Source: an uncultured candidate division WWE3 bacterium
GTDB lineage: Bacteria > Patescibacteriota > WWE3 > UBA101185 > UBA10185
NCBI GenBank assembly: GCA_903879985.1
Contig: CAIRNR010000007.1
Span: 412,880-463,518 of the forward strand
Direction: 5' to 3'
Length of the DNA: 50,639 nucleotides
In this document: positions 1-50,639 of the stretch, piece by piece
Position numbering within the stretch: position 1 is the stretch's first letter
Layout of the letters: each line of letters begins with the position of its first letter
Notes under the pieces: model-generated
What the model was told of the DNA's origin: nothing
Databases searched by the model: none
The model's input: only the letters and a program-made list of their open reading frames with translations
Position numbers and translations under genes: made by a program

Positions 1-47
1 TTTATGCCGTCACTACTTCTTAATGTATAATTGATTTCAGAAAACTA

Positions 48-164
48 AATCCGCCGACTAAACAAAAATCCACGCCATATTGGTGTGGTGCGTAAAACTC
101 ATAAAGGGGCTACTCTTTCGGGTTTTACGCTTAGTCGGCGGATTACTACAAGAGTAGTCCCTTT
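48..164 (+). ncRNA. Structured RNA candidate with C4/CI-antisense-like architecture
   Basis: 14-bp perfect stem 48-61/131-144 encloses hairpins 70-88 and 90-130. Loop 103-117 is complementary to 150-164. All mismatches are G-U on the + strand. TATAAT at 26-31. Confidence 0.6.
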
Positions 165-231
165 GTTTTCGTTAACGATGCTTTTGGACTTTCTTAAAAA
201 GTTTTCAAGTAATTATTTTAAGGAGTTCAAA

Positions 232-489
232 ATGGCTGATTTTGCAAATGAAGTGAGCGCGGTAAAAAAGGTTGGTAAAGTTCAAAGGCAATGCCCTCAT
301 TGTGGTAAATTCAAAATAATTAGCAAAAAGGAGACCGCAGGATTTATATTCCTTGGTGGTTTATTCACAATACTCTTATTTGGCATTGGGCTTATTGTTA
401 TGGTTGTTGCAGTAGTGTATTTAATAGTTATTAGGTTTGACTACAAGTGCGTATCATGTGGTTACGAGTGGAAAAACGAAAAGAAGTAA
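232..489 (+). CDS. Small membrane protein, CxxC-hydrophobic hairpin-CxxC (LITAF-like zinc ribbon)
   Basis: AAGGAG SD before ATG 232; CPHC...hydrophobic stretch...CVSC. The track start at 85 lies inside the structured RNA. Confidence 0.7.
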   Translation: MADFANEVSAVKKVGKVQRQCPHCGKFKIISKKETAGFIFLGGLFTILLFGIGLIVMVVAVVYLIVIRFDYKCVSCGYEWKNEKK

Positions 490-497
490 ATAGTTTT

Positions 498-594
498 TTG
501 ACAATAGTGGGTTGGTTTGTTAGCATAGTGCCAACAACAAGCCTAAAAGAGGCACTGAAACGAGTTTGACCAATGTCCTATAGTATTGTATAAT
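498..594 (+). promoter_or_regulatory. Two tandem sigma70-type promoters
   Basis: TTGACA(498)-17 nt-TAGCAT(521) with TGn extension; TTGACC(566)-17 nt-TATAAT(589). Confidence 0.7.
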
Positions 595-642
595 TAGACT
601 AGTTTACAACAAGCACTAATAATCCAAATAAGGAGAAAAATC

Positions 643-1023
643 ATGTGCAAGTCTTTCAATAAAGGCGTCCTGTATGTGCGTATTCACGATGGCGAGGTTG
701 CTGACTTTTTCTACCCTGATGAGGAAGTTCCTGCGGGATACTCCAACTTCCACTGCCAACACATCGCCCGTATCCATTGGGAAGCAGGCGAGCCGAGTTT
801 TGGCGGTTGGGTTGATACCTCACAGAACGGCGACCGTTCAGGTTCGGGCATGCTGATTGAATTTCGCAAGGCTACCGACGCTGACATCAAGAAACTGCTG
901 GATGCATGGAAAAGTCGCGTCTCTATCGCTGAATGGGTCGAGAATGTTCAAGAATACAATCCCGACCTGTCCAAAGCAGAAAAAGACCGCATCGCCCGCA
1001 TCACCAAACCCTACATCAAGTAA
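643..1023 (+). CDS. Hypothetical protein (accessory cargo)
   Basis: AAGGAG SD, 126-aa ORF, visibly more C-ending codons than neighbours. Confidence 0.75.
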   Translation: MCKSFNKGVLYVRIHDGEVADFFYPDEEVPAGYSNFHCQHIARIHWEAGEPSFGGWVDTSQNGDRSGSGMLIEFRKATDADIKKLLDAWKSRVSIAEWVENVQEYNPDLSKAEKDRIARITKPYIK

Positions 1024-1043
1024 AAAACGTAGGGACATTTTGA

Positions 1044-1106
1044 GAAGCTCTCTCGTCTACTTTTGGTTACCAAACCAACTGCGGATTAGAGGGCTTCACT
1101 TTTTTT
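1044..1106 (+). terminator. Terminator-like stem with U tract
   Basis: GAAGCTCTCT(1044-1053)/AGAGGGCTTC(1088-1097) followed by a T run; loop is unusually long. Confidence 0.4.
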
Positions 1107-1152
1107 CTTATCCTTACACTAATTTGTTACCCTTTTTAGATATAATTAAATA

Positions 1153-1650
1153 GTGAGTGCTATCAACGAAAATCAACTATCGTCAACAATAAGTGACATT
1201 GTTTTAGTAAATGACGTGCATTTTAGAGCCGTTAACTTAAAGCTTTGGGGGTTAAGTTATAAAGAAATTGCTGACGAATTGCACCGCAAAGAACAAACGG
1301 TTAGGAGTTGGTTTTCACAGGGTGGCGAGTGCCACGATTATTACGAAGAACTTAGAAAACAACGTTGCGAAGAAATTAAACAGCACCTTGATAACTTAAA
1401 AGACAGCTTGGACGAAACGGTTATAGCTTCTATGGCTTTAATCCGCAAGGCAGTTGTTGAAAAGAAAAACGAAAATGTCGCTCTAAAAGTTCTATTGGCA
1501 ACAGGGATTATTCAAGGATTTGAATTGCCAAACATGCCCCATCAAAACGGCAATGAGCTAATTTCATATCTCAAAGCTTCAATAACTGCCTACGAAAAAG
1601 TGAATAAAATACCCGTGTCCAATACTTTGGACGCCGATAATACAGCCTAA
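1153..1650 (+). CDS. Helix-turn-helix protein
   Basis: GLSYKEIADELHRKEQTVRSW HTH pattern; TATAAT 6 nt before GTG. Confidence 0.7.
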   Translation: MSAINENQLSSTISDIVLVNDVHFRAVNLKLWGLSYKEIADELHRKEQTVRSWFSQGGECHDYYEELRKQRCEEIKQHLDNLKDSLDETVIASMALIRKAVVEKKNENVALKVLLATGIIQGFELPNMPHQNGNELISYLKASITAYEKVNKIPVSNTLDADNTA

Positions 1651-1694
1651 ACCTTTACCAACTTTGCTGTTAAAATAGCGTTGAGGAAAATGTA

Positions 1695-2348
1695 ATGACC
1701 TACGATGAAAAATACAGCTTAATAGTGAAAGCGGTAAACGACGCTAAAAAGTTTTCAACTGATGTTAATAACGTTGATGTGCCTGTAAATGGCAACGTTG
1801 GTTTGTGGAATGTTTCAGTGGACGATATTACTAAAATTCTTCAACAAATTGAAAGAGAGGGCGTTTTACGCATTAAGAAGCTACCCAAACCACCGCTTAC
1901 AACTGACGTGCACTTTATCGTTAGTGTGAACGAAACCTTTGACGGTTGGGTTAAGAAATACTTAACAATAGAAGGAATACAGAAACTGAAACAAGAACAA
2001 AGAACCGATGCGATTGCACAGGCGGAACTACAAATTTACTACACACCTGCACGTGAAATTTTGATAAATCAGTTGTTCCTGCTTCATAAGACCTCTTTTG
2101 CTACTGAAAACGATATGGTTTTTGATTACCTTTTTCACCACCCAAACGAAAACTTCACGAAACGAGATTTGGAAACAAGAATATCAACGAAAATAAATAA
2201 GTCATTTCACAAAATAGTGGAAAACCTTGGATTTAGCGGTGATATTAAAAAGTTATTTTTTGTAGTATCCAAAGATGCAATTCTGTTTAGAAACCCTGTA
2301 ACCAAAAGCGATATGGAACAATTAGGTATATTAAGAATAACATTTTAA
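1695..2348 (+). CDS. Hypothetical protein, possible C-terminal winged helix
   Basis: 217-aa ORF with GAGG SD; fold guess is weak. Confidence 0.65.
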   Translation: MTYDEKYSLIVKAVNDAKKFSTDVNNVDVPVNGNVGLWNVSVDDITKILQQIEREGVLRIKKLPKPPLTTDVHFIVSVNETFDGWVKKYLTIEGIQKLKQEQRTDAIAQAELQIYYTPAREILINQLFLLHKTSFATENDMVFDYLFHHPNENFTKRDLETRISTKINKSFHKIVENLGFSGDIKKLFFVVSKDAILFRNPVTKSDMEQLGILRITF

Positions 2349-2427
2349 TCATTCCTATCCATTCCCATTTGTTCTGTTCTATGCCTACCGAAACGACAGA
2401 AAAATTAAGTCGTTTTAAAGTGTTTCC

Positions 2428-2700
2428 ATGGTCGGGAAACACAACATATCCGAAATACAAGTCACACCTATTAAGCCTGTAAATGGTTTAGTTGGCTTTG
2501 TAAGCTTTGTGCTAGACGGGTTTCTGTATCTTGGCTCAATAGGGGTTATTACTCGCCCACAAGGCGGTTACAGGCTCACTTACCCCACAAAAACAAGCGG
2601 GTCTAAGAACCTAAATATCTTTTATCCGATAAACAAAAGCTTTGCTGACTTCATTGAAACCACTGTTCTGCAAGAATTTGAGAGGGTCATTGGCTTATGA
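2428..2700 (+). CDS. SpoVG-family nucleic-acid-binding protein
   Basis: ISEIQVTP..GLVGFVSFVLDG..GYRLTYP..IFYPIN..IETTVLQEF matches the SpoVG pattern. Confidence 0.75.
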   Translation: MVGKHNISEIQVTPIKPVNGLVGFVSFVLDGFLYLGSIGVITRPQGGYRLTYPTKTSGSKNLNIFYPINKSFADFIETTVLQEFERVIGL

Positions 2701-2837
2701 ACGCTATGACCTTAGAAGAAGCCAAAACGATATTGGGCGAAGTGGCTACAAGTATGAGCGACCAAGAAATTGAAAAGCTTATAATGTTTATTGAGAAACT
2801 TTGTAATAAATTTATTGAAGAAGCAACAAAACAGTAA
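2697..2837 (+). CDS. 46-aa protein missed by the ORF track (MNAMTLEEAKTILGEVATSMSDQEIEKLIMFIEKLCNKFIEEATKQ)
   Basis: ATGA overlap with the SpoVG stop; TAA 2835-2837 is 1 nt before recombinase ATG 2839. Confidence 0.65.
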   Translation: MNAMTLEEAKTILGEVATSMSDQEIEKLIMFIEKLCNKFIEEATKQ

Positions 2838-2838
2838 A

Positions 2839-4407
2839 ATGCAAAACATAATTAACACCGTTAAAAAGAAAATCGCCTTAATTTATTGCCGAGTTTCTTC
2901 GGAAAGACAAGTCAAAGACGGTAACGGTTTGGACAGCCAAGAGAAGCGTTGCCGAGATTATGCCACGCAAAAAGGCTACGTAATTAGTGAAGTTTTTAGA
3001 GACGAGGGCATATCGGGCGGGAAAGCAGACCGTCCTGCAATAGCAGAGCTTATAGATTACATAGATGACCACCCATTAGAGGATATTGTTGTTATATTTG
3101 ATGATTTAAGCAGGTTAGCAAGAGACGTTGCTGTTTATATTCAACTGACAAAAGCCCTTAAATCAAGGGGTGTGACCATTGAGTGCCTAAATTTTAACTT
3201 TGACGATAGCCCCGAGGGGGAATATGCAGAACTTATTATGGCAAGTTCTAATCAACTGTTTAGAAAGCAAAACAAACGCCAAGTAATACAGAAACAAAAA
3301 TCAAGGTTAGAAGACGGGTATTGGCCTTTTTGCAACCCACCCGCTTTTAAATTCGTGAAAGACCGTGAAAAAGGGCGTGGAAAAATTCTTGTCTACAATG
3401 AACCCATTACAAAAATCCATAAATCTGCCTTTGAGCAATACGATGCCGATATACTTAATACCTATGACGAAGTAAGAGATTATGTTAGGAGTGAGTATAA
3501 AAAGCAAGGTGTGAATAAACTGTTTGGGCGCAACGGCGCAATTTATATGCTATCTAATGTGCTTTACTGCGGGGATATTGCGTATAAACCTTGGGGAGTA
3601 GAACGACGGAAGGGCAAACATAAAGGCTTTATATCCGTAGAGATGTTTGAGCGTGTCCAATTGAAAATGAAAGGTAGGGCTAAAGCAAAAGCTCGCAAGG
3701 ATTATAGCTTGGATTTTGCATTAAGACGCTTCGCAACCTGCTCACAATGTGGTGAGTTCCTTACAGGGAGTTTTAGCAAAGGCGAGCATGGAAAACTATA
3801 TCCACACTATTGGTGCAAAACCGAGGGTTGTCCACTAAGATATACGACCATCAGAAATGGCGATATTGACACCTCGTTTGAAAACATTTTGACAAAAGCA
3901 AAGCCTAAAAAAACAGTATTGGAATTAACACACGAGGTATTACAGCGCTGTTGGAATAATAAAATTAAGGCTCACGAACTCACACATGCCTCAACGATAA
4001 AAGAATTGGCACAAGTTAGCAAACAAATTGATGGATACATGGCGAGACTTGGAAACACTCAAAATGAAGACTTAGTAACAATGTATGAGGAGACACTTAC
4101 CAATTTGGTTAAAGCGAAAAAAGACCTATCGGGAAAAATTGGCGTTAATCCGTATACCGAAAAAAGTCTTGGAACTGCTACTAACAAAGTTTTTAAAGCG
4201 ATAGAAAACCCCTTAGGTATGTGGAAAACCGACAGCATAGAAGACAAAAGAACCGTTCTTGGTATGTTCTTTGAGGGCAAACTTCCATACGACATGAAAA
4301 ATGGGTTTGGAACTCCCAAATTTTCAGATGGTTACAATGTAATCAAGTCTCTTGAAAGCTCAAAAGGCTCTTTGGTGGAGATGGCGGGAATCGAACCCAC
4401 GTCTTAA
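2839..4407 (+). CDS. Large serine recombinase (integrase)
   Basis: IYCRVSS catalytic motif, DEGISG, DDLSRLAR, recombinase domain, CSQC...C..C zinc ribbon, coiled coil. Confidence 0.95.
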   Translation: MQNIINTVKKKIALIYCRVSSERQVKDGNGLDSQEKRCRDYATQKGYVISEVFRDEGISGGKADRPAIAELIDYIDDHPLEDIVVIFDDLSRLARDVAVYIQLTKALKSRGVTIECLNFNFDDSPEGEYAELIMASSNQLFRKQNKRQVIQKQKSRLEDGYWPFCNPPAFKFVKDREKGRGKILVYNEPITKIHKSAFEQYDADILNTYDEVRDYVRSEYKKQGVNKLFGRNGAIYMLSNVLYCGDIAYKPWGVERRKGKHKGFISVEMFERVQLKMKGRAKAKARKDYSLDFALRRFATCSQCGEFLTGSFSKGEHGKLYPHYWCKTEGCPLRYTTIRNGDIDTSFENILTKAKPKKTVLELTHEVLQRCWNNKIKAHELTHASTIKELAQVSKQIDGYMARLGNTQNEDLVTMYEETLTNLVKAKKDLSGKIGVNPYTEKSLGTATNKVFKAIENPLGMWKTDSIEDKRTVLGMFFEGKLPYDMKNGFGTPKFSDGYNVIKSLESSKGSLVEMAGIEPTS

Positions 4408-4760
4408 ACCTAATTCACACAGCGTCTACAAGCTTATTCAAACTTAACTTAAGTATAATAAGGCGCTTGAAAAACCTAAGTTATACCGCAAGCCAATAGC
4501 TTTGAGCTCTAAGCCCTAGGCGGACAAAGTTGGCTATAAATAGTCAGGCCTCATTCCGGTTTTATATGACCCAAAGAGTCTCATCCGGACACAAAACTTT
4601 GGATCTGCAAGCTAGTTTTTAATTAGGCTGCAACGAAGGCCATTGCTGGCACATCGACTAAAGATGATTCTTCAGCATTTATTGTTTTGCTGGTTTAAGG
4701 AACCCGCGGTCCTGCATGCAACCGTGCAAATATAAGCTCAATCAAATCCTGAGCATCCCC
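4373..4760 (-). ncRNA. ssrA: tmRNA, tag (A)AEESSLVDVPAMAFVAA
   Basis: 5' GGGGATG / 3' CATCTCC-ACCA acceptor with G3-U pair; T-arm GTGGG-TTCGATT-CCCGC; tag frame 4676-4623; adjacent to smpB. Confidence 0.95.
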
Positions 4761-4822
4761 ATGTAAAAGTACAAGGAATTTATACCATAAAAGTAGGGTT
4801 TTATCAAGCTGTTAAAGGGAAA

Positions 4823-5293
4823 TTAAAGGTTGTTGGTGCGCTTAAACTCTTTGGTTTCTACCTCTAAGTCTTTACGAATTTGACGTTCTTTTGCCACAGT
4901 TTTCTTTTCAAAATCTTTACGGCCTTTAACTATGCCAAATTCTAGTTTTATTAGATTATGTTCTAGCACCAAGGCCAAAGGCACAGCTGTTTTACCACGT
5001 TCCGCAATTTCCCGGGTAATTTCGTCAATTTCCTTTTGGTTTAACAATAACTGGCGCGTGCGGCGAGAATCAACTTCGCTGAACTCTTTTGATTGCTTTG
5101 AATACTTACCAATATACATATTAATAACTTCAGGAACTCCTCCAATAATTTGTACATAAGAACCCTCAAAGTTGGCGTTACCTTCCCGAATGGCTTTTAC
5201 TTCGTAACCGTGCAAAGAAATACCCGCGCTATATTTATCTATTAGTGCGTTATCCCAAAGTGCTTTTTTGTTTTTTGCTAAAAGTAGTGCCAT
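4823..5293 (-). CDS. smpB: SsrA-binding protein
   Basis: NKKA, AGISLHGYEVKAIR, RTRQLLLN, VKGRK motifs; next to ssrA. Confidence 0.95.
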   Translation of the reverse strand: MALLLAKNKKALWDNALIDKYSAGISLHGYEVKAIREGNANFEGSYVQIIGGVPEVINMYIGKYSKQSKEFSEVDSRRTRQLLLNQKEIDEITREIAERGKTAVPLALVLEHNLIKLEFGIVKGRKDFEKKTVAKERQIRKDLEVETKEFKRTNNL

Positions 5294-5380
5294 ATGTGCA
5301 ATATATACCTATTTTGTCGGCTATAAAATGGTTGTTCTCCATTGGAGTTAAGTCGTTAATGCTATATAATTTATGAGTCT

Positions 5381-8300
5381 ATGCTAAGAAAATTCAGCGC
5401 CGTATTTTCTATTATATTTTTTCTGTTACTTTTATCTCAAACTGCGAGTATTCAACATGCTTTTGCTGCGCGGCTTTTAGCACCCGGCACTCGTTGCGAT
5501 TTATCAAGTGATAACAGAATTTCAAACGTTTGTGGTAACGCACGAAGCGCTCTATCCGAAGATTATGCATTGAGCGATGGCCAAACTGCTACAGGTCCTG
5601 GACGGGGCTTAGGCGGAGTTTCTGTTTATCTATACGAATGCGACCCTACTTCCCCAACATGTAAAGTAGAGGGAAACCTAACTTTGCTTAATAACGCTTT
5701 TTCTTCCACATATACAACGGATGAAACAGGTTGGTACGAGATACCAATGAGAAAAGTAGGAGCATATCAACTAAGATATATTGTATTTGCGTGCAATGGT
5801 ACTGTAGCAGGAATACAAAAGATACGTTCGTATCAATCTTTGGAACTTAATCCAATTTTAAACTGCCCACCTTACAATTCGTATATACCTCCTCCAAAAA
5901 AACTAAACTATATAGACAAAAGTCCTCTTAGTTGCGATATGCAACCTGCTTTTAGTGGAGGACCTGTCGCAATGGAAGTATCTTACGGAGAAACAAAGCC
6001 AAGTACTTTGTTAAATTTAGATATTACGGTCAAGGATGGTGATCCTAGGTTTGCAACATTAGCGACAGATCCTCAGGCCCCTATTTTAGCTGTTGCGGGA
6101 AATGATGGAAATGTGGACGGTGCCTGGTGGCATTTAGATTGTATGAAAAAATACTCAGGTGTTAGTAGACAACTTTGTATGGGAGGACAGCCTGACGTAA
6201 ATGGTACCAGACAAAAATATGAAGATGCTTTATACGCTAATCCGGCATATCTCGTTCAAAATAAACTACCAAATATTCCTCCTTCTAATAGTATCTTATT
6301 TTATAAGGAACTTACACCTAGACAAGATATAACAGAGTATTCTCAAAGCCCAACAAAACCGGCGCAGTTCCTGCAAACACAATTTGGTAACTGTGTTGGC
6401 CAAGTTTATTTACGAAAATTCGGAGAAAAAACACAGGAAAACATTGTTGACTGCTCTGCATTTAAGTCATGTAACGCGGCAATTGGAGACGGTGATAGAA
6501 ATCGACAATATTCAAGCGGGCCAATGAAAGGCTTGGCCAACCCATCAATTTTCCAAACAAAATTCGAGGCAGACGCCGATTTAAATGCCGTTGTTTGTAA
6601 GGTAGATGGAGGAACTTGTACACTCAAATGTGACAGTCCAACAAATCCAACTAAATGCTGGTACGAAGGCGACTGTATAAAATTAGGGCAAATTCAACCA
6701 TCATGGAGTCTTTGTCACCTTGGAGAAGGTGGATGCAACTACAAATACGATAAAACTTACTTTAATCCTGAAATCATGTATTTCCACGGACTAGCAGGAA
6801 CTCCGAGTAAATATCCTTTAGGTTTCGAAACTACAAATGACTCATATGGATCCTCCCAAGGTGCAGGACTAGGGAATACATTTACTAACGAGGTTCCCTG
6901 GCAACCAACAAAAGAAGCACAAGGCGTCCCAGCGCAAGGAGGTACTTTTATCACGGGAACAAATCCATTGGGAAACAGTAACAATAGTTTATTCGCTCCA
7001 ATGGGAGGTTTAGTTTCAAATTCACTTGGAGGAGGAAAAATTGCCTTAAGTTACGTATTAGATAGACCATTTGAATCGCCCGATGACAAAATGAGGTATA
7101 CATCAGGAGAAATGCTTATGGATTTAGACCCGGGAGTGGCACATTGTATAAAATCAAACGTAAACAAAGATCTTATTACCGGGGCAAAGGATTTAATTAC
7201 CAATGTATTAACAGAAACACGTAATGGAAACATTTATCGAAATAGCATGTTTCAAGGTGTTTTAGATCATTGGTTTAAGGATCTATCGCTATCGGGAGCT
7301 GAGCTTGTAGATATATCAGGAACCGCTCAAAGTAAAAAAACAGCAACATCTGGAAGATATTTTACAACTCCCGCGAAAAATAGAGCTATAGAATTAAATA
7401 GATGGGCACCAAATTTATTTACCCTAGGGGTAACCCAAAAATTTGGCTTTATAGACTATTCCTCATGGGCAATAATGAACCGAGATTTTGTGGATAGTGT
7501 ATTAACAACAACATATGGCCCAGGAAAAATAACAGTCACCTCAGACAGTATCCTTGCCGCTATATTATCAGTTGTCCAGAAATTCCTGGATAAAACCGAG
7601 AATAAAACATTTATAGACAGAAAGTCCACAGCACCAGAACAACTGATGGACGATATAAAAGCCGATTTTACGCTTTCAGAAGAAAACTTCATGTCCCTGT
7701 TCCCATTACCAACGCGCTTTGATAGTAATTGGCTCGAAACAGATGATTGGGGAAAAGACAATCAATGCTATCCTTGGAAAACTGTACTTCCTACAAAAGC
7801 CTCCTGTGGAACAGCAAAAGAAGATCCGAGCAATCCTGGTGTAGAAACCCAGGATCCACAAGCAATATCCCGTACATGCCGCGTTGAAGCGTGTAATAAA
7901 AAACAAACAATAGTTCGTTGCGACTGCGAGAAACATAGCGATGGAAGCGTGAGTGGCCCAGATAACTGCGACGATAAAGATGTTGTAGACGTTGACGGAG
8001 GTGGCGCGTGTGCACATGCGTGGTTAGATCCATACAACGACAGATTAAGATGTGCACAAACACAGACAACATGTATGGATGACAAAGGTAAAGTAGACGA
8101 AGACTGTCTAAAATTGACCTTCGGAATCGAAAGTCCTCTCGGCAATATAGTGGATTCGGCAAAACCAAAATGCGAGGACCAAACGTATCCCTCATGTTGC
8201 ACTAACCCTCCAGGAGGATGGAATAAAACTGAAGATGTAGAAGTAACAAATCCAGCTACAGGTGAAGTAACAATAGAAACAAAATATTCTTGTGAAGGAT

Positions 8301-9568
8301 GTAAAATAAGAGCACCAGCGCCACATAGAACACCCGCATGCACTGACGGCATAGCAGGGCCATTTACATGCCCGGGCATGGTCCTAAAATCAACGGACTT
8401 CAAAGTACAAAACCAGAACATAAATGAAGATAATAAACTATATCTAGACCCTATGAAAACTGTGGACAACATGTACCAACAGTTAATTCCACCATTTATG
8501 ACATCCAAATTCTACATTCCCGGAGCTAATGTAAGTGCTAAAACTTCCATAGTACCAAAAGAACAAGAACCTCAAGTCAATATGAATGAGGCATTACATA
8601 AAGACATAACGGGGTTCGGATCCGGCGCGGCGGCTGAATACAAACAAATAGCGGCACATCCAATAGATTTTGCACCATCAATGCCGATAAGTAACTCTGT
8701 ACAGTTTTGGTGCACTAGCGAGTTAGGCGCAGGAGCTTGGAGCTGCCCAATATTACCAGTACCAAACCCAGAGTTCATCGATATTAATGCCTTATTAACC
8801 GATGGTAGAAACGGATATTCTTCTGCGGAAAACGTGCTTGGCGCAGACCAAACAGCATATACCCCAAGCCATACTTCGTATTTAACCTTTTGGTTAAATG
8901 CCGCCGCATCATTCCCATTTATTAAAAGCAATGCACAAATACCTGCACTTGCTGCTGGGGGTTATTGTTCACTTAACCCAAGTGACGATTGTAAACGCGC
9001 ATTAGGTATACCTGAAGCAGATTTAAAAGCAGAGTTATCAAGTCCTATGTTACATATAATGGATGCAGCAGCGCAGAAATTTAGCATACCCGCCGTAGTA
9101 CTTGCAGAATACTTAGGAAGAATAGGAAAAATAGGATCTTACAGATATTTTTGGAGCCAAGGCGGAGCAAAGAGCTTAATTGATGCCAGTTCTCCTTGGT
9201 ATGGCACTATTGCCGAATGCGATGACGTTAATGCTGCCGAACAAGGCGCATACGACTTATTCCAAACCGGATTTAATGGCGGATTAAAAGGACCAGGCGA
9301 TGCCACAGGTGCCTGCGCCGCGCTTGAGGAATTAAGTCAAGGTAGATGCAAAACAGCAAGTAGGTGTAATTTCTTAGACTCGACGTATGTTGTAGCAGCG
9401 ATATTAAAAACAATGGGACCACAAAGTGGCGGTTGCGGGTGGACATATGCTCAAGCAAAGGCAGCTTTATACACGTTAACATGGGGATCAGATAGAAAAG
9501 TTGGGTTTGCAAACGATCCTTGGTACGAGAATGCTCCAGGTCCAAAAATCTGGGACGCATGCAAATAA
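5381..9568 (+). CDS. Giant secreted Cys-rich protein with degenerate lysozyme-like C-terminus
   Basis: N-terminal signal peptide, many Cys clusters; AAAQKFSIPAVVLA...RCNFLDSTYVVAAILK resembles an SLT fold. Confidence 0.75.
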   Translation: MLRKFSAVFSIIFFLLLLSQTASIQHAFAARLLAPGTRCDLSSDNRISNVCGNARSALSEDYALSDGQTATGPGRGLGGVSVYLYECDPTSPTCKVEGNLTLLNNAFSSTYTTDETGWYEIPMRKVGAYQLRYIVFACNGTVAGIQKIRSYQSLELNPILNCPPYNSYIPPPKKLNYIDKSPLSCDMQPAFSGGPVAMEVSYGETKPSTLLNLDITVKDGDPRFATLATDPQAPILAVAGNDGNVDGAWWHLDCMKKYSGVSRQLCMGGQPDVNGTRQKYEDALYANPAYLVQNKLPNIPPSNSILFYKELTPRQDITEYSQSPTKPAQFLQTQFGNCVGQVYLRKFGEKTQENIVDCSAFKSCNAAIGDGDRNRQYSSGPMKGLANPSIFQTKFEADADLNAVVCKVDGGTCTLKCDSPTNPTKCWYEGDCIKLGQIQPSWSLCHLGEGGCNYKYDKTYFNPEIMYFHGLAGTPSKYPLGFETTNDSYGSSQGAGLGNTFTNEVPWQPTKEAQGVPAQGGTFITGTNPLGNSNNSLFAPMGGLVSNSLGGGKIALSYVLDRPFESPDDKMRYTSGEMLMDLDPGVAHCIKSNVNKDLITGAKDLITNVLTETRNGNIYRNSMFQGVLDHWFKDLSLSGAELVDISGTAQSKKTATSGRYFTTPAKNRAIELNRWAPNLFTLGVTQKFGFIDYSSWAIMNRDFVDSVLTTTYGPGKITVTSDSILAAILSVVQKFLDKTENKTFIDRKSTAPEQLMDDIKADFTLSEENFMSLFPLPTRFDSNWLETDDWGKDNQCYPWKTVLPTKASCGTAKEDPSNPGVETQDPQAISRTCRVEACNKKQTIVRCDCEKHSDGSVSGPDNCDDKDVVDVDGGGACAHAWLDPYNDRLRCAQTQTTCMDDKGKVDEDCLKLTFGIESPLGNIVDSAKPKCEDQTYPSCCTNPPGGWNKTEDVEVTNPATGEVTIETKYSCEGCKIRAPAPHRTPACTDGIAGPFTCPGMVLKSTDFKVQNQNINEDNKLYLDPMKTVDNMYQQLIPPFMTSKFYIPGANVSAKTSIVPKEQEPQVNMNEALHKDITGFGSGAAAEYKQIAAHPIDFAPSMPISNSVQFWCTSELGAGAWSCPILPVPNPEFIDINALLTDGRNGYSSAENVLGADQTAYTPSHTSYLTFWLNAAASFPFIKSNAQIPALAAGGYCSLNPSDDCKRALGIPEADLKAELSSPMLHIMDAAAQKFSIPAVVLAEYLGRIGKIGSYRYFWSQGGAKSLIDASSPWYGTIAECDDVNAAEQGAYDLFQTGFNGGLKGPGDATGACAALEELSQGRCKTASRCNFLDSTYVVAAILKTMGPQSGGCGWTYAQAKAALYTLTWGSDRKVGFANDPWYENAPGPKIWDACK

Positions 9569-9787
9569 TGCAACACCAAAAACGATACTGCTATTGTTAA
9601 CAACAACTTCCCCTATTGTAAACATAATAGATTACCCGGAACGGTACCACCATGCGCAGGAAACTCATGCAGCACGGACAAATGCCTCACCAAATGTAAC
9701 AGGTATTATATAAAACGAAACTAATAACGTTCCATAGAATTTAGCTGATAAACCTTAGAAATTTGGGAAATAAATAGTACCTAGTGT

Positions 9788-11266
9788 TTACTTCTTCTTC
9801 TTAACACCGGTACCTAAAAAGCTTTCGATATGACCTTCCATACCCACGGCAAGACCAAAAGTGTACAAGATAACTAATAGTGGTAAAAAGGTACCTAAAA
9901 GCACGCCACCAATGTTACCTTCAGTTACGGTGCCTTTAAGAATTTGTAAGGATAGGTAGAAACCAAACCAAGTAACTATGCCCATACCAAAGAGCGTAAG
10001 TATATATTTAGCCATGCGCATAAACCAATCTTTGATCTTATCCTCACTACCAGGTACAACACCTAAGGCAAATTCTAATGGCGATGTGATAACGGAAAAC
10101 ACAATCTTTATATAAATCGAAAATGCTTTTATAAGTGTGAAAATCCACATTATAAAAATTACTATTGCAAATATAACGGCTAAAAGTATTGTTATACCCC
10201 CAGTTACAAGGCCACTCAACATAAGACCTACAATACCCATGATAATTACTCCAGCATCAGGCATTGTACTCAGGAGGCTGTTCGCTATATCATGGCCACT
10301 ATTAAACAAAATCCATCCGAGCGTACCCAAAGAGGCACCTATTGGGTAACTGAAAGTGATTAATACAACACCTAAAACTAAACGGGGCAATGCGTACTGA
10401 ACCGATACAACTAATTGTTGACTAACACGTTTTCTTAAAATAATTAAAATACCTGTGTATAAAAGCACTACAGCAATTGCGGCATATGCTAGATTTCTCA
10501 TGGCCTGCCAAGCACCGAAAATACTTATCATAAAGGAACTATAGTTTCCTGTTACAGTAGACTGTGCCATGGCCGTACCAAGAAATGGAACTTTAGAAAG
10601 AGTCGTGTTTGTGTAATAGGCTAAACTTACAGGTATTTCTTGCTTTGTAGCGTAAGAATCTAGAGTATAGGCTAAACCTAACAAAGAACCTCCAGTGGTG
10701 TCATTTAAAAAGTCAGCAGAATAAATAGCAGCCCCCGGTGTTTCGATATATCCTGCGGACGCAGTATTATTGCTGATATTATTAGTCATTTTATCGCAGG
10801 TAGTGTTTGGTGTTTGTGCACAACCAGAACCAGCTGCGCCGATTTTACTCATAAAATACTGACCACAACCTGCCGTTTCAGAAAGGCTATGCCCAGTTAC
10901 AAGAGTATAGAGGGATGTAATTAAAGCTGTAGTGAAATCTTTAACTGTTAAAGGAATTCCTTGAGGTTCAGTTAATAGATTCGCATTGTAAAGGTTACGG
11001 TCAACATCGCACTGAGAAGCGGGGATAACTATTGGTACTGGTACTACCGGGGGTGTAACAGAACTAACCATACAGGGGCCAGTTGGATAATCATAATAAC
11101 AACCTGAAGTAGTATCACAAGTATGAGGATCACTGATAGTACCACAATCCGCAGCATAAACTTTTGAATTAGGTAAATGCGAAAAAATAACAAAAAAAGA
11201 ACCAACCGTTACCACTGCAACAATAAATGTTCGTAGCGCAAAATTAATTCTTTTTATAAACATCAT
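9788..11266 (-). CDS. Polytopic membrane protein, TrbL/VirB6-like
   Basis: Cys-rich exported N-terminus followed by about 7 hydrophobic helices (WQAMRNLAY...LPRLVLGVVLITFSY); near pilins. Confidence 0.6.
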   Translation of the reverse strand: MMFIKRINFALRTFIVAVVTVGSFFVIFSHLPNSKVYAADCGTISDPHTCDTTSGCYYDYPTGPCMVSSVTPPVVPVPIVIPASQCDVDRNLYNANLLTEPQGIPLTVKDFTTALITSLYTLVTGHSLSETAGCGQYFMSKIGAAGSGCAQTPNTTCDKMTNNISNNTASAGYIETPGAAIYSADFLNDTTGGSLLGLAYTLDSYATKQEIPVSLAYYTNTTLSKVPFLGTAMAQSTVTGNYSSFMISIFGAWQAMRNLAYAAIAVVLLYTGILIILRKRVSQQLVVSVQYALPRLVLGVVLITFSYPIGASLGTLGWILFNSGHDIANSLLSTMPDAGVIIMGIVGLMLSGLVTGGITILLAVIFAIVIFIMWIFTLIKAFSIYIKIVFSVITSPLEFALGVVPGSEDKIKDWFMRMAKYILTLFGMGIVTWFGFYLSLQILKGTVTEGNIGGVLLGTFLPLLVILYTFGLAVGMEGHIESFLGTGVKKKK

Positions 11267-11330
11267 AATGATAAATAAATTAGACCAGATTATTCCCTTT
11301 TTGTCTACCTAATTATAGAATGAATAGTAT

Positions 11331-14300
11331 ATGGCAAACAACCCCCTATTTCCGGGATATGTAAGCGACAAACCAGACAAGCAACAAATTAACCCAATGT
11401 TCCCGGGTTATTTTCCAGGTGCGCCTATTCAAAAAAAACCAATATATCCCGTACTTACACCATTAACCTATGATGCGGATATAGCTTTTAAATACATTGA
11501 TGACGCAGCTGAACACGTTACAGGAGGCCCTGAATGGATTAAAGATAAAATCATTAAGGACTGGAAAGATAATTTTAAAGCAAGTTATAAACCTGATGAT
11601 ATTTCTGTTGAGCAATTAAATGATTATGACGCCGATGCTTTGCCCGGAGTGGCCAGCGCGCAAATCTCCTTAAATCCTGAAGATTGGAAAAACCCAGGGG
11701 AGCAAGCCGAAAAGACTGTAAAAACTTGGGTAACGTCTGTGACGGGCGTTAAATTCGATAAATACTCGTGGATGCCAAACGGCTTTAATACTGAAGATTA
11801 TGAGAACCGTGTACAAACAGCTATTTGGGGAAATGTTTTAGGTATTACAGATGAAACTTCAGGTGGATATTTATTAAGAGAAGCGTCTAAAGCAACCGCT
11901 GAAAATACCCGCGCTTGGCACAGCGATTTTAAAAACACAGGACCACAACCTTTTAAACTCACAGACTCAGGAATTATTAGTGACTTTAGTAAAACAGATT
12001 CATACGCAGCTGTTGCTAGTAGCATGGTGGATTTTGAAAGATACAACGGCGCGGAAAATCAAAAAAGAGATAGCAAGCACGATAGTATGTTGGTAAATAC
12101 CGTAAAGGCAATGGATGATGAACTTAACGGATATACCACCACGGCCCGCGACAACACAACTAGTGTTGTTTCCCACAGACACAATGATGTTTTAGCAGCA
12201 GTCGCGCCTGCGGATAGAGCCGCAACGGAAGATGCCCTTAAATACTTTAAACTCCAAAGATCGGTTGTAGACAACATGGAATCCACAAAACGAACCTATG
12301 CAGGTGCCCTGGGAATAACAACACATCTAGAAAAAGAAATGGCCGGAGCAAGTAGATGGGATGCTACAAATCCGTCGGGACCAGCATATGTAAAAGTTAC
12401 AGCCGATCCTGCAAAAGCTTTAGATGCAATAAGAGGTAACCTTCACGGAACATTGAACACCACAACGGGAGCAATGGAAGGTGGCCTAGATCAATTTATC
12501 GCACAAGCGCACGCAATAAGTCCCGCAGCGGGCAAAGCCATGGAAAACTCCGTTGCGGAATATAAAAAATATCTTACAAATCTAGAAAACACCCTACAAA
12601 CTTCTATAGCGAATAAAGACTCAAAAGCAGTCATGCTTTATAAAATAAAAAATACTACCAGCGGTGACGCACGTATGCGCACACTAAGTGGAGGAAACGT
12701 ATTAACAGGAAACATCCAAAGAACATACGTTGAAGGCATACAACAGCAAATATTACGCCCTGGGCTTAACACTGCCGTGCCAAGAGAGCTTCAAATTGGA
12801 ACTGTGCTAAAAAATGGAAGCATTTCGGCAATGCCCGATTTGTATGCAAATAGAACACGCATACTACTTTCCCGTATGGTAACGGAGCAAAACGCAAATA
12901 GAATTACCGAGGTTGTAGGCGCAATGTCCGATGGAAAATTCATGGAACGCTACGTTTGGAACACAATCTCCACAAAAATAACAGGATATACCCCTGCCGC
13001 TATAACGGAAGCGGTTATGAAAAAAGTGAATTACTTTGGCTTTGTTATCGATGAAAACTACGATCCAAGCAGTAATTTTACAAGAAACCTATACAACAAC
13101 GATGTATTTAAAAATCACTTTAACCTAAAGGTAAACGGTGTAACTAATAAAATATATGGCGCTAACGAACTAACAGGCGCGTTAACCCTAATGGAATATT
13201 TAGACATGAAGAAGTTGGATATTACAGATATCCAAAGCCTTTTAAACGGATCGGTTAATTTAACATCAGGAAGCGCCGCTGCAAAAGCAATTTTGGATAA
13301 ACTCCCCGCAAGTGCAAGTGCAAAATTATTACAAGCCAATATAACTAATTTTAGGGCATGGCTAGATAGCGCAGACAATAAATTCGGCATTAAATCTACC
13401 GACAACATAAACGATTTAGTGAGTTTAATGCGCGCACTTCAAAAAGAAAATTCACACTCCGCAACTTTTGGTATAACTGCAAGGTATGCAGGCTTCATTC
13501 AAAAATGGGGCGTTTTCCTAGGCAAACTACAAGACCAAATTTACGACAGATTTGGAATAGCACTTAAGCCGCTGTTCCAATTAAAAACATACATATCCCA
13601 ACAAATTTCGGCAATGATATCAAAAGCCTTGGTGGCAGGCATTACTAAAATATTAGTACTACTGGGCGCAGCTGCCACTGGAGGTGCTTTAGAATTTATT
13701 GGACCACTTATTGAAAAGATTCTCGCTCCACTAATCCGCGCCGTCTTCGACAAAGCAACCTCATACTTTAAAACTTTCTTTGTTGAAATGCTTTTACATG
13801 GAAACTGGGATGCCGTTATAAAGCAAATGGAAAAGGAAATAGAGGGCGTATTAAAGTTTATATTACGCGGATTCGCGATATTTATCGTAGTAACAGTATT
13901 ACCAGCCGCTATATTATGGGGATCAGTTTTATCAGTTTTATCCCCTATCGATCCTACTAAAAGTAATGTGGGGTATGACGGTTTAACCACCATGGAAAAC
14001 CCTTACATGACCGTAACAAAGGATGTGACGGTAGGAGGGCAAACTAATCCACGAGAGCCTTTGTCTAACGATGCATTGCCATTGACAGCACATTACACAA
14101 TTACAATAACCGCAAAACAAGATTTACCGGCAATGACTGGTACCGATATAGCGAAGATCCTACAAGCTGGCGCAAGTGCAAGAACCTTAATAAATATGAA
14201 TAACATTTCTATACCGGCTATACTCGCCGGCGAGTCTTACGAAGTAACCGGAATTCCTGATATTAATTTGACCGCAAGCGACAAAGATAGTGCAATATAC

Positions 14301-15002
14301 AATACTTTTACCGCAACCCTACCAGCAGAATTTGCGGCATCAAATAACTCGGCCTCGGCTTTTAGAAGCTTTAGTGTTGGTAAACCTCCGTTTGATATAA
14401 ACTGTTTTGAATTCCATGTTAGATCCGGTGAGGAAGATAGCTTTATATCTGCAGCTACAGCGCTAGGCAATGTAAGTGGTGGTTATTTGCCAAGGTTGTG
14501 TGCAAAAGTGGGGAAAATAATAGTTACACGAAATTCTGAACCCGCATGCGGACTGTCTACGAGACCAAATTTTATTAACTTCGGAGATGGAGGTTGCGCT
14601 TCTGGTGGTTATTATGCAAATACACCACAAGGTCATAAATTACTTAATTACTTATTCGCGCATGAAACAGGACATATTTACAACTACAATGTTCTAAATT
14701 ACTCAAATCCAGCAGATGGTGGGGATGCACTCCACTGGCCACAAGGGTTTGATAATGTAAAAGCATTAGACGGGGGAAGACAATTACCAACATACGATAT
14801 TGCCTACACAGGTTACGGAGACTGTGGAAAACAACCAGAATGGGAAGATTTTGCCGATTCGGTAGGAGACTACGTGCAAAATAATCCAGCATCGAAATGC
14901 CATGAGTCACGTGGTGCAGAAAATCCCTACGATTACAATGCATTCTGGGCACTATATCCTGAACACAAACGCTATGTAGAACAAGTTTTATTTGCACCAT
15001 AA
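11331..15002 (+). CDS. Large membrane-anchored protein with C-terminal zincin (HExxH) domain
   Basis: Helical N-terminal region, TM segment, beta-rich domain, FAHETGH plus downstream EDFAD. Confidence 0.75.
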   Translation: MANNPLFPGYVSDKPDKQQINPMFPGYFPGAPIQKKPIYPVLTPLTYDADIAFKYIDDAAEHVTGGPEWIKDKIIKDWKDNFKASYKPDDISVEQLNDYDADALPGVASAQISLNPEDWKNPGEQAEKTVKTWVTSVTGVKFDKYSWMPNGFNTEDYENRVQTAIWGNVLGITDETSGGYLLREASKATAENTRAWHSDFKNTGPQPFKLTDSGIISDFSKTDSYAAVASSMVDFERYNGAENQKRDSKHDSMLVNTVKAMDDELNGYTTTARDNTTSVVSHRHNDVLAAVAPADRAATEDALKYFKLQRSVVDNMESTKRTYAGALGITTHLEKEMAGASRWDATNPSGPAYVKVTADPAKALDAIRGNLHGTLNTTTGAMEGGLDQFIAQAHAISPAAGKAMENSVAEYKKYLTNLENTLQTSIANKDSKAVMLYKIKNTTSGDARMRTLSGGNVLTGNIQRTYVEGIQQQILRPGLNTAVPRELQIGTVLKNGSISAMPDLYANRTRILLSRMVTEQNANRITEVVGAMSDGKFMERYVWNTISTKITGYTPAAITEAVMKKVNYFGFVIDENYDPSSNFTRNLYNNDVFKNHFNLKVNGVTNKIYGANELTGALTLMEYLDMKKLDITDIQSLLNGSVNLTSGSAAAKAILDKLPASASAKLLQANITNFRAWLDSADNKFGIKSTDNINDLVSLMRALQKENSHSATFGITARYAGFIQKWGVFLGKLQDQIYDRFGIALKPLFQLKTYISQQISAMISKALVAGITKILVLLGAAATGGALEFIGPLIEKILAPLIRAVFDKATSYFKTFFVEMLLHGNWDAVIKQMEKEIEGVLKFILRGFAIFIVVTVLPAAILWGSVLSVLSPIDPTKSNVGYDGLTTMENPYMTVTKDVTVGGQTNPREPLSNDALPLTAHYTITITAKQDLPAMTGTDIAKILQAGASARTLINMNNISIPAILAGESYEVTGIPDINLTASDKDSAIYNTFTATLPAEFAASNNSASAFRSFSVGKPPFDINCFEFHVRSGEEDSFISAATALGNVSGGYLPRLCAKVGKIIVTRNSEPACGLSTRPNFINFGDGGCASGGYYANTPQGHKLLNYLFAHETGHIYNYNVLNYSNPADGGDALHWPQGFDNVKALDGGRQLPTYDIAYTGYGDCGKQPEWEDFADSVGDYVQNNPASKCHESRGAENPYDYNAFWALYPEHKRYVEQVLFAP

Positions 15003-15009
15003 GGAGTAT

Positions 15010-15597
15010 ATGAATTTACCAAAAGAATTTAGAAAGTATATTTTTATAGGCATAGGCGTTCTTATGGTTGTTGCTCTGCTAATAGACTTTTTAGCACGCA
15101 GAAATATTACAATCACACAAGCTCCGTACAAAGTTGCGACAAAACCCGCGGACGTAACGTGGAATGGTAAAAAAGAAAGTGATGTGGTAAGCGCTTTCGA
15201 ACAAAACATTGCAAGCGTGATAGATACAAAACAGCTAAATGGCGACTATGTAGAAAAATCTGTAATTCTAAAAGACCCAAATATTGTTGCCTCGGTTATT
15301 ACGGATATGCACGGAAAAATAGCAATGTATATTGCCTCGCCTACACAAGACTCAGAACGTACATTAGAAAAACAAGAGCAAATATATTCTTTGGGTATGC
15401 CATCTTTGATTATGTATACTGCGGATGTAAATAGCCCACAACTCTTTGTATATGCCACAAAAGGTGTTGCCTACGAGTTAGATCCAATTACTAGAGACAT
15501 ACATCAAATATTACTATTCGAACCTACTACAAACGATATCTTTAAAAATATAATTGGGAAGAAGTACTTAGCAGAACCTGCCGAAGCAGGATATTAA
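15010..15597 (+). CDS. Membrane-anchored hypothetical protein
   Basis: AAGGAG before ATG 15010; single N-terminal TM. Confidence 0.75.
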   Translation: MNLPKEFRKYIFIGIGVLMVVALLIDFLARRNITITQAPYKVATKPADVTWNGKKESDVVSAFEQNIASVIDTKQLNGDYVEKSVILKDPNIVASVITDMHGKIAMYIASPTQDSERTLEKQEQIYSLGMPSLIMYTADVNSPQLFVYATKGVAYELDPITRDIHQILLFEPTTNDIFKNIIGKKYLAEPAEAGY

Positions 15598-15609
15598 TCA
15601 CTGGCCCGT

Positions 15610-15935
15610 TTATGGATTCATTACACCGACCAGCGCATTAAGGCCATCATTTATTGCACCTAGAAAACCACCGTGGAGCGGGCCATTACCAAGTAGTCTT
15701 GTTATAATCGTGTAAATAGAAATGTAGCCAACAACAATCAAAAAACCGTAAAGTCCGTAAGTCCATGTTTGCTTTGCTGCATCCAATCCCCGAGGATTTC
15801 CTAAAGCCATTGCGGCCTTTATAGCGCCATAAGCAACAACTCCGGCAAAAACCAGACCTGCAGCAATAACTAAAAAATTAACTATTCTAAATAGTGAAGC
15901 TGTAAGATCAAATAATGTTGGTTATTAAAATCCAT
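15610..15935 (-). pseudogene. VirB2/TrbC-like pilin with 1-nt frameshift near 15920
   Basis: ATG GAT TTT AAT AAC joins the frame PTLFDLTASLFRIVNFLV...ALGNPRGLDAAKQTWTYG if one C is restored, giving 108 aa. Confidence 0.7.
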
Positions 15936-15939
15936 ATGT

Positions 15940-16263
15940 TTATAGTATAGCGCTATTAATTCCAAATAATTTCATAACAATGGTCTTTATTGTAAATGTA
16001 AAAACGCCTATTAGAAAGGCTATCACTGCCCATGTGAGAGATGTTTTGGCCTCTTGCACAGCTTTAGGATCCCCCTGAGACATTATAAATTTTAGAAATG
16101 AATACGCAATTGCAATAAGTGAAATACCTATAGCCAAAACAATGACTACGTTTACACCTAAATATATAACTGAATATAAGGAGTAGCTGTCTCCAATAAA
16201 AGGAGATACGCCGCCTATTCCTGAATTGCCTATTACTAATTGTAAATTATCAAAAGGATGCAT
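15940..16263 (-). CDS. VirB2/TrbC-like pilin
   Basis: TM-KFIMSQGDPKAVQEAKTSLTWAVI-TM. Confidence 0.85.
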   Translation of the reverse strand: MHPFDNLQLVIGNSGIGGVSPFIGDSYSLYSVIYLGVNVVIVLAIGISLIAIAYSFLKFIMSQGDPKAVQEAKTSLTWAVIAFLIGVFTFTIKTIVMKLFGINSAIL

Positions 16264-16278
16264 AACAAAACACCAACC

Positions 16279-16299
16279 AGGCCCGGGGTTACCGGGCCT
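16279..16299 (-). terminator. GC-rich stem-loop after the putative major pilin
   Basis: AGGCCCGG-N5-CCGGGCCT perfect 8-bp stem. Confidence 0.55.
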
Positions 16300-16325
16300 T
16301 TCCTAAATACAAATAAAAAACCTAA

Positions 16326-16667
16326 CTAGTACGCGGTTGTTAAGTTCGCGTTAGCACCGATTAATGACAAAAGTATTCTTCTTAATGCGTAAACTAACAA
16401 CAAACCAACAGCGCCAATTACGGCATAAGTAAGTGTTTTTTGAGCACTTTCTACAGCAGTCTTATCTCCTTGAGATGTGACGTATTTAACAAAACCTAGC
16501 GCTAACATAACTATAACTACTGCAATACCTACAACGATGATGACATTAGTAATTAACGTAACTAACTCATTCAAAGAGGTGATATTCATTCCTTGAATCT
16601 CGGTAGTTCCCACTCCTTGTTGTGCTTGTGCGAACAATGGTGTGACAAATGAAAGTAATAAATTCAT
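16326..16667 (-). CDS. VirB2/TrbC-like pilin (likely major)
   Basis: Signal peptide (LFAQ), KYVTSQGDKTAVESAQKTLTYAVIG; AAGGAGGT upstream. Confidence 0.85.
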   Translation of the reverse strand: MNLLLSFVTPLFAQAQQGVGTTEIQGMNITSLNELVTLITNVIIVVGIAVVIVMLALGFVKYVTSQGDKTAVESAQKTLTYAVIGAVGLLLVYALRRILLSLIGANANLTTAY

Positions 16668-16690
16668 GTTATTAAAAAACTACACCTCCT

Positions 16691-17785
16691 TTAAAAATTT
16701 GGACCCGAACCAGTTACCATGCTAATTATAACCTTTAGAATGTATAAGGACAATAAAATGAATATTGTTCCTAATATTGCGGAAGTTAAGTGTTCTTGGC
16801 CTTCTTTTACCTTTTGGGGATCTCCTTCACTTGTCATGAGCAAATATCCGGCATAAACAATAAATATTCCGCCCAGAGTTAAACCTACGTAAAACAATAT
16901 CTTAACTATTGGGCCCAGTAGCTGAGACAAATCCTTTATAGTATGACTGTTGTAAGGAGTATAAGTGGGTGTAACAACAGAAGGCGCATTGCCGTCACCA
17001 CAGTGCAAGTTTGCTAAACAGACAAGGCCATCATAGCAGGGTTGACCCACTTCAATACCTGGACAACAAACTTTATTCATATATCCACAAGAAGTGTCTA
17101 TAGGTGTTGGAGCCGCACAAGCTCCCGCAACACACTGTAAATTATTATTACAGTAGGGAGAACCACGCTCAAAACAACAAGGGCCTGAAACACTACCACA
17201 CCTGTTACCATAGCACGCGGAACCAACTTTATTGGGGTCACAACAATTAGTGCGATCAGCACATACAAAACCGTTTTTACAAAAAGTAGTCGCTGCGGAA
17301 TCTCCAGCGCGACAACAACTCTTACCCTCGGCATCACAATTAATGTCTGTTGAGTTAAGTTTACAAGTACCTCCAGTACAATAAGTACCCGCACCACATT
17401 TATCCCCTGCACAACAAGGCCCATTGGTTACGCCGCAAGTAGCACATGTATCGGACGTACCACAGACAAGGGTGGTCCCGGTACAATAATGAGGATCTTT
17501 ATCTTTACAACAAGCACTACCAGGACTTGTACATGTATTTGGTGAAGGTGGTGCGGGGACATAACATTTTGGAAAATTTGGATCTGTTGTGGAATCACAA
17601 ATTAAACCAGGATATATTCGGTCATCACATGTATATTCGGCTGTGCCTGTTATTGGGTTAGGCCCACCGCAACATGTAGCACCTTTATAAGTGCAATCCG
17701 TTTGCGCAAAAGATACTTTTGAAAAAGCAAATTGGGACAATAACAATATGAAAAAACAAAATGAAAAAGTTTTGAGCTTACCCAT
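16691..17785 (-). CDS. Pilin fused to six Cys-rich repeats
   Basis: Signal peptide, six C-x6-CC-..C-..C-..C modules, C-terminal MTSEGDPQKVKEGQEHLTSAILG. Confidence 0.85.
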   Translation of the reverse strand: MGKLKTFSFCFFILLLSQFAFSKVSFAQTDCTYKGATCCGGPNPITGTAEYTCDDRIYPGLICDSTTDPNFPKCYVPAPPSPNTCTSPGSACCKDKDPHYCTGTTLVCGTSDTCATCGVTNGPCCAGDKCGAGTYCTGGTCKLNSTDINCDAEGKSCCRAGDSAATTFCKNGFVCADRTNCCDPNKVGSACYGNRCGSVSGPCCFERGSPYCNNNLQCVAGACAAPTPIDTSCGYMNKVCCPGIEVGQPCYDGLVCLANLHCGDGNAPSVVTPTYTPYNSHTIKDLSQLLGPIVKILFYVGLTLGGIFIVYAGYLLMTSEGDPQKVKEGQEHLTSAILGTIFILLSLYILKVIISMVTGSGPNF

Positions 17786-17847
17786 AGTCAAAGTATAACA
17801 ATAAACAATAAAAATTTAAACAATAACCAGACTGGTATAATAAACCC

Positions 17848-19638
17848 ATGCCCGACAAAACCCATACTCCCTCAAAGATCTATCAGATTTTTATAGGCAC
17901 AATAATGCTGTCAGCAGTGTTATTCGGTATCAAACCCTTGGTATTTGCAAAAAATCCCTGCGATAGCGACAAGAATAGCGACGACTGCTACGCATACCTT
18001 CAAGCACAATATGATTCCACAAGTAAACAACTTAACGACATCAGAACTCAAAAAGATAGCATCAGTAAAAAACTAAGCGACTACGCCTCCCAACTAACAG
18101 TTACCCAAAGTCAGATTAACGATTTAGAAGCACAAATTAGTAAAACCGAAACCGACCTTGCAGCGATAAACCAAAGTCTTCAAGAAACAAAGGGCTCACT
18201 ACAAGGCAAAATTGATTTGCGGGATACAGTTTTACGAAACTACGCAATGCATCATCAACTTAATGATTTGGAAACTTTTTTGGCATATAAAACAGGCGTC
18301 AATCTCACGGGATTTCAATTCTCTGCTCTTTCACAGGAATTTAGTAAAGCAGTTACAGAACAAACTGTGAAAATAATTGGCGGACTAAATTCAGAGATTA
18401 ACAGTTATGAATCAGACAAAGCTGAAGGTGAAAAGTTAAAAGGCGAATTAGAAGATAACCAACAAAAATTCTTAGCAATGAAAAATGATTTAGCCAACAA
18501 AAAAACATCGGCACAAACGCAATTAACAAATGTTACTCAAACAGAAACTACTCTAGAAACAAAACTAGCCGAACTTAGTGCACAACAACAATCAATTTTG
18601 TCGGCAAAAAACGGCGAAGGCACAGGATCGGTTGGAGATTTTGAATCACCGAAAGTAACTACACCAAATCCTCCATCTGGATTTGGAACAGCTTTTGCGG
18701 CATTTAGTTACGGCGCATACACGCATTACAACGGCATGAGTCAGTATGGCGCAAAGGGGCGCGCAGATTCCGGTCAAAAATACGATAAGATTTTAAAGTT
18801 CTATTACAAAGTAGGCACTACAAAACAAAAAGGTTTAGATTCAAGCAAAATCAGTGTACAAGGGGCAGGCACAATGACTTACCGAGACTATTTATATGGA
18901 CTTGCTGAAATGCCAGCTACTTGGCCAATAGAGGCCTTAAAAGCACAAGCAGTTGCAGGTAGAACATACGCAAGTAAAGCAGGTAAACCTATTTGTACTT
19001 CTCAAAGTTGTCAGGTATTTAGTAAAAGTAAATCCGATGGCGTAAAGAACGGACAATATCCTTTATGGAAAAAAGCCGTCGATGATACTGCCGATGAAGT
19101 TTTAGATAATTCGAGCACCTCACAATATTCTTCAACTACTGGCGGATATATAAACAACATTGGCTGGGATACAAGCGGAAATTGGCCAGGCGACGCATAC
19201 GAAAAGAAAGCAGCATCACCTTGGTTTTATAAAGCTTGGTACATAAAAAGTTATGCTGACACAAGCAACTGTGGTCGAAATCACCCATGGCTTACCGAAA
19301 AAGAAATGGCCGATATTTTAAATTCATGGGTTGTTTGGAATAAAGGCTCAAGTAGCGATAAAGGACGAATTTCACCTGTAACAACAAGCTGCTGGGGAGG
19401 AAATCCATATTCATTAACTGATATGGCAGATAAAGCCGATAAATATGGCGATAAATACACAAGCATAAGTAGCGTAGACGTTACAGTTGGAAACAATGGT
19501 ATTACGTCAAAAGTAACTTTCCAAACTAACAATGGTTCCGTTAGTATTGATGGTGACACTTTTAAAAGCGTCTTTAACTTACGTGCTCCAGGCTATTTAT
19601 CTATTAAGAGTAGATTGTTCGATATCGAAAAGAAGTAA
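17848..19638 (+). CDS. SpoIID/LytB-domain lytic transglycosylase with N-terminal coiled coil
   Basis: YLYGLAEMP..WPIEALKAQAVAGRTY, CQVF, GMSQYGA motifs. Confidence 0.9.
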   Translation: MPDKTHTPSKIYQIFIGTIMLSAVLFGIKPLVFAKNPCDSDKNSDDCYAYLQAQYDSTSKQLNDIRTQKDSISKKLSDYASQLTVTQSQINDLEAQISKTETDLAAINQSLQETKGSLQGKIDLRDTVLRNYAMHHQLNDLETFLAYKTGVNLTGFQFSALSQEFSKAVTEQTVKIIGGLNSEINSYESDKAEGEKLKGELEDNQQKFLAMKNDLANKKTSAQTQLTNVTQTETTLETKLAELSAQQQSILSAKNGEGTGSVGDFESPKVTTPNPPSGFGTAFAAFSYGAYTHYNGMSQYGAKGRADSGQKYDKILKFYYKVGTTKQKGLDSSKISVQGAGTMTYRDYLYGLAEMPATWPIEALKAQAVAGRTYASKAGKPICTSQSCQVFSKSKSDGVKNGQYPLWKKAVDDTADEVLDNSSTSQYSSTTGGYINNIGWDTSGNWPGDAYEKKAASPWFYKAWYIKSYADTSNCGRNHPWLTEKEMADILNSWVVWNKGSSSDKGRISPVTTSCWGGNPYSLTDMADKADKYGDKYTSISSVDVTVGNNGITSKVTFQTNNGSVSIDGDTFKSVFNLRAPGYLSIKSRLFDIEKK

Positions 19639-19733
19639 GCGCTAGCGACGAGGCAGCGCAAAAGTTAGAACGCTGTTGGCGTTAATGATAGGTCGCTCTA
19701 GCGACGTATCGCAGTATGCGATATAATCAAGTT

Positions 19734-20297
19734 ATGGTATTCAGCTCATTTATAGCGGATCCGCAAAGAACATCTTACGACGGTGCAGACGCCGATGAAA
19801 ACGTTAAATACGTTCTTCGTCGAAGTAAAATAACAAATATCCCCTGGCTTATTGCCACAGTAATCATGATAGCTTTACCTGTATTCGGCGTACCTTACAT
19901 TCTGGGTATTAAGTTTTCAGGAGAAATAGTATTTAAAGAAAACTATGTTTTTGTAGCGACATTATTTTGGTATTTAGCCACATTCGGTTTCTTTTTTCAA
20001 AAATTCGTAAATTGGTTTTTTAATGTTTTGGTTATCACAAACAAAAAACTTGTCGATATGGATTTTATTGGCTTAGCATACAAAAACATTTCAGAAACTA
20101 TGCTTTACAATATTGAAGACGTAACGTCTAATATCACAGGTATAGTGGGAACAATATTTAATGTAGGTGATGTTTTTATACAAACCGCAGCTGAAATGAG
20201 AGAATTTGAATTTATAGGTGCAGACGATCCTTCAAAAGTAAGAGACTTGATTATAGATTTAGTTGAGAAAACGAAAGGACACAATGCTACCCATTAA
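19734..20297 (+). CDS. Membrane protein with bacterial PH domain
   Basis: Two TMs, then VITNKKLVD...IEDVT...FNVGDVFIQTA. Confidence 0.8.
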   Translation: MVFSSFIADPQRTSYDGADADENVKYVLRRSKITNIPWLIATVIMIALPVFGVPYILGIKFSGEIVFKENYVFVATLFWYLATFGFFFQKFVNWFFNVLVITNKKLVDMDFIGLAYKNISETMLYNIEDVTSNITGIVGTIFNVGDVFIQTAAEMREFEFIGADDPSKVRDLIIDLVEKTKGHNATH

Positions 20298-20496
20298 GAC
20301 CGTAGGAATTGCTATAGAAATAGTAGGAATATTCTTTATGGCCATGTACATTGTTTTTGCATTTATTTTGATGCGCCAAGTACGTTTAATGAATGATAGT
20401 TTATCCACGCCCGTAAAACATGTATTCAGCCTTGTAGCCTTGATTCACTTCTTAGCCTCGTTGTTAATATTTTCCTTAGCTATACTTGCGATTTAG
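20284..20496 (+). CDS. Small two-TM protein (DUF5657-like)
   Basis: YIVFAFILMRQVRLMN pattern. Confidence 0.65.
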   Translation: MLPIKTVGIAIEIVGIFFMAMYIVFAFILMRQVRLMNDSLSTPVKHVFSLVALIHFLASLLIFSLAILAI

Positions 20497-20505
20497 TCTT
20501 TAAAC

Positions 20506-22308
20506 ATGAATAAAAAACTCGCCGCGAAAGTTCAACAACTAAACCCTTCGCTACCACAATACGGTACATCTTTTGCAAAGTGTATTGTGATCGAACCTGA
20601 AACCCGAGAACTTTTACTTAAAAAAGGTAGCGTTTATGCCGTTTACGAAATTTCATCTGATTCAAATTTCGACATAGCACTTATCGAAAGAGTTCTGCAT
20701 GATGTCATTTATAATTCCTACTACCAATCAGAAAATATTTCTCCAATACAATCAATGGAAAAAGCAATTGCCGACGCCCGCGATAAAGTTAGCCAACTTT
20801 CCAACGACGCATTAAGTTCAGATCCACAAAGCGTAAAGTTTAAAATCACATCAGCTGTTTTATGGGGAAACGTTTTGTATGTTGTCCAATACGATAAAGC
20901 CGAAAGTTATTTAATGCGTGAAGGTGCTATAAAACCAATAAGCACAATGACCGAAGGAACTTTTTCAGCAGCTTCCGGAATTGTTAAAGAAGAGGACGTT
21001 GTAATACTTTGCACTGCTGATTTTGCCAAAGTAATGCCTCCTCAAAAACTGTTATCGGTCAGAGTAACCGAGCAAGATTTATTACCAACACACGCATGTT
21101 TACTAATTAAGCTTTTTGTTGATACCAGTTTTACTTCCAGCGAAATTACAGATACAACTTTTCAAAAAGAAATGGGAAAAACTAAAGTCAACGGTGTGCA
21201 AGATGCCGGAGGAAAAATTTTAAAAACCGCAGCAATAAAAGTTGGAGGTGTTTTAAAAAAAGCTTTTGATAAAACCTCAAAACGTGTGCGCATTGTTAAA
21301 GTTCCAACTATTCCTGCACAAGCTTTATATAACAAAGTAAATAAAAACACATTGAAAAACAAAGGACTTATTATTTTACCAATCATCGCACTCGCACTTG
21401 TTGGTTCAATTGTTATAACAAAACTTACAAATAAAAAGCCTGTGGTAAAAACACAAAATACTACTGCGCAACAAACCACGACAACCGACGATAAGCAACA
21501 ACAAAATGAAGCTACACTTTTACCAACCACTACAGATAAACAATTTAAAGTAACGCGCATTGCCCCACAAGTTTTATACGATATAAAAATCACTGATCCA
21601 CAAACACAACCAACAGAAATAACAAATACAAGTAGTTTAATAATTGTTACCGATAAAACATCAGGAAAAATATATACATCACCAAAAGACGCTATAAAGT
21701 TTGATTTGCTTACAGGAACATTCCCCGGAATCAGAAGCATAACTACAGATAAAGGTAACCTTCACTTTTTAGATGCCTCAGGATACAAAATAATAAATTC
21801 TGCTACGGGCGAGGTCACAGAAAAGTATCCCTTAACAAATCCTACAGTCTCAAATACATACTCTGACTTTTTATATGTAGTTTCCGGCGACACACTGATA
21901 AGGTATTCACATAAGAACGGAACTCTACAAAGCGTAACTTGGGGTGAAAATACAACGTTCGCAAATGCCAGATCAATTGCTATTGCCTACAGTATTTATG
22001 TAATCACCTCTGACGGAACGTTAGAAAAATACACAAGCGGAAACAAAGTTACCTTTGCAATTAAAGGCTTAGACGATTCGTTGGCAGGTGCCACAAAGGT
22101 TATAGCTAACAGCGATTTAAAGAATGTTTACGTGCTAGATTCTGCTAATAAAAGAATCGTGATTTTGGATAGTGACGGAAGTGTGGTAAAACAATATAAA
22201 GCAGAAAGCTCAGACACATTTTCTGACCTAAAGAGCTTTGATGTATCACAGGATGAAAAAACTTTGTATTTGTTAGATGGAAGTAAAGTTTTAACTATTG
22301 ACTTATAG
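20506..22308 (+). CDS. PP2C-like N-domain, TM and beta-propeller-like C-domain protein
   Basis: SYLMREG..EEDVVILCT degenerate PP2C pattern; YVLDSANKRIVILD repeats. Confidence 0.65.
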   Translation: MNKKLAAKVQQLNPSLPQYGTSFAKCIVIEPETRELLLKKGSVYAVYEISSDSNFDIALIERVLHDVIYNSYYQSENISPIQSMEKAIADARDKVSQLSNDALSSDPQSVKFKITSAVLWGNVLYVVQYDKAESYLMREGAIKPISTMTEGTFSAASGIVKEEDVVILCTADFAKVMPPQKLLSVRVTEQDLLPTHACLLIKLFVDTSFTSSEITDTTFQKEMGKTKVNGVQDAGGKILKTAAIKVGGVLKKAFDKTSKRVRIVKVPTIPAQALYNKVNKNTLKNKGLIILPIIALALVGSIVITKLTNKKPVVKTQNTTAQQTTTTDDKQQQNEATLLPTTTDKQFKVTRIAPQVLYDIKITDPQTQPTEITNTSSLIIVTDKTSGKIYTSPKDAIKFDLLTGTFPGIRSITTDKGNLHFLDASGYKIINSATGEVTEKYPLTNPTVSNTYSDFLYVVSGDTLIRYSHKNGTLQSVTWGENTTFANARSIAIAYSIYVITSDGTLEKYTSGNKVTFAIKGLDDSLAGATKVIANSDLKNVYVLDSANKRIVILDSDGSVVKQYKAESSDTFSDLKSFDVSQDEKTLYLLDGSKVLTIDL

Positions 22309-22347
22309 TATTAATTACTAGAATAAGCAGTTGTACTTAAATCCGTC

Positions 22348-22376
22348 TTGACCAAATAAGGCTTTATAAGTACAAT
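22348..22376 (+). promoter_or_regulatory. sigma70-type promoter
   Basis: TTGACC-17 nt-TACAAT. Confidence 0.6.
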
Positions 22377-22392
22377 ACTGTCTGCTCACATC

Positions 22393-22746
22393 ATGTTAGA
22401 AAAGAAATTTATTGTTGAAAATTTACAAAAGACGCTATGTTACAAATGCGGCGCAAGTCTGGGAGAGGCTAAACTCGTACCACTTACGAACGCTCAAGTA
22501 GCATGGATCGCACATGCAGTCTGCCCAATCTGCAAAGCAGAAAGTATGGTAACAATTACATCGGCAGGCAGCGGAATAACGCCCGTACAATCAGACCTTA
22601 CAGGTATGGAGTACAAAAAGTTCGTGGGCATTAAATCCGTCAGCTACGATGAATTGCTTGACTTGCATGTGGCTTTAAAAAAGGAACCTTTATGGAACTT
22701 ATTGCAGAAAAAAGAGAAAAGCTTGGAAAAGCATCGAAAAGCCTAA
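22393..22746 (+). CDS. Zinc-ribbon hypothetical protein
   Basis: CYKC and CPIC; overlaps the rplY start. Confidence 0.7.
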   Translation: MLEKKFIVENLQKTLCYKCGASLGEAKLVPLTNAQVAWIAHAVCPICKAESMVTITSAGSGITPVQSDLTGMEYKKFVGIKSVSYDELLDLHVALKKEPLWNLLQKKEKSLEKHRKA

Positions 22747-23369
22747 GAGCTATTGGAAAAGTGCCAGCCAGTATATTTGGTAAAGGCATGGATACTGTAG
22801 CGATTACTTTAGAAAATATGGCAGTTAAAAAAGCGTTTGAAAGCGCTGGTGAAACGACCCTGATAGACGTTAAAGTCGGAAAAGACTCCTACAAAACCCT
22901 TTTTAAAGAAGTTCAATATGATCCAGTTAAAGGTAACATCATTCACGCTAACTTCTATAAACCAGACTTAACCATTAGAACAGAAGCTCAAGTTCCTGTT
23001 GAGATCATTAACAGTGATGAAAATCCACTTGTTAAAAGCACTGCAGCAGTTATTTTGGCACTTGTTAACGAAATCACAGTTAGTGCTTTACCAGCTGACT
23101 TACCTCACAAATTTGAAATTGATGCCAGTAAATTAACCGAAGTTGGCCAATCAGTTACAATTGCAGACTTAGACTTTGATCGTGAAAAGGTTGAAATCGT
23201 TGATATGGAACTTACAGACGTTGTCGTAAGAATCGATGCCATTGATACAACCGCCGAAGTCGAAGAAGCTGTTGTTGATGAATCCGCCGCTATCGAAGGC
23301 TTAACCGCTTCAAGTGAAAAGGTTAAGGACGATGAAGACGCAGAGGCTGAGACAAAAGACAAGAAGTAA
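22692..23369 (+). CDS. rplY: 50S ribosomal protein L25 (Ctc form)
   Basis: LRAIGKVPASIFG, KEVQYDPVKGNIIHANFY, LPADLP, acidic tail. Confidence 0.93.
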   Translation: MELIAEKREKLGKASKSLRAIGKVPASIFGKGMDTVAITLENMAVKKAFESAGETTLIDVKVGKDSYKTLFKEVQYDPVKGNIIHANFYKPDLTIRTEAQVPVEIINSDENPLVKSTAAVILALVNEITVSALPADLPHKFEIDASKLTEVGQSVTIADLDFDREKVEIVDMELTDVVVRIDAIDTTAEVEEAVVDESAAIEGLTASSEKVKDDEDAEAETKDKK

Positions 23370-23420
23370 CACCTAGGCGCGTGGCGCAGGTTCAAAGCTT
23401 TCCCTAATTTAAAAATAGTC

Positions 23421-23470
23421 AAAAAAAAGGACTCGCAGAAACATTTTATTGTTTTCCGTGAGTCCTTTTG
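23421..23470. terminator. Bidirectional intrinsic terminator
   Basis: AAAAGGACTC...GAGTCCTTTT between convergent genes. Confidence 0.75.
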
Positions 23471-23490
23471 TGTTACATGTTATTTGTTAC

Positions 23491-23757
23491 CTATTTCTTG
23501 AGCAATACGATGGCAGTGCTTGTTTTATCTTTATTTCGCTCTGCCAAAATTTTTGCAACATACGGGGGGTAAGTTGAAGTATCCGCATGCTGTTGCCGAA
23601 AGTGTTTATGCCAATCTAAATCCTTTTGTAAATTGGCTATAACCTGGCGGCTTTTTGGAGGCTTTGCAGCTTCTACCGCGGCAGCATTGCCTTTGATAAA
23701 ATCACCACATAGCGTAAACAGTTGTTTAGCTAATTTTAGCGTGAGTGGTGCTCCCAT
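23491..23757 (-). CDS. Hypothetical basic protein
   Basis: AGGAGAGAGGA SD; 88 aa. Confidence 0.65.
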   Translation of the reverse strand: MGAPLTLKLAKQLFTLCGDFIKGNAAAVEAAKPPKSRQVIANLQKDLDWHKHFRQQHADTSTYPPYVAKILAERNKDKTSTAIVLLKK

Positions 23758-23772
23758 TTTTCCTCCTCTCCT

Positions 23773-25434
23773 TTAGAACTTTCCAAACATCAAAACAAGA
23801 AAAGCCCCGTTTACTGCAAGGGAAAGTAATATATCCCAAGCCGTAGCGAGACCTATCCGCCCAACCACAATCTTTGACCATTTATCGCTGTTAACCGCAT
23901 CGGTTTTATCGTTCATCCAACCGGCAACAAATGTTTCGGCGAGCATCACAATCAGAAATGCTACAACCGGAGAACCGAAAAGTGCAACAGAGGGTTCCTG
24001 AATCAGCGCTAACTGACGAAGACCTACATAGAGCGCAATACCCAAGTACACCATAAGTACACCTCCCCATTTTAAGGACTTATCCGCGGCATCTTCCTTG
24101 TCGTCATCTCCCGAGGCTACCTTAGACTTTGGACGAACTAATTCGACTATCGAGAGAAGTACTGCAGCGAAAAGAACAAGGTAGGTCACAACAGACGCCT
24201 GCGACTCCCCAAACCTTTTCTGGCTCCATAGGCCTAAGATCTGCCATACGGGGTACAGCGGAGACAACTGCATACCAAACATCTGATTAAAAACCTGGGA
24301 AAACGTACCCAAATTTCCAAACCAGACTCCACCCACAACAGATATGCCGGCCAAATATAAAATGCCGGGACTAAAATCAAGGCCACCCTGATAGCAAAAG
24401 CTTATTACCGCTACTAAGGTTGCCACTGATACCGTCTGCGCGACACCCTGCACGTTTAGAGCAGTTAGTGCATTAACAATTGGCGGCCAATTACCCACCA
24501 GAAGTACCAAAACTATTCCAATTACAGCTACCACCCAATCGCCACGCTGCTTGTTGCGCCTACGATCCAAATAGCATGCGGCCACCATGATAGCGACGCA
24601 ACCAATTAAAAAGAAGTGCAAGTCACCTAACCATGGCGAGTTTGCGACATCAATAGGTTGCAGTTTTACTGGAGGCGGGGCCGGGACAAAACTATCTGCC
24701 TGAGCTGTTGGAGTCGCAGAAACCGTGTGTAAAACCCCGGTTTTGGTCATTCCAAAAACAAACAAGGCCAGCAAAATCCCCACAGCTACTGCTACCATAA
24801 TTAAAGTAACAAGTTGCTGGTGACCTTTAGAAATACTCGGTTTGGCATAGACGCGAGCTTTAGAAGGTAAAGGAGTTTCATCTGCGTCATCAAACCCTTC
24901 GTCATCACCTTCCTCAAACTCGTCGCCATCTTCTTCGTCGTCATCTTCAAACTCATCCCCCTCTTCCTCAGCGTCATCCAAATCTTCTTCTTCCTCATCA
25001 GGGGACACACCTTCGTCATCACGTTCAAGCGGAACATACGCGACAGGAGTACGTCTTGCGGCAGCTTGAGCAGCACGAGGATCCGGACGATCTTTAAGAT
25101 ATACTTCTTGATCCATGTCTTCTGTTACTTCCCAGATACCCCGTTTACTTGTACGCACTCCACCAAGCGTGGCACTTACAACAAATGCGCCACTACCTGG
25201 AGGAACCATCAAAACGGCGCAACCTTTAGCATCGGTGATTTTGGTTACTGCTTCAAACGTTACCCTAGCACCTTTGACAGGTTTCGCGTTTATACTGGTG
25301 TCAAAAACATAGACCGCAAGTTCTACCAAGGCAACAGCCCTTTTTTGCGGAGCACCTTTTTGCGTTTGCGCCTTTTTTGTAGGAGCAGCAGCTTGAGGCT
25401 TCTTCGCAAACGGATTCGGAATCTTTATTCCCAT
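23773..25434 (-). CDS. Polytopic membrane protein with beta-sandwich-like N-domain and D/E-rich linker
   Basis: PVKGARVTF..TDAKG motif, about 50-aa acidic tract, about 10 TM segments; purine-rich SD. Confidence 0.8.
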   Translation of the reverse strand: MGIKIPNPFAKKPQAAAPTKKAQTQKGAPQKRAVALVELAVYVFDTSINAKPVKGARVTFEAVTKITDAKGCAVLMVPPGSGAFVVSATLGGVRTSKRGIWEVTEDMDQEVYLKDRPDPRAAQAAARRTPVAYVPLERDDEGVSPDEEEEDLDDAEEEGDEFEDDDEEDGDEFEEGDDEGFDDADETPLPSKARVYAKPSISKGHQQLVTLIMVAVAVGILLALFVFGMTKTGVLHTVSATPTAQADSFVPAPPPVKLQPIDVANSPWLGDLHFFLIGCVAIMVAACYLDRRRNKQRGDWVVAVIGIVLVLLVGNWPPIVNALTALNVQGVAQTVSVATLVAVISFCYQGGLDFSPGILYLAGISVVGGVWFGNLGTFSQVFNQMFGMQLSPLYPVWQILGLWSQKRFGESQASVVTYLVLFAAVLLSIVELVRPKSKVASGDDDKEDAADKSLKWGGVLMVYLGIALYVGLRQLALIQEPSVALFGSPVVAFLIVMLAETFVAGWMNDKTDAVNSDKWSKIVVGRIGLATAWDILLSLAVNGAFLVLMFGKF

Positions 25435-25470
25435 TTTTCCCTTCCTTTCACTTTCTGACTGAATATGAAT

Positions 25471-25605
25471 TTTTCAAAGTGCATGATCTGCCTAAAAGAA
25501 TTTCTTAAGCAGTGAATACGTACTTGTAGTTCCGAGTGATGAAAAATTAATTTCCTCAACCGGAGTACAAGCAGAATTGGATTATGTTTCAAACACAATT
25601 CTGCT
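25471..25605 (-). promoter_or_regulatory. Three-hairpin leader ending in boxA-like GCACTTTGAAAA
   Basis: Inverted repeats at 25570-25605, 25523-25571 and 25488-25512; motif at 25482-25471. Confidence 0.5.
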
Positions 25606-25636
25606 AGTTTAAATCTGGTTAATTGAACGAAGAACT

Positions 25637-26839
25637 TTATTTTTTGGGCAGCCAGTCTTTTGAAGTAACTGCGGCAGCCACGTCGGGATCGGAAGCAACT
25701 AAAACGTAAAGGTTGTCCCTAAATTTATTTTCTAAATCATCGGGGATTACCTTCTGTGGTGTTGGCGAATCCAATCCTTGTAGATAATAGAACTCACCGT
25801 CTTTATTTGGCATTTCTATTACTACCGATAGTGTATTCAAACCTGTATAACCTCCCTTAATTGCGGCATCCTCAGCGGCGACTTTTAAATTATCGTAGGG
25901 CCAAGGGTTCGTGGGATCTGGAGAGGGATTGCTAAAGTGGTATTGCACCAGCTGGAACAACTTCTCCAAATTAGTTCTGGAACGACTACCGTCGGGCTGC
26001 ATTGGCGCCAACGTGTTCCAATAAGCAAGTTGGTAGCTAAGGTTATCAGCTTCATCTATCATTCCAGTGATGAAGTTGGGGTCTCCTTGCCACACTGTCT
26101 TGGAAACATCCAAAAAGGCGCGAGTTACTGCGGCCGGACTATCCAAGGTTTTCTTAACAACGTTACCGGGTTGAATACCTCCGGTCAAAAGTCCGAAACG
26201 TGCTTTAATAACCACGTCAGCCTTTTGTGTCTTTGTTATCTTTCTTGCAATAGAATCCGTCACGGGCGTGTTATCTACGCTGGTAACGGTGATGTTGGTT
26301 TGAAGATCACGTTGTAAAACACCACCATACAAACTCATGAGCATGGCAGTCATAGCGCAATAACGCGTCCCCGGCACAAGCATAAGAATTTTATCTTTTG
26401 CTGGGGCATTGGCCGCTACTCCGGGCTTTGAAAAATATCCTTGCTTACAAAAAGGACCTAAACCGGCAACGTCAATTTCTGACGATATTCTGCCATCCAG
26501 TCCTGCCGTTGCAACTTTTCCCGATAATGCCTGCGAAACTTTTCCGGCATCACCTTCTTTCAAATCTGTTGTCCAAGGTATCCATGTACTTACTTGATCA
26601 TGACCTTGAGGGCCGGGTGTTACCGTAGCCCTGCCGATATTCGCAACAACAGCATCTACGCCATTTATATGTGCCACCTGTGAGTCTGGTGCGATGAGGT
26701 ATAAATAACCGCCAACGACCATAGCCAAAATTATTGCTATAAGCACTATAAAAGCTAAGATTACGTACGGACTCATACCACCCACAACAACTACTGTCGG
26801 CGGTGAATAACCACTACGATATCTTCTTCTTTGAGGCAT
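25637..26839 (-). CDS. Single-TM exported hypothetical protein
   Basis: AAGGAGG SD; Arg-rich N-terminus followed by TM. Confidence 0.8.
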   Translation of the reverse strand: MPQRRRYRSGYSPPTVVVVGGMSPYVILAFIVLIAIILAMVVGGYLYLIAPDSQVAHINGVDAVVANIGRATVTPGPQGHDQVSTWIPWTTDLKEGDAGKVSQALSGKVATAGLDGRISSEIDVAGLGPFCKQGYFSKPGVAANAPAKDKILMLVPGTRYCAMTAMLMSLYGGVLQRDLQTNITVTSVDNTPVTDSIARKITKTQKADVVIKARFGLLTGGIQPGNVVKKTLDSPAAVTRAFLDVSKTVWQGDPNFITGMIDEADNLSYQLAYWNTLAPMQPDGSRSRTNLEKLFQLVQYHFSNPSPDPTNPWPYDNLKVAAEDAAIKGGYTGLNTLSVVIEMPNKDGEFYYLQGLDSPTPQKVIPDDLENKFRDNLYVLVASDPDVAAAVTSKDWLPKK

Positions 26840-26869
26840 AACTTCCTCCTTAACACTTAACTATGAGAA

Positions 26870-26912
26870 GATCCGCGCCACGAAATAAATTACATCTCGT
26901 GGACGCGGACCT
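26870..26912. other. Intergenic GC-rich stem-loop
   Basis: TCCGCG-CCACGA...TCGTGG-A-CGCGGA. Confidence 0.55.
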
Positions 26913-26926
26913 GTTAAAAACCTAAA

Positions 26927-28570
26927 TTACTTAAACGGCGAAAGGCAAATGCCGCTTGAGTTATAGTCAATCTTCGGATCGGCAAGCCACAAGCATTTGC
27001 CAAACTCCATCGTGCCACCTTGATACAAGGGCATAACTTCCGAAAAATCGACAACAAAGCGAGGGCTATCGGGATTTTCACATCCACCGATACCCAGCGT
27101 TACTGTGTTTACACTTACGTTACAACTGGCCGCAAGGCTCCACCCTTTTTGAGCGAAGATGCTGACCATTTGCGCGAGTGGAATCGCAGCAGCTACTTTT
27201 GGCGTCGATGTTGGAATCGGCTGAGGCGTAGGTGTTGCGGTACCAACCGGGTAAAAAACGCTGCATTGAAATAGCCAAAGGCCGTTCAATGCACATTCCA
27301 TCCCGTTACTTATGCCGTCACCCCGTCCATGCATTGGGTTAAGCATAATCTGTGCACCGGTCCAATTTCCCGTTGCTCTTCCACCACCTGGGAGATTCCA
27401 GTAAAGCGAATTCCCCGGCCAATTTAATACCTGACGCACGCAAATCCATGCTTTGTAAGCATCAGGGCCATTACCGCCAACTCTTTCAGAATAAGCGGTC
27501 ATCCCGTATTCAGAAGGTCTGAATTCGAGGTAATTGTGTCCTTGCAAAACGCTACCCAGGGACCAAAAATCTGTAGCGTTTACAACTTGCACGCAGTTCT
27601 GTGCCACTGAATCTAAAATTAGAGCTTGCACCGTCGGCGCCATCTCAGTTTTAATTGCGGCCTCCGTCATACGCGCTTGCATTGTAGGGACCATTGCGGT
27701 CTTAACTGCAGCACTCGCATCAGTCGGCACAACCATCAAAGTCTTTGCATAAGACTGTTGAGTCGAGATAGCCGAATCAGGTGTAACCGCGATCAGCGTC
27801 GGAATATGCGCCACAATAATAGTGGGCATCGGCGTTGCCGGCGGTATATCTGTAGGCATTGGCAAAAAGTTCGTAGGAGTTGCCGTTGGGGTTCCTCCAC
27901 GAACAGTTACGCCAGTTGTGTCAGAAGCAGCAGAATCATCACTGTTTGGTGAAGGATCCCACTGGGTATCTCCTGGCGGCTGTACATCTTTAGCATTAAT
28001 TGCTGGATCAGGCGTAGCATTTAGAGAATACGCCGGAAGAGCAAACCAACCAATGTCTGGCTTATCGCTGTCATGAACATCCTGAACAGCCTTTTTAACT
28101 GCATCCAACATCTCCGGGTGGTCTGGATAGGCAAGAGTTTCTGCCAACCAATCTACCCCAATAATTTTTCTGCCGGATTTGGTTACGCCAGTGTTGTTCA
28201 GGAACACTTTCCATTTTGCTTTTTGAATGCAAAAATTCTGGACAGTGTCCTTTAAAGCAGGCACAGGGTTAAGCATTCCTGTACCATCAAACTTAATCGC
28301 AGTTGCCCCATCACACGCAAAATTGTCAGGGTTATTTTGATTGGTAAGCTTGTCAATAAAACCCAACATGCCACCCTTAGCGCCAGCGTTATTAGCGAGG
28401 CTCATCAAGGTGATTCCGTTGTAAGCGATGTAAATTCCGAAACCAACCCACGCCAAAAAAACCACCAAAGCAAGAACCATAAGGATTTTTGCCACAGGAT
28501 TTGTCTTCTCGATCGTGGGCGAAGCAACAACGCGCCGTCGTTTCGATCTTCTTACTACATTGTCTGACAT
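26927..28570 (-). CDS. Single-TM exported protein with Pro/Thr-rich linkers
   Basis: GGAGG SD before ATG 28570; RRSKRRR then TM; TPTATPT linkers. Confidence 0.8.
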   Translation of the reverse strand: MSDNVVRRSKRRRVVASPTIEKTNPVAKILMVLALVVFLAWVGFGIYIAYNGITLMSLANNAGAKGGMLGFIDKLTNQNNPDNFACDGATAIKFDGTGMLNPVPALKDTVQNFCIQKAKWKVFLNNTGVTKSGRKIIGVDWLAETLAYPDHPEMLDAVKKAVQDVHDSDKPDIGWFALPAYSLNATPDPAINAKDVQPPGDTQWDPSPNSDDSAASDTTGVTVRGGTPTATPTNFLPMPTDIPPATPMPTIIVAHIPTLIAVTPDSAISTQQSYAKTLMVVPTDASAAVKTAMVPTMQARMTEAAIKTEMAPTVQALILDSVAQNCVQVVNATDFWSLGSVLQGHNYLEFRPSEYGMTAYSERVGGNGPDAYKAWICVRQVLNWPGNSLYWNLPGGGRATGNWTGAQIMLNPMHGRGDGISNGMECALNGLWLFQCSVFYPVGTATPTPQPIPTSTPKVAAAIPLAQMVSIFAQKGWSLAASCNVSVNTVTLGIGGCENPDSPRFVVDFSEVMPLYQGGTMEFGKCLWLADPKIDYNSSGICLSPFK

Positions 28571-28586
28571 TTCTTCCTCCGTTTGA

Positions 28587-30140
28587 TTATTGATATCTTT
28601 GATAAATTGCAAGCACAGTATCCGCATAGGAATAACCTACATCCATGGGACCATAACTTCGTAACGCTTCACGATCGCTTCCATAACGAGACTTCAGCCC
28701 AGATAACATACCTGTGCTATAAGAAACGTTATATTCTGGATCCTTTAATTGCGCTGTAGACGGGCGATTCGCAAAACACGGACCACCGCTACACATAAAA
28801 CTAGCAGCAAGGCCATCTTTAGGCATTACTTGTAACAAACCAACTGCTCCCGAACCTGAATAAGCGTTCGGATTTCCTCCACTTTCTTGCAACATAGTTG
28901 CAGCTACAAGATTTGGATCCAGATGGTTTTTTGAGGCATAGGTCGATATGAAGCCACACCATTGCAGAATGTCTTGAGGGTATTTACCACTCACAGCACA
29001 ATTTGCATTATTACTTTGTGAGGCTTGTTTGTTTACTGCACCTGAGGCCTTTGTCGTGTTTTGGGGTACAGACGTAGGTTTAGGCGCAGGTGTTGGCGGA
29101 TCCGGAAAGATAATCTCCTTTTCCACTGCGGGATCCAAAACCTGTTGCGGAACAGCACCCAAGGATGAGCCCGCGACAGTATCAGCTGGAACAACTTGAG
29201 CAGGCACGAACAAAACAATAACCATAGAAATTGTAGTAATTAAACTTATCGCTATCCAAAGCGGTCGCCAACTCTTGTTAACCAGAACCAATAATACGGA
29301 AATTGCGAATAAACCTAAATACCAATACAAAGGCAACATCCTGATGTAATCAAAAGGAGTTGGTCCTGTTGGTTTAGGTAACTGCACATTCAACATTTTT
29401 TCAACTACAGCCCCTTGAGAAGACGTTTGCCCAGGAATTGAATCCCAAACTACATCTCCGGGCTTTGAAAACGATATCGGCGCGGAACCGTCTTTTGCAG
29501 GACCCATTCCACCACCAACATTTTTGTCCGTTCCATCAGGCACGCCACCAATATTGCCATTAGCAGGTGACTGCTTCTGAGGGGACACTACTTTTCCGGA
29601 TGTATCGCTTTCGGTTAAACAAGTGAAAGGATCCATCCATCCGGAACCAACTTCCTGTTTGTGTTCATAAAAACTCACAAACTTTTCTGGCGGTTTATCT
29701 GAGCAACCCCAATGTAAAACCGGTCCAGTTGTTGTTGGCTTTTTTAATAAATCCCATCCAGATTCTCCTGATAACGCAATGGGTTGCCCTGCAGAAACAG
29801 TGTCACCCTCTTTAACGTTTACAGAAGTTAGATGTGCATAAAACAAGTAATGACTTCCTGTCTGGATCCACAGATCTTTTCCGTAGGACCACCAGTTATC
29901 AAAAATCGCGTATACCTTACCTTCAACTGGTGAAGTAACTTGGGTTTTTAAACCACAACCAAAGTCAACGCCTGTATGATTCTTTTCATAGGGGTTCCAT
30001 TTGGAATAATCCTGGTAATAGGTTCCTTGTATGGAACAATTTGCCGGAGCGGGTAAAGCAGCCCGAACAGCAAAATAAACTAGCGTGAGAGCAAGAAGTG
30101 CTCCTACGCCGGAAATACAAAATCTCAAATTCGCGCGCAA
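28587..30140 (-). CDS. M23 peptidase + SLT lytic transglycosylase fusion
   Basis: HTGVD, YAHL, GPVLH (M23); QESGGNPNA..GAVGLLQVMP (SLT); AGGAGG before TTG 30140. Confidence 0.9.
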   Translation of the reverse strand: MRANLRFCISGVGALLALTLVYFAVRAALPAPANCSIQGTYYQDYSKWNPYEKNHTGVDFGCGLKTQVTSPVEGKVYAIFDNWWSYGKDLWIQTGSHYLFYAHLTSVNVKEGDTVSAGQPIALSGESGWDLLKKPTTTGPVLHWGCSDKPPEKFVSFYEHKQEVGSGWMDPFTCLTESDTSGKVVSPQKQSPANGNIGGVPDGTDKNVGGGMGPAKDGSAPISFSKPGDVVWDSIPGQTSSQGAVVEKMLNVQLPKPTGPTPFDYIRMLPLYWYLGLFAISVLLVLVNKSWRPLWIAISLITTISMVIVLFVPAQVVPADTVAGSSLGAVPQQVLDPAVEKEIIFPDPPTPAPKPTSVPQNTTKASGAVNKQASQSNNANCAVSGKYPQDILQWCGFISTYASKNHLDPNLVAATMLQESGGNPNAYSGSGAVGLLQVMPKDGLAASFMCSGGPCFANRPSTAQLKDPEYNVSYSTGMLSGLKSRYGSDREALRSYGPMDVGYSYADTVLAIYQRYQ

Positions 30141-30183
30141 GATACACCTCCTGAGTGTATATATACTTAAGTTCTTCATTCAA

Positions 30184-30231
30184 TTATCAAAGTGCTTACG
30201 TTACAAGTCATTACGACTCTAAATAACGTAA
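30184..30231 (-). promoter_or_regulatory. Hairpin followed by boxA-like GCACTTTGATAA
   Basis: TTACGTTA/TAACGTAA stem 30196-30231; motif at 30195-30184. Confidence 0.5.
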
Positions 30232-30453
30232 TTTAAACGGTACAAATTTGGTACCGAAACAACATCCTCGTAGTATTTACTCACTAAGAGAATAACGTGA
30301 GGGTACCAAGATTAAATTTTTGGGACAGAAGTATAAAGGGAAAAAGAAAAATGAGCTCAGTTGTACCTTTCTAACCGAATTGGGCTATTAGAAAAACTAA
30401 CAATCTTATACCAAAATAATAAGGGAAACGCAACCTATAGAGGTTATTATCAA

Positions 30454-32703
30454 CTAATTCTCAACTTGGGGCCAAGAGGCTATTATCAATAAATCTTCGG
30501 AATCGTTTCGGATAGCAGAAATCTCACCCCAAACTGCTTCTGTAACAAAAGGCATAAATGGGTGTAGAACCTTTAAACAAGACACAAAAAGCTGTCGTAG
30601 CACGCTTAGAGCCACTTCCTTGTCTTCACGGGATTTAACATTTTCAATATATTTGGAAGCAAGTTCGTCCCACATGTAATGGTAAATTGCGTCAGACGCA
30701 TCCGAAAAACGATATTTTTCTAAGCTTTCATTTACTAATTTAACCAAGGAATTAAATCCGGAAATCATTTCTTTGTCCATATCCTGTAGGCCGTCCATGT
30801 TTGCGGAGAACTCTTTAACAGTTCCACCAGCTTTTGCAACATCGTCAAACATCATTTCCATAAATCGGGCCATATTCCAAATCTTATTGGCGAAATTTCT
30901 AAAGGCGATAACTTTATCCTTTGGGAAGGCAAAGTCTTTACCATTGGCCGTACCGCTGATCAAACCCATACGTAAAGCGTCGGTACCATACTGATCTTGA
31001 TACTCTTCAGGGTTTATTACATTTCCCAAACTTTTACTCATCTTTTTACCGTCAACAGCCATAACGCGGCCATGTAAGTAAACATCGTTAAAAGGCACTT
31101 CTCCCGTTAAATAAACGCCGAACATAAGCATTCGGGACACCCAACGGGTAATAATTTCCCAACCTGTTTCTAAAACACTTGTTGGATAAAAATACTTAAA
31201 GTCTTCTGAATCAGGATAACCCAGTGTAATTAAAGGCCACTGACCGCTTGAAAACCAAGTATCAAAAGTATCAGTTTCCTGTAAAAAGTTTTCACCTGGC
31301 TTTTCTTTGCTCACAACGTATTTAGCACTTATTGGAGCCATTAAACTTTGTAAGCCTGTTTCGATTTGTTCAAAAGAATAAGTTTTAAGGAGGTCGCCAA
31401 CTTTTCCTGTGACACCTTTTCCCTCACTACCTAAAAAGGTAACGGTCATATCAGGATTTTCAGTTGTGCTATACCAAGCCGGAACTCTTATACCCCAAAC
31501 AATTTGTCGGGAAATCGCCCAATCGTGCATGTTTTCCATCCAACGTTCAAAGGTTATTTCTTGCCATTTAGGAAAAATTCTAACATCCTGTTTTTTGTAC
31601 TTTTCCATTACGGCATCTCGCAACGGGCCTGTTTTTACAAACCAGTTGGGCATTAACAATTGCTCCACGTAATCTTCGGTACGATAGTCAACAGGAACCA
31701 AGCTTGTGTAGTTTTCATCAATTTTTTCTAGCAAACCAGCGGCTTGTAAGTCTTCTACAACGGCTTTTCTTGCATCCAAAACTTTCATCCCTGCATATTT
31801 ACCCGACAAAGCATTCATTTTACCGTCAACACCAATTACGGACTTAACTTCAAGATTGTGGCGTAAACCAATTTCGTAATCGTTTTTGTCGTGGGCCGGA
31901 GTTACTTTTAAAACACCCGTACCAAAACTGAAATCAACATAGCTATCAGCAATAACTGGGATTTTTTGTTTTCCTAAAGCATCTTCAAACTCAACTTCGG
32001 TGCCAATATATTTTTGGTAACGCGCGTCATCTGGATTAACAGCCAAAGCAGTATCTCCAAACTTAGTTTCAGGGCGCACCGTAGCAACAGTTAAAGGACC
32101 ATATTTAATGTAATAAAGTGATTGCTTGGTTTCTTTTAGCGTAATTTCAGCATCCGAAAAAGTTGTACCGTACTTAAAAGAATAGTTAACAATGTAACCG
32201 GCACGATAGATTTTGTCGTCATCAACCATTTTTTTAAAGGTATCAAGAACAGTGCTTATCGAACGATCGTCGAGTGTGAAAGTGTAACGCGACCAATCTA
32301 AACTGGCTCCCATGTTTTTAAGTTGAGTTTCAATGGCGTGCTTGTTGCCTAAAACAAACTCCATCATCATGTTGTAAAAAGTTTTACGATCGTATTGAAA
32401 ACGGGATTTATTTTCTTTTTTAAGTTCGCGCTCAAAAGTTGTTTGAGATTCAAAACCTGCGTGATCTGTACCCGGAAGCCAAAGTGCCGAGTAACCCTGC
32501 ATACGTTTCCAACGAATCAACAAATCTTCGATAGCGACCATTAAGGCGTTTCCAACATGCATCTTTCCGGAAGCGTTTGGTGGAGGCAAAACAATAGTAT
32601 AAGGCTTTTTACTTGGGTCTATTTTTGCCGTGCAGGCGCCGGAATCTTCCCACTTTTTTATCATTTCCGGTTCAACTAGTTTGTGATTAAATGCTTTATC
32701 CAT
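30454..32703 (-). CDS. valS: Valine--tRNA ligase
   Basis: PPPN, PGTDHAG, TVRPET, DWAISRQ, DTWFSS, KMSKS. Confidence 0.97.
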   Translation of the reverse strand: MDKAFNHKLVEPEMIKKWEDSGACTAKIDPSKKPYTIVLPPPNASGKMHVGNALMVAIEDLLIRWKRMQGYSALWLPGTDHAGFESQTTFERELKKENKSRFQYDRKTFYNMMMEFVLGNKHAIETQLKNMGASLDWSRYTFTLDDRSISTVLDTFKKMVDDDKIYRAGYIVNYSFKYGTTFSDAEITLKETKQSLYYIKYGPLTVATVRPETKFGDTALAVNPDDARYQKYIGTEVEFEDALGKQKIPVIADSYVDFSFGTGVLKVTPAHDKNDYEIGLRHNLEVKSVIGVDGKMNALSGKYAGMKVLDARKAVVEDLQAAGLLEKIDENYTSLVPVDYRTEDYVEQLLMPNWFVKTGPLRDAVMEKYKKQDVRIFPKWQEITFERWMENMHDWAISRQIVWGIRVPAWYSTTENPDMTVTFLGSEGKGVTGKVGDLLKTYSFEQIETGLQSLMAPISAKYVVSKEKPGENFLQETDTFDTWFSSGQWPLITLGYPDSEDFKYFYPTSVLETGWEIITRWVSRMLMFGVYLTGEVPFNDVYLHGRVMAVDGKKMSKSLGNVINPEEYQDQYGTDALRMGLISGTANGKDFAFPKDKVIAFRNFANKIWNMARFMEMMFDDVAKAGGTVKEFSANMDGLQDMDKEMISGFNSLVKLVNESLEKYRFSDASDAIYHYMWDELASKYIENVKSREDKEVALSVLRQLFVSCLKVLHPFMPFVTEAVWGEISAIRNDSEDLLIIASWPQVEN

Positions 32704-32778
32704 AGGTATTGCTCGAGATTATCACAAAAGCTTGGGGAGCTCAATATTAAGCGTTAATTAGTGTATTATTTATGTTGT

Positions 32779-33696
32779 ATGCCAATCACGCAACAACACG
32801 TAACATCTGCAGAAAAAGAGAGTAATCCTCTTGGACAAATTCATGAAAATGTAATGGAAGCATTTAAACACTTAGAAGGGCAAGGTGGCGATTCTGAAGC
32901 AACGTCTAAAGCTATACAAGCGTTTTTTGAAATCAGGTTTCCAGATCAAGCAAAGGAAGTATTAGAAGGTAAAGCACAATATCCACTAAAAAAGCCTATT
33001 TATAGAACATGGCGAGGAAGTGATGAATTCACAGAAGAATCAAATGTTATTGCAACGTCAAATGCTGCTGAAAACATACGAAGTGCCTTGGAAACTGCAT
33101 CTCAAGGACTTTTAGAAGTCAGAACAGTTAGACGGGACGAACACGAGCGCACATCTTTAGAGATACATTACATTAATCCGCTTGATAAATTGGTACGTAA
33201 TGCAAAAGCGGGTTTTGGTGCTTATGAAAAAGACCTCGCAGATGTTGCAGCATTATATAGGATGGGACTAATAACCCAAGAACAAATATACGATAAAGGC
33301 CTAGAGGTACCAACAAATACATCTCAAGAAGCGATGAGTATAATGCAAAGAAATTCTCCAAGGCCCCATCAAACTATAAGATCGGCCAATTTCATAATGA
33401 CAGGGAATATTAAAACAGATAAATACGGGGACCCACGAAATAGTGACGCGTTTAATTACGAAAACTTTACCGAAGAAATTATCCAAGCTATTCAAGAAAA
33501 ATATCCAAATCCAATGACACTAATGCTAACAAATCTGCAAAGTTTACATAACCACCTTGAAGAATTAGGTAATACTCCTGCAAAAATAGCCGAATATGAA
33601 AAATCTTATGGAGATATGCTTAAAGCTATATACGGTCCTAGATTTAATTACTTTATGCAATCTGTTAAAAACATCGACAAATTTAACACTACTTAA
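32779..33696 (+). CDS. Hypothetical protein
   Basis: About 305-aa ORF; no confident family; start uncertain. Confidence 0.7.
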   Translation: MPITQQHVTSAEKESNPLGQIHENVMEAFKHLEGQGGDSEATSKAIQAFFEIRFPDQAKEVLEGKAQYPLKKPIYRTWRGSDEFTEESNVIATSNAAENIRSALETASQGLLEVRTVRRDEHERTSLEIHYINPLDKLVRNAKAGFGAYEKDLADVAALYRMGLITQEQIYDKGLEVPTNTSQEAMSIMQRNSPRPHQTIRSANFIMTGNIKTDKYGDPRNSDAFNYENFTEEIIQAIQEKYPNPMTLMLTNLQSLHNHLEELGNTPAKIAEYEKSYGDMLKAIYGPRFNYFMQSVKNIDKFNTT

Positions 33697-33898
33697 CAAT
33701 CTCCCCTTCAATAACACCACTTTTATGCTCATTTTTCATCTGAATATATTTAATAATTAAAGTTAAAATCAAAACCAAAGCATCATCACTATAACCAAGT
33801 GGTCCTAAAAAATCAGGAATGATATCAATTGGGGATAAAACGTAAATGATTGCGGCAATTAAAAGCCAGTTTTTCTTTAAAAATTGTTTAAGTTGCAT
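33689..33898 (-). CDS. DUF1232/YkvA family membrane protein
   Basis: YVLSPIDIIPDFLGPLGYSDD. Confidence 0.9.
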   Translation of the reverse strand: MQLKQFLKKNWLLIAAIIYVLSPIDIIPDFLGPLGYSDDALVLILTLIIKYIQMKNEHKSGVIEGEIVK

Positions 33899-34005
33899 AA
33901 ATCTTTTATACCTGAAAGCTGAAAATAGTTCAAATTTGCTTTAAAAACAATTCTTTGGTAATACTGGTCAAAGAAGTTAAATAATCAGACAAAGGAGAGA
34001 TTCAG

Positions 34006-34323
34006 ATGATTATTACACCGAATAAACTAGGACCAGTAGTTTCGGCAGGAACGGTTTGCGAGTGGTTGACCGCAGCAAAGCCCGCGAAAAAAGACACACT
34101 CCCAGAGAAACTTGCATATGCAAACAGGCTCGTGGGTTGGAATTTCTCAGGTTTTACTGCCATAAATAATGTTTGGTATGCAGTTTTCGAGAGCACCTGC
34201 GACAAACAACGCGTTCTGCTGACCCAGATTAAGTATGCCCCGGAAGAAGCTTTCTGTGTGCTAAATGCAAAGGAAGCTTGTTTCAGTGAAGATATGCCCG
34301 TAACCCTATTCAACTACAAATAA
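34006..34323 (+). CDS. Hypothetical protein
   Basis: AAGGAG SD and its own terminator. Confidence 0.7.
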   Translation: MIITPNKLGPVVSAGTVCEWLTAAKPAKKDTLPEKLAYANRLVGWNFSGFTAINNVWYAVFESTCDKQRVLLTQIKYAPEEAFCVLNAKEACFSEDMPVTLFNYK

Positions 34324-34339
34324 ACTGGGACAACTTCGC

Positions 34340-34378
34340 AAAAGCCACACGGTATAAAATTTAGCGTGTGGCTTTTTC
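34340..34378 (+). terminator. Intrinsic terminator
   Basis: AAAAGCCACACG...CGTGTGGCTTTTT. Confidence 0.75.
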
Positions 34379-34450
34379 TATAGTCTCCAAGCAATGTTGG
34401 TGAACTGTCCGCCTGTAGCGGCCGACCAGCTTTGCTGGTAAAATCACACC

Positions 34451-35695
34451 ATGCGATACTCAACACTTATAGGCAAAACAAAAAAAGACGCACCCAAAGA
34501 TGAAAATAGTTTAAATGCTCAACTTTTGATTCGAGGCGGATTTATTCACAAAGAAATGGCCGGAGTTTACGCATTTTTACCATTAGGCTTACGTGTACTT
34601 AACAAAATAGTCGGCATCATCCGCGAAGAAATGGTTGAACTCGGCGCACAAGAACTTTTCATGACGGCATTGCAAAACCCGGAGCCATGGCAAAATACAG
34701 GTCGCTGGGATGACGAAGCTGTTGATATTTGGTTCAAAACCAAATTTAAAAACGGCACCGAAGCCGGACTTGCACCAACACACGAAGAACCACTAGCCGA
34801 CTTAATGTCAAAACAAATAAGTTCATACAAAGACTTACCAACTTACGCATTTCAGTTTCAGACAAAATTTCGTAACGAACTACGCTCACGAAGTGGCCTT
34901 ATTAGATTGCGCGAATTCTTAATGAAAGATTTGTATTCCTTTACAAGAACCCAAGAAGAATTAGATGCTTTCTATGAAAAAGCCAGTGATGCCTACGTTA
35001 AAATATTTGACCGCATAGGAATTGGCGAAAAAACAGTTTTAACATTTGCAAGTGGCGGAAGCTTTAGTAAATATAGCCATGAGTTTCAAACCATTTGCCC
35101 AGCCGGAGAAGATACCATTTATTATTCACCAGAAAAGAAGATTGCTATAAATCGTGAAGTTTACACAGACGAGGTAATAGCTGACTTAGGTTTGAAAAAA
35201 GAAGAACTCCAAGAAGTAAGTGCTATCGAAGTTGGAAATATTTTTAAACAAGGTACAAAATTCTCTATTCCAAACGGGTTAAATTATATTGACGCCGACG
35301 GAAGTAAAAAACCGGTAATTATGGGAGCTTATGGAATTGGGCCAGGTCGTGTAATGGGAACAGTAGTTGAATTGTTAAACGACGAACGCGGAATTGTTTG
35401 GCCGGAAAGTATCGCACCATTTAAAGTTCAATTGATTTTGTTAAACACAGAAAACGCTGAAGTTAAAGCACGTGCCGAGAGTTTATATAAAGAACTTAAC
35501 GATAAAGACATTGAAGTGTTGTTTGACGAAAGAGAAAACGCCACAGCCGGTGAAAAATTCTCTGACGCTGACCTAATTGGCTGCCCTTATCGAATTGTTA
35601 TATCCGCAAAAACAGGCGATAAAATAGAAGTTAAGAAAAGAACAGAAAAAGAGTCAAAGTTAATGACCCCCAGCGAATTTATCGCCAATTGCTAA
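34451..35695 (+). CDS. proS: Proline--tRNA ligase (short form)
   Basis: PTHEE, KFRNELR, REFLMKDLYSF, IEVGNIF, MGAYGIG. Confidence 0.97.
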   Translation: MRYSTLIGKTKKDAPKDENSLNAQLLIRGGFIHKEMAGVYAFLPLGLRVLNKIVGIIREEMVELGAQELFMTALQNPEPWQNTGRWDDEAVDIWFKTKFKNGTEAGLAPTHEEPLADLMSKQISSYKDLPTYAFQFQTKFRNELRSRSGLIRLREFLMKDLYSFTRTQEELDAFYEKASDAYVKIFDRIGIGEKTVLTFASGGSFSKYSHEFQTICPAGEDTIYYSPEKKIAINREVYTDEVIADLGLKKEELQEVSAIEVGNIFKQGTKFSIPNGLNYIDADGSKKPVIMGAYGIGPGRVMGTVVELLNDERGIVWPESIAPFKVQLILLNTENAEVKARAESLYKELNDKDIEVLFDERENATAGEKFSDADLIGCPYRIVISAKTGDKIEVKKRTEKESKLMTPSEFIANC

Positions 35696-35705
35696 TTATC
35701 CTTAG

Positions 35706-36719
35706 TTAAGCCAAATCCATAATACCCAAAGAAGGATCGGCCACTATTTCATCAAACGCTTTTGTTTTGTTAATGAAATTGGCAGCGGCAGCAATATAAA
35801 TTGCGTTATCTGTGCATAAGCTTATTGGTGGAACAAAAAAAGAAACCCCAAGTTCCTTTGCGTCATTACCTAAACGTGCTCGTAAATGAGTATTAGCTGC
35901 GACACCACCACCCATCAATAATGTTTTAACACCAAACTTTTTTACCGCTCTAATAGTTTTAGCAACTAAAACGTCTACAACGGATGTTTCAAATTCACAA
36001 GCAACCTGCTCTACAGGAGGATGCTCGCGTTCAATTAAATTTTTAACGGCCGTTTTTAAGCCCGAAAAAGAAAAATCAAACGTTCCGTCGTCAATCATTG
36101 GGCGAGGTAAACGTCCTGCAAGTTCATTTTTGGTACATGCTGCAGATTTTTGAGAAAGTAACACGCCACCTAAATATTTGGATAATCCCAAAAGACGTGC
36201 GGTTTTATCAAAAGATTCCCCAGCAGCATCGTCTAAGGTTCCGCCTATATATTCAAAATCACCGTGACCTCGCAACAAAACCAAGTCTGTGTGACCCCCG
36301 CTAACCAATAAAGCCACAGCTGGAAAAACAATTTCATTTGGACGATCTATAAAATTTGCGTATATGTGCCCAACTAAATGATTAACAGGTATTAAAGGTT
36401 TGTTCCACGCCAGCGCCAAAGCTTTTGCGGCTTCAACCCCAACTACTAAAGAACCAATTAAGCCCGGGCCAACTGTAACAGCAATTGCGTCAATATCGTT
36501 AATATTTCCACCTTTTTCAGCAAACTGTTTTACACATTCATTTATTACAGGAACAGTAAATTCCACTTGTTTTCTTGCAGCTATTTCGGGAACGATTCCG
36601 CCTGTTTTTTCGTGAAAATCCTTGGATGTTGCTACAACACTACAAATAACTTTAGTTCCGTCTTCTACAACGGCTGCAGCAGTTTCATCACAAGAAGATT
36701 CAATACCTAAAATTTTCAT
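35706..36719 (-). CDS. tsaD: tRNA t6A synthase
   Basis: ILGIESSCDET, GPGLIGSL, NHLVGH, VSGGHT, DDAAGE, SFSGLKT, TDN. Confidence 0.97.
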   Translation of the reverse strand: MKILGIESSCDETAAAVVEDGTKVICSVVATSKDFHEKTGGIVPEIAARKQVEFTVPVINECVKQFAEKGGNINDIDAIAVTVGPGLIGSLVVGVEAAKALALAWNKPLIPVNHLVGHIYANFIDRPNEIVFPAVALLVSGGHTDLVLLRGHGDFEYIGGTLDDAAGESFDKTARLLGLSKYLGGVLLSQKSAACTKNELAGRLPRPMIDDGTFDFSFSGLKTAVKNLIEREHPPVEQVACEFETSVVDVLVAKTIRAVKKFGVKTLLMGGGVAANTHLRARLGNDAKELGVSFFVPPISLCTDNAIYIAAAANFINKTKAFDEIVADPSLGIMDLA

Positions 36720-36745
36720 GGGATTATAGTATCACGAGTGAAAGA

Positions 36746-38053
36746 TTATTGACCACCAAGCATTTTGGCTTTAGCAGCTTTTAATGCATCAGCAGGAGTT
36801 TTTCTGTCATTAGAAGCTACGGTTACAGCGGCGACGGCATCTTTTAAGGCATTTACATAAAGGTCATTACCGGAGCGACCTGCTAAAATACCGGACTTAG
36901 CATATGGCGCACTATCTAATAGTGGTTTTAAGTAAACATTTACAGCACTTAAAGATGAATCGTCTTTTAGATCAACACGCGCATATGGCGCACCGTAGGT
37001 TCTTGTTTGAGAAGCAGTACTGAATAACAACTTTTGCTGATCAGCTTGAGATAAGTAGTTTATGAAATCCCAGGCAACAGCTTGATTCTTACTTTTTGCG
37101 GGTACTGAATACATCCAGAAACTACCCCAAGTTATTGGATTTTGAGCATCTACCTGAGGAACAGGAGCTACACCAATTTGTAAATCAGGTCTGGCCTTGA
37201 TGATATCTAACAAATCCCAGCTTGGTACAAAAATCATAGATACACGTTCTTGAGCAAAAGCTGTGGCAGCTTCTGGGAAGGTTGAATCCCAAATCTTATC
37301 TTGAGTATTAAATATAGTATAGAAAGCTAAAGCATCTTGAGCAGGTTTGGAATCCAAATCCTGTGGAATTGTTATTTTAGCTTGAGCCATCATTAAGCCT
37401 AAGATATCAGAGAAGAAATCAATATTGTTGGAGGTACCAATAGCTGCACCACTTCTAATTAAAGCACCACTGTCAGATTTAACTGTTAATAGCAAAGCTA
37501 AGCGCCGAAACTCTTCCCAAGCTGTTGGAGCTGTAGCCTGGTTTATTGCATCAAAATGCTTTTTGTTATAAACCAAAACCAAACCGTCGTAATACATTGG
37601 AACAGCATAAATCTTGCCATCAAGTAAGGCACTGTCACTAGCTACGGGATAAAATGTTGATTGGTATGTAGCGGCATCCATTAAAGTTGCAGGTTCTGTG
37701 GAAAGGGATGATTTCAAAGTTGGAACCCAAGAATCGTGAACTAATACAATGTCAGCAACATCATCTTGTGCAATTCTTCCAAATACGGTGTCGTGGTAAG
37801 AACTGGATTTAACAACAGTTCTATCATCGTAAGTTATTGTTACATTTGGATGAGCTTCGTGATATTTATCAGCGATGACTTTAAAGGCATCTGGATTTTC
37901 CCAAAGTCCCCAAACATTTAGAGTGACAGGTACTGGGGCGGTTGTGGTTTTACCAAAATACTTACCCACTACTGGTAAATCCTGTAATGTACAGGCAGTT
38001 ACAGTTAAAGGCAGTATCACTAACAGGGCAGTGGTTAGCAGTTTGTTACGCAT
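36746..38053 (-). CDS. Extracellular solute-binding lipoprotein (sugar ABC type), no permease nearby
   Basis: Lipobox VTAC; GKIYAVP...LVYNK; P.TWEE. Confidence 0.85.
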   Translation of the reverse strand: MRNKLLTTALLVILPLTVTACTLQDLPVVGKYFGKTTTAPVPVTLNVWGLWENPDAFKVIADKYHEAHPNVTITYDDRTVVKSSSYHDTVFGRIAQDDVADIVLVHDSWVPTLKSSLSTEPATLMDAATYQSTFYPVASDSALLDGKIYAVPMYYDGLVLVYNKKHFDAINQATAPTAWEEFRRLALLLTVKSDSGALIRSGAAIGTSNNIDFFSDILGLMMAQAKITIPQDLDSKPAQDALAFYTIFNTQDKIWDSTFPEAATAFAQERVSMIFVPSWDLLDIIKARPDLQIGVAPVPQVDAQNPITWGSFWMYSVPAKSKNQAVAWDFINYLSQADQQKLLFSTASQTRTYGAPYARVDLKDDSSLSAVNVYLKPLLDSAPYAKSGILAGRSGNDLYVNALKDAVAAVTVASNDRKTPADALKAAKAKMLGGQ

Positions 38054-38075
38054 TGTTTTAAATTATAGACTCGTT

Positions 38076-39371
38076 TTAGATTTCTTGTCTAGAGGCAAGA
38101 CCGTAAATTAACATGAGAAGTAATAAACCTTGCTGCGAAGTTACGAAATAATGATCGAAACAACCAATAACAATAAGGGATAACAGTGGCAAAAGCATAT
38201 AAGTAGTTTCTTTTGAATAAACTTGTCGCCTTACCAAAAATAAAGTAAGCACCAAAAAAGAAACAAATGCAAAAACACCCGACTCTGCAAACATTAACGC
38301 AAATATGTTATGAACAGGTTGTGTAAAACGATAATCATATTGTTGAAGATAATAACTATCTATAACTTTTGTGAAGTTGTTAAAACCCACACCAAACAAA
38401 GGATGATCTTTAATTATTATGTAAGAAGCGTTCAATAAATTCTCTCGGCGAAATATAGAAGGCACCGTAGAATTATGCAATAGTGGCAAAAAGAAAGAGC
38501 AGTAAAAAATAAACAACATTCCAAAAGCTATAAAAAGTTTTCTTTTTAATAGCGGCCACAAGGAAACAAAGTAAAGTAAATCGTAGGCAAACAAAGATAT
38601 GCCAAAGACAACATAAGCTACAACACTAAAAGTTAAAACCAAAGCGATACTTCCAAAAATAACCGAAACGATTAAAAACCTAAATTTATTAATAAACGGA
38701 AGCATCAATAAAATGGTTACACATAAAAATCCTGCAAAAGCGTTTGGATGTCTAAACAAACCGTAGGCACCAACTTTGCTTAAGCCAAATACATTTTCTA
38801 CAACAATTCCTGGCGTACCTAGTGAATAAGGTTGCTCACCTAAAACTAAATAATTATTAAAAACAGAACCTTGTTTTGCATATTGAAGAATTCCCAACAA
38901 ACTCACCAATGTTATAGATATTCCCAAAACCATAAAAAAAGTTTGAGAGTATTTTTTAAAATCAAATAGATTCTTTGCATATAAAAAAACTACTGAGTAC
39001 AAAAACAAACGTAAAAAACTGGTAAATGACTGGGTAAAACTTTGAGCATTAAATGTTGAAAACATTACGGAAAGAATAAAAATAACTAGTAGTTGATTTT
39101 CTCTTGAGTTAAAAAAAGTTAAAAGTTTTTCTGTAGTAAAGTTTTTTCTTTGAGAAATTAACAACGAAACTAAAAGTAGCGCTGCCAAAATATCCTGAAC
39201 ATAAAGCGTAGGAATAAGATAATCTACAGCTAAACCCGAAACGTATGAAGAGTTAAGCAAAAAGTGTTTTCCTAAATTTACAGGGATAAGAGCAACAATA
39301 GCTAAAAAGATTAGCATACTAAAACCAGTTACTTGGCGCAGTAAAGCAGAAATTATTTTTTTTACACTCAT
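38076..39371 (-). CDS. O-antigen ligase family membrane protein
   Basis: YGLFRHPNAFAG, HPLFGVGFNNF, PVHN. Confidence 0.85.
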   Translation of the reverse strand: MSVKKIISALLRQVTGFSMLIFLAIVALIPVNLGKHFLLNSSYVSGLAVDYLIPTLYVQDILAALLLVSLLISQRKNFTTEKLLTFFNSRENQLLVIFILSVMFSTFNAQSFTQSFTSFLRLFLYSVVFLYAKNLFDFKKYSQTFFMVLGISITLVSLLGILQYAKQGSVFNNYLVLGEQPYSLGTPGIVVENVFGLSKVGAYGLFRHPNAFAGFLCVTILLMLPFINKFRFLIVSVIFGSIALVLTFSVVAYVVFGISLFAYDLLYFVSLWPLLKRKLFIAFGMLFIFYCSFFLPLLHNSTVPSIFRRENLLNASYIIIKDHPLFGVGFNNFTKVIDSYYLQQYDYRFTQPVHNIFALMFAESGVFAFVSFLVLTLFLVRRQVYSKETTYMLLPLLSLIVIGCFDHYFVTSQQGLLLLMLIYGLASRQEI

Positions 39372-40141
39372 TGTTTCAGACTTAGTGAGGCAGTGTGGAC
39401 AGAGTTTGCTAAAGTATCATCAATTACTTGCAGGTTTGGTAAACCTAAAGCTTTTGCAATTAGATAATCCGCTAAATGTGGATTTCTTGCAAGGATTGGT
39501 CCATGAAAATATGAACCAATAGAATTTTTATATAAGATTCCTTCTCCACCATCGGTAGAGTTATTTCCGTTTCCCATTGTGATATTTGCAAATGGTTTCA
39601 TGTTTGGACCAAGAAAGGTACGCCCGCCATGATTTTCAAAACCTGTCACATAATCACCAAGCTTGTTTACTGCTTTAAAAACCTGATCGTTCAAAATAGT
39701 ATCCGAAAGTTTTGCCACAGTGTTGCCAATACAACGAGGTTTATCTTTTCCAAAATGTTGCGTATATAAATCAAACAACCCAAGTCCGGCAAGTTGTTCT
39801 CCATCAGCGGTTTTATAATAATTTCCCATAAGTTGGTAAGCACCACAAACAACTAAGGAAACACCACCGTTCTCAATATATTCTTTAATAAAGGGAGCCT
39901 TATCTAATGACAAATCGGCATACATTTGTTTTTGACTAGAATCAGGTCCACCGCCAATAAAAAGTAAATTAATATTTTTCATAATTTCGGAAGTTATTTT
40001 TTGGCCCGGTTCTATTTCGATCACATTTACGCCAATGTTACGTGCCGACGTTCTATAAGATAAAACTTCAACGTTACCATTATCGCCGTATAAGTTTAAA
40101 AGATTTTTATAAAAATAACCGATTGTTAATGTATCAGCCAT
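39368..40141 (-). CDS. gatD: Lipid II amidotransferase, glutaminase subunit
   Basis: LNLYGDNGN, GGGPD, VCGAYQL, GFENH, HGPILARN. Confidence 0.93.
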   Translation of the reverse strand: MADTLTIGYFYKNLLNLYGDNGNVEVLSYRTSARNIGVNVIEIEPGQKITSEIMKNINLLFIGGGPDSSQKQMYADLSLDKAPFIKEYIENGGVSLVVCGAYQLMGNYYKTADGEQLAGLGLFDLYTQHFGKDKPRCIGNTVAKLSDTILNDQVFKAVNKLGDYVTGFENHGGRTFLGPNMKPFANITMGNGNNSTDGGEGILYKNSIGSYFHGPILARNPHLADYLIAKALGLPNLQVIDDTLANSVHTASLSLKQ

Positions 40142-40142
40142 A

Positions 40143-41288
40143 TTAAAGAATTTTCCTTCCGGTTAAAATCTCACGAGACTCTAGCATTGCTGAATAGTTG
40201 GGTAATAAAAATACTTTTTCTTCTTTTGATAAAACAATTTTAGAAATATTTTCTTTTAAATTTATATTTATATTTTCTGGTGCTACATAAATCCCAGCGT
40301 ATTTTAAACGCAAAGCTAAATCGTAAGCACGTGTTCCTGAAATATAAACTTTTTTTTCAAAGAATACTTTGGCTATTTTTGAAGGGTCAATGTCGTAAAT
40401 CCAAGAAACATCGCGACCATCAGGAATATTATCGTTTAATACACAAAGAAAAACGTTATGTCCAGGCATATTTAATAACATGTGAAGGTTGTTATTAAAA
40501 CTTGCTGGGTTTTTAGCTAAAAAGGTTGTGAACTTTGTGCCTTTATAATTAATAGCCTCACCACGACCATAAGCCGCATCGAAATTTTCTAAAGCTTGTG
40601 TACAGACATCCACCGGAACATGCAACAAATTACAAGCTAATAAGGCAGCGTTTGTATTCTTTACATTAAAATCGCCTTCCAATGGATATGTAAAATTTTC
40701 CGCAACCGAATTATCAAAATAAAAAACATTACCTTTAAATGAAGATGTGAGTCCTGCTAAATTTTCCTGCGTAGCGTCTAAAACTAGGGTCGTATTAGAT
40801 TTTAAAGTAGAAAGTGCATCTCTCCACTTCTCAACAATTGTATCGGTCTCTCCGTAGCGATCTAACTGGTCACGTGAAACATTAAGCAAAAGTAAAATGT
40901 GAGGCTGAATAAATTTTATTAGTGTGGGTAGAGCAAACTCATCAACTTCTAAAACCCCTATTTCGGTTTTTGGATCGCCAAAAAAATCTTTATCTAATAA
41001 CAAAGACGTAACAATTCCGTTTAATAAATTGGCACCGCTTTTATTACTACTTACTTTCATTCCTTGAGCCTCTAATATATGAACAATCAGTTTAGCCGTT
41101 GTTGTTTTACCATTTGTCCCAGAAATAAAAACGTAACCTTTATCTAATACAAAACCGCTATCTTTTAATATGTTAGGGAAAAATGTAAGTACTATATGTC
41201 CAGGCCAAGTTAATCCTGCACTTTTCTTAAACAGTTTAATTATTAGATGAGAAAGTTTAGTTGTTAAAACACTTAGTTCGTAAAACAT
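40143..41288 (-). CDS. murT: Lipid II amidotransferase, Mur-ligase subunit
   Basis: GTNGKTTT, EVDE, RDQLDRYGE, KNP, DGRDVSWIYD, NYSAM. Confidence 0.93.
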   Translation of the reverse strand: MFYELSVLTTKLSHLIIKLFKKSAGLTWPGHIVLTFFPNILKDSGFVLDKGYVFISGTNGKTTTAKLIVHILEAQGMKVSSNKSGANLLNGIVTSLLLDKDFFGDPKTEIGVLEVDEFALPTLIKFIQPHILLLLNVSRDQLDRYGETDTIVEKWRDALSTLKSNTTLVLDATQENLAGLTSSFKGNVFYFDNSVAENFTYPLEGDFNVKNTNAALLACNLLHVPVDVCTQALENFDAAYGRGEAINYKGTKFTTFLAKNPASFNNNLHMLLNMPGHNVFLCVLNDNIPDGRDVSWIYDIDPSKIAKVFFEKKVYISGTRAYDLALRLKYAGIYVAPENININLKENISKIVLSKEEKVFLLPNYSAMLESREILTGRKIL

Positions 41289-41610
41289 TTGTTATCCACA
41301 TTATAATTCATAATACATTTTATATATATAATACGTCTTAGTTGTAGTAGGTAATGTAGATATGTGGATGAAGCTTTGATTTGTTTTGTTGACGCTTTAT
41401 AAACGATTTTCATTTTGTAGATATCTTTTTTTATGATTGCTCCGTTACTTTTTTACTGTTTAATTTTTTATTTGTTACTGTTGCACCTTTTTAACCTGTT
41501 GATAACCTGAGATTTTATGTAGATATCTTTGTGCATAACTTACCTTACTTATCCACAGAACTTATAGTGCTTCAGCTAGTTATCCACCGTAGTTTTTCTG
41601 CGAATCTTTT
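41289..41610. other. Chromosomal replication origin (oriC)
   Basis: TTATCCACA at 41292 and about 41549, plus several near-match boxes; AT-rich 41301-41333; TAG trios 41339-41350; downstream of dnaA. Confidence 0.88.
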
Positions 41611-43008
41611 TCATTCTGCTGAGACCATTTGTTTTACGTTACTAATATCCTGAGTAATCTTTCCGCGTTGCTTAACTTCGGTGCCTATTTTATCCACGCC
41701 ATGCATGATTGTTGTGTGATCACGTCCACCAAGCAAATCTCCAATAGCCATAAAAGGTGTAGAAGTCATTTCTTTTAACAAATACATTGCTACTTGTCGT
41801 GGAAGAACTAAATCTTTTGTACGTCTCTTTCCTTTTAAATCCGGCATTTTAACAGAATAATAAGTGCATACGGCTTTAAGTATTTGGTTTACGTTTACTG
41901 TTGGTGACGCTTTTTGTCTTACAGATTGTCCAAGTGCTGCTGATGCTGAATCTAAGTTAATTTCATATCCTTTTGCACGTGCATCTGTTAAAACTTGAAT
42001 ATAAGCTCCTTCTAATTCTCGAACGTTTGAATCCACACTGTCCGCAATAAAATCTATAACGTTGTTTGGAATAGGATCGTGAGCTGTATCTCTTTTTGTA
42101 CGTAAAATGGCCGTTCTCATTTCAAAGTCCGGTGCTTGAATATCTACAATAATTCCACTGGCAAATCTGGAGGTAACGCGCTCTTCTAAGTTTGTAAATT
42201 CCTTTGGTGGTCTATCAGATGTAATAACAATTTGTTTTTGGTTCATATATAAGGCATTAAACGTGTGGAAAAATTCTTCTTGTGTTGATTCTCTTCCAAT
42301 AACAAACTGTACATCGTCAATTAAAAACACATCCGCTTTTCTAAATTTATTTCTAAAATCATTTGTTGAATATTTTCCTTTTCCACGAATTGCATCTATT
42401 AGCTCGTTTGTAAAATCTTCACCTGTTGTGTAAACAACTTTTGTGCCCGGTTTTGTATTTAAAATTTGATTTCCTATAGCTTGTAATAAATGAGTTTTTC
42501 CAAGTCCTACACCTGAATAAATAAAAACAGGGTTATATAATTCTCCAGGTCTCTCAGCGACTGCAGTTGCTACGGCGTAGGCAAGGTTATTATTTTTACC
42601 CATGATGTAATTTTCAAATGTAAATTTTGGGAATAAGTTGGCTTTTTGTTGCTTCTCTCTTACAACCAAATCTTTATCTTTAGGAGCTTGGAATAGTGGC
42701 CCTAAAGTATCTTCATTTGTTTGTGGTGTTGTTGTTTTTTCAGATTTATTTACAACCGCATGAAATTTTATTTGTTTTCCAGATAGTTTTAGGATTGCTT
42801 CATTAATAACGTTGTAATATTTCTTTTCTAAATTATCTCTAACAAAAACGTCTTCGCATAATATCTTTAAACTTTGATTATCTGTGTCTACTTCTGCTTG
42901 TGTTCTGCCAACCAAGGCTTTAAAAACCATCGGAGATAGTTTCATTTCTACTTCACCAAGTATTGCTTTCCAAAAGTCTTTAGGTTTTTCTAAAGCATTT
43001 ATAACCAT
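41611..43008 (-). CDS. dnaA: Chromosomal replication initiator DnaA
   Basis: FTFENY, YNPVFIYSGVGLGKTHL, DDVQF, QEEFFHTFN, GGRDHTT; start moved to ATG 43008. Confidence 0.98.
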   Translation of the reverse strand: MVINALEKPKDFWKAILGEVEMKLSPMVFKALVGRTQAEVDTDNQSLKILCEDVFVRDNLEKKYYNVINEAILKLSGKQIKFHAVVNKSEKTTTPQTNEDTLGPLFQAPKDKDLVVREKQQKANLFPKFTFENYIMGKNNNLAYAVATAVAERPGELYNPVFIYSGVGLGKTHLLQAIGNQILNTKPGTKVVYTTGEDFTNELIDAIRGKGKYSTNDFRNKFRKADVFLIDDVQFVIGRESTQEEFFHTFNALYMNQKQIVITSDRPPKEFTNLEERVTSRFASGIIVDIQAPDFEMRTAILRTKRDTAHDPIPNNVIDFIADSVDSNVRELEGAYIQVLTDARAKGYEINLDSASAALGQSVRQKASPTVNVNQILKAVCTYYSVKMPDLKGKRRTKDLVLPRQVAMYLLKEMTSTPFMAIGDLLGGRDHTTIMHGVDKIGTEVKQRGKITQDISNVKQMVSAE

Positions 43009-43079
43009 AAGTTGAAGGGAGTACGTTTCTGGGGCAGAAAAATCTTGTTTAGCAATTACCTGACAAAAATATACATAAG

Positions 43080-43088
43080 TTATCCACA
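43080..43088. promoter_or_regulatory. DnaA box upstream of dnaA
   Basis: Perfect TTATCCACA. Confidence 0.75.
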
Positions 43089-43187
43089 ATGATAAAGCAA
43101 CGATAGTTGCATAGACCCTAGAAAACATGTTATTGTACAAATGTGTTTATTTTGGTACAATTCAGGGTTCGGTAAGGTGGTGAAAAT

Positions 43188-43439
43188 ATGACAAACAAAA
43201 CAAGAAAAGTAAAAATAGGAATAAAAGGTAAATTTCAAAAGCTATGGACTGAGCTTTTGCTTAAGAGACAGGCAAAACACCTTGGTTTAAAATTACATAG
43301 TGTTAAACATCATTCTATGCACGAAGGTGAAATATTGGTTTCCGGGGAACAAGTAGACCTTTGGAAATTTATTAAAAATTCAAAAAGTCCTATATTTTTT
43401 GTAAAGTATGAAAAAGTAGAGTTCCAGTTTTTGGATTAA
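43188..43439 (+). CDS. Small protein, acylphosphatase-like pattern lacking catalytic residues
   Basis: KIGIKGKFQ..RQAKHLGL..SVKH..EILVSGE..LWKFI. Confidence 0.55.
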   Translation: MTNKTRKVKIGIKGKFQKLWTELLLKRQAKHLGLKLHSVKHHSMHEGEILVSGEQVDLWKFIKNSKSPIFFVKYEKVEFQFLD

Positions 43440-44374
43440 CTCTTACGACTTTCGCGAATTGCTTTAAGTGATTCTGCTAAAACCTCGTTGTAACTTTTAT
43501 CTAAAAACCCTAAGATACTTTCAAAGTCTGCAATAAACTCATAAACACTTTGTGGATATTCATATTGTGCTTTTTCTCTGTTCCAAACAATTATTATGGA
43601 CATGCCTGCTTTGTCTGCAGCTGTTGCACCAATAACAGAATCTTCAAATACCAAAGCTTCTTTTGGTTTAATGTTTAGGTTTTTAGCTGCCTTCAAATAT
43701 ATTTCGGGGTTTGGTTTTCTATTTTTAACTTGATCCCCGGTGATTAAAATATCAAATACACTTTGGATTTCTAGTTTTTTGGTTACTTCTAAAACTACAT
43801 TTTCCGGTGTGTTGGACAATAATCCCACTTTTAATTTTTTGGCTACTTTAAGGTCCGTAATTAAATCCCAAAAGCCTTCAGTAATTTGTAATTCTGCATT
43901 TGGTAATAATTTAATAAACTCAGCATTTGTTTGATCTACTAAATCTTTTACTTTAGGTTTATCTTCACTTTGAGAGTATGCCAAAACACTTTCCCAAATT
44001 GAATCCATAGAGTCGCCTGATTTAAAAAATCCTGTAGCTGAATAAACTCCCAAATCTTGTTTTGATAAAACACTTTCCATTGCCTGTTTCCATAAAGGTG
44101 CTGTATCGGCCAAAGTTCCATCGAGATCAAAAAATACAGCTTTTTTACCTTCCAATATTCTTACATTTTTTCTTCGTGGTTCGTTAAAGGAAGTTCTTTT
44201 ACCTGTTTTAACAGAGTGCCAAATATAGTAAACATAAAAAGGACCGGTGATCATATTTAATAAAAAATATCTTAATTTGGTAGAACCCTTTATTTCCAAA
44301 TAGAAGGCATACACAAAACCGGCTAATAAATATATTGTTATAGTTGTTGTAATAAGTATTTTTAGTATCAACAT
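43436..44374 (-). CDS. HAD-family phosphatase with N-terminal membrane segments
   Basis: FDLDGTLAD, KPNPEIY, VFEDS. Confidence 0.9.
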   Translation of the reverse strand: MLILKILITTTITIYLLAGFVYAFYLEIKGSTKLRYFLLNMITGPFYVYYIWHSVKTGKRTSFNEPRRKNVRILEGKKAVFFDLDGTLADTAPLWKQAMESVLSKQDLGVYSATGFFKSGDSMDSIWESVLAYSQSEDKPKVKDLVDQTNAEFIKLLPNAELQITEGFWDLITDLKVAKKLKVGLLSNTPENVVLEVTKKLEIQSVFDILITGDQVKNRKPNPEIYLKAAKNLNIKPKEALVFEDSVIGATAADKAGMSIIIVWNREKAQYEYPQSVYEFIADFESILGFLDKSYNEVLAESLKAIRESRKS

Positions 44375-44401
44375 ATCTAGATTCTAAACTAAATGCTTGG
44401 T

Positions 44402-44827
44402 TTAAGACAATTCCTGTAAATAATGTGTAAGTATTAAGGCCGCAGAAATACTATCGTTGTGGCGTCTTTTCTTTTTTCCTACACCCAATTCTATAGCTTC
44501 TTTAAGTGATTCTGCTGTAGATTCGTATTCGTTATAGAATTTTACAGGCATTCGCGTGCGAACTTTAAGTAGTTTTGCAAACTGTCTTGTTTCCAATGAT
44601 TGTTTTGTCTCTTTATTGTCCGCTGATAGTGGCAAGCCAATTACAAAATAACTCACTTTATTTTCAATGGCTTCTCTGGCTATTTGTGCTACAGCAGTTT
44701 CAGCGTTCTTTCCGGATATCATTGATAAGGTAACTACATTTTCACCTCTGCCTAAAGCTGTACCAATAAAGGAACTTCCGTAATCTATACCCATGATTAT
44801 TGAATCTTTTTTTTCAGTTTTATTCAT
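44402..44827 (-). CDS. ruvX: YqgF/RuvX family nuclease
   Basis: MGIDYG, VIGLP, NEYEST, DSISAALIL. Confidence 0.9.
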   Translation of the reverse strand: MNKTEKKDSIIMGIDYGSSFIGTALGRGENVVTLSMISGKNAETAVAQIAREAIENKVSYFVIGLPLSADNKETKQSLETRQFAKLLKVRTRMPVKFYNEYESTAESLKEAIELGVGKKKRRHNDSISAALILTHYLQELS

Positions 44828-46349
44828 TTGTGATATTAATTATGATTCGATTAGAATCTCCTGGAACTCTTTTTAACAAGGGCAAGCTTGGCGTTATCTT
44901 AAAATCATAAGTTTTAATGTTTTTAATACTTCCTAATATCTTTTGTGCGTCGGTTACATTTTTACCTTTTAATTGGTTTTTAAGATCATCAACATTAATA
45001 TCAGGAACGATAAATGCTTTTAATGTAACTTGTATGTCAGCTTCCGTTGAGCTTAAAACACTGCTTGATGATTTACCTAAGACTTGTACGTTCGTTTCAC
45101 GATCTTTATCTGATAGTTTGTAACCTTCTGGAACTAGTCCTACAACTAATTGGTCGAGTAATGCATTTAAGTCTGATGGATTGTAGGCAAGACCTTGTGC
45201 ATCAACATCTAAAGTTAGATTTAAATTATCTGCTTGATCACCGACAACGTTACTGTATGTAGATTTTGTTACTGTTTCGTCAATTGAGCCGTCTACTAGT
45301 TTTTGGGTTGCTCCTATTTTTGATTGTAAGTTTTTGGCAGCATCAGCTTTTGTTTTGTCCGTAACGTTTTGAAGTAATGTTGTTTGGTCTATAACGGCTA
45401 CTACTTTTACGTCTGATTTTTTACCGCCTTTTATTTTGTCTGTGGTTTTGGCGATAATTTGTGATGACTTGTACCCTTTAACACTGAGAGTTTTATCTGA
45501 GTCTATATTGTAGTCACTTCCAACAATAGTGGCAGTAATATCTACATCTGTTTCTCCAGGTGTTAACGTGATTGGCGTAGTGCTGTTATCTGTTGTCATA
45601 GCGGAAACTGTAACTTCGGCATCTGTTGTATATGTAAATGTTTTGCTATTGTCATCTTCGTAATTTATTGTGGTACCTTTCTTTATCTTTATGTCTGCGT
45701 CAGTATTGTTATAAATCGTTACCGGACCTTTTGCATAAGTACCTATGGTTTTTGTGCCTGTTGTAGCAATAACATCTGTATCTTCTGCTGTTGTTGTTAG
45801 GTTAGTGCCTCGTAAAGTTTTTGCATCAGCACTTGTTACTCCGGCAGAGGTTACTTTTATGGTTACACTTCTTGTTAATGGTTGTGCTGAAACAATAATA
45901 TTTGCAGTGGCTTTAGGAGATCTTAAAATAAAAAATCCTGCTCCGGCTAAAACTAATGCACCAACGACACCAAACAATACGCCTTTTTTCACAGGAATAG
46001 TTGGTAATGAAAATTCAAACTTTGGAAATTGTAGCTTTGATTCAGGTTTAATTCTGCCACCTTGTTCGAGATCCTCGTTTTTTATGTCGTCCGACATAAA
46101 CGCTCCGGAACTACCGCTGTTTTCTTTTAACATTTCTAAAAGGACACTTCCGTTTTCGTCGTTTGTTGTAAATTGCAAAGACATCTGATTTTTTTCGGCA
46201 AATTCTTCAAGGAGTTTCAGATTCAAAATGTTTTCAAACAAAACTGAACCTTCGGGAACGGCAAGTTCTAATCCCGAATCCTTAATATCTTTTATTTTAT
46301 TTATTGTAGTTAGTACGTCGTCGTGTATTTGTAAATCTATTCTTGTCAT
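44820..46349 (-). CDS. Membrane-anchored protein with baseplate-J-like segment (CPR-type)
   Basis: Cytoplasmic N-domain, one TM, AKGPVTIYN...GSDYNI...GG motifs. Confidence 0.65.
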   Translation of the reverse strand: MTRIDLQIHDDVLTTINKIKDIKDSGLELAVPEGSVLFENILNLKLLEEFAEKNQMSLQFTTNDENGSVLLEMLKENSGSSGAFMSDDIKNEDLEQGGRIKPESKLQFPKFEFSLPTIPVKKGVLFGVVGALVLAGAGFFILRSPKATANIIVSAQPLTRSVTIKVTSAGVTSADAKTLRGTNLTTTAEDTDVIATTGTKTIGTYAKGPVTIYNNTDADIKIKKGTTINYEDDNSKTFTYTTDAEVTVSAMTTDNSTTPITLTPGETDVDITATIVGSDYNIDSDKTLSVKGYKSSQIIAKTTDKIKGGKKSDVKVVAVIDQTTLLQNVTDKTKADAAKNLQSKIGATQKLVDGSIDETVTKSTYSNVVGDQADNLNLTLDVDAQGLAYNPSDLNALLDQLVVGLVPEGYKLSDKDRETNVQVLGKSSSSVLSSTEADIQVTLKAFIVPDINVDDLKNQLKGKNVTDAQKILGSIKNIKTYDFKITPSLPLLKRVPGDSNRIIINITNE

Positions 46350-46351
46350 AG

Positions 46352-47545
46352 TTATCCAAAAATTTCCCCGTAAATTACAGATAGCGCAGCTGTGTTTAGC
46401 CATTCTGCTCCCGAGACTTTTCCGGTTGCATCCATAATTTCCAGATCTGAAAAATTAATCTTCGTAAATTTAGGAGATTCTTTAAAAGGAATTGATCTGG
46501 TCCATGGTTCTGTTTCCATAGCATCCATTACGTCTGAGATATCCGCGCCAATTCCCGTGACATATACTTTTTCAGGAAATGTTTTAACTCCTGTAAATTC
46601 TTTATATAAAATTTCCATGCCCATAACCCAAATTTCTAAGGCATCTTTTAAACTGTTTTGAATTACAAATCCTTCGCTTTCGGTTAGTTTGCCCGCCATG
46701 TAACTGCGTAAAATGTGTTTTGCTTCAGATAAAGTTATTCCCATTTCCTCACTTATTTCTTTTACAAAATGATTGAATCCAATATTCAAACTTTTTGTAG
46801 CTACAATTCCGCCACCAAACACTATTGCCACGTTTGTAGCGTCCCAAGAAACGTCCATAATTATGTAATCCATCATTATGCGGTTAGTTTTTTTAATCCA
46901 CTGTGTCAAAGCGTAAAGCTCTGAACCCACAGCCAAAATCTTTAATCCTGTTTTTTTAGAAAGCTGCTGAAGAGAACCTAAATGAAAGCTTGGTGAAAAT
47001 GCATTAAAAACTGCAGCTTCTATTACAGAGCCTTCTTTTCCTTCTAGGTCAGCTATTTCTTGGTTATCCAATTTTAGGTAAACGTTGGATAAAGTTACAT
47101 TTTGCAGAGCAGCTTCGGCATCTCCTGTTGTTTCCAGATAATCGTTTTGTGCTTGAATTAATGCAGCGTCTCCGATTTTACTGTAAAGCACATCAAGCTC
47201 TTTTTTGGTGATAGGTCCTTTTTCTTCACGTCTAAGTCGTACAGTGGTCATTTGTCCCAGGCACAAGTCTCCAGTAACACCAAAGATTATATCCAAAATG
47301 TCTTCTTCAGAATTTTCTAACGCTGCTGTTACAACTGTATATAGTGCTAGTTCTACTTGTTCATTTTCAATGATTACGCCATTTCTTACGGCGTCCGGTA
47401 CAAGTTCCTGGCGACCATGTCCAATTATTTTGTATGTGGTTCCGTCGTGATAAAAAGCTAAACAACTAATATCGTTTGAATTAATTGTGACTGCCAAAAA
47501 TTTGTTTGAAGGTCCTTTGTTTTTTGAAAAGAAGGGAAGTTTCAT
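46352..47545 (-). CDS. FtsA-like actin-fold protein
   Basis: VRNGVII, IIMDVSWDATNVAI, VYVTGIGA (degenerate actin motifs). Confidence 0.75.
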   Translation of the reverse strand: MKLPFFSKNKGPSNKFLAVTINSNDISCLAFYHDGTTYKIIGHGRQELVPDAVRNGVIIENEQVELALYTVVTAALENSEEDILDIIFGVTGDLCLGQMTTVRLRREEKGPITKKELDVLYSKIGDAALIQAQNDYLETTGDAEAALQNVTLSNVYLKLDNQEIADLEGKEGSVIEAAVFNAFSPSFHLGSLQQLSKKTGLKILAVGSELYALTQWIKKTNRIMMDYIIMDVSWDATNVAIVFGGGIVATKSLNIGFNHFVKEISEEMGITLSEAKHILRSYMAGKLTESEGFVIQNSLKDALEIWVMGMEILYKEFTGVKTFPEKVYVTGIGADISDVMDAMETEPWTRSIPFKESPKFTKINFSDLEIMDATGKVSGAEWLNTAALSVIYGEIFG

Positions 47546-47585
47546 TAGGTAAATTCTATCGCCTTTAGCCTTTTACGGCAATTTT

Positions 47586-50006
47586 TTAGAAAGGTAACTT
47601 AGCTTTAGAAAACTCAGGAAGCGGGGGTAATTGTGGTTCGTTCATTCCTGCTCTAAGTTCTACGTATTTTTCTACTTCTTCTGCTGGCACGCCATATTTC
47701 ATGCGAGACATTTCTTTAAGTTCCAGTGCGAACTGTGGGTTTTTGGTAACAGCTGAAAGTTCTTTCCAGTCAACGTGCATAGAAAATGGTGCTGTTGGTT
47801 GTCCTTTAACTAATAAACGTACATAACAATTACCTACTGGCAAATTAATTAAGTCTGTTTTTGTAAATCTTGGGGTGAATTGATTTTCTAAAAATTCTGC
47901 ATCTTCTACGCCGATTCTGAATACGCACATAGTTCCAACGTTTCCAAAGATAGCGTCTTTAATCTGTTCATCGAGTTGTGAAATAAATTGGTGGGCAACT
48001 GTAAGGTTTAGTTTATATTTACGAGCCTCAGATAATATTGTGGCAAAATCTGGAGTAGCAAAGTTTTGGAACTCATCAACGTATAGGTAAAAGTGAGGGA
48101 AGTCTTGTCCGGCAACAACCATTTTATGTCTTCCTAATGCTGCCGACAAAATTCTTGGGACTAAAAGTAAGCCAATGAAGTTAGAGTTTTCCTCACCAAT
48201 CTTTCCTTTTGCTAAATCTACCAACAAAATTTTCTTTTGTGCCATTATTTCTGCCAAGTTAAATGACGATTTATGTTGTCCTAAAATGTTACGCATGGTT
48301 TTATCTGTAATGAATCGGTCAAACTTGGAAACGATATATCCCATGGTTTCACCTTTTCGATTTTGAGAAGTGTTGGCCACTTCGTCTGTCCAATAACGTT
48401 TAACCAAAGGATCGGTTAATTTATCCATAAACTTCTTGTGATATTTATCGTCGATTAGTAAACGCATAACATCTACAAATGTTGCATCTGGGTCAGACAT
48501 TGCTGTTAACATAACGTTTCTAATTGCACGCTCAAGTACCGGTCCCATAATTCCCTGGTGATTTGGATCGTAAAGTTTGTAGAGAAGCGCAATAAAGGAA
48601 TTAATTAACATGTGCTTTTCTTCTTCACTGTGAGCTTCAAGCATGTTAATACCCATTGGGCGTTCAGTATCGGCTGCGTCAAATAAAATAATATCGTCAC
48701 GTCTTTCAGGTGGGATCTTTTGTAGTAGTTCTTCAACGTCAGTTCCGTGTGGATCGATAATTGCTAATCCTCGACCTGCTTTTATATCCTGCATGGCCAA
48801 CCACATCATTAGTTGAGATTTACCTGTACCAGTTTGTCCAATAATGTAAAAGTGACGTGCGCGATCTTCTTCTTTCATAAAGATTTGCTTGGATACACCA
48901 CGGAATTCACTTTTACCTAAATAAAGGCCTTCATCGGGTATATTGGTTGGTGCTGCGGAACGTCGTGCGCCTAACCACATGATATTTGGTGTTTCTATAT
49001 TTTTATTTGGAAAATGAAAGACTGTAGCCATTTCAATAATATTTAATACGGCGCAGTTTGAAAAAACTTGAATTCCCATTACTGGAATATAAATTTCAGT
49101 AACCGAAAGTCTGCGAAATATAAAATCATCAATAAGTTTTTTGGGTGAAACAAACGTACGTTTAACTAGGCGGTTGTAATTCATATCTGTGAACTGCTCA
49201 AAAGCGGCAAGCATACTTTGAATATGTGTTTGCGTGCTTATTTTATCTTTGGAAATTGCGATAACTCTAATTTTTGTATTGAAACCTGCTTGGGCAATTT
49301 TCTTTTCTACTGCTTCCAAAAATGCGGTATCAATATTCACTTTTTTTTCAGGATTAGCACTTTTATCTTTTATTGAAGAAATAAAACGTCTTCCGGCCAA
49401 TCTCCAGTTATCGCTGGCTGGTTGCATAACATATTGCACGGCAATAACTTCGTCATCTTCAAGTTTACTCATGGAGTTTGTAATAGAACTCAATGAATCG
49501 TTTTTTAAATCCTCATAACCTTTGATTGGATAATAAGTTGGTCCTTTTAATTTTAATTCGGCAACTTGCGTAAAGGCGCCGCGATCCCAAATCTCTTGTG
49601 GATCTACAATATCTATTTCGGCCGAAGGATACGCAGCGTTTATTTGTTTTTCTACAAGTTGTGCTATTTCATCTGGGACTACTACATAAAAACCAATGCC
49701 GTTACTTTTGGAAACTATTTCAAAGGAAATTCTATATTGTCCTGTAAACAACGCCTTCCAAAATCCTTTTTTAAAACTGGAAATATTTGAAAACATATGT
49801 TCCGCTGCTTTTATTTCGATTTCGTTGTCAGGAGGAAGTTTAATTTGCAAAAATGTAAGTTTGTATTCGTTTAGTTTTTCGAATTTCGAACGCTTAATGT
49901 TAGCAATTACAATAACCGTACCGAAAATAAGGGATATCAAAATTATTGCGTACGCCATTATCCAAAATGTATTAAATATGACCGAAGATATATCAAGCGT
50001 GTTCAT
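47586..50006 (-). CDS. VirD4/TrwB-like coupling ATPase
   Basis: N-terminal TM; HFYIIGQTGTGKS, IDPHG, LYVDEFQNF, EARKY..AHQ. Confidence 0.88.
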   Translation of the reverse strand: MNTLDISSVIFNTFWIMAYAIILISLIFGTVIVIANIKRSKFEKLNEYKLTFLQIKLPPDNEIEIKAAEHMFSNISSFKKGFWKALFTGQYRISFEIVSKSNGIGFYVVVPDEIAQLVEKQINAAYPSAEIDIVDPQEIWDRGAFTQVAELKLKGPTYYPIKGYEDLKNDSLSSITNSMSKLEDDEVIAVQYVMQPASDNWRLAGRRFISSIKDKSANPEKKVNIDTAFLEAVEKKIAQAGFNTKIRVIAISKDKISTQTHIQSMLAAFEQFTDMNYNRLVKRTFVSPKKLIDDFIFRRLSVTEIYIPVMGIQVFSNCAVLNIIEMATVFHFPNKNIETPNIMWLGARRSAAPTNIPDEGLYLGKSEFRGVSKQIFMKEEDRARHFYIIGQTGTGKSQLMMWLAMQDIKAGRGLAIIDPHGTDVEELLQKIPPERRDDIILFDAADTERPMGINMLEAHSEEEKHMLINSFIALLYKLYDPNHQGIMGPVLERAIRNVMLTAMSDPDATFVDVMRLLIDDKYHKKFMDKLTDPLVKRYWTDEVANTSQNRKGETMGYIVSKFDRFITDKTMRNILGQHKSSFNLAEIMAQKKILLVDLAKGKIGEENSNFIGLLLVPRILSAALGRHKMVVAGQDFPHFYLYVDEFQNFATPDFATILSEARKYKLNLTVAHQFISQLDEQIKDAIFGNVGTMCVFRIGVEDAEFLENQFTPRFTKTDLINLPVGNCYVRLLVKGQPTAPFSMHVDWKELSAVTKNPQFALELKEMSRMKYGVPAEEVEKYVELRAGMNEPQLPPLPEFSKAKLPF

Positions 50007-50343
50007 GGGCAGTTTCAACTCCTTCAATAAAATGTGTTTCTTCTAGGTCAGCTATGGAAGTTAGGGTATCTGTGGTTGTTAATGTATGAAGTTGTTGGTG
50101 TTTTGCTGGCGCAGTTACTACGGTCTTTACTGGGGCTACAGGTTTTACTTGAACTGGTTGTGTCACTTGCTGGGCAGGTTGGTTTTTTTTATCGTCATCA
50201 TTTTGTTGTGGAAAAATTACTTGAGGACTGTTTTCAGGATTTACTTCGGGAGTAATCAATGAACCAATTTGTTCTTGAGTATGTTGCACAGGAGATACTT
50301 CTTCAATACCTTTAACAATTTGTGCAGTAGGCAGAATATCCAT
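49993..50343 (-). CDS. Low-complexity hypothetical protein
   Basis: 116-aa Q/P/T-rich ORF with a -10 hexamer 6 nt upstream. Confidence 0.65.
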   Translation of the reverse strand: MDILPTAQIVKGIEEVSPVQHTQEQIGSLITPEVNPENSPQVIFPQQNDDDKKNQPAQQVTQPVQVKPVAPVKTVVTAPAKHQQLHTLTTTDTLTSIADLEETHFIEGVETAHEHA

Positions 50344-50383
50344 GATTTTATTTTAACACCTTAAACGATGGTCGCTAAGAGAA

Positions 50384-50638
50384 CTAAGCTCTTTTGAAGA
50401 ATTGTTTCTTAAACTTTTTAGCCGTATCGCTAACTTCTGTTGCTGTGTCACTAACTTTGTCGCCGGCTTCAGCAATTAAATCTTCAAGTTCTTCTTTGTA
50501 AGGCTCAATCTCATCTTTAAGTTCTTCAAACTTTTCTTGAGCGTCATCTACAGCTTCTTTTCCTTTTTCCATATATTCTTCTGATTTCGATTTAATTTTT
50601 CGGCGGGTTTTTTCACCGGTATCAGGAGCAAATAAAAT
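50384..50638 (-). CDS. YtxH-domain protein (5' end outside window)
   Basis: Frame open to the window edge: ILFAPDTGEKTRRKIK followed by a charged helix. Confidence 0.8.
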   Translation of the reverse strand: MLFAPDTGEKTRRKIKSKSEEYMEKGKEAVDDAQEKFEELKDEIEPYKEELEDLIAEAGDKVSDTATEVSDTAKKFKKQFFKRA

Positions 50639-50639
50639 A

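Follow-up and report, generated by a model that had tools for sequence, protein, structure and literature searches.

A 50,639-nt stretch of the genome of an uncultured WWE3 bacterium (hereafter, the window) was found to encode, close to its start, a structured RNA that is real and covaries in all three of its helices. The family to which it belongs is well supported as new, being absent from Rfam 15. With a probability of roughly 45%, we read the RNA as a leader or attenuator whose terminator helix, judging from the sequence, would be formed when the 3′ tail pairs with a distant loop of the same transcript. Very little is known about gene regulation and mobile elements in CPR/Patescibacteria.

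Fold of the RNA and covariation of its helices

The features below, and those of the island given further on, are present at the window coordinates listed.

26..31, + strand: −10 promoter box TATAAT of the RNA gene (sequence; equivalent place in homologues)
37..177, + strand: RNA gene, as matched by covariance model R1 (132.9 bits, E = 9.9e-27)
48..61, + strand: closing stem P1, 5′ strand, with partner 131-144 (14 perfect pairs)
70..88, + strand: P2, a variable small hairpin (70-76/82-88) with one G-U pair (sequence, fold)
90..130, + strand: P3 hairpin (90-100/120-130) with a 19-nt loop (sequence, fold)
103..117, + strand: loop arm AAAGGGGCTACTCTT, purine-rich and Shine-Dalgarno-like, pairing with 150-164
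131..144, + strand: P1, 3′ strand (sequence and covariation)
140..160, + strand: alternative local hairpin (140-147/153-160) of P1 end, linker and tail, terminator-like (−9.3 kcal/mol)
150..164, + strand: tail AAGAGTAGTCCCTTT, complementary to the loop arm (sequence and covariation)
162..172, + strand: U-rich run TTTGTTTTCGT, after and partly overlapping the tail (T count across copies)

Placing the transcript ends by the −10 box and the U run, we infer an RNA from about 39 to about 172, that is, of about 130 nt. P3 comprised 11 pairs including one U-G, counting the U-G and C-G pairs beside the loop, and the loop arm formed 15 pairs with the tail, one of them G-U (G109-U158). The tail begins 5 nt behind P1, and the loop and tail arms lie 32 nt apart, with P3 and P1 occupying the spacer. 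The minimum free energy of the + strand was −61.9 kcal/mol (z = −9.45), a stability reached by none of 200 shuffles, and that of the − strand was −52.2 kcal/mol (z = −7.05). A reading made from the sequence alone (the sequence-only reading) had proposed these stems, the TATAAT box and the 15-nt pairing of loop and target, and its coordinates proved correct; its statement that imperfect pairs are all G-U on the + strand held in every helix, and its view that the + strand encodes a structured RNA behind a promoter box was supported.

A BLAST search of 60 relatives returned six clear homologues (all E ≤ 1.1e-7), and the covariance model R1 was built from six sequences. R1 detected 22 forward-strand copies in 19 of the 86 genomes of the same taxonomic family, with at most three per genome, and these copies together with one from the sister family made up a structural alignment of 23 sequences. 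Standard pairs occupied 98.3% of the cells in the 23 homologues, compared with 81.6% in shuffles, and none of 500 shuffles reached the observed value; row L032, in which the 5′ half is unrelated or missing, was the source of most of the unpaired cells. Shared descent by itself, without structure, can lift sequences above their shuffles, and the stronger argument therefore comes from the slid controls and the two-sided changes: when the 3′ partners were slid by 1–3 columns, only 36–60% of cells remained paired, and two-sided changes were found at 25 of the 38 pairs overall. Both sides had changed at 10 of the 11 modelled pairs of P1, at 8 of the 11 pairs of P3 and at 7 of the 16 pairs of the loop-tail helix, in which six further pairs were invariant. 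The alignment was fitted by the model to P1 and P3, with the loop-tail pairs outside it, and because the loop-tail helix is absent from the structure of the model it was not favoured by the alignment. Examples of covariation between loop and tail were CUAC/GUAG versus CAAC/GUUG and CCCU/AGGG versus CCUU/AAGG. The pairing of loop and target that the sequence-only reading had described proved, in the collected homologues and the count of their pairs, to be conserved and to covary.

The hairpin of P2 was predicted in the aligned stretch in about 13 of the 23 copies and was displaced in the rest. Variable positions lay in the stems, and the loops were invariant: the loop core AAGGGG was the same in all 23 copies, and the G-U pair at the fourth G of the loop was kept in 21 of them, on the + strand only. 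The invariant half of the loop-tail helix (AAGGGG/UCCCUU) adjoins the U run, while the distal half is the one that covaries. Two other classes of RNA were considered and rejected: a riboswitch is unlikely because almost no conserved unpaired positions lie outside the loop arm, and for hammerhead, pistol and twister ribozymes there was neither an Rfam match nor a conserved junction core.

A recombinase island at the 3′ end of the tmRNA gene

The island that contains the RNA is 5,982 bp long, encodes a recombinase and has the 3′ end of the tmRNA gene as its insertion site. A contig from a metagenome run joins positions 8389 and 14372 of L113 and skips 5,982 nt, evidence that is specific but thin, since the empty site is seen in a 30-nt overhang of this single contig and the run may be the source of the assembly. 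The eight letters TTGGTGGA at the junction fit either side, and the right side of the junction coincides exactly with the 3′ terminus of the tmRNA gene; in the restored empty site, the tmRNA stands directly ahead of a clean hairpin terminator. The left end of the island is located 1,611 nt before the start of the window. The mobile element that had been suspected at the tmRNA gene from the letters of the window was in this way given defined ends.

232..489, + strand: 85-aa zinc-ribbon membrane protein, first downstream gene (Shine-Dalgarno sequence AAGGAG at 220-225)
566..594, + strand: promoter-like TTGACC-17-TATAAT ahead of the ORF 643-1023 (consensus match only, 11/12)
2791..4407, + strand: large serine recombinase (LSR), 538 aa (Pfam Resolvase 2.7e-26, Recombinase 2.7e-05)
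4364..4379, no strand: island right end (last base 4371) and 8-nt shared core at 4372-4379 (empty-site contig)
4373..4760, − strand: tmRNA gene, the integration target (ARAGORN; Rfam RF00023, 121.1 bits)

The RNA heads the rightward genes of the island from a divergent promoter region 1.65 kb from the left end. The leftward genes, before the RNA, encode a 181-aa protein and a SEC-C/DUF5677 protein; the rightward genes encode the 85-aa membrane protein, followed by a 126-aa protein, a 165-aa HTH protein, a 217-aa protein, a SpoVG-like protein, a 46-aa protein and the LSR, the last 12 codons of which cross the junction into the tmRNA gene. The promoter-like site at 566-594 may drive the later genes independently, to judge by its match to the consensus. 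The 85-aa protein gave no match in Pfam, and a homologue of it stands behind another copy of the RNA (cluster c11). ARAGORN detected the tmRNA alone in the window, with no tRNA-like gene at the RNA.

The position within the island also bears on whether the conserved object is RNA at all. Long inverted repeats inside a recombinase island are also what one would see if the element worked as DNA, for example as a cruciform, an origin or an accessory site for the recombinase, but this explanation is barely credible: the wobbles are all G-U on the + strand and hence C-A on the other, the + strand folds better than the − strand, the −10 box and the U run are conserved, and the ends of the island, which are the sites of action of the recombinase, are 1.65 kb and 4.2 kb away.

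Occurrence of the RNA and its neighbouring genes

The motif AAGGGGCWAC-N35-60-GTWGTCCCTT was present in two IMG/VR contigs, to which R1 gave scores of 118.5 and 92.3 bits, and the same exact motif was present in 60 stretches of a collection of species-representative genomes; about 100 chance matches are expected in that collection by our own arithmetic, so the 60 loci were filtered. R1 matched 24 of the 60 loci (E ≤ 0.01), 11 of which had already been found, with identical scores, and 13 of which were new. Among the other 36 loci, 24 were judged by eye, with 15 of them folded, to be relatives with a different architecture; they came from Peregrinibacteria/Peribacteria, Nealsonbacteria and other Parcubacteria. 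Each of these variants had a TATAAT-like box about 75 nt upstream, a long interrupted stem with AAGGGGCWAC in an apical loop or a junction strand, and the tail GTWGTCCCTT 1–9 nt past the base of the stem, with a U-rich run next to it. Folding bore out this architecture in the 15 variants to which it was applied, and their loop-tail duplexes had energies of −19.3 to −25.5 kcal/mol, and in 11 Peregrinibacteria copies the stems covaried around identical loops and tails. The remaining 12 loci were set aside as chance matches or simple hairpins by their appearance, and a reading of the 74–80-nt motif matches as tRNAs was dropped, ARAGORN having found no tRNA at the motif in the 36 loci.

Of 401 genomes sampled evenly across the phylum, seven contained the exact motif, all of them from the family of the window or its sister family. 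The RNA thus has a wide but sparse distribution, in keeping with a feature of mobile elements. Four contigs matched by R1 (L042, L052, L078 and L093) came from MAGs labelled Gammaproteobacteria or Pseudomonadales, and two with the motif alone (L074 and L077) from MAGs labelled Cellvibrio and Alteromonadaceae, labels that may or may not be correct. The four R1-matching contigs had a G+C content of 37–42%, and three of them carried relatives of the same recombinase or terminase-like genes.

The genes following the RNA were diverse, encoding DUF4352 and SHOCT proteins, membrane proteins with a zinc ribbon, a GDSL lipase, a DUF6804 protein and many unknown proteins. A type III toxin-antitoxin system was rejected as a candidate, the downstream genes being too diverse for it. 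No protein was common to all copies; clusters c1–c3, SpoVG-like proteins and DUF5659 each occurred in subsets. Twelve of the 15 larger loci encoded an LSR no more than about 9.5 kb from the RNA, and in seven of the 15 the order was RNA, cargo, LSR and then, 2.8–5.7 kb downstream, a tRNA (Gln, Pro or Glu) or tmRNA gene on the opposite strand. The RNA family marks small integrative islands with a large serine recombinase at tRNA and tmRNA genes. In one frequent type, to which both IMG/VR contigs belong, genes for a ParB-methylase, an HTH protein and a terminase-large-like protein stand directly ahead of the RNA; the cargo of other islands included an Eco47II restriction-modification pair, SocA/Panacea, arsenic genes and glycosyltransferases. 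Two Peribacteria loci had a tyrosine integrase gene directly upstream of the RNA. LSR homologues were detected in 40 of the 86 family genomes and the RNA in 19; an LSR match was present in 17 of the 19 RNA-bearing genomes versus 23 of the 67 without the RNA, a comparison that is not a formal test because the genomes are related. Most recombinases of these 86 genomes were not accompanied by such an RNA.

The LSR gene directly followed the RNA in six variants (L040, L048, L057, L066, L073 and L087) and was the second gene after it in L094. The start codons in the six variants lie 14–38 nt past the tail with no Shine-Dalgarno sequence between, and because this distance leaves no room for another promoter, the RNA forms the 5′ UTR of the recombinase in these lineages. 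In L040, L048 and L057, the tail ends 13–14 nt before the recombinase ATG and leaves the start uncovered. A similar spacing was seen in L092, where the recombinase match starts 16 nt after the model match.

A leader that may attenuate the rightward genes

Putative signals for both the start and the end of transcription were conserved. An exact TATAAT was located 3–12 nt ahead of the model start in 21 of the 23 copies, and the remaining two had TATAAC and GATAAT, each one base off. The 9 nt after the CCC of the tail contained 5–8 T in 20 copies scored by script and 7 T in the other three, read from the alignment by eye. The duplex of loop and tail had an energy of −25.3 kcal/mol in the window and −21.6 to −33.1 kcal/mol across all 23 copies. 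A G+C-rich helix directly before a U-rich run, as in an intrinsic terminator, was present; the contiguous hairpin with a short loop that marks such terminators was not found for the loop-tail helix. In all 23 copies, the nearest ORF downstream shared the strand of the RNA, which fits the downstream gene that the sequence-only reading had proposed to be under its control.

These signals suggest the following course of events. Transcription would start from the conserved −10 box, and the RNA would fold into P1, the variable P2 and P3, the purine-rich loop of which would pair with the tail. The resulting helix of 15–17 bp would end exactly at the U run, so that the A run before GGGG, the helix and the U run would together have the anatomy of an intrinsic terminator, with a distant, pre-folded loop as the 5′ arm. 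The majority of transcripts would end in the U run, as a stable small RNA of about 130 nt, whereas a read-through minority would reach the genes behind, here that of the 85-aa membrane protein and elsewhere cargo or the recombinase. The rightward genes of the element would thereby be throttled; the termination, the throttling and the relief of the throttling are what we infer for this RNA.

Relations of position argue for such a terminator. In a terminator, the stretch of stem that borders the U run should be the constrained one, and a conserved half there with a covarying distal half is what was found. The target ends at the U run, and the pairing therefore looks like a terminator helix and not like a translational mask. 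Where the recombinase start lies 14–15 nt behind the tail, its expression would need read-through. The sequence-only reading had proposed an immunity or attenuation RNA controlling the downstream gene, and each half of this proposal stood in part: the U run fits a terminator, whereas the invariant core of loop and tail fits the specificity of immunity poorly; likewise, a gene on the same strand does follow, but the target is 56 nt upstream of its Shine-Dalgarno sequence and does not cover it.

Against the leader reading stands the geometry of a helix formed in cis, for which the loop leaves 2 nt on its 5′ side to span 15 bp. In variants such as L094 and L057, the loop is separated from the tail by 23–45 stacked pairs, with the tail 1–9 nt past the base of the stem, and pairing in cis would presumably need a sharp hinge or partial melting. 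All variants contain a hinge with extra bases on the 5′ strand only (a 6–14-nt bulge or the P2 hairpin), which could let the stem fold back, although the lengths of the arms do not obviously match.

Intermolecular pairing needs no folding back, and this geometry is the first point in favour of a trans-acting RNA that senses dosage by self-antisense pairing, like P4 CI, a reading that is possible if on balance unlikely. Here the stiff hairpin would hold the loop off its own tail, and accumulated loops would pair with the tails of nascent transcripts of the same or a sibling element, acting as an intermolecular terminator or, where the start site lies 14–15 nt behind the tail, blocking it; the genes would be expressed in a burst when the element enters a naive cell and be silenced afterwards. 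The tail always stands 1–9 nt past the base of the stem, whatever the length or architecture of the stem, and genomes contain up to three copies. All seven sites of the tail motif in five RNA-bearing genomes lie in copies of the RNA, so that the leader tails are the only perfect targets in those five genomes. The reading also matches the mechanism of P4 CI as outlined in a section of PMC4825925. What speaks against pairing in trans is that the core of loop and tail is invariant across distant lineages, whereas specificity determinants diversify, that copies within one genome (G032) are largely cross-compatible, and that pairing in cis, if sterically possible, would out-compete it. If the RNA did act in trans, it would provide a compact, copy-sensing control of a serine integrase, a prospect of interest since serine integrases are used as tools for genome engineering.

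A more speculative and rather doubtful form of self-antisense pairing would be an entry switch common to a whole class of CPR integrative elements, in which leader RNAs built up by a resident element would pair with the tails of new transcripts, working through an intermolecular terminator or, at the extreme, through head-to-tail dimers. If this were true, expression of the recombinase and the cargo would be confined to the first minutes that follow entry into a naive cell, and the invariant core would let any resident element silence any incoming relative.

The leader reading has also to accommodate the local hairpin of linker and tail, which had energies of −3.6 to −11.2 kcal/mol across the 23 copies and was present in most Saccharibacteria-type copies. 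This hairpin could terminate alone and leave the long-range pairing unexplained. The linker sequence varies along with the type of tail, and the two alternative partners of the tail, loop and linker, hint at a possible switch. In favour of the leader reading, both arm sequences recur elsewhere in the genome as an ordinary hairpin terminator behind a gene (C6, about 48534–48580); apart from this plain terminator, no further copies of the RNA and no orphan targets were detected in this genome. The promoter-like site at 566-594, as far as its sequence tells, means that the recombinase here need not depend on the leader.

Invariance of AAGGGG/UCCCUU across lineages exceeds what a terminator needs and hints at a further partner of the RNA, and ribosome binding by the loop arm is possible as such an addition. 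Another reading, which we consider quite unlikely, is that of a stand-alone small RNA, for example a scaffold for protein binding or a head-to-tail dimer or multimer, with downstream genes that use their own promoters. It is favoured by a core that stays strictly invariant while P1 and P3 vary freely, which suggests a conserved partner, and by an RNA that stays constant in front of widely different genes. The loop-tail helix and the U run would then be a mere terminator or an assembly contact; the complementarity of loop and tail would allow reciprocal antiparallel dimers at any length of stem. Against independence from the downstream genes, the start of the recombinase 14–38 nt behind the tail in six variants, to which L092 can be added, makes the RNA part of an mRNA, and no protein co-occurs with all copies.

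The resemblance of the loop to a Shine-Dalgarno sequence leads to a very unlikely reading, that of a 5′ stabiliser or ribosome-sensing leader, in which the loop would bind the 30S subunit (STAB-SD-like) or the fold would block 5′ exonucleases, so that the downstream mRNA is protected or read-through is coupled to free ribosomes. The loop arm paired with the 3′ end of the genome's own 16S rRNA at −7.4 kcal/mol, near the −7.7 kcal/mol of the true Shine-Dalgarno sequence of the next gene, and the fold is very stable and near the inferred 5′ end. Yet the loop is not followed by a start codon and is taken up by the tail in the conserved structure, and the U run would be left unexplained.

Comparison with known RNAs

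A cmscan search of the whole window against 4,227 Rfam families returned, at the gathering score, only the tmRNA, and a search of window bases 1–700 at E ≤ 10 gave four weak, unrelated matches far below threshold, none of them to C4. The RNA is thus a member neither of the C4 family, to which the sequence-only reading had likened it, nor of any other Rfam family. In 18 variant loci, Rfam models detected, at the gathering score, only tRNAs, and in two variant regions nothing meaningful was found at E ≤ 10. Neither the 50,697 phage records nor the 72,556 plasmid records searched with blastn gave a match, and a full-text search of the literature returned no description of such an RNA. The LOOT motif (RF03000; gathering score, 46.4 bits) is likewise structured, without an assigned function and of similar size (121 model positions), and its model had no match in the whole genome at E ≤ 10; the main text of PMC5737381, in which the word appears solely as an author's name, does not describe it.

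Resemblance to intrinsic terminators and to the attenuators of plasmids lies in the A run, the G+C-rich helix and the U run of the WWE3 RNA. A helix with a non-adjacent RNA arm can still serve as a terminator stem, and plasmids pT181 and pIP501 are regulated by attenuation induced by antisense RNA. Unlike in intrinsic terminators, the 5′ arm here is carried in the apical loop of a domain of about 100 nt, at least 32 nt upstream. We know of no described terminator built this way, and our full-text search of the literature agreed; if the loop-tail helix does form a terminator from non-adjacent parts, it would represent an unusual design of attenuator.

The bridge RNA of IS110 elements is a structured non-coding RNA upstream of the recombinase, and its loops vary with the target and donor DNA. 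It shares with the WWE3 RNA a place immediately ahead of the recombinase gene of a mobile element, but in the WWE3 RNA the loops are invariant, the variation is in the stems and the recombinase is a serine recombinase. A bridge-RNA-like guide was accordingly rejected on the invariance of the loops and on the comparison with the attachment core TTGGTGGA, which neither the loop nor the tail matched.

The C4 antisense RNA of phages P1 and P7, which we take to be Rfam RF01695, has two loops and two targets that cover the ribosome-binding site of icd. Like the WWE3 RNA, it is a small structured RNA of a mobile element, with loop pairing further down its own transcript. The WWE3 RNA departs from the C4 analogy of the sequence-only reading in having a single loop and one target, placed 56 nt upstream of the Shine-Dalgarno sequence at 220-225.

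By analogy of function, the closest known RNA would be the immunity leader CI of phage P4, followed by C4 of P1/P7, with the WWE3 RNA a member of neither. P4 CI is a processed leader RNA that causes premature termination via complementary sequences upstream and downstream of itself, as outlined in a section of PMC4825925. Like P4 CI, and like the IsrK/STnc1160 region of Gifsy-1, the WWE3 RNA is a promoter-proximal untranslated leader in an integrative element, and it carries sequence complementary to the same transcript, so that the effector and its target or targets lie on one molecule. Pairing in P4 CI leads to premature termination before the genes of the element, again according to a section of PMC4825925, and the same is proposed here for the WWE3 RNA. 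P4 CI has two targets (seqA and seqC), whereas the WWE3 RNA has one, with the U run directly after it, and the P4, IsrK and SeqA RNAs share neither sequence nor model similarity with it. The WWE3 RNA further differs from P4 CI in its CPR host, in its association with a large serine recombinase and in a core that is invariant across lineages.

Alternative partners for the RNA tail

The tail of the structured leader RNA pairs with the loop arm and also with the end of P1 together with the linker that follows it, and thus has two alternative partners. The second pairing forms a local hairpin (window 140-160; -9.3 kcal/mol) lying directly 5' of the U run. Counterparts of this hairpin are present in most of the Saccharibacteria-type RNA copies, and the sequence of the linker goes with which type of tail, CTAC or CAAC, the copy carries. 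The arm sequences of the loop and tail recur in an ordinary hairpin terminator elsewhere in the window's own genome (G000), as AAAGGGACTACTTCT and AGAAGTAGTCCCTTT followed by GTTTG.

Terminator and promoter-like site
G000 contig C6, about 48534-48580 (- strand): ordinary hairpin terminator at a gene end
Window 566-594: promoter-like site, TTGACC-17-TATAAT, 11/12 consensus matches, upstream of ORF 643-1023

A freshwater-2 motif match (window 571-645) overlaps the promoter-like site; it is weak and sub-threshold, scoring 19.6 bits where the gathering cutoff is 49.9. The loop arm AAAGGGG (window 103-109) resembles a Shine-Dalgarno sequence, and the tail UCCCUUU is similar to the 16S 3' end. Predicted duplexes with the 3' end of the 16S rRNA encoded in this genome (C7:525411) reached -7.4 kcal/mol for the loop arm and -7.7 kcal/mol for the true Shine-Dalgarno sequence of the next gene.

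Recombinase and tmRNA gene at the island ends

Island junctions
L113 (stretch holding the window's island) 8350-8389: empty-site junction, 1.6 kb upstream of the window start
Window 2791-4407: large serine recombinase ORF, spanning the junction at 4371/4372

No stop codon closes the recombinase ORF before the island end, and its final 12 codons are read from the tmRNA 3' end in antisense. Once the island is excised as a circle, the ORF would continue into the island's left end and the predicted protein would be 566 aa long, versus 538 aa when integrated; the C-terminus of the enzyme is therefore altered by integration. The island also places 6 kb between the tmRNA gene and that gene's own hairpin terminator. 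With the island integrated, tmRNA transcription must either enter the recombinase gene in antisense or stop by processing.

Recurrent islands and an odd copy

A small island type recurs in Saccharibacteria-like genomes (loci L099, L100, L105, L112, L036 and L037), in which a ParB-N6 methylase is followed by an HTH protein, a terminase-large-like protein (Terminase_6C), the RNA, one cargo gene, a large serine recombinase and a tRNA gene, in that order. No capsid or tail genes were seen in the examined stretches of these terminase-bearing islands, which may be satellite-like elements.

Odd RNA copy
G005:C15, 1501-1646 (- strand): RNA copy L032

This copy retains the loop arm, the P3 and P1 3' strands and the tail, and these retained parts are near-identical to those of one copy in genome G032. 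Its 5' half consists of unrelated AT-rich DNA in place of the RNA, in which a TATAAT is still present; the copy may have decayed, or the locus may be the scar of a recombination event.

Follow-up and report, generated by a model that had tools for sequence, protein, structure and literature searches.

PrgK, the wall hydrolase of the Enterococcus faecalis pCF10 type IV secretion system (T4SS), is described as carrying a degenerate LytM domain and an SLT domain that alone is active and is restrained by the other domains. It is reported to bind the bitopic protein PrgL within the membrane machine (doi 10.1101/2024.02.15.580431). In Ca. Southlakia epibionticum ML1, homologues of a peptidase and a lysozyme encoded downstream of virB4 are reported to be essential for epibiotic growth; the same source describes the wall-hydrolase and VirB8-like parts of the secretion machinery of ultra-small epibionts as having mostly escaped detection (doi 10.1101/2025.01.22.634366). 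How these epibionts pass through their own wall, and perhaps that of the host, is a largely unexplained question. Here, a gene cluster is analyzed for which an undescribed envelope system headed by a dual wall hydrolase had been proposed. The window is the whole stretch of DNA analyzed, 50,639 nucleotides in length.

Layout and composition of the locus

The cluster is located in a Saccharibacteria-like genome with a size of 1.01-Mb. As originally predicted, five co-oriented open reading frames (g1 to g5) lie between rplY and valS, filling the gap from 23491 to 30179 on the minus strand. Genes are listed in the direction of transcription of the cluster, together with both flanks.

30454-32703, minus strand: valS, flanking the g1 side of the cluster
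28587-30179, minus strand: g1, predicted membrane-tethered M23 + SLT peptidoglycan hydrolase (Pfam, hydropathy)
26927-28570, minus strand: g2, bitopic protein with a basic N-tail and one transmembrane (TM) segment at residues 29-47 (ORF call, hydropathy)
25637-26839, minus strand: g3, bitopic protein with an Arg-rich N-tail, one TM segment at residues 26-44 and an ectodomain of about 350 residues (ORF call, hydropathy)
23773-25434, minus strand: g4, polytopic membrane protein (ORF call, hydropathy)
23491-23757, minus strand: g5, soluble basic protein of 88 residues with no TM segment (ORF call)
22692-23369, plus strand: rplY, flanking the g5 side and converging with g5

Predicted gaps between genes measure 16 nt (g1-g2), 15 nt (g4-g5) and 202 nt (g3-g4). 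The strong ribosome-binding sites claimed for all five genes were recovered: GGAGG-type sites are found 6-8 nt upstream of the g2, g3, g4 and g5 starts, and an AGGAGG (30152-30147) is found 6 nt 5′ of an in-frame TTG at 30140 in g1. Because this site precedes TTG 30140 and not ATG 30179, g1 probably starts 13 codons downstream, giving a protein of 517 aa instead of 530 aa.

GC and codon statistics bore out the higher GC content that had been suspected. At 45.6% GC, the cluster exceeds every other segment of its length in the genome, which averages 37.5% (sd 1.9 among equally long segments). First, second and third codon positions all show the increase, which extends over all five genes, with GC3 values of 0.34-0.44 versus a mean of 0.30. 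The identical island was present in contigs from 4 DNA runs belonging to 2 studies. No family match for g2-g5 was obtained in Pfam, NCBIfam or PHROGs, and PADLOC anti-phage defence profiles gave 0 matches for g1-g5 and 10 proteins of the G026/G027 cassettes described below. Overall, these predictions support a compact, operon-like unit led by a putative membrane-tethered double wall hydrolase, the partners of which would be membrane proteins.

Promoter, RNA hairpins and terminator

The following signals were located on the minus strand by consensus scanning and by folding against shuffled sequences.

30183-30211, minus strand: candidate sigma-70-like promoter ATGACT-17-GATAAT (consensus scan, 9/12 matches)
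26869-26912, minus strand: g2-g3 intercistronic RNA hairpin (-32.4 kcal/mol, z -5.6, 0/200 shuffles as good)
25570-25605, minus strand: hairpin in the 202-nt g3-g4 spacer (fold of 25500-25636: z -2.7, 2/200 shuffles as good)
23421-23469, minus strand: intrinsic terminator closing the cluster, stem + U8 (inverted repeat I2; z -4.4, 0/200 shuffles as good)

The placement of the candidate promoter is compatible with a g1 start at TTG 30140. As the scan returned fewer sites than shuffled sequences did, it constitutes weak evidence for a promoter at 30183-30211. The closing terminator that had been anticipated is positioned between the converging g5 and rplY genes. Structured leaders had also been proposed; the g1 leader showed no significant structure (fold z -1.7). 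The g2-g3 hairpin is not followed by a U-run on its 3′ side and has no second copy in the genome, while the hairpin in the g3-g4 spacer is a possible internal punctuation point.

The M23-SLT protein g1

Domains and segments of g1 were mapped by Pfam profiles and a hydropathy scan.

29703-29981, minus strand: M23 (LytM-type) domain, residues 67-159 (Pfam Peptidase_M23 PF01551, 60.8 bits, cut-off 28.7)
29205-29336, minus strand: TM hairpin, residues 282-325, between both enzyme domains (hydropathy scan)
28653-28949, minus strand: SLT (lytic transglycosylase / lysozyme-like) domain, residues 411-509 (Pfam PF01464, 62.3 bits, cut-off 21.3)

TM-like segments comprise an N-terminal anchor (residues 16-34) and the two halves of the hairpin (282-300 and 307-325), and the domains are connected by Gly/Pro/Ser-rich linkers of 70-120 residues. 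Given that the enzyme domains lie on either side of the TM hairpin, the protein is expected to be tethered, not released.

A complete M23 active site consists of HxxxD, a central His and HxH, as established for LytM and lysostaphin. In g1, HTGVD (HxxxD) at 68-72 and His116 of YAHL are present, and the HxH position reads V-L-H at 154-156, where 2hsi has H-M-H, the first His thus being absent. The domain belongs to the fold family, with doubtful full catalytic competence. The SLT motifs QESGG (431) and GLLQV (447) align with E. coli EmtA/MltE (PDB 3t36, 2y8p and others), an endo-type lytic transglycosylase and the best solved sequence relative (E 9e-10), so that catalytic Glu-Ser and GLxQ coincide in both. 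EmtA, from a diderm, is a small lipoprotein of the outer membrane, whereas g1 is a membrane-tethered fusion in a monoderm-like cell. The g1 domain may act as a lytic transglycosylase or as a muramidase, between which sequence does not discriminate. The M23 + SLT assignment itself therefore stands, both domains being present with intact SLT motifs, but the term dual hydrolase is perhaps overstated because the first His of HxH is missing from M23. A profile search of g1 gave no match to CHAP or NlpC/P60, and its peptidase-type domain is M23.

As far as PrgK is described, g1 resembles it in being membrane-anchored and multidomain, with LytM/M23 followed by SLT, an impaired-looking M23 (V-L-H for HxH), an intact-looking SLT and bitopic proteins encoded nearby. 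It differs from PrgK in lacking CHAP, in having a TM hairpin between the domains, in keeping zinc-ligand residues and in the absence of virB4 or any other adjoining T4SS gene. Assignment of g1 as a monoderm T4SS wall hydrolase of the PrgK/TraG/CwlT type was not supported, the neighbours being valS and rplY and CHAP or NlpC/P60 being absent. Similarly, the pair reported in S. epibionticum comes from the same phylum and combines a wall peptidase and a glycosidase in one epibiont locus; in that account they are separate genes by virB4, whereas in g1 they are fused, located 17 kb from a VirB4-like gene and missing in most relatives.

Membrane partners and the T4SS

Hydropathy and residue counts agree with the earlier description of g2 and g3 as single-TM proteins with basic N-tails: 7 K/R are found in residues 1-25 of g2 and 4 R in residues 1-20 of g3. 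The g2 protein has two ectodomains separated by Pro/Thr-rich linkers, and conserved Cys. A homolog and synteny search yielded four relatives of g2 (39-45% identity) and three of g3 (46-48% identity). Relatives of both co-occur on two other contigs (91,611 and 8,897 bases) and appear to travel together. Predicted models of g3 are of low confidence (pLDDT 42; Atlas model pLDDT 0.30). By hydropathy, the topology of both proteins agrees with the N-in bitopic arrangement of VirB8/PrgL, a type that would also require an NTF2-like ectodomain.

For g4, a polytopic protein with a long acidic tract was likewise confirmed. Its order is a cytoplasmic N-domain, the acidic tract (residues 136-190, 24865-25029; 35 D/E in 55 residues), TM1, a Pro-rich loop and a helical, conserved membrane domain (250-553, about 300 residues), with about eight TM segments downstream of the acidic tract according to hydropathy. 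AlphaFold2 pLDDT exceeds 90 across most of 250-553, and a structure search matched no solved fold, the best Z of 8.6 being to generic helix bundles only. The remote family of g4 comprises about 30 proteins with 22-33% identity. The smallest product, g5, is basic as had been noted, with a net charge of +8 over its 88 residues. It had been suggested that the basic tails contact the acidic tract. Relatives of g2 and g3 do not keep the Arg-rich tails but have zinc ribbons or short tails in their place, so this contact is without comparative support.

The cluster could also be a detached accessory part of the Patescibacteria T4SS, with g1 as VirB1/PrgK, g2 and g3 as VirB8/PrgL-like and g4 as VirB6/PrgH-like proteins. 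Its architecture resembles PrgK plus PrgL as described (doi 10.1101/2024.02.15.580431), a VirB2-like pilin array (15940-17791) lies 5.7 kb from the cassette, a VirB4/VirD4-like ATPase (47586-50027) is encoded near dnaA in the window, and VirB1 and VirB8 are reported to be mostly undetected in CPR bacteria, probably through divergence (doi 10.1101/2025.01.22.634366). However, housekeeping genes lie between the cassette and each of the two T4SS blocks, a CHAP domain is missing from g1, and the pilin-SpoIID-rplY block is kept in G004 and G001, relatives that have no cassette. A VirB6/TrbL identity for g4 was likewise not supported, as PF04610 matched neither g4, nor 29 family members, nor the whole genome, which has no PF03135 match either. 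We consider such an origin rather improbable. The original label of an undescribed system holds in so far as g2-g5 fall in no named family, but the logic matches that of PrgK-type hydrolases of monoderm T4SSs.

The valS-rplY slot across the order

The slot was surveyed in the 62 genomes of the order with valS and rplY both in view. It is empty in 42, among them the 7 closest by valS tree, which supports the cluster being an insertion when compared with its closest relatives and implies that its function is dispensable or performed elsewhere in the 42. Other cassettes of 2.8-12.5 kb are found in 13 genomes; M23 and/or SLT enzymes occur among TM proteins in 9/13 of these large cassettes and no hydrolase was seen in the remaining 4. 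In G474, the slot carries a stand-alone SLT with 45% identity to the SLT domain of g1. The filled state is scattered: a valS tree of 52 rows needs 9 changes to account for it, a number equal to that with shuffled labels.

A seven-gene cassette type is shared by G026, G446, G469, G445 and G431, and the G027 cassette is of an M23-TM fusion type: its first protein, of 718 residues, bears M23 at the N-terminus and TM segments after it. Both types resemble g1-g5 in slot, raised GC and M23 and/or SLT enzymes beside polytopic and bitopic proteins, but differ in gene order and strand. No homology between g2, g3 or g4 and proteins of the other cassettes was detected by BLAST or profile-profile comparison, and cassette proteins are mostly BLAST singletons, even among similar cassettes. 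The theme common to the slot would thus consist of hydrolase domains and membrane topology alone. Cassettes here are gained, lost, inverted and replaced. In relatives, the slot is empty or occupied by other wall-cutting cassettes, so g1-g5 is a genuine accessory module of the envelope, belonging to a partly known class.

Alternatively, the slot could be a dumping ground for unrelated accessory envelope genes, the five genes sharing a promoter but no joint function. The G461 slot has unrelated content (reverse transcriptase, PLD nuclease, ABC-like protein), and the 202-nt g3-g4 spacer with its hairpin permits two transcription units. Distributions also diverge: the g3 profile matched 0 and the g4 profile 2 of the 88 other genomes of the order, and stand-alone SLT relatives of the g1 domain occur in 12 genomes. 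The g4 family occurs apart from g1-g3, once adjoining rplY and once in the company of genes for LysM and SLT-like proteins. The latter case is a second high-GC island in the complete genome G479, which is headed by the g4-family gene and also encodes LysM on one protein and an SLT-like ESGG...CQIN motif on another, a TM protein. In L026, a family member adjoins mreB and a PBP gene with no hydrolase nearby, so g4 may have a function of its own. Against a mere assortment, relatives of g2 and g3 apparently remain linked elsewhere, on two further contigs, the pairing of hydrolase and membrane proteins recurs in 9/13 large cassettes and the G479 island, and spacing is tight, strand uniform and GC raised throughout g1-g5. 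The shared distribution expected of a single system is apparent for g2 and g3 but not for the g4 family and the SLT domain, and we judge the absence of any joint function unlikely.

A remnant of a mobile element or prophage, be it a module for lysis, a virion lysin or a piece of a conjugative element, would account for the insertion, for the elevated GC, synonymous sites included, and for the matches of the M23 and SLT domains to PHROG lysin and tail families. Those matches are limited to two ubiquitous enzyme domains, however, and the g1 SLT domain has its nearest relatives on chromosomes within the same bacterial family. In agreement with the reported lack of mobility genes, the cluster contains no integrase, structural gene or ATPase and is not flanked by direct repeats; g2, g3 and g4 were unmatched in 50,697 phage and 72,556 plasmid records, and in IMG/VR (pattern scan). 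A prophage lysis/virion-lysin module was not supported, there being no adjoining phage structural, holin or integrase genes and no g2-g4 relatives in the phage records. Mobile ancestry is accordingly given hardly any weight.

Discussion

We tentatively favour, at somewhat less than even confidence, an exchangeable accessory envelope operon of a freshwater Saccharibacteria-like bacterium that would open peptidoglycan in a PrgK-like mode, with the cell's own wall as the most likely substrate. Gene content, domains, topology signals, the insertion and the patchy distribution are observations, whereas catalysis, assembly into a complex and the choice of wall are inferred as follows. The g1 protein would be held in its own membrane by the signal anchor and TM hairpin, exposing two wall-directed domains. 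Its EmtA-like SLT most likely cleaves glycan strands; M23, with zinc ligands kept and one catalytic His missing, may cut cross-links weakly or serve in binding or regulation like the LytM domain of PrgK. Jointly, they would make a local peptidoglycan gap adjoining the membrane. The bitopic g2 and g3 (N-in, large ectodomains) and g4, as a polytopic scaffold with a cytoplasmic N-domain, may position or restrain g1, while g5 would work on the cytoplasmic side. The cell's own wall would then be opened for surface structures to pass or be built.

The proposal of a host-breaching module places the substrate elsewhere: g1 would reach over the contact zone on its long linkers and open the wall of the host bacterium, g2 and g3 would be partners that face the host, and exchange of the cassette would match it to hosts with different walls. 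Cultivated Saccharibacteria are described as obligate epibionts, the genes by virB4 in S. epibionticum provide a reported precedent (doi 10.1101/2025.01.22.634366), and a hypervariable slot with a patchy filled state is typical of conflict or host-interaction loci. On the other hand, g1 has anchors in the membrane of the bacterium itself on either side of M23, most relatives have no cassette in the slot, and phage pressure on surface proteins explains the hypervariability equally well. Breaching of the host is, in our assessment, quite unlikely.

A more speculative suggestion, to which we attach a low probability, is that the valS-rplY slot is a dedicated exchange site for fast-diversifying wall-opening cassettes that set which host walls the epibiont breaches or docks to. 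If so, g1-g5 would be one allele of a host-range locus, comparable to the receptor-binding and lysin modules of phages, but chromosomal and membrane-tethered. If only the own wall is remodelled, the cluster would amount to a conventional accessory operon for an autolysin, unusual for its partners. The locus provides a tethered M23-SLT enzyme and three unnamed membrane-protein families (g2, g3 and g4), with g4 offering a confident model of a helical domain that has no solved counterpart. Bounded by two universal genes, the slot is a simple handle to mine accessory envelope systems across Saccharibacteria genomes, and could relate cassette type to host or habitat.

Organization and composition of the cluster

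The genome around the window measures 1.01 Mb (37.5% GC, 8 contigs), and the window is part of its contig C7. Five minus-strand open reading frames, g1 to g5, were located between rplY and valS:

22692-23369, plus strand: rplY, flanking the cluster
23491-23757, minus strand: g5, ORF
23773-25434, minus strand: g4, ORF
25637-26839, minus strand: g3, ORF
26927-28570, minus strand: g2, ORF
28587-30179, minus strand: g1, ORF
30454-32703, minus strand: valS, flanking the cluster

The elements of the original prediction (five ORFs, domains, transmembrane (TM) topology, Shine-Dalgarno sites, and terminator) were all recovered. GGAGG-type sites were found upstream of the starts of g2, g3, g4, and g5. 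The annotated ATG of g1 at 30179 is probably not the true start, because AGGAGG lies 6 nt ahead of an in-frame TTG at 30140 and a promoter-like site ends at 30183. RNA folding against shuffled sequences yielded a canonical terminator at the cluster end (stem followed by U8, z = −4.4) and a 19-bp hairpin in the g2-g3 spacer (z = −5.6). The g1 leader gave no significant structure in the same analysis, so that the proposed structured leaders were not borne out there. Neither the leader nor the three cluster spacers had a second copy elsewhere in the genome.

As predicted, GC content was raised: the cluster ranks first in GC among genome windows of equal length (45.6% vs. 37.5%, sd 1.9). The elevation was present at codon positions 1, 2, and 3; therefore, amino acid make-up and synonymous sites both contribute. 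Two studies, with four DNA runs on lake or freshwater samples, yielded contigs that carry the island without change; the assembly may itself derive from some of these runs. No RNA run was listed as holding the 6,950-base cluster stretch. In run X5, short contigs at depth 2-3 carried 8-10 differences within ∼80 bases at 23911-23988 (g4) and 28363-28427 (g2), and may represent a variant cassette from a co-occurring strain.

The g1 enzyme

Pfam analysis of g1 identified a Peptidase_M23 domain (residues 67-159) and an SLT domain (residues 411-509). According to hydropathy, the protein is anchored at its N terminus, and a TM hairpin (282-325) separates the two enzyme domains. The best alignment of the SLT domain was to EmtA, an endo-type transglycosylase, and its Glu-Ser and GLxQ motifs are retained. 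In the M23 domain, HxxxD and the central His are retained, and V-L-H replaces the HxH of solved M23 enzymes. From work on LytM and lysostaphin, catalysis is assigned to the first His of this motif and zinc binding to the second. Because the catalytic His is missing, the M23 domain of g1 may be weakened or regulatory.

A comparable arrangement is provided by PrgK, the wall hydrolase of the type IV secretion system (T4SS) of Enterococcus faecalis pCF10. PrgK is reported to combine a degenerate LytM domain with an active SLT domain restrained by the other domains, and to bind its bitopic partner PrgL (doi 10.1101/2024.02.15.580431). The possibly weakened M23 domain of g1, next to a retained SLT domain, follows this pattern.

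Stand-alone relatives of the g1 SLT domain (40-55% identity) were present in 12 genomes of the order, and the M23-TM-SLT fusion was found in no other genome of the order searched.

Elsewhere in the window, at 39368-41288, a MurT/GatD-like pair is encoded, consisting of a Mur ligase with MurT C-domain and a CobB/CobQ-type amidotransferase. The predicted functions of this pair indicate that the peptidoglycan stem peptides of the organism are amidated, which is relevant to the substrates met by its hydrolases.

The partner proteins g2 to g5

No matches to g2-g5 were obtained in Pfam, NCBIfam, PHROGs, or PADLOC, and none of the five genes has a paralogue in its own genome. Hydropathy analysis assigned a single TM segment following a basic N-tail to both g2 and g3, ∼eight TM segments following a tract of 35 Asp/Glu in 55 residues to g4, and none to g5.

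Among 5.8 billion clustered proteins, four relatives of g2 (39-45% identity) and three of g3 (46-48%) were retrieved. Two contigs, one from JGI (91,611 bases) and one from Logan (8,897 bases), each carry a g2 relative and a g3 relative; g2 and g3 relatives are therefore probably linked, judging from matching contig size and source alone. When metagenome and genome contigs were scanned for the pattern of the g3 alignment, no match was obtained. It had been suggested that the basic tails and the acidic tract interact. This proposal lost its footing with the relatives: the tails are predicted to be ordinary positive-inside anchors with no conserved interface, because g2 relatives carry a CxxC...CxxC zinc ribbon instead of the Arg-rich tail and g3 relatives have short tails. 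An AlphaFold2 model of g3 built from 4 sequences was unusable (pLDDT 42), and ESM Atlas likewise gave no usable result. Complex prediction for the g2 and g3 ectodomains scored 0.00 with controls not run, which is evidence neither way.

A word-indexed homology search with g4 returned only g4 itself, probably being swamped by the acidic tract. By exhaustive HMMER search, the g4 membrane domain was found to belong to a family of ∼30 representatives (22-33% identity) with variable cytoplasmic N-domains, of which 7/26 have zinc ribbons and 6/26 an acidic stretch ahead of TM1. AlphaFold2 modelled a confident helical membrane domain (pLDDT >90 across most of 250-553). This domain had no Foldseek match in the PDB at E ≤ 0.001; the best hits in a wide VIA-align search (Z 8.6) were designed helix bundles and thus uninformative, and no usable result came from ESM Atlas.

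The N-terminal domain of g4 (residues 32-109, window 25108-25341) matched repeated domains of giant proteins, namely six stretches of P0023 (1022 aa) and 17 stretches of P0034 (4816 aa), which suggests an Ig-like beta-sandwich fold. Such folds are normally extracellular. In g4, the domain is positioned ahead of TM1, without signal peptide, where relatives have zinc ribbons.

The valS-rplY slot across the order

DNA downstream of rplY was collected from every other genome of the order with an rplY match (83 genomes). A convergent valS was within view in 62 of these. Distances were counted from where the rplY match ends and thus contain ∼130 nt of rplY tail; they were under 700 nt in 42/62 genomes, 0.8-2 kb in 7/62, and 2.8-12.5 kb in 13/62. 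The nearest relatives have rplY and valS side by side, and a genome of the same family shares 63% valS identity with the window genome.

Nine of the 13 large fillings contain M23 and/or SLT enzymes, seven identified by Pfam and two by BLAST clustering with those M23 proteins; the same two methods detected none in G016, G460, G022, and G461. Cassette proteins of the slot were mostly singletons (BLAST, E 1e-6). A seven-gene cassette was present downstream of rplY in G026 (L122), G446 (L077), G469 (L097), and G445 (L103), and in inverted orientation in G431 (L123). It encodes a ∼290-residue polytopic protein, proteins of ∼350, ∼150, ∼750, and ∼450 residues, then an M23 and finally an SLT protein, with members too diverged for most to cluster by BLAST. 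Hhalign comparison of g2, g3, and g4 with these families indicated no relation (probabilities 2%, 1%, and 0.1%). Other fillings start with a 718-residue M23-TM protein (G027) or contain a stand-alone SLT protein with 45% identity to the g1 SLT domain, after which TM proteins and an SPFH protein are encoded (G474).

Two further types of filling were noted. In genus g366, the rplY-proximal gene of the cassettes (1090-2400 of L087 in G472; 3942-5222 of L068 in G471) encodes a 426-436-aa protein with an ATP-synthase alpha/beta-type nucleotide-binding domain, adjoining a ∼480-497-aa protein with C-terminal M23; these cassettes are a putatively ATPase-equipped variant of the slot content. In G461 (L124, 569-5479), the slot is occupied by genes for a reverse transcriptase and for PLD-family nuclease-like, ABC-membrane-like, and type IV pilin-like proteins; this filling is possibly a defence-type insert rather than a wall cassette.

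A valS tree was constructed with 52 rows, 11/63 being left out because of a valS piece <1.9 kb or a frame <600 residues. The filled state requires nine changes on this tree, seven of them forced by well-supported branches, which is no fewer than with shuffled labels. The window is sister to seven empty-slot genomes (support 100).

Outside the window genome, g4 alone gave matches in 0/40 relatives and the g3 profile in 0/88 other genomes of the order. In G439, a g4-family gene is convergent on rplY, as in the window, and the contig stops 240 nt upstream of this gene. Searches for g1, g2, and g3 in G439/G481 were empty, a negative that carries little weight because the assembly is broken between valS and the g4 relative. 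Another locus (L026) has a g4-family gene flanked by a Wzy_C-TPR gene on one side and by mreB and PBP genes on the other, with no hydrolase. The closed genome G479 has a g4-family gene at the head of an island after obg (L043 7349-12103, G479:C1; 51-57% GC vs. ∼42% in the flanks). Besides the g4-family product, this island encodes one LysM and one polytopic protein, a TM protein whose SLT-like motif (ESGG...CQIN) is missed by Pfam, and a DUF1232 protein.

The homologue and synteny comparison, in which unrelated distributions would speak against a system, was thus divided: the g2-g3 pair and the theme of membrane proteins plus hydrolase recur, but the five genes do not form one conserved unit. 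That the five genes have no joint function is unlikely in our estimate.

Origin of the cluster

A phage, plasmid, or defence-system origin was considered and rejected. No relatives of g2, g3, and g4 were found in IMG/VR (pattern scans) or in phage or plasmid records (tblastn), and PADLOC defence profiles gave no match. The predicted lack of mobility genes held, and flanking repeats or att-like sites around the cluster were likewise not found. We give very little credence to the cluster being the remnant of a mobile element. The nearest relatives of the g1 SLT domain and of g4 belong to the same bacterial family, which points to probable exchange and fast divergence inside Saccharibacteria, not to recent import from another phylum.

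At a distance from the cluster, a large serine recombinase gene with Resolvase and Recombinase domains (2791-4407, plus strand) extends into the 3′ end of the tmRNA gene (4373-4760, minus strand). Since integration at tmRNA is a classic pattern, the sequence to the left may contain an integrated element.

Type IV secretion genes in the window

Three VirB2-like T4SS pilin genes (15940-17791) and a SpoIID-domain protein (17848-19638) open a conserved block (15940-22746) that continues with a 193-aa protein, a 600-aa NHL-like protein, a 117-aa protein, and rplY. This block is syntenic in several relatives (L017, L025, L027, L046), whether the slot is filled or empty. On the other side, dnaA (41611-43140) is followed within a few kb by a PilM/FtsA-like protein (46352-47545) and an 813-aa VirB4/VirD4-like ATPase (47586-50027); the latter position fits a published remark that Patescibacteria T4SS genes are often close to the replication origin.

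The cluster could be a detached part of such a Patescibacteria T4SS. The pilin array is 5.7 kb away and the VirB4-like gene 17 kb away, and VirB1 and VirB8 parts are reported as largely undetected in these bacteria (doi 10.1101/2025.01.22.634366). We regard this reading as improbable.

Interpretation

The novelty of the system was upheld in part. The M23-TM-SLT fusion and the g2, g3, and g4 families were in none of Pfam, NCBIfam, PHROGs, PADLOC, and the full-text literature searched, where the valS-rplY slot was not described as a hotspot of hydrolase cassettes either, but the enzyme domains and their logic are already known. Action on a host wall, as originally predicted, appears distinctly unlikely. 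Our tentative reading, held at somewhat less than even confidence, is that the cluster is an accessory, exchangeable, PrgK-like module for opening peptidoglycan, most likely that of the own wall. The tethered SLT glycosidase would be the active wall cutter, the M23 domain would have a reduced or regulatory function, and the bitopic and polytopic partners would place and restrain the hydrolase on its most likely target, the cell's own wall.
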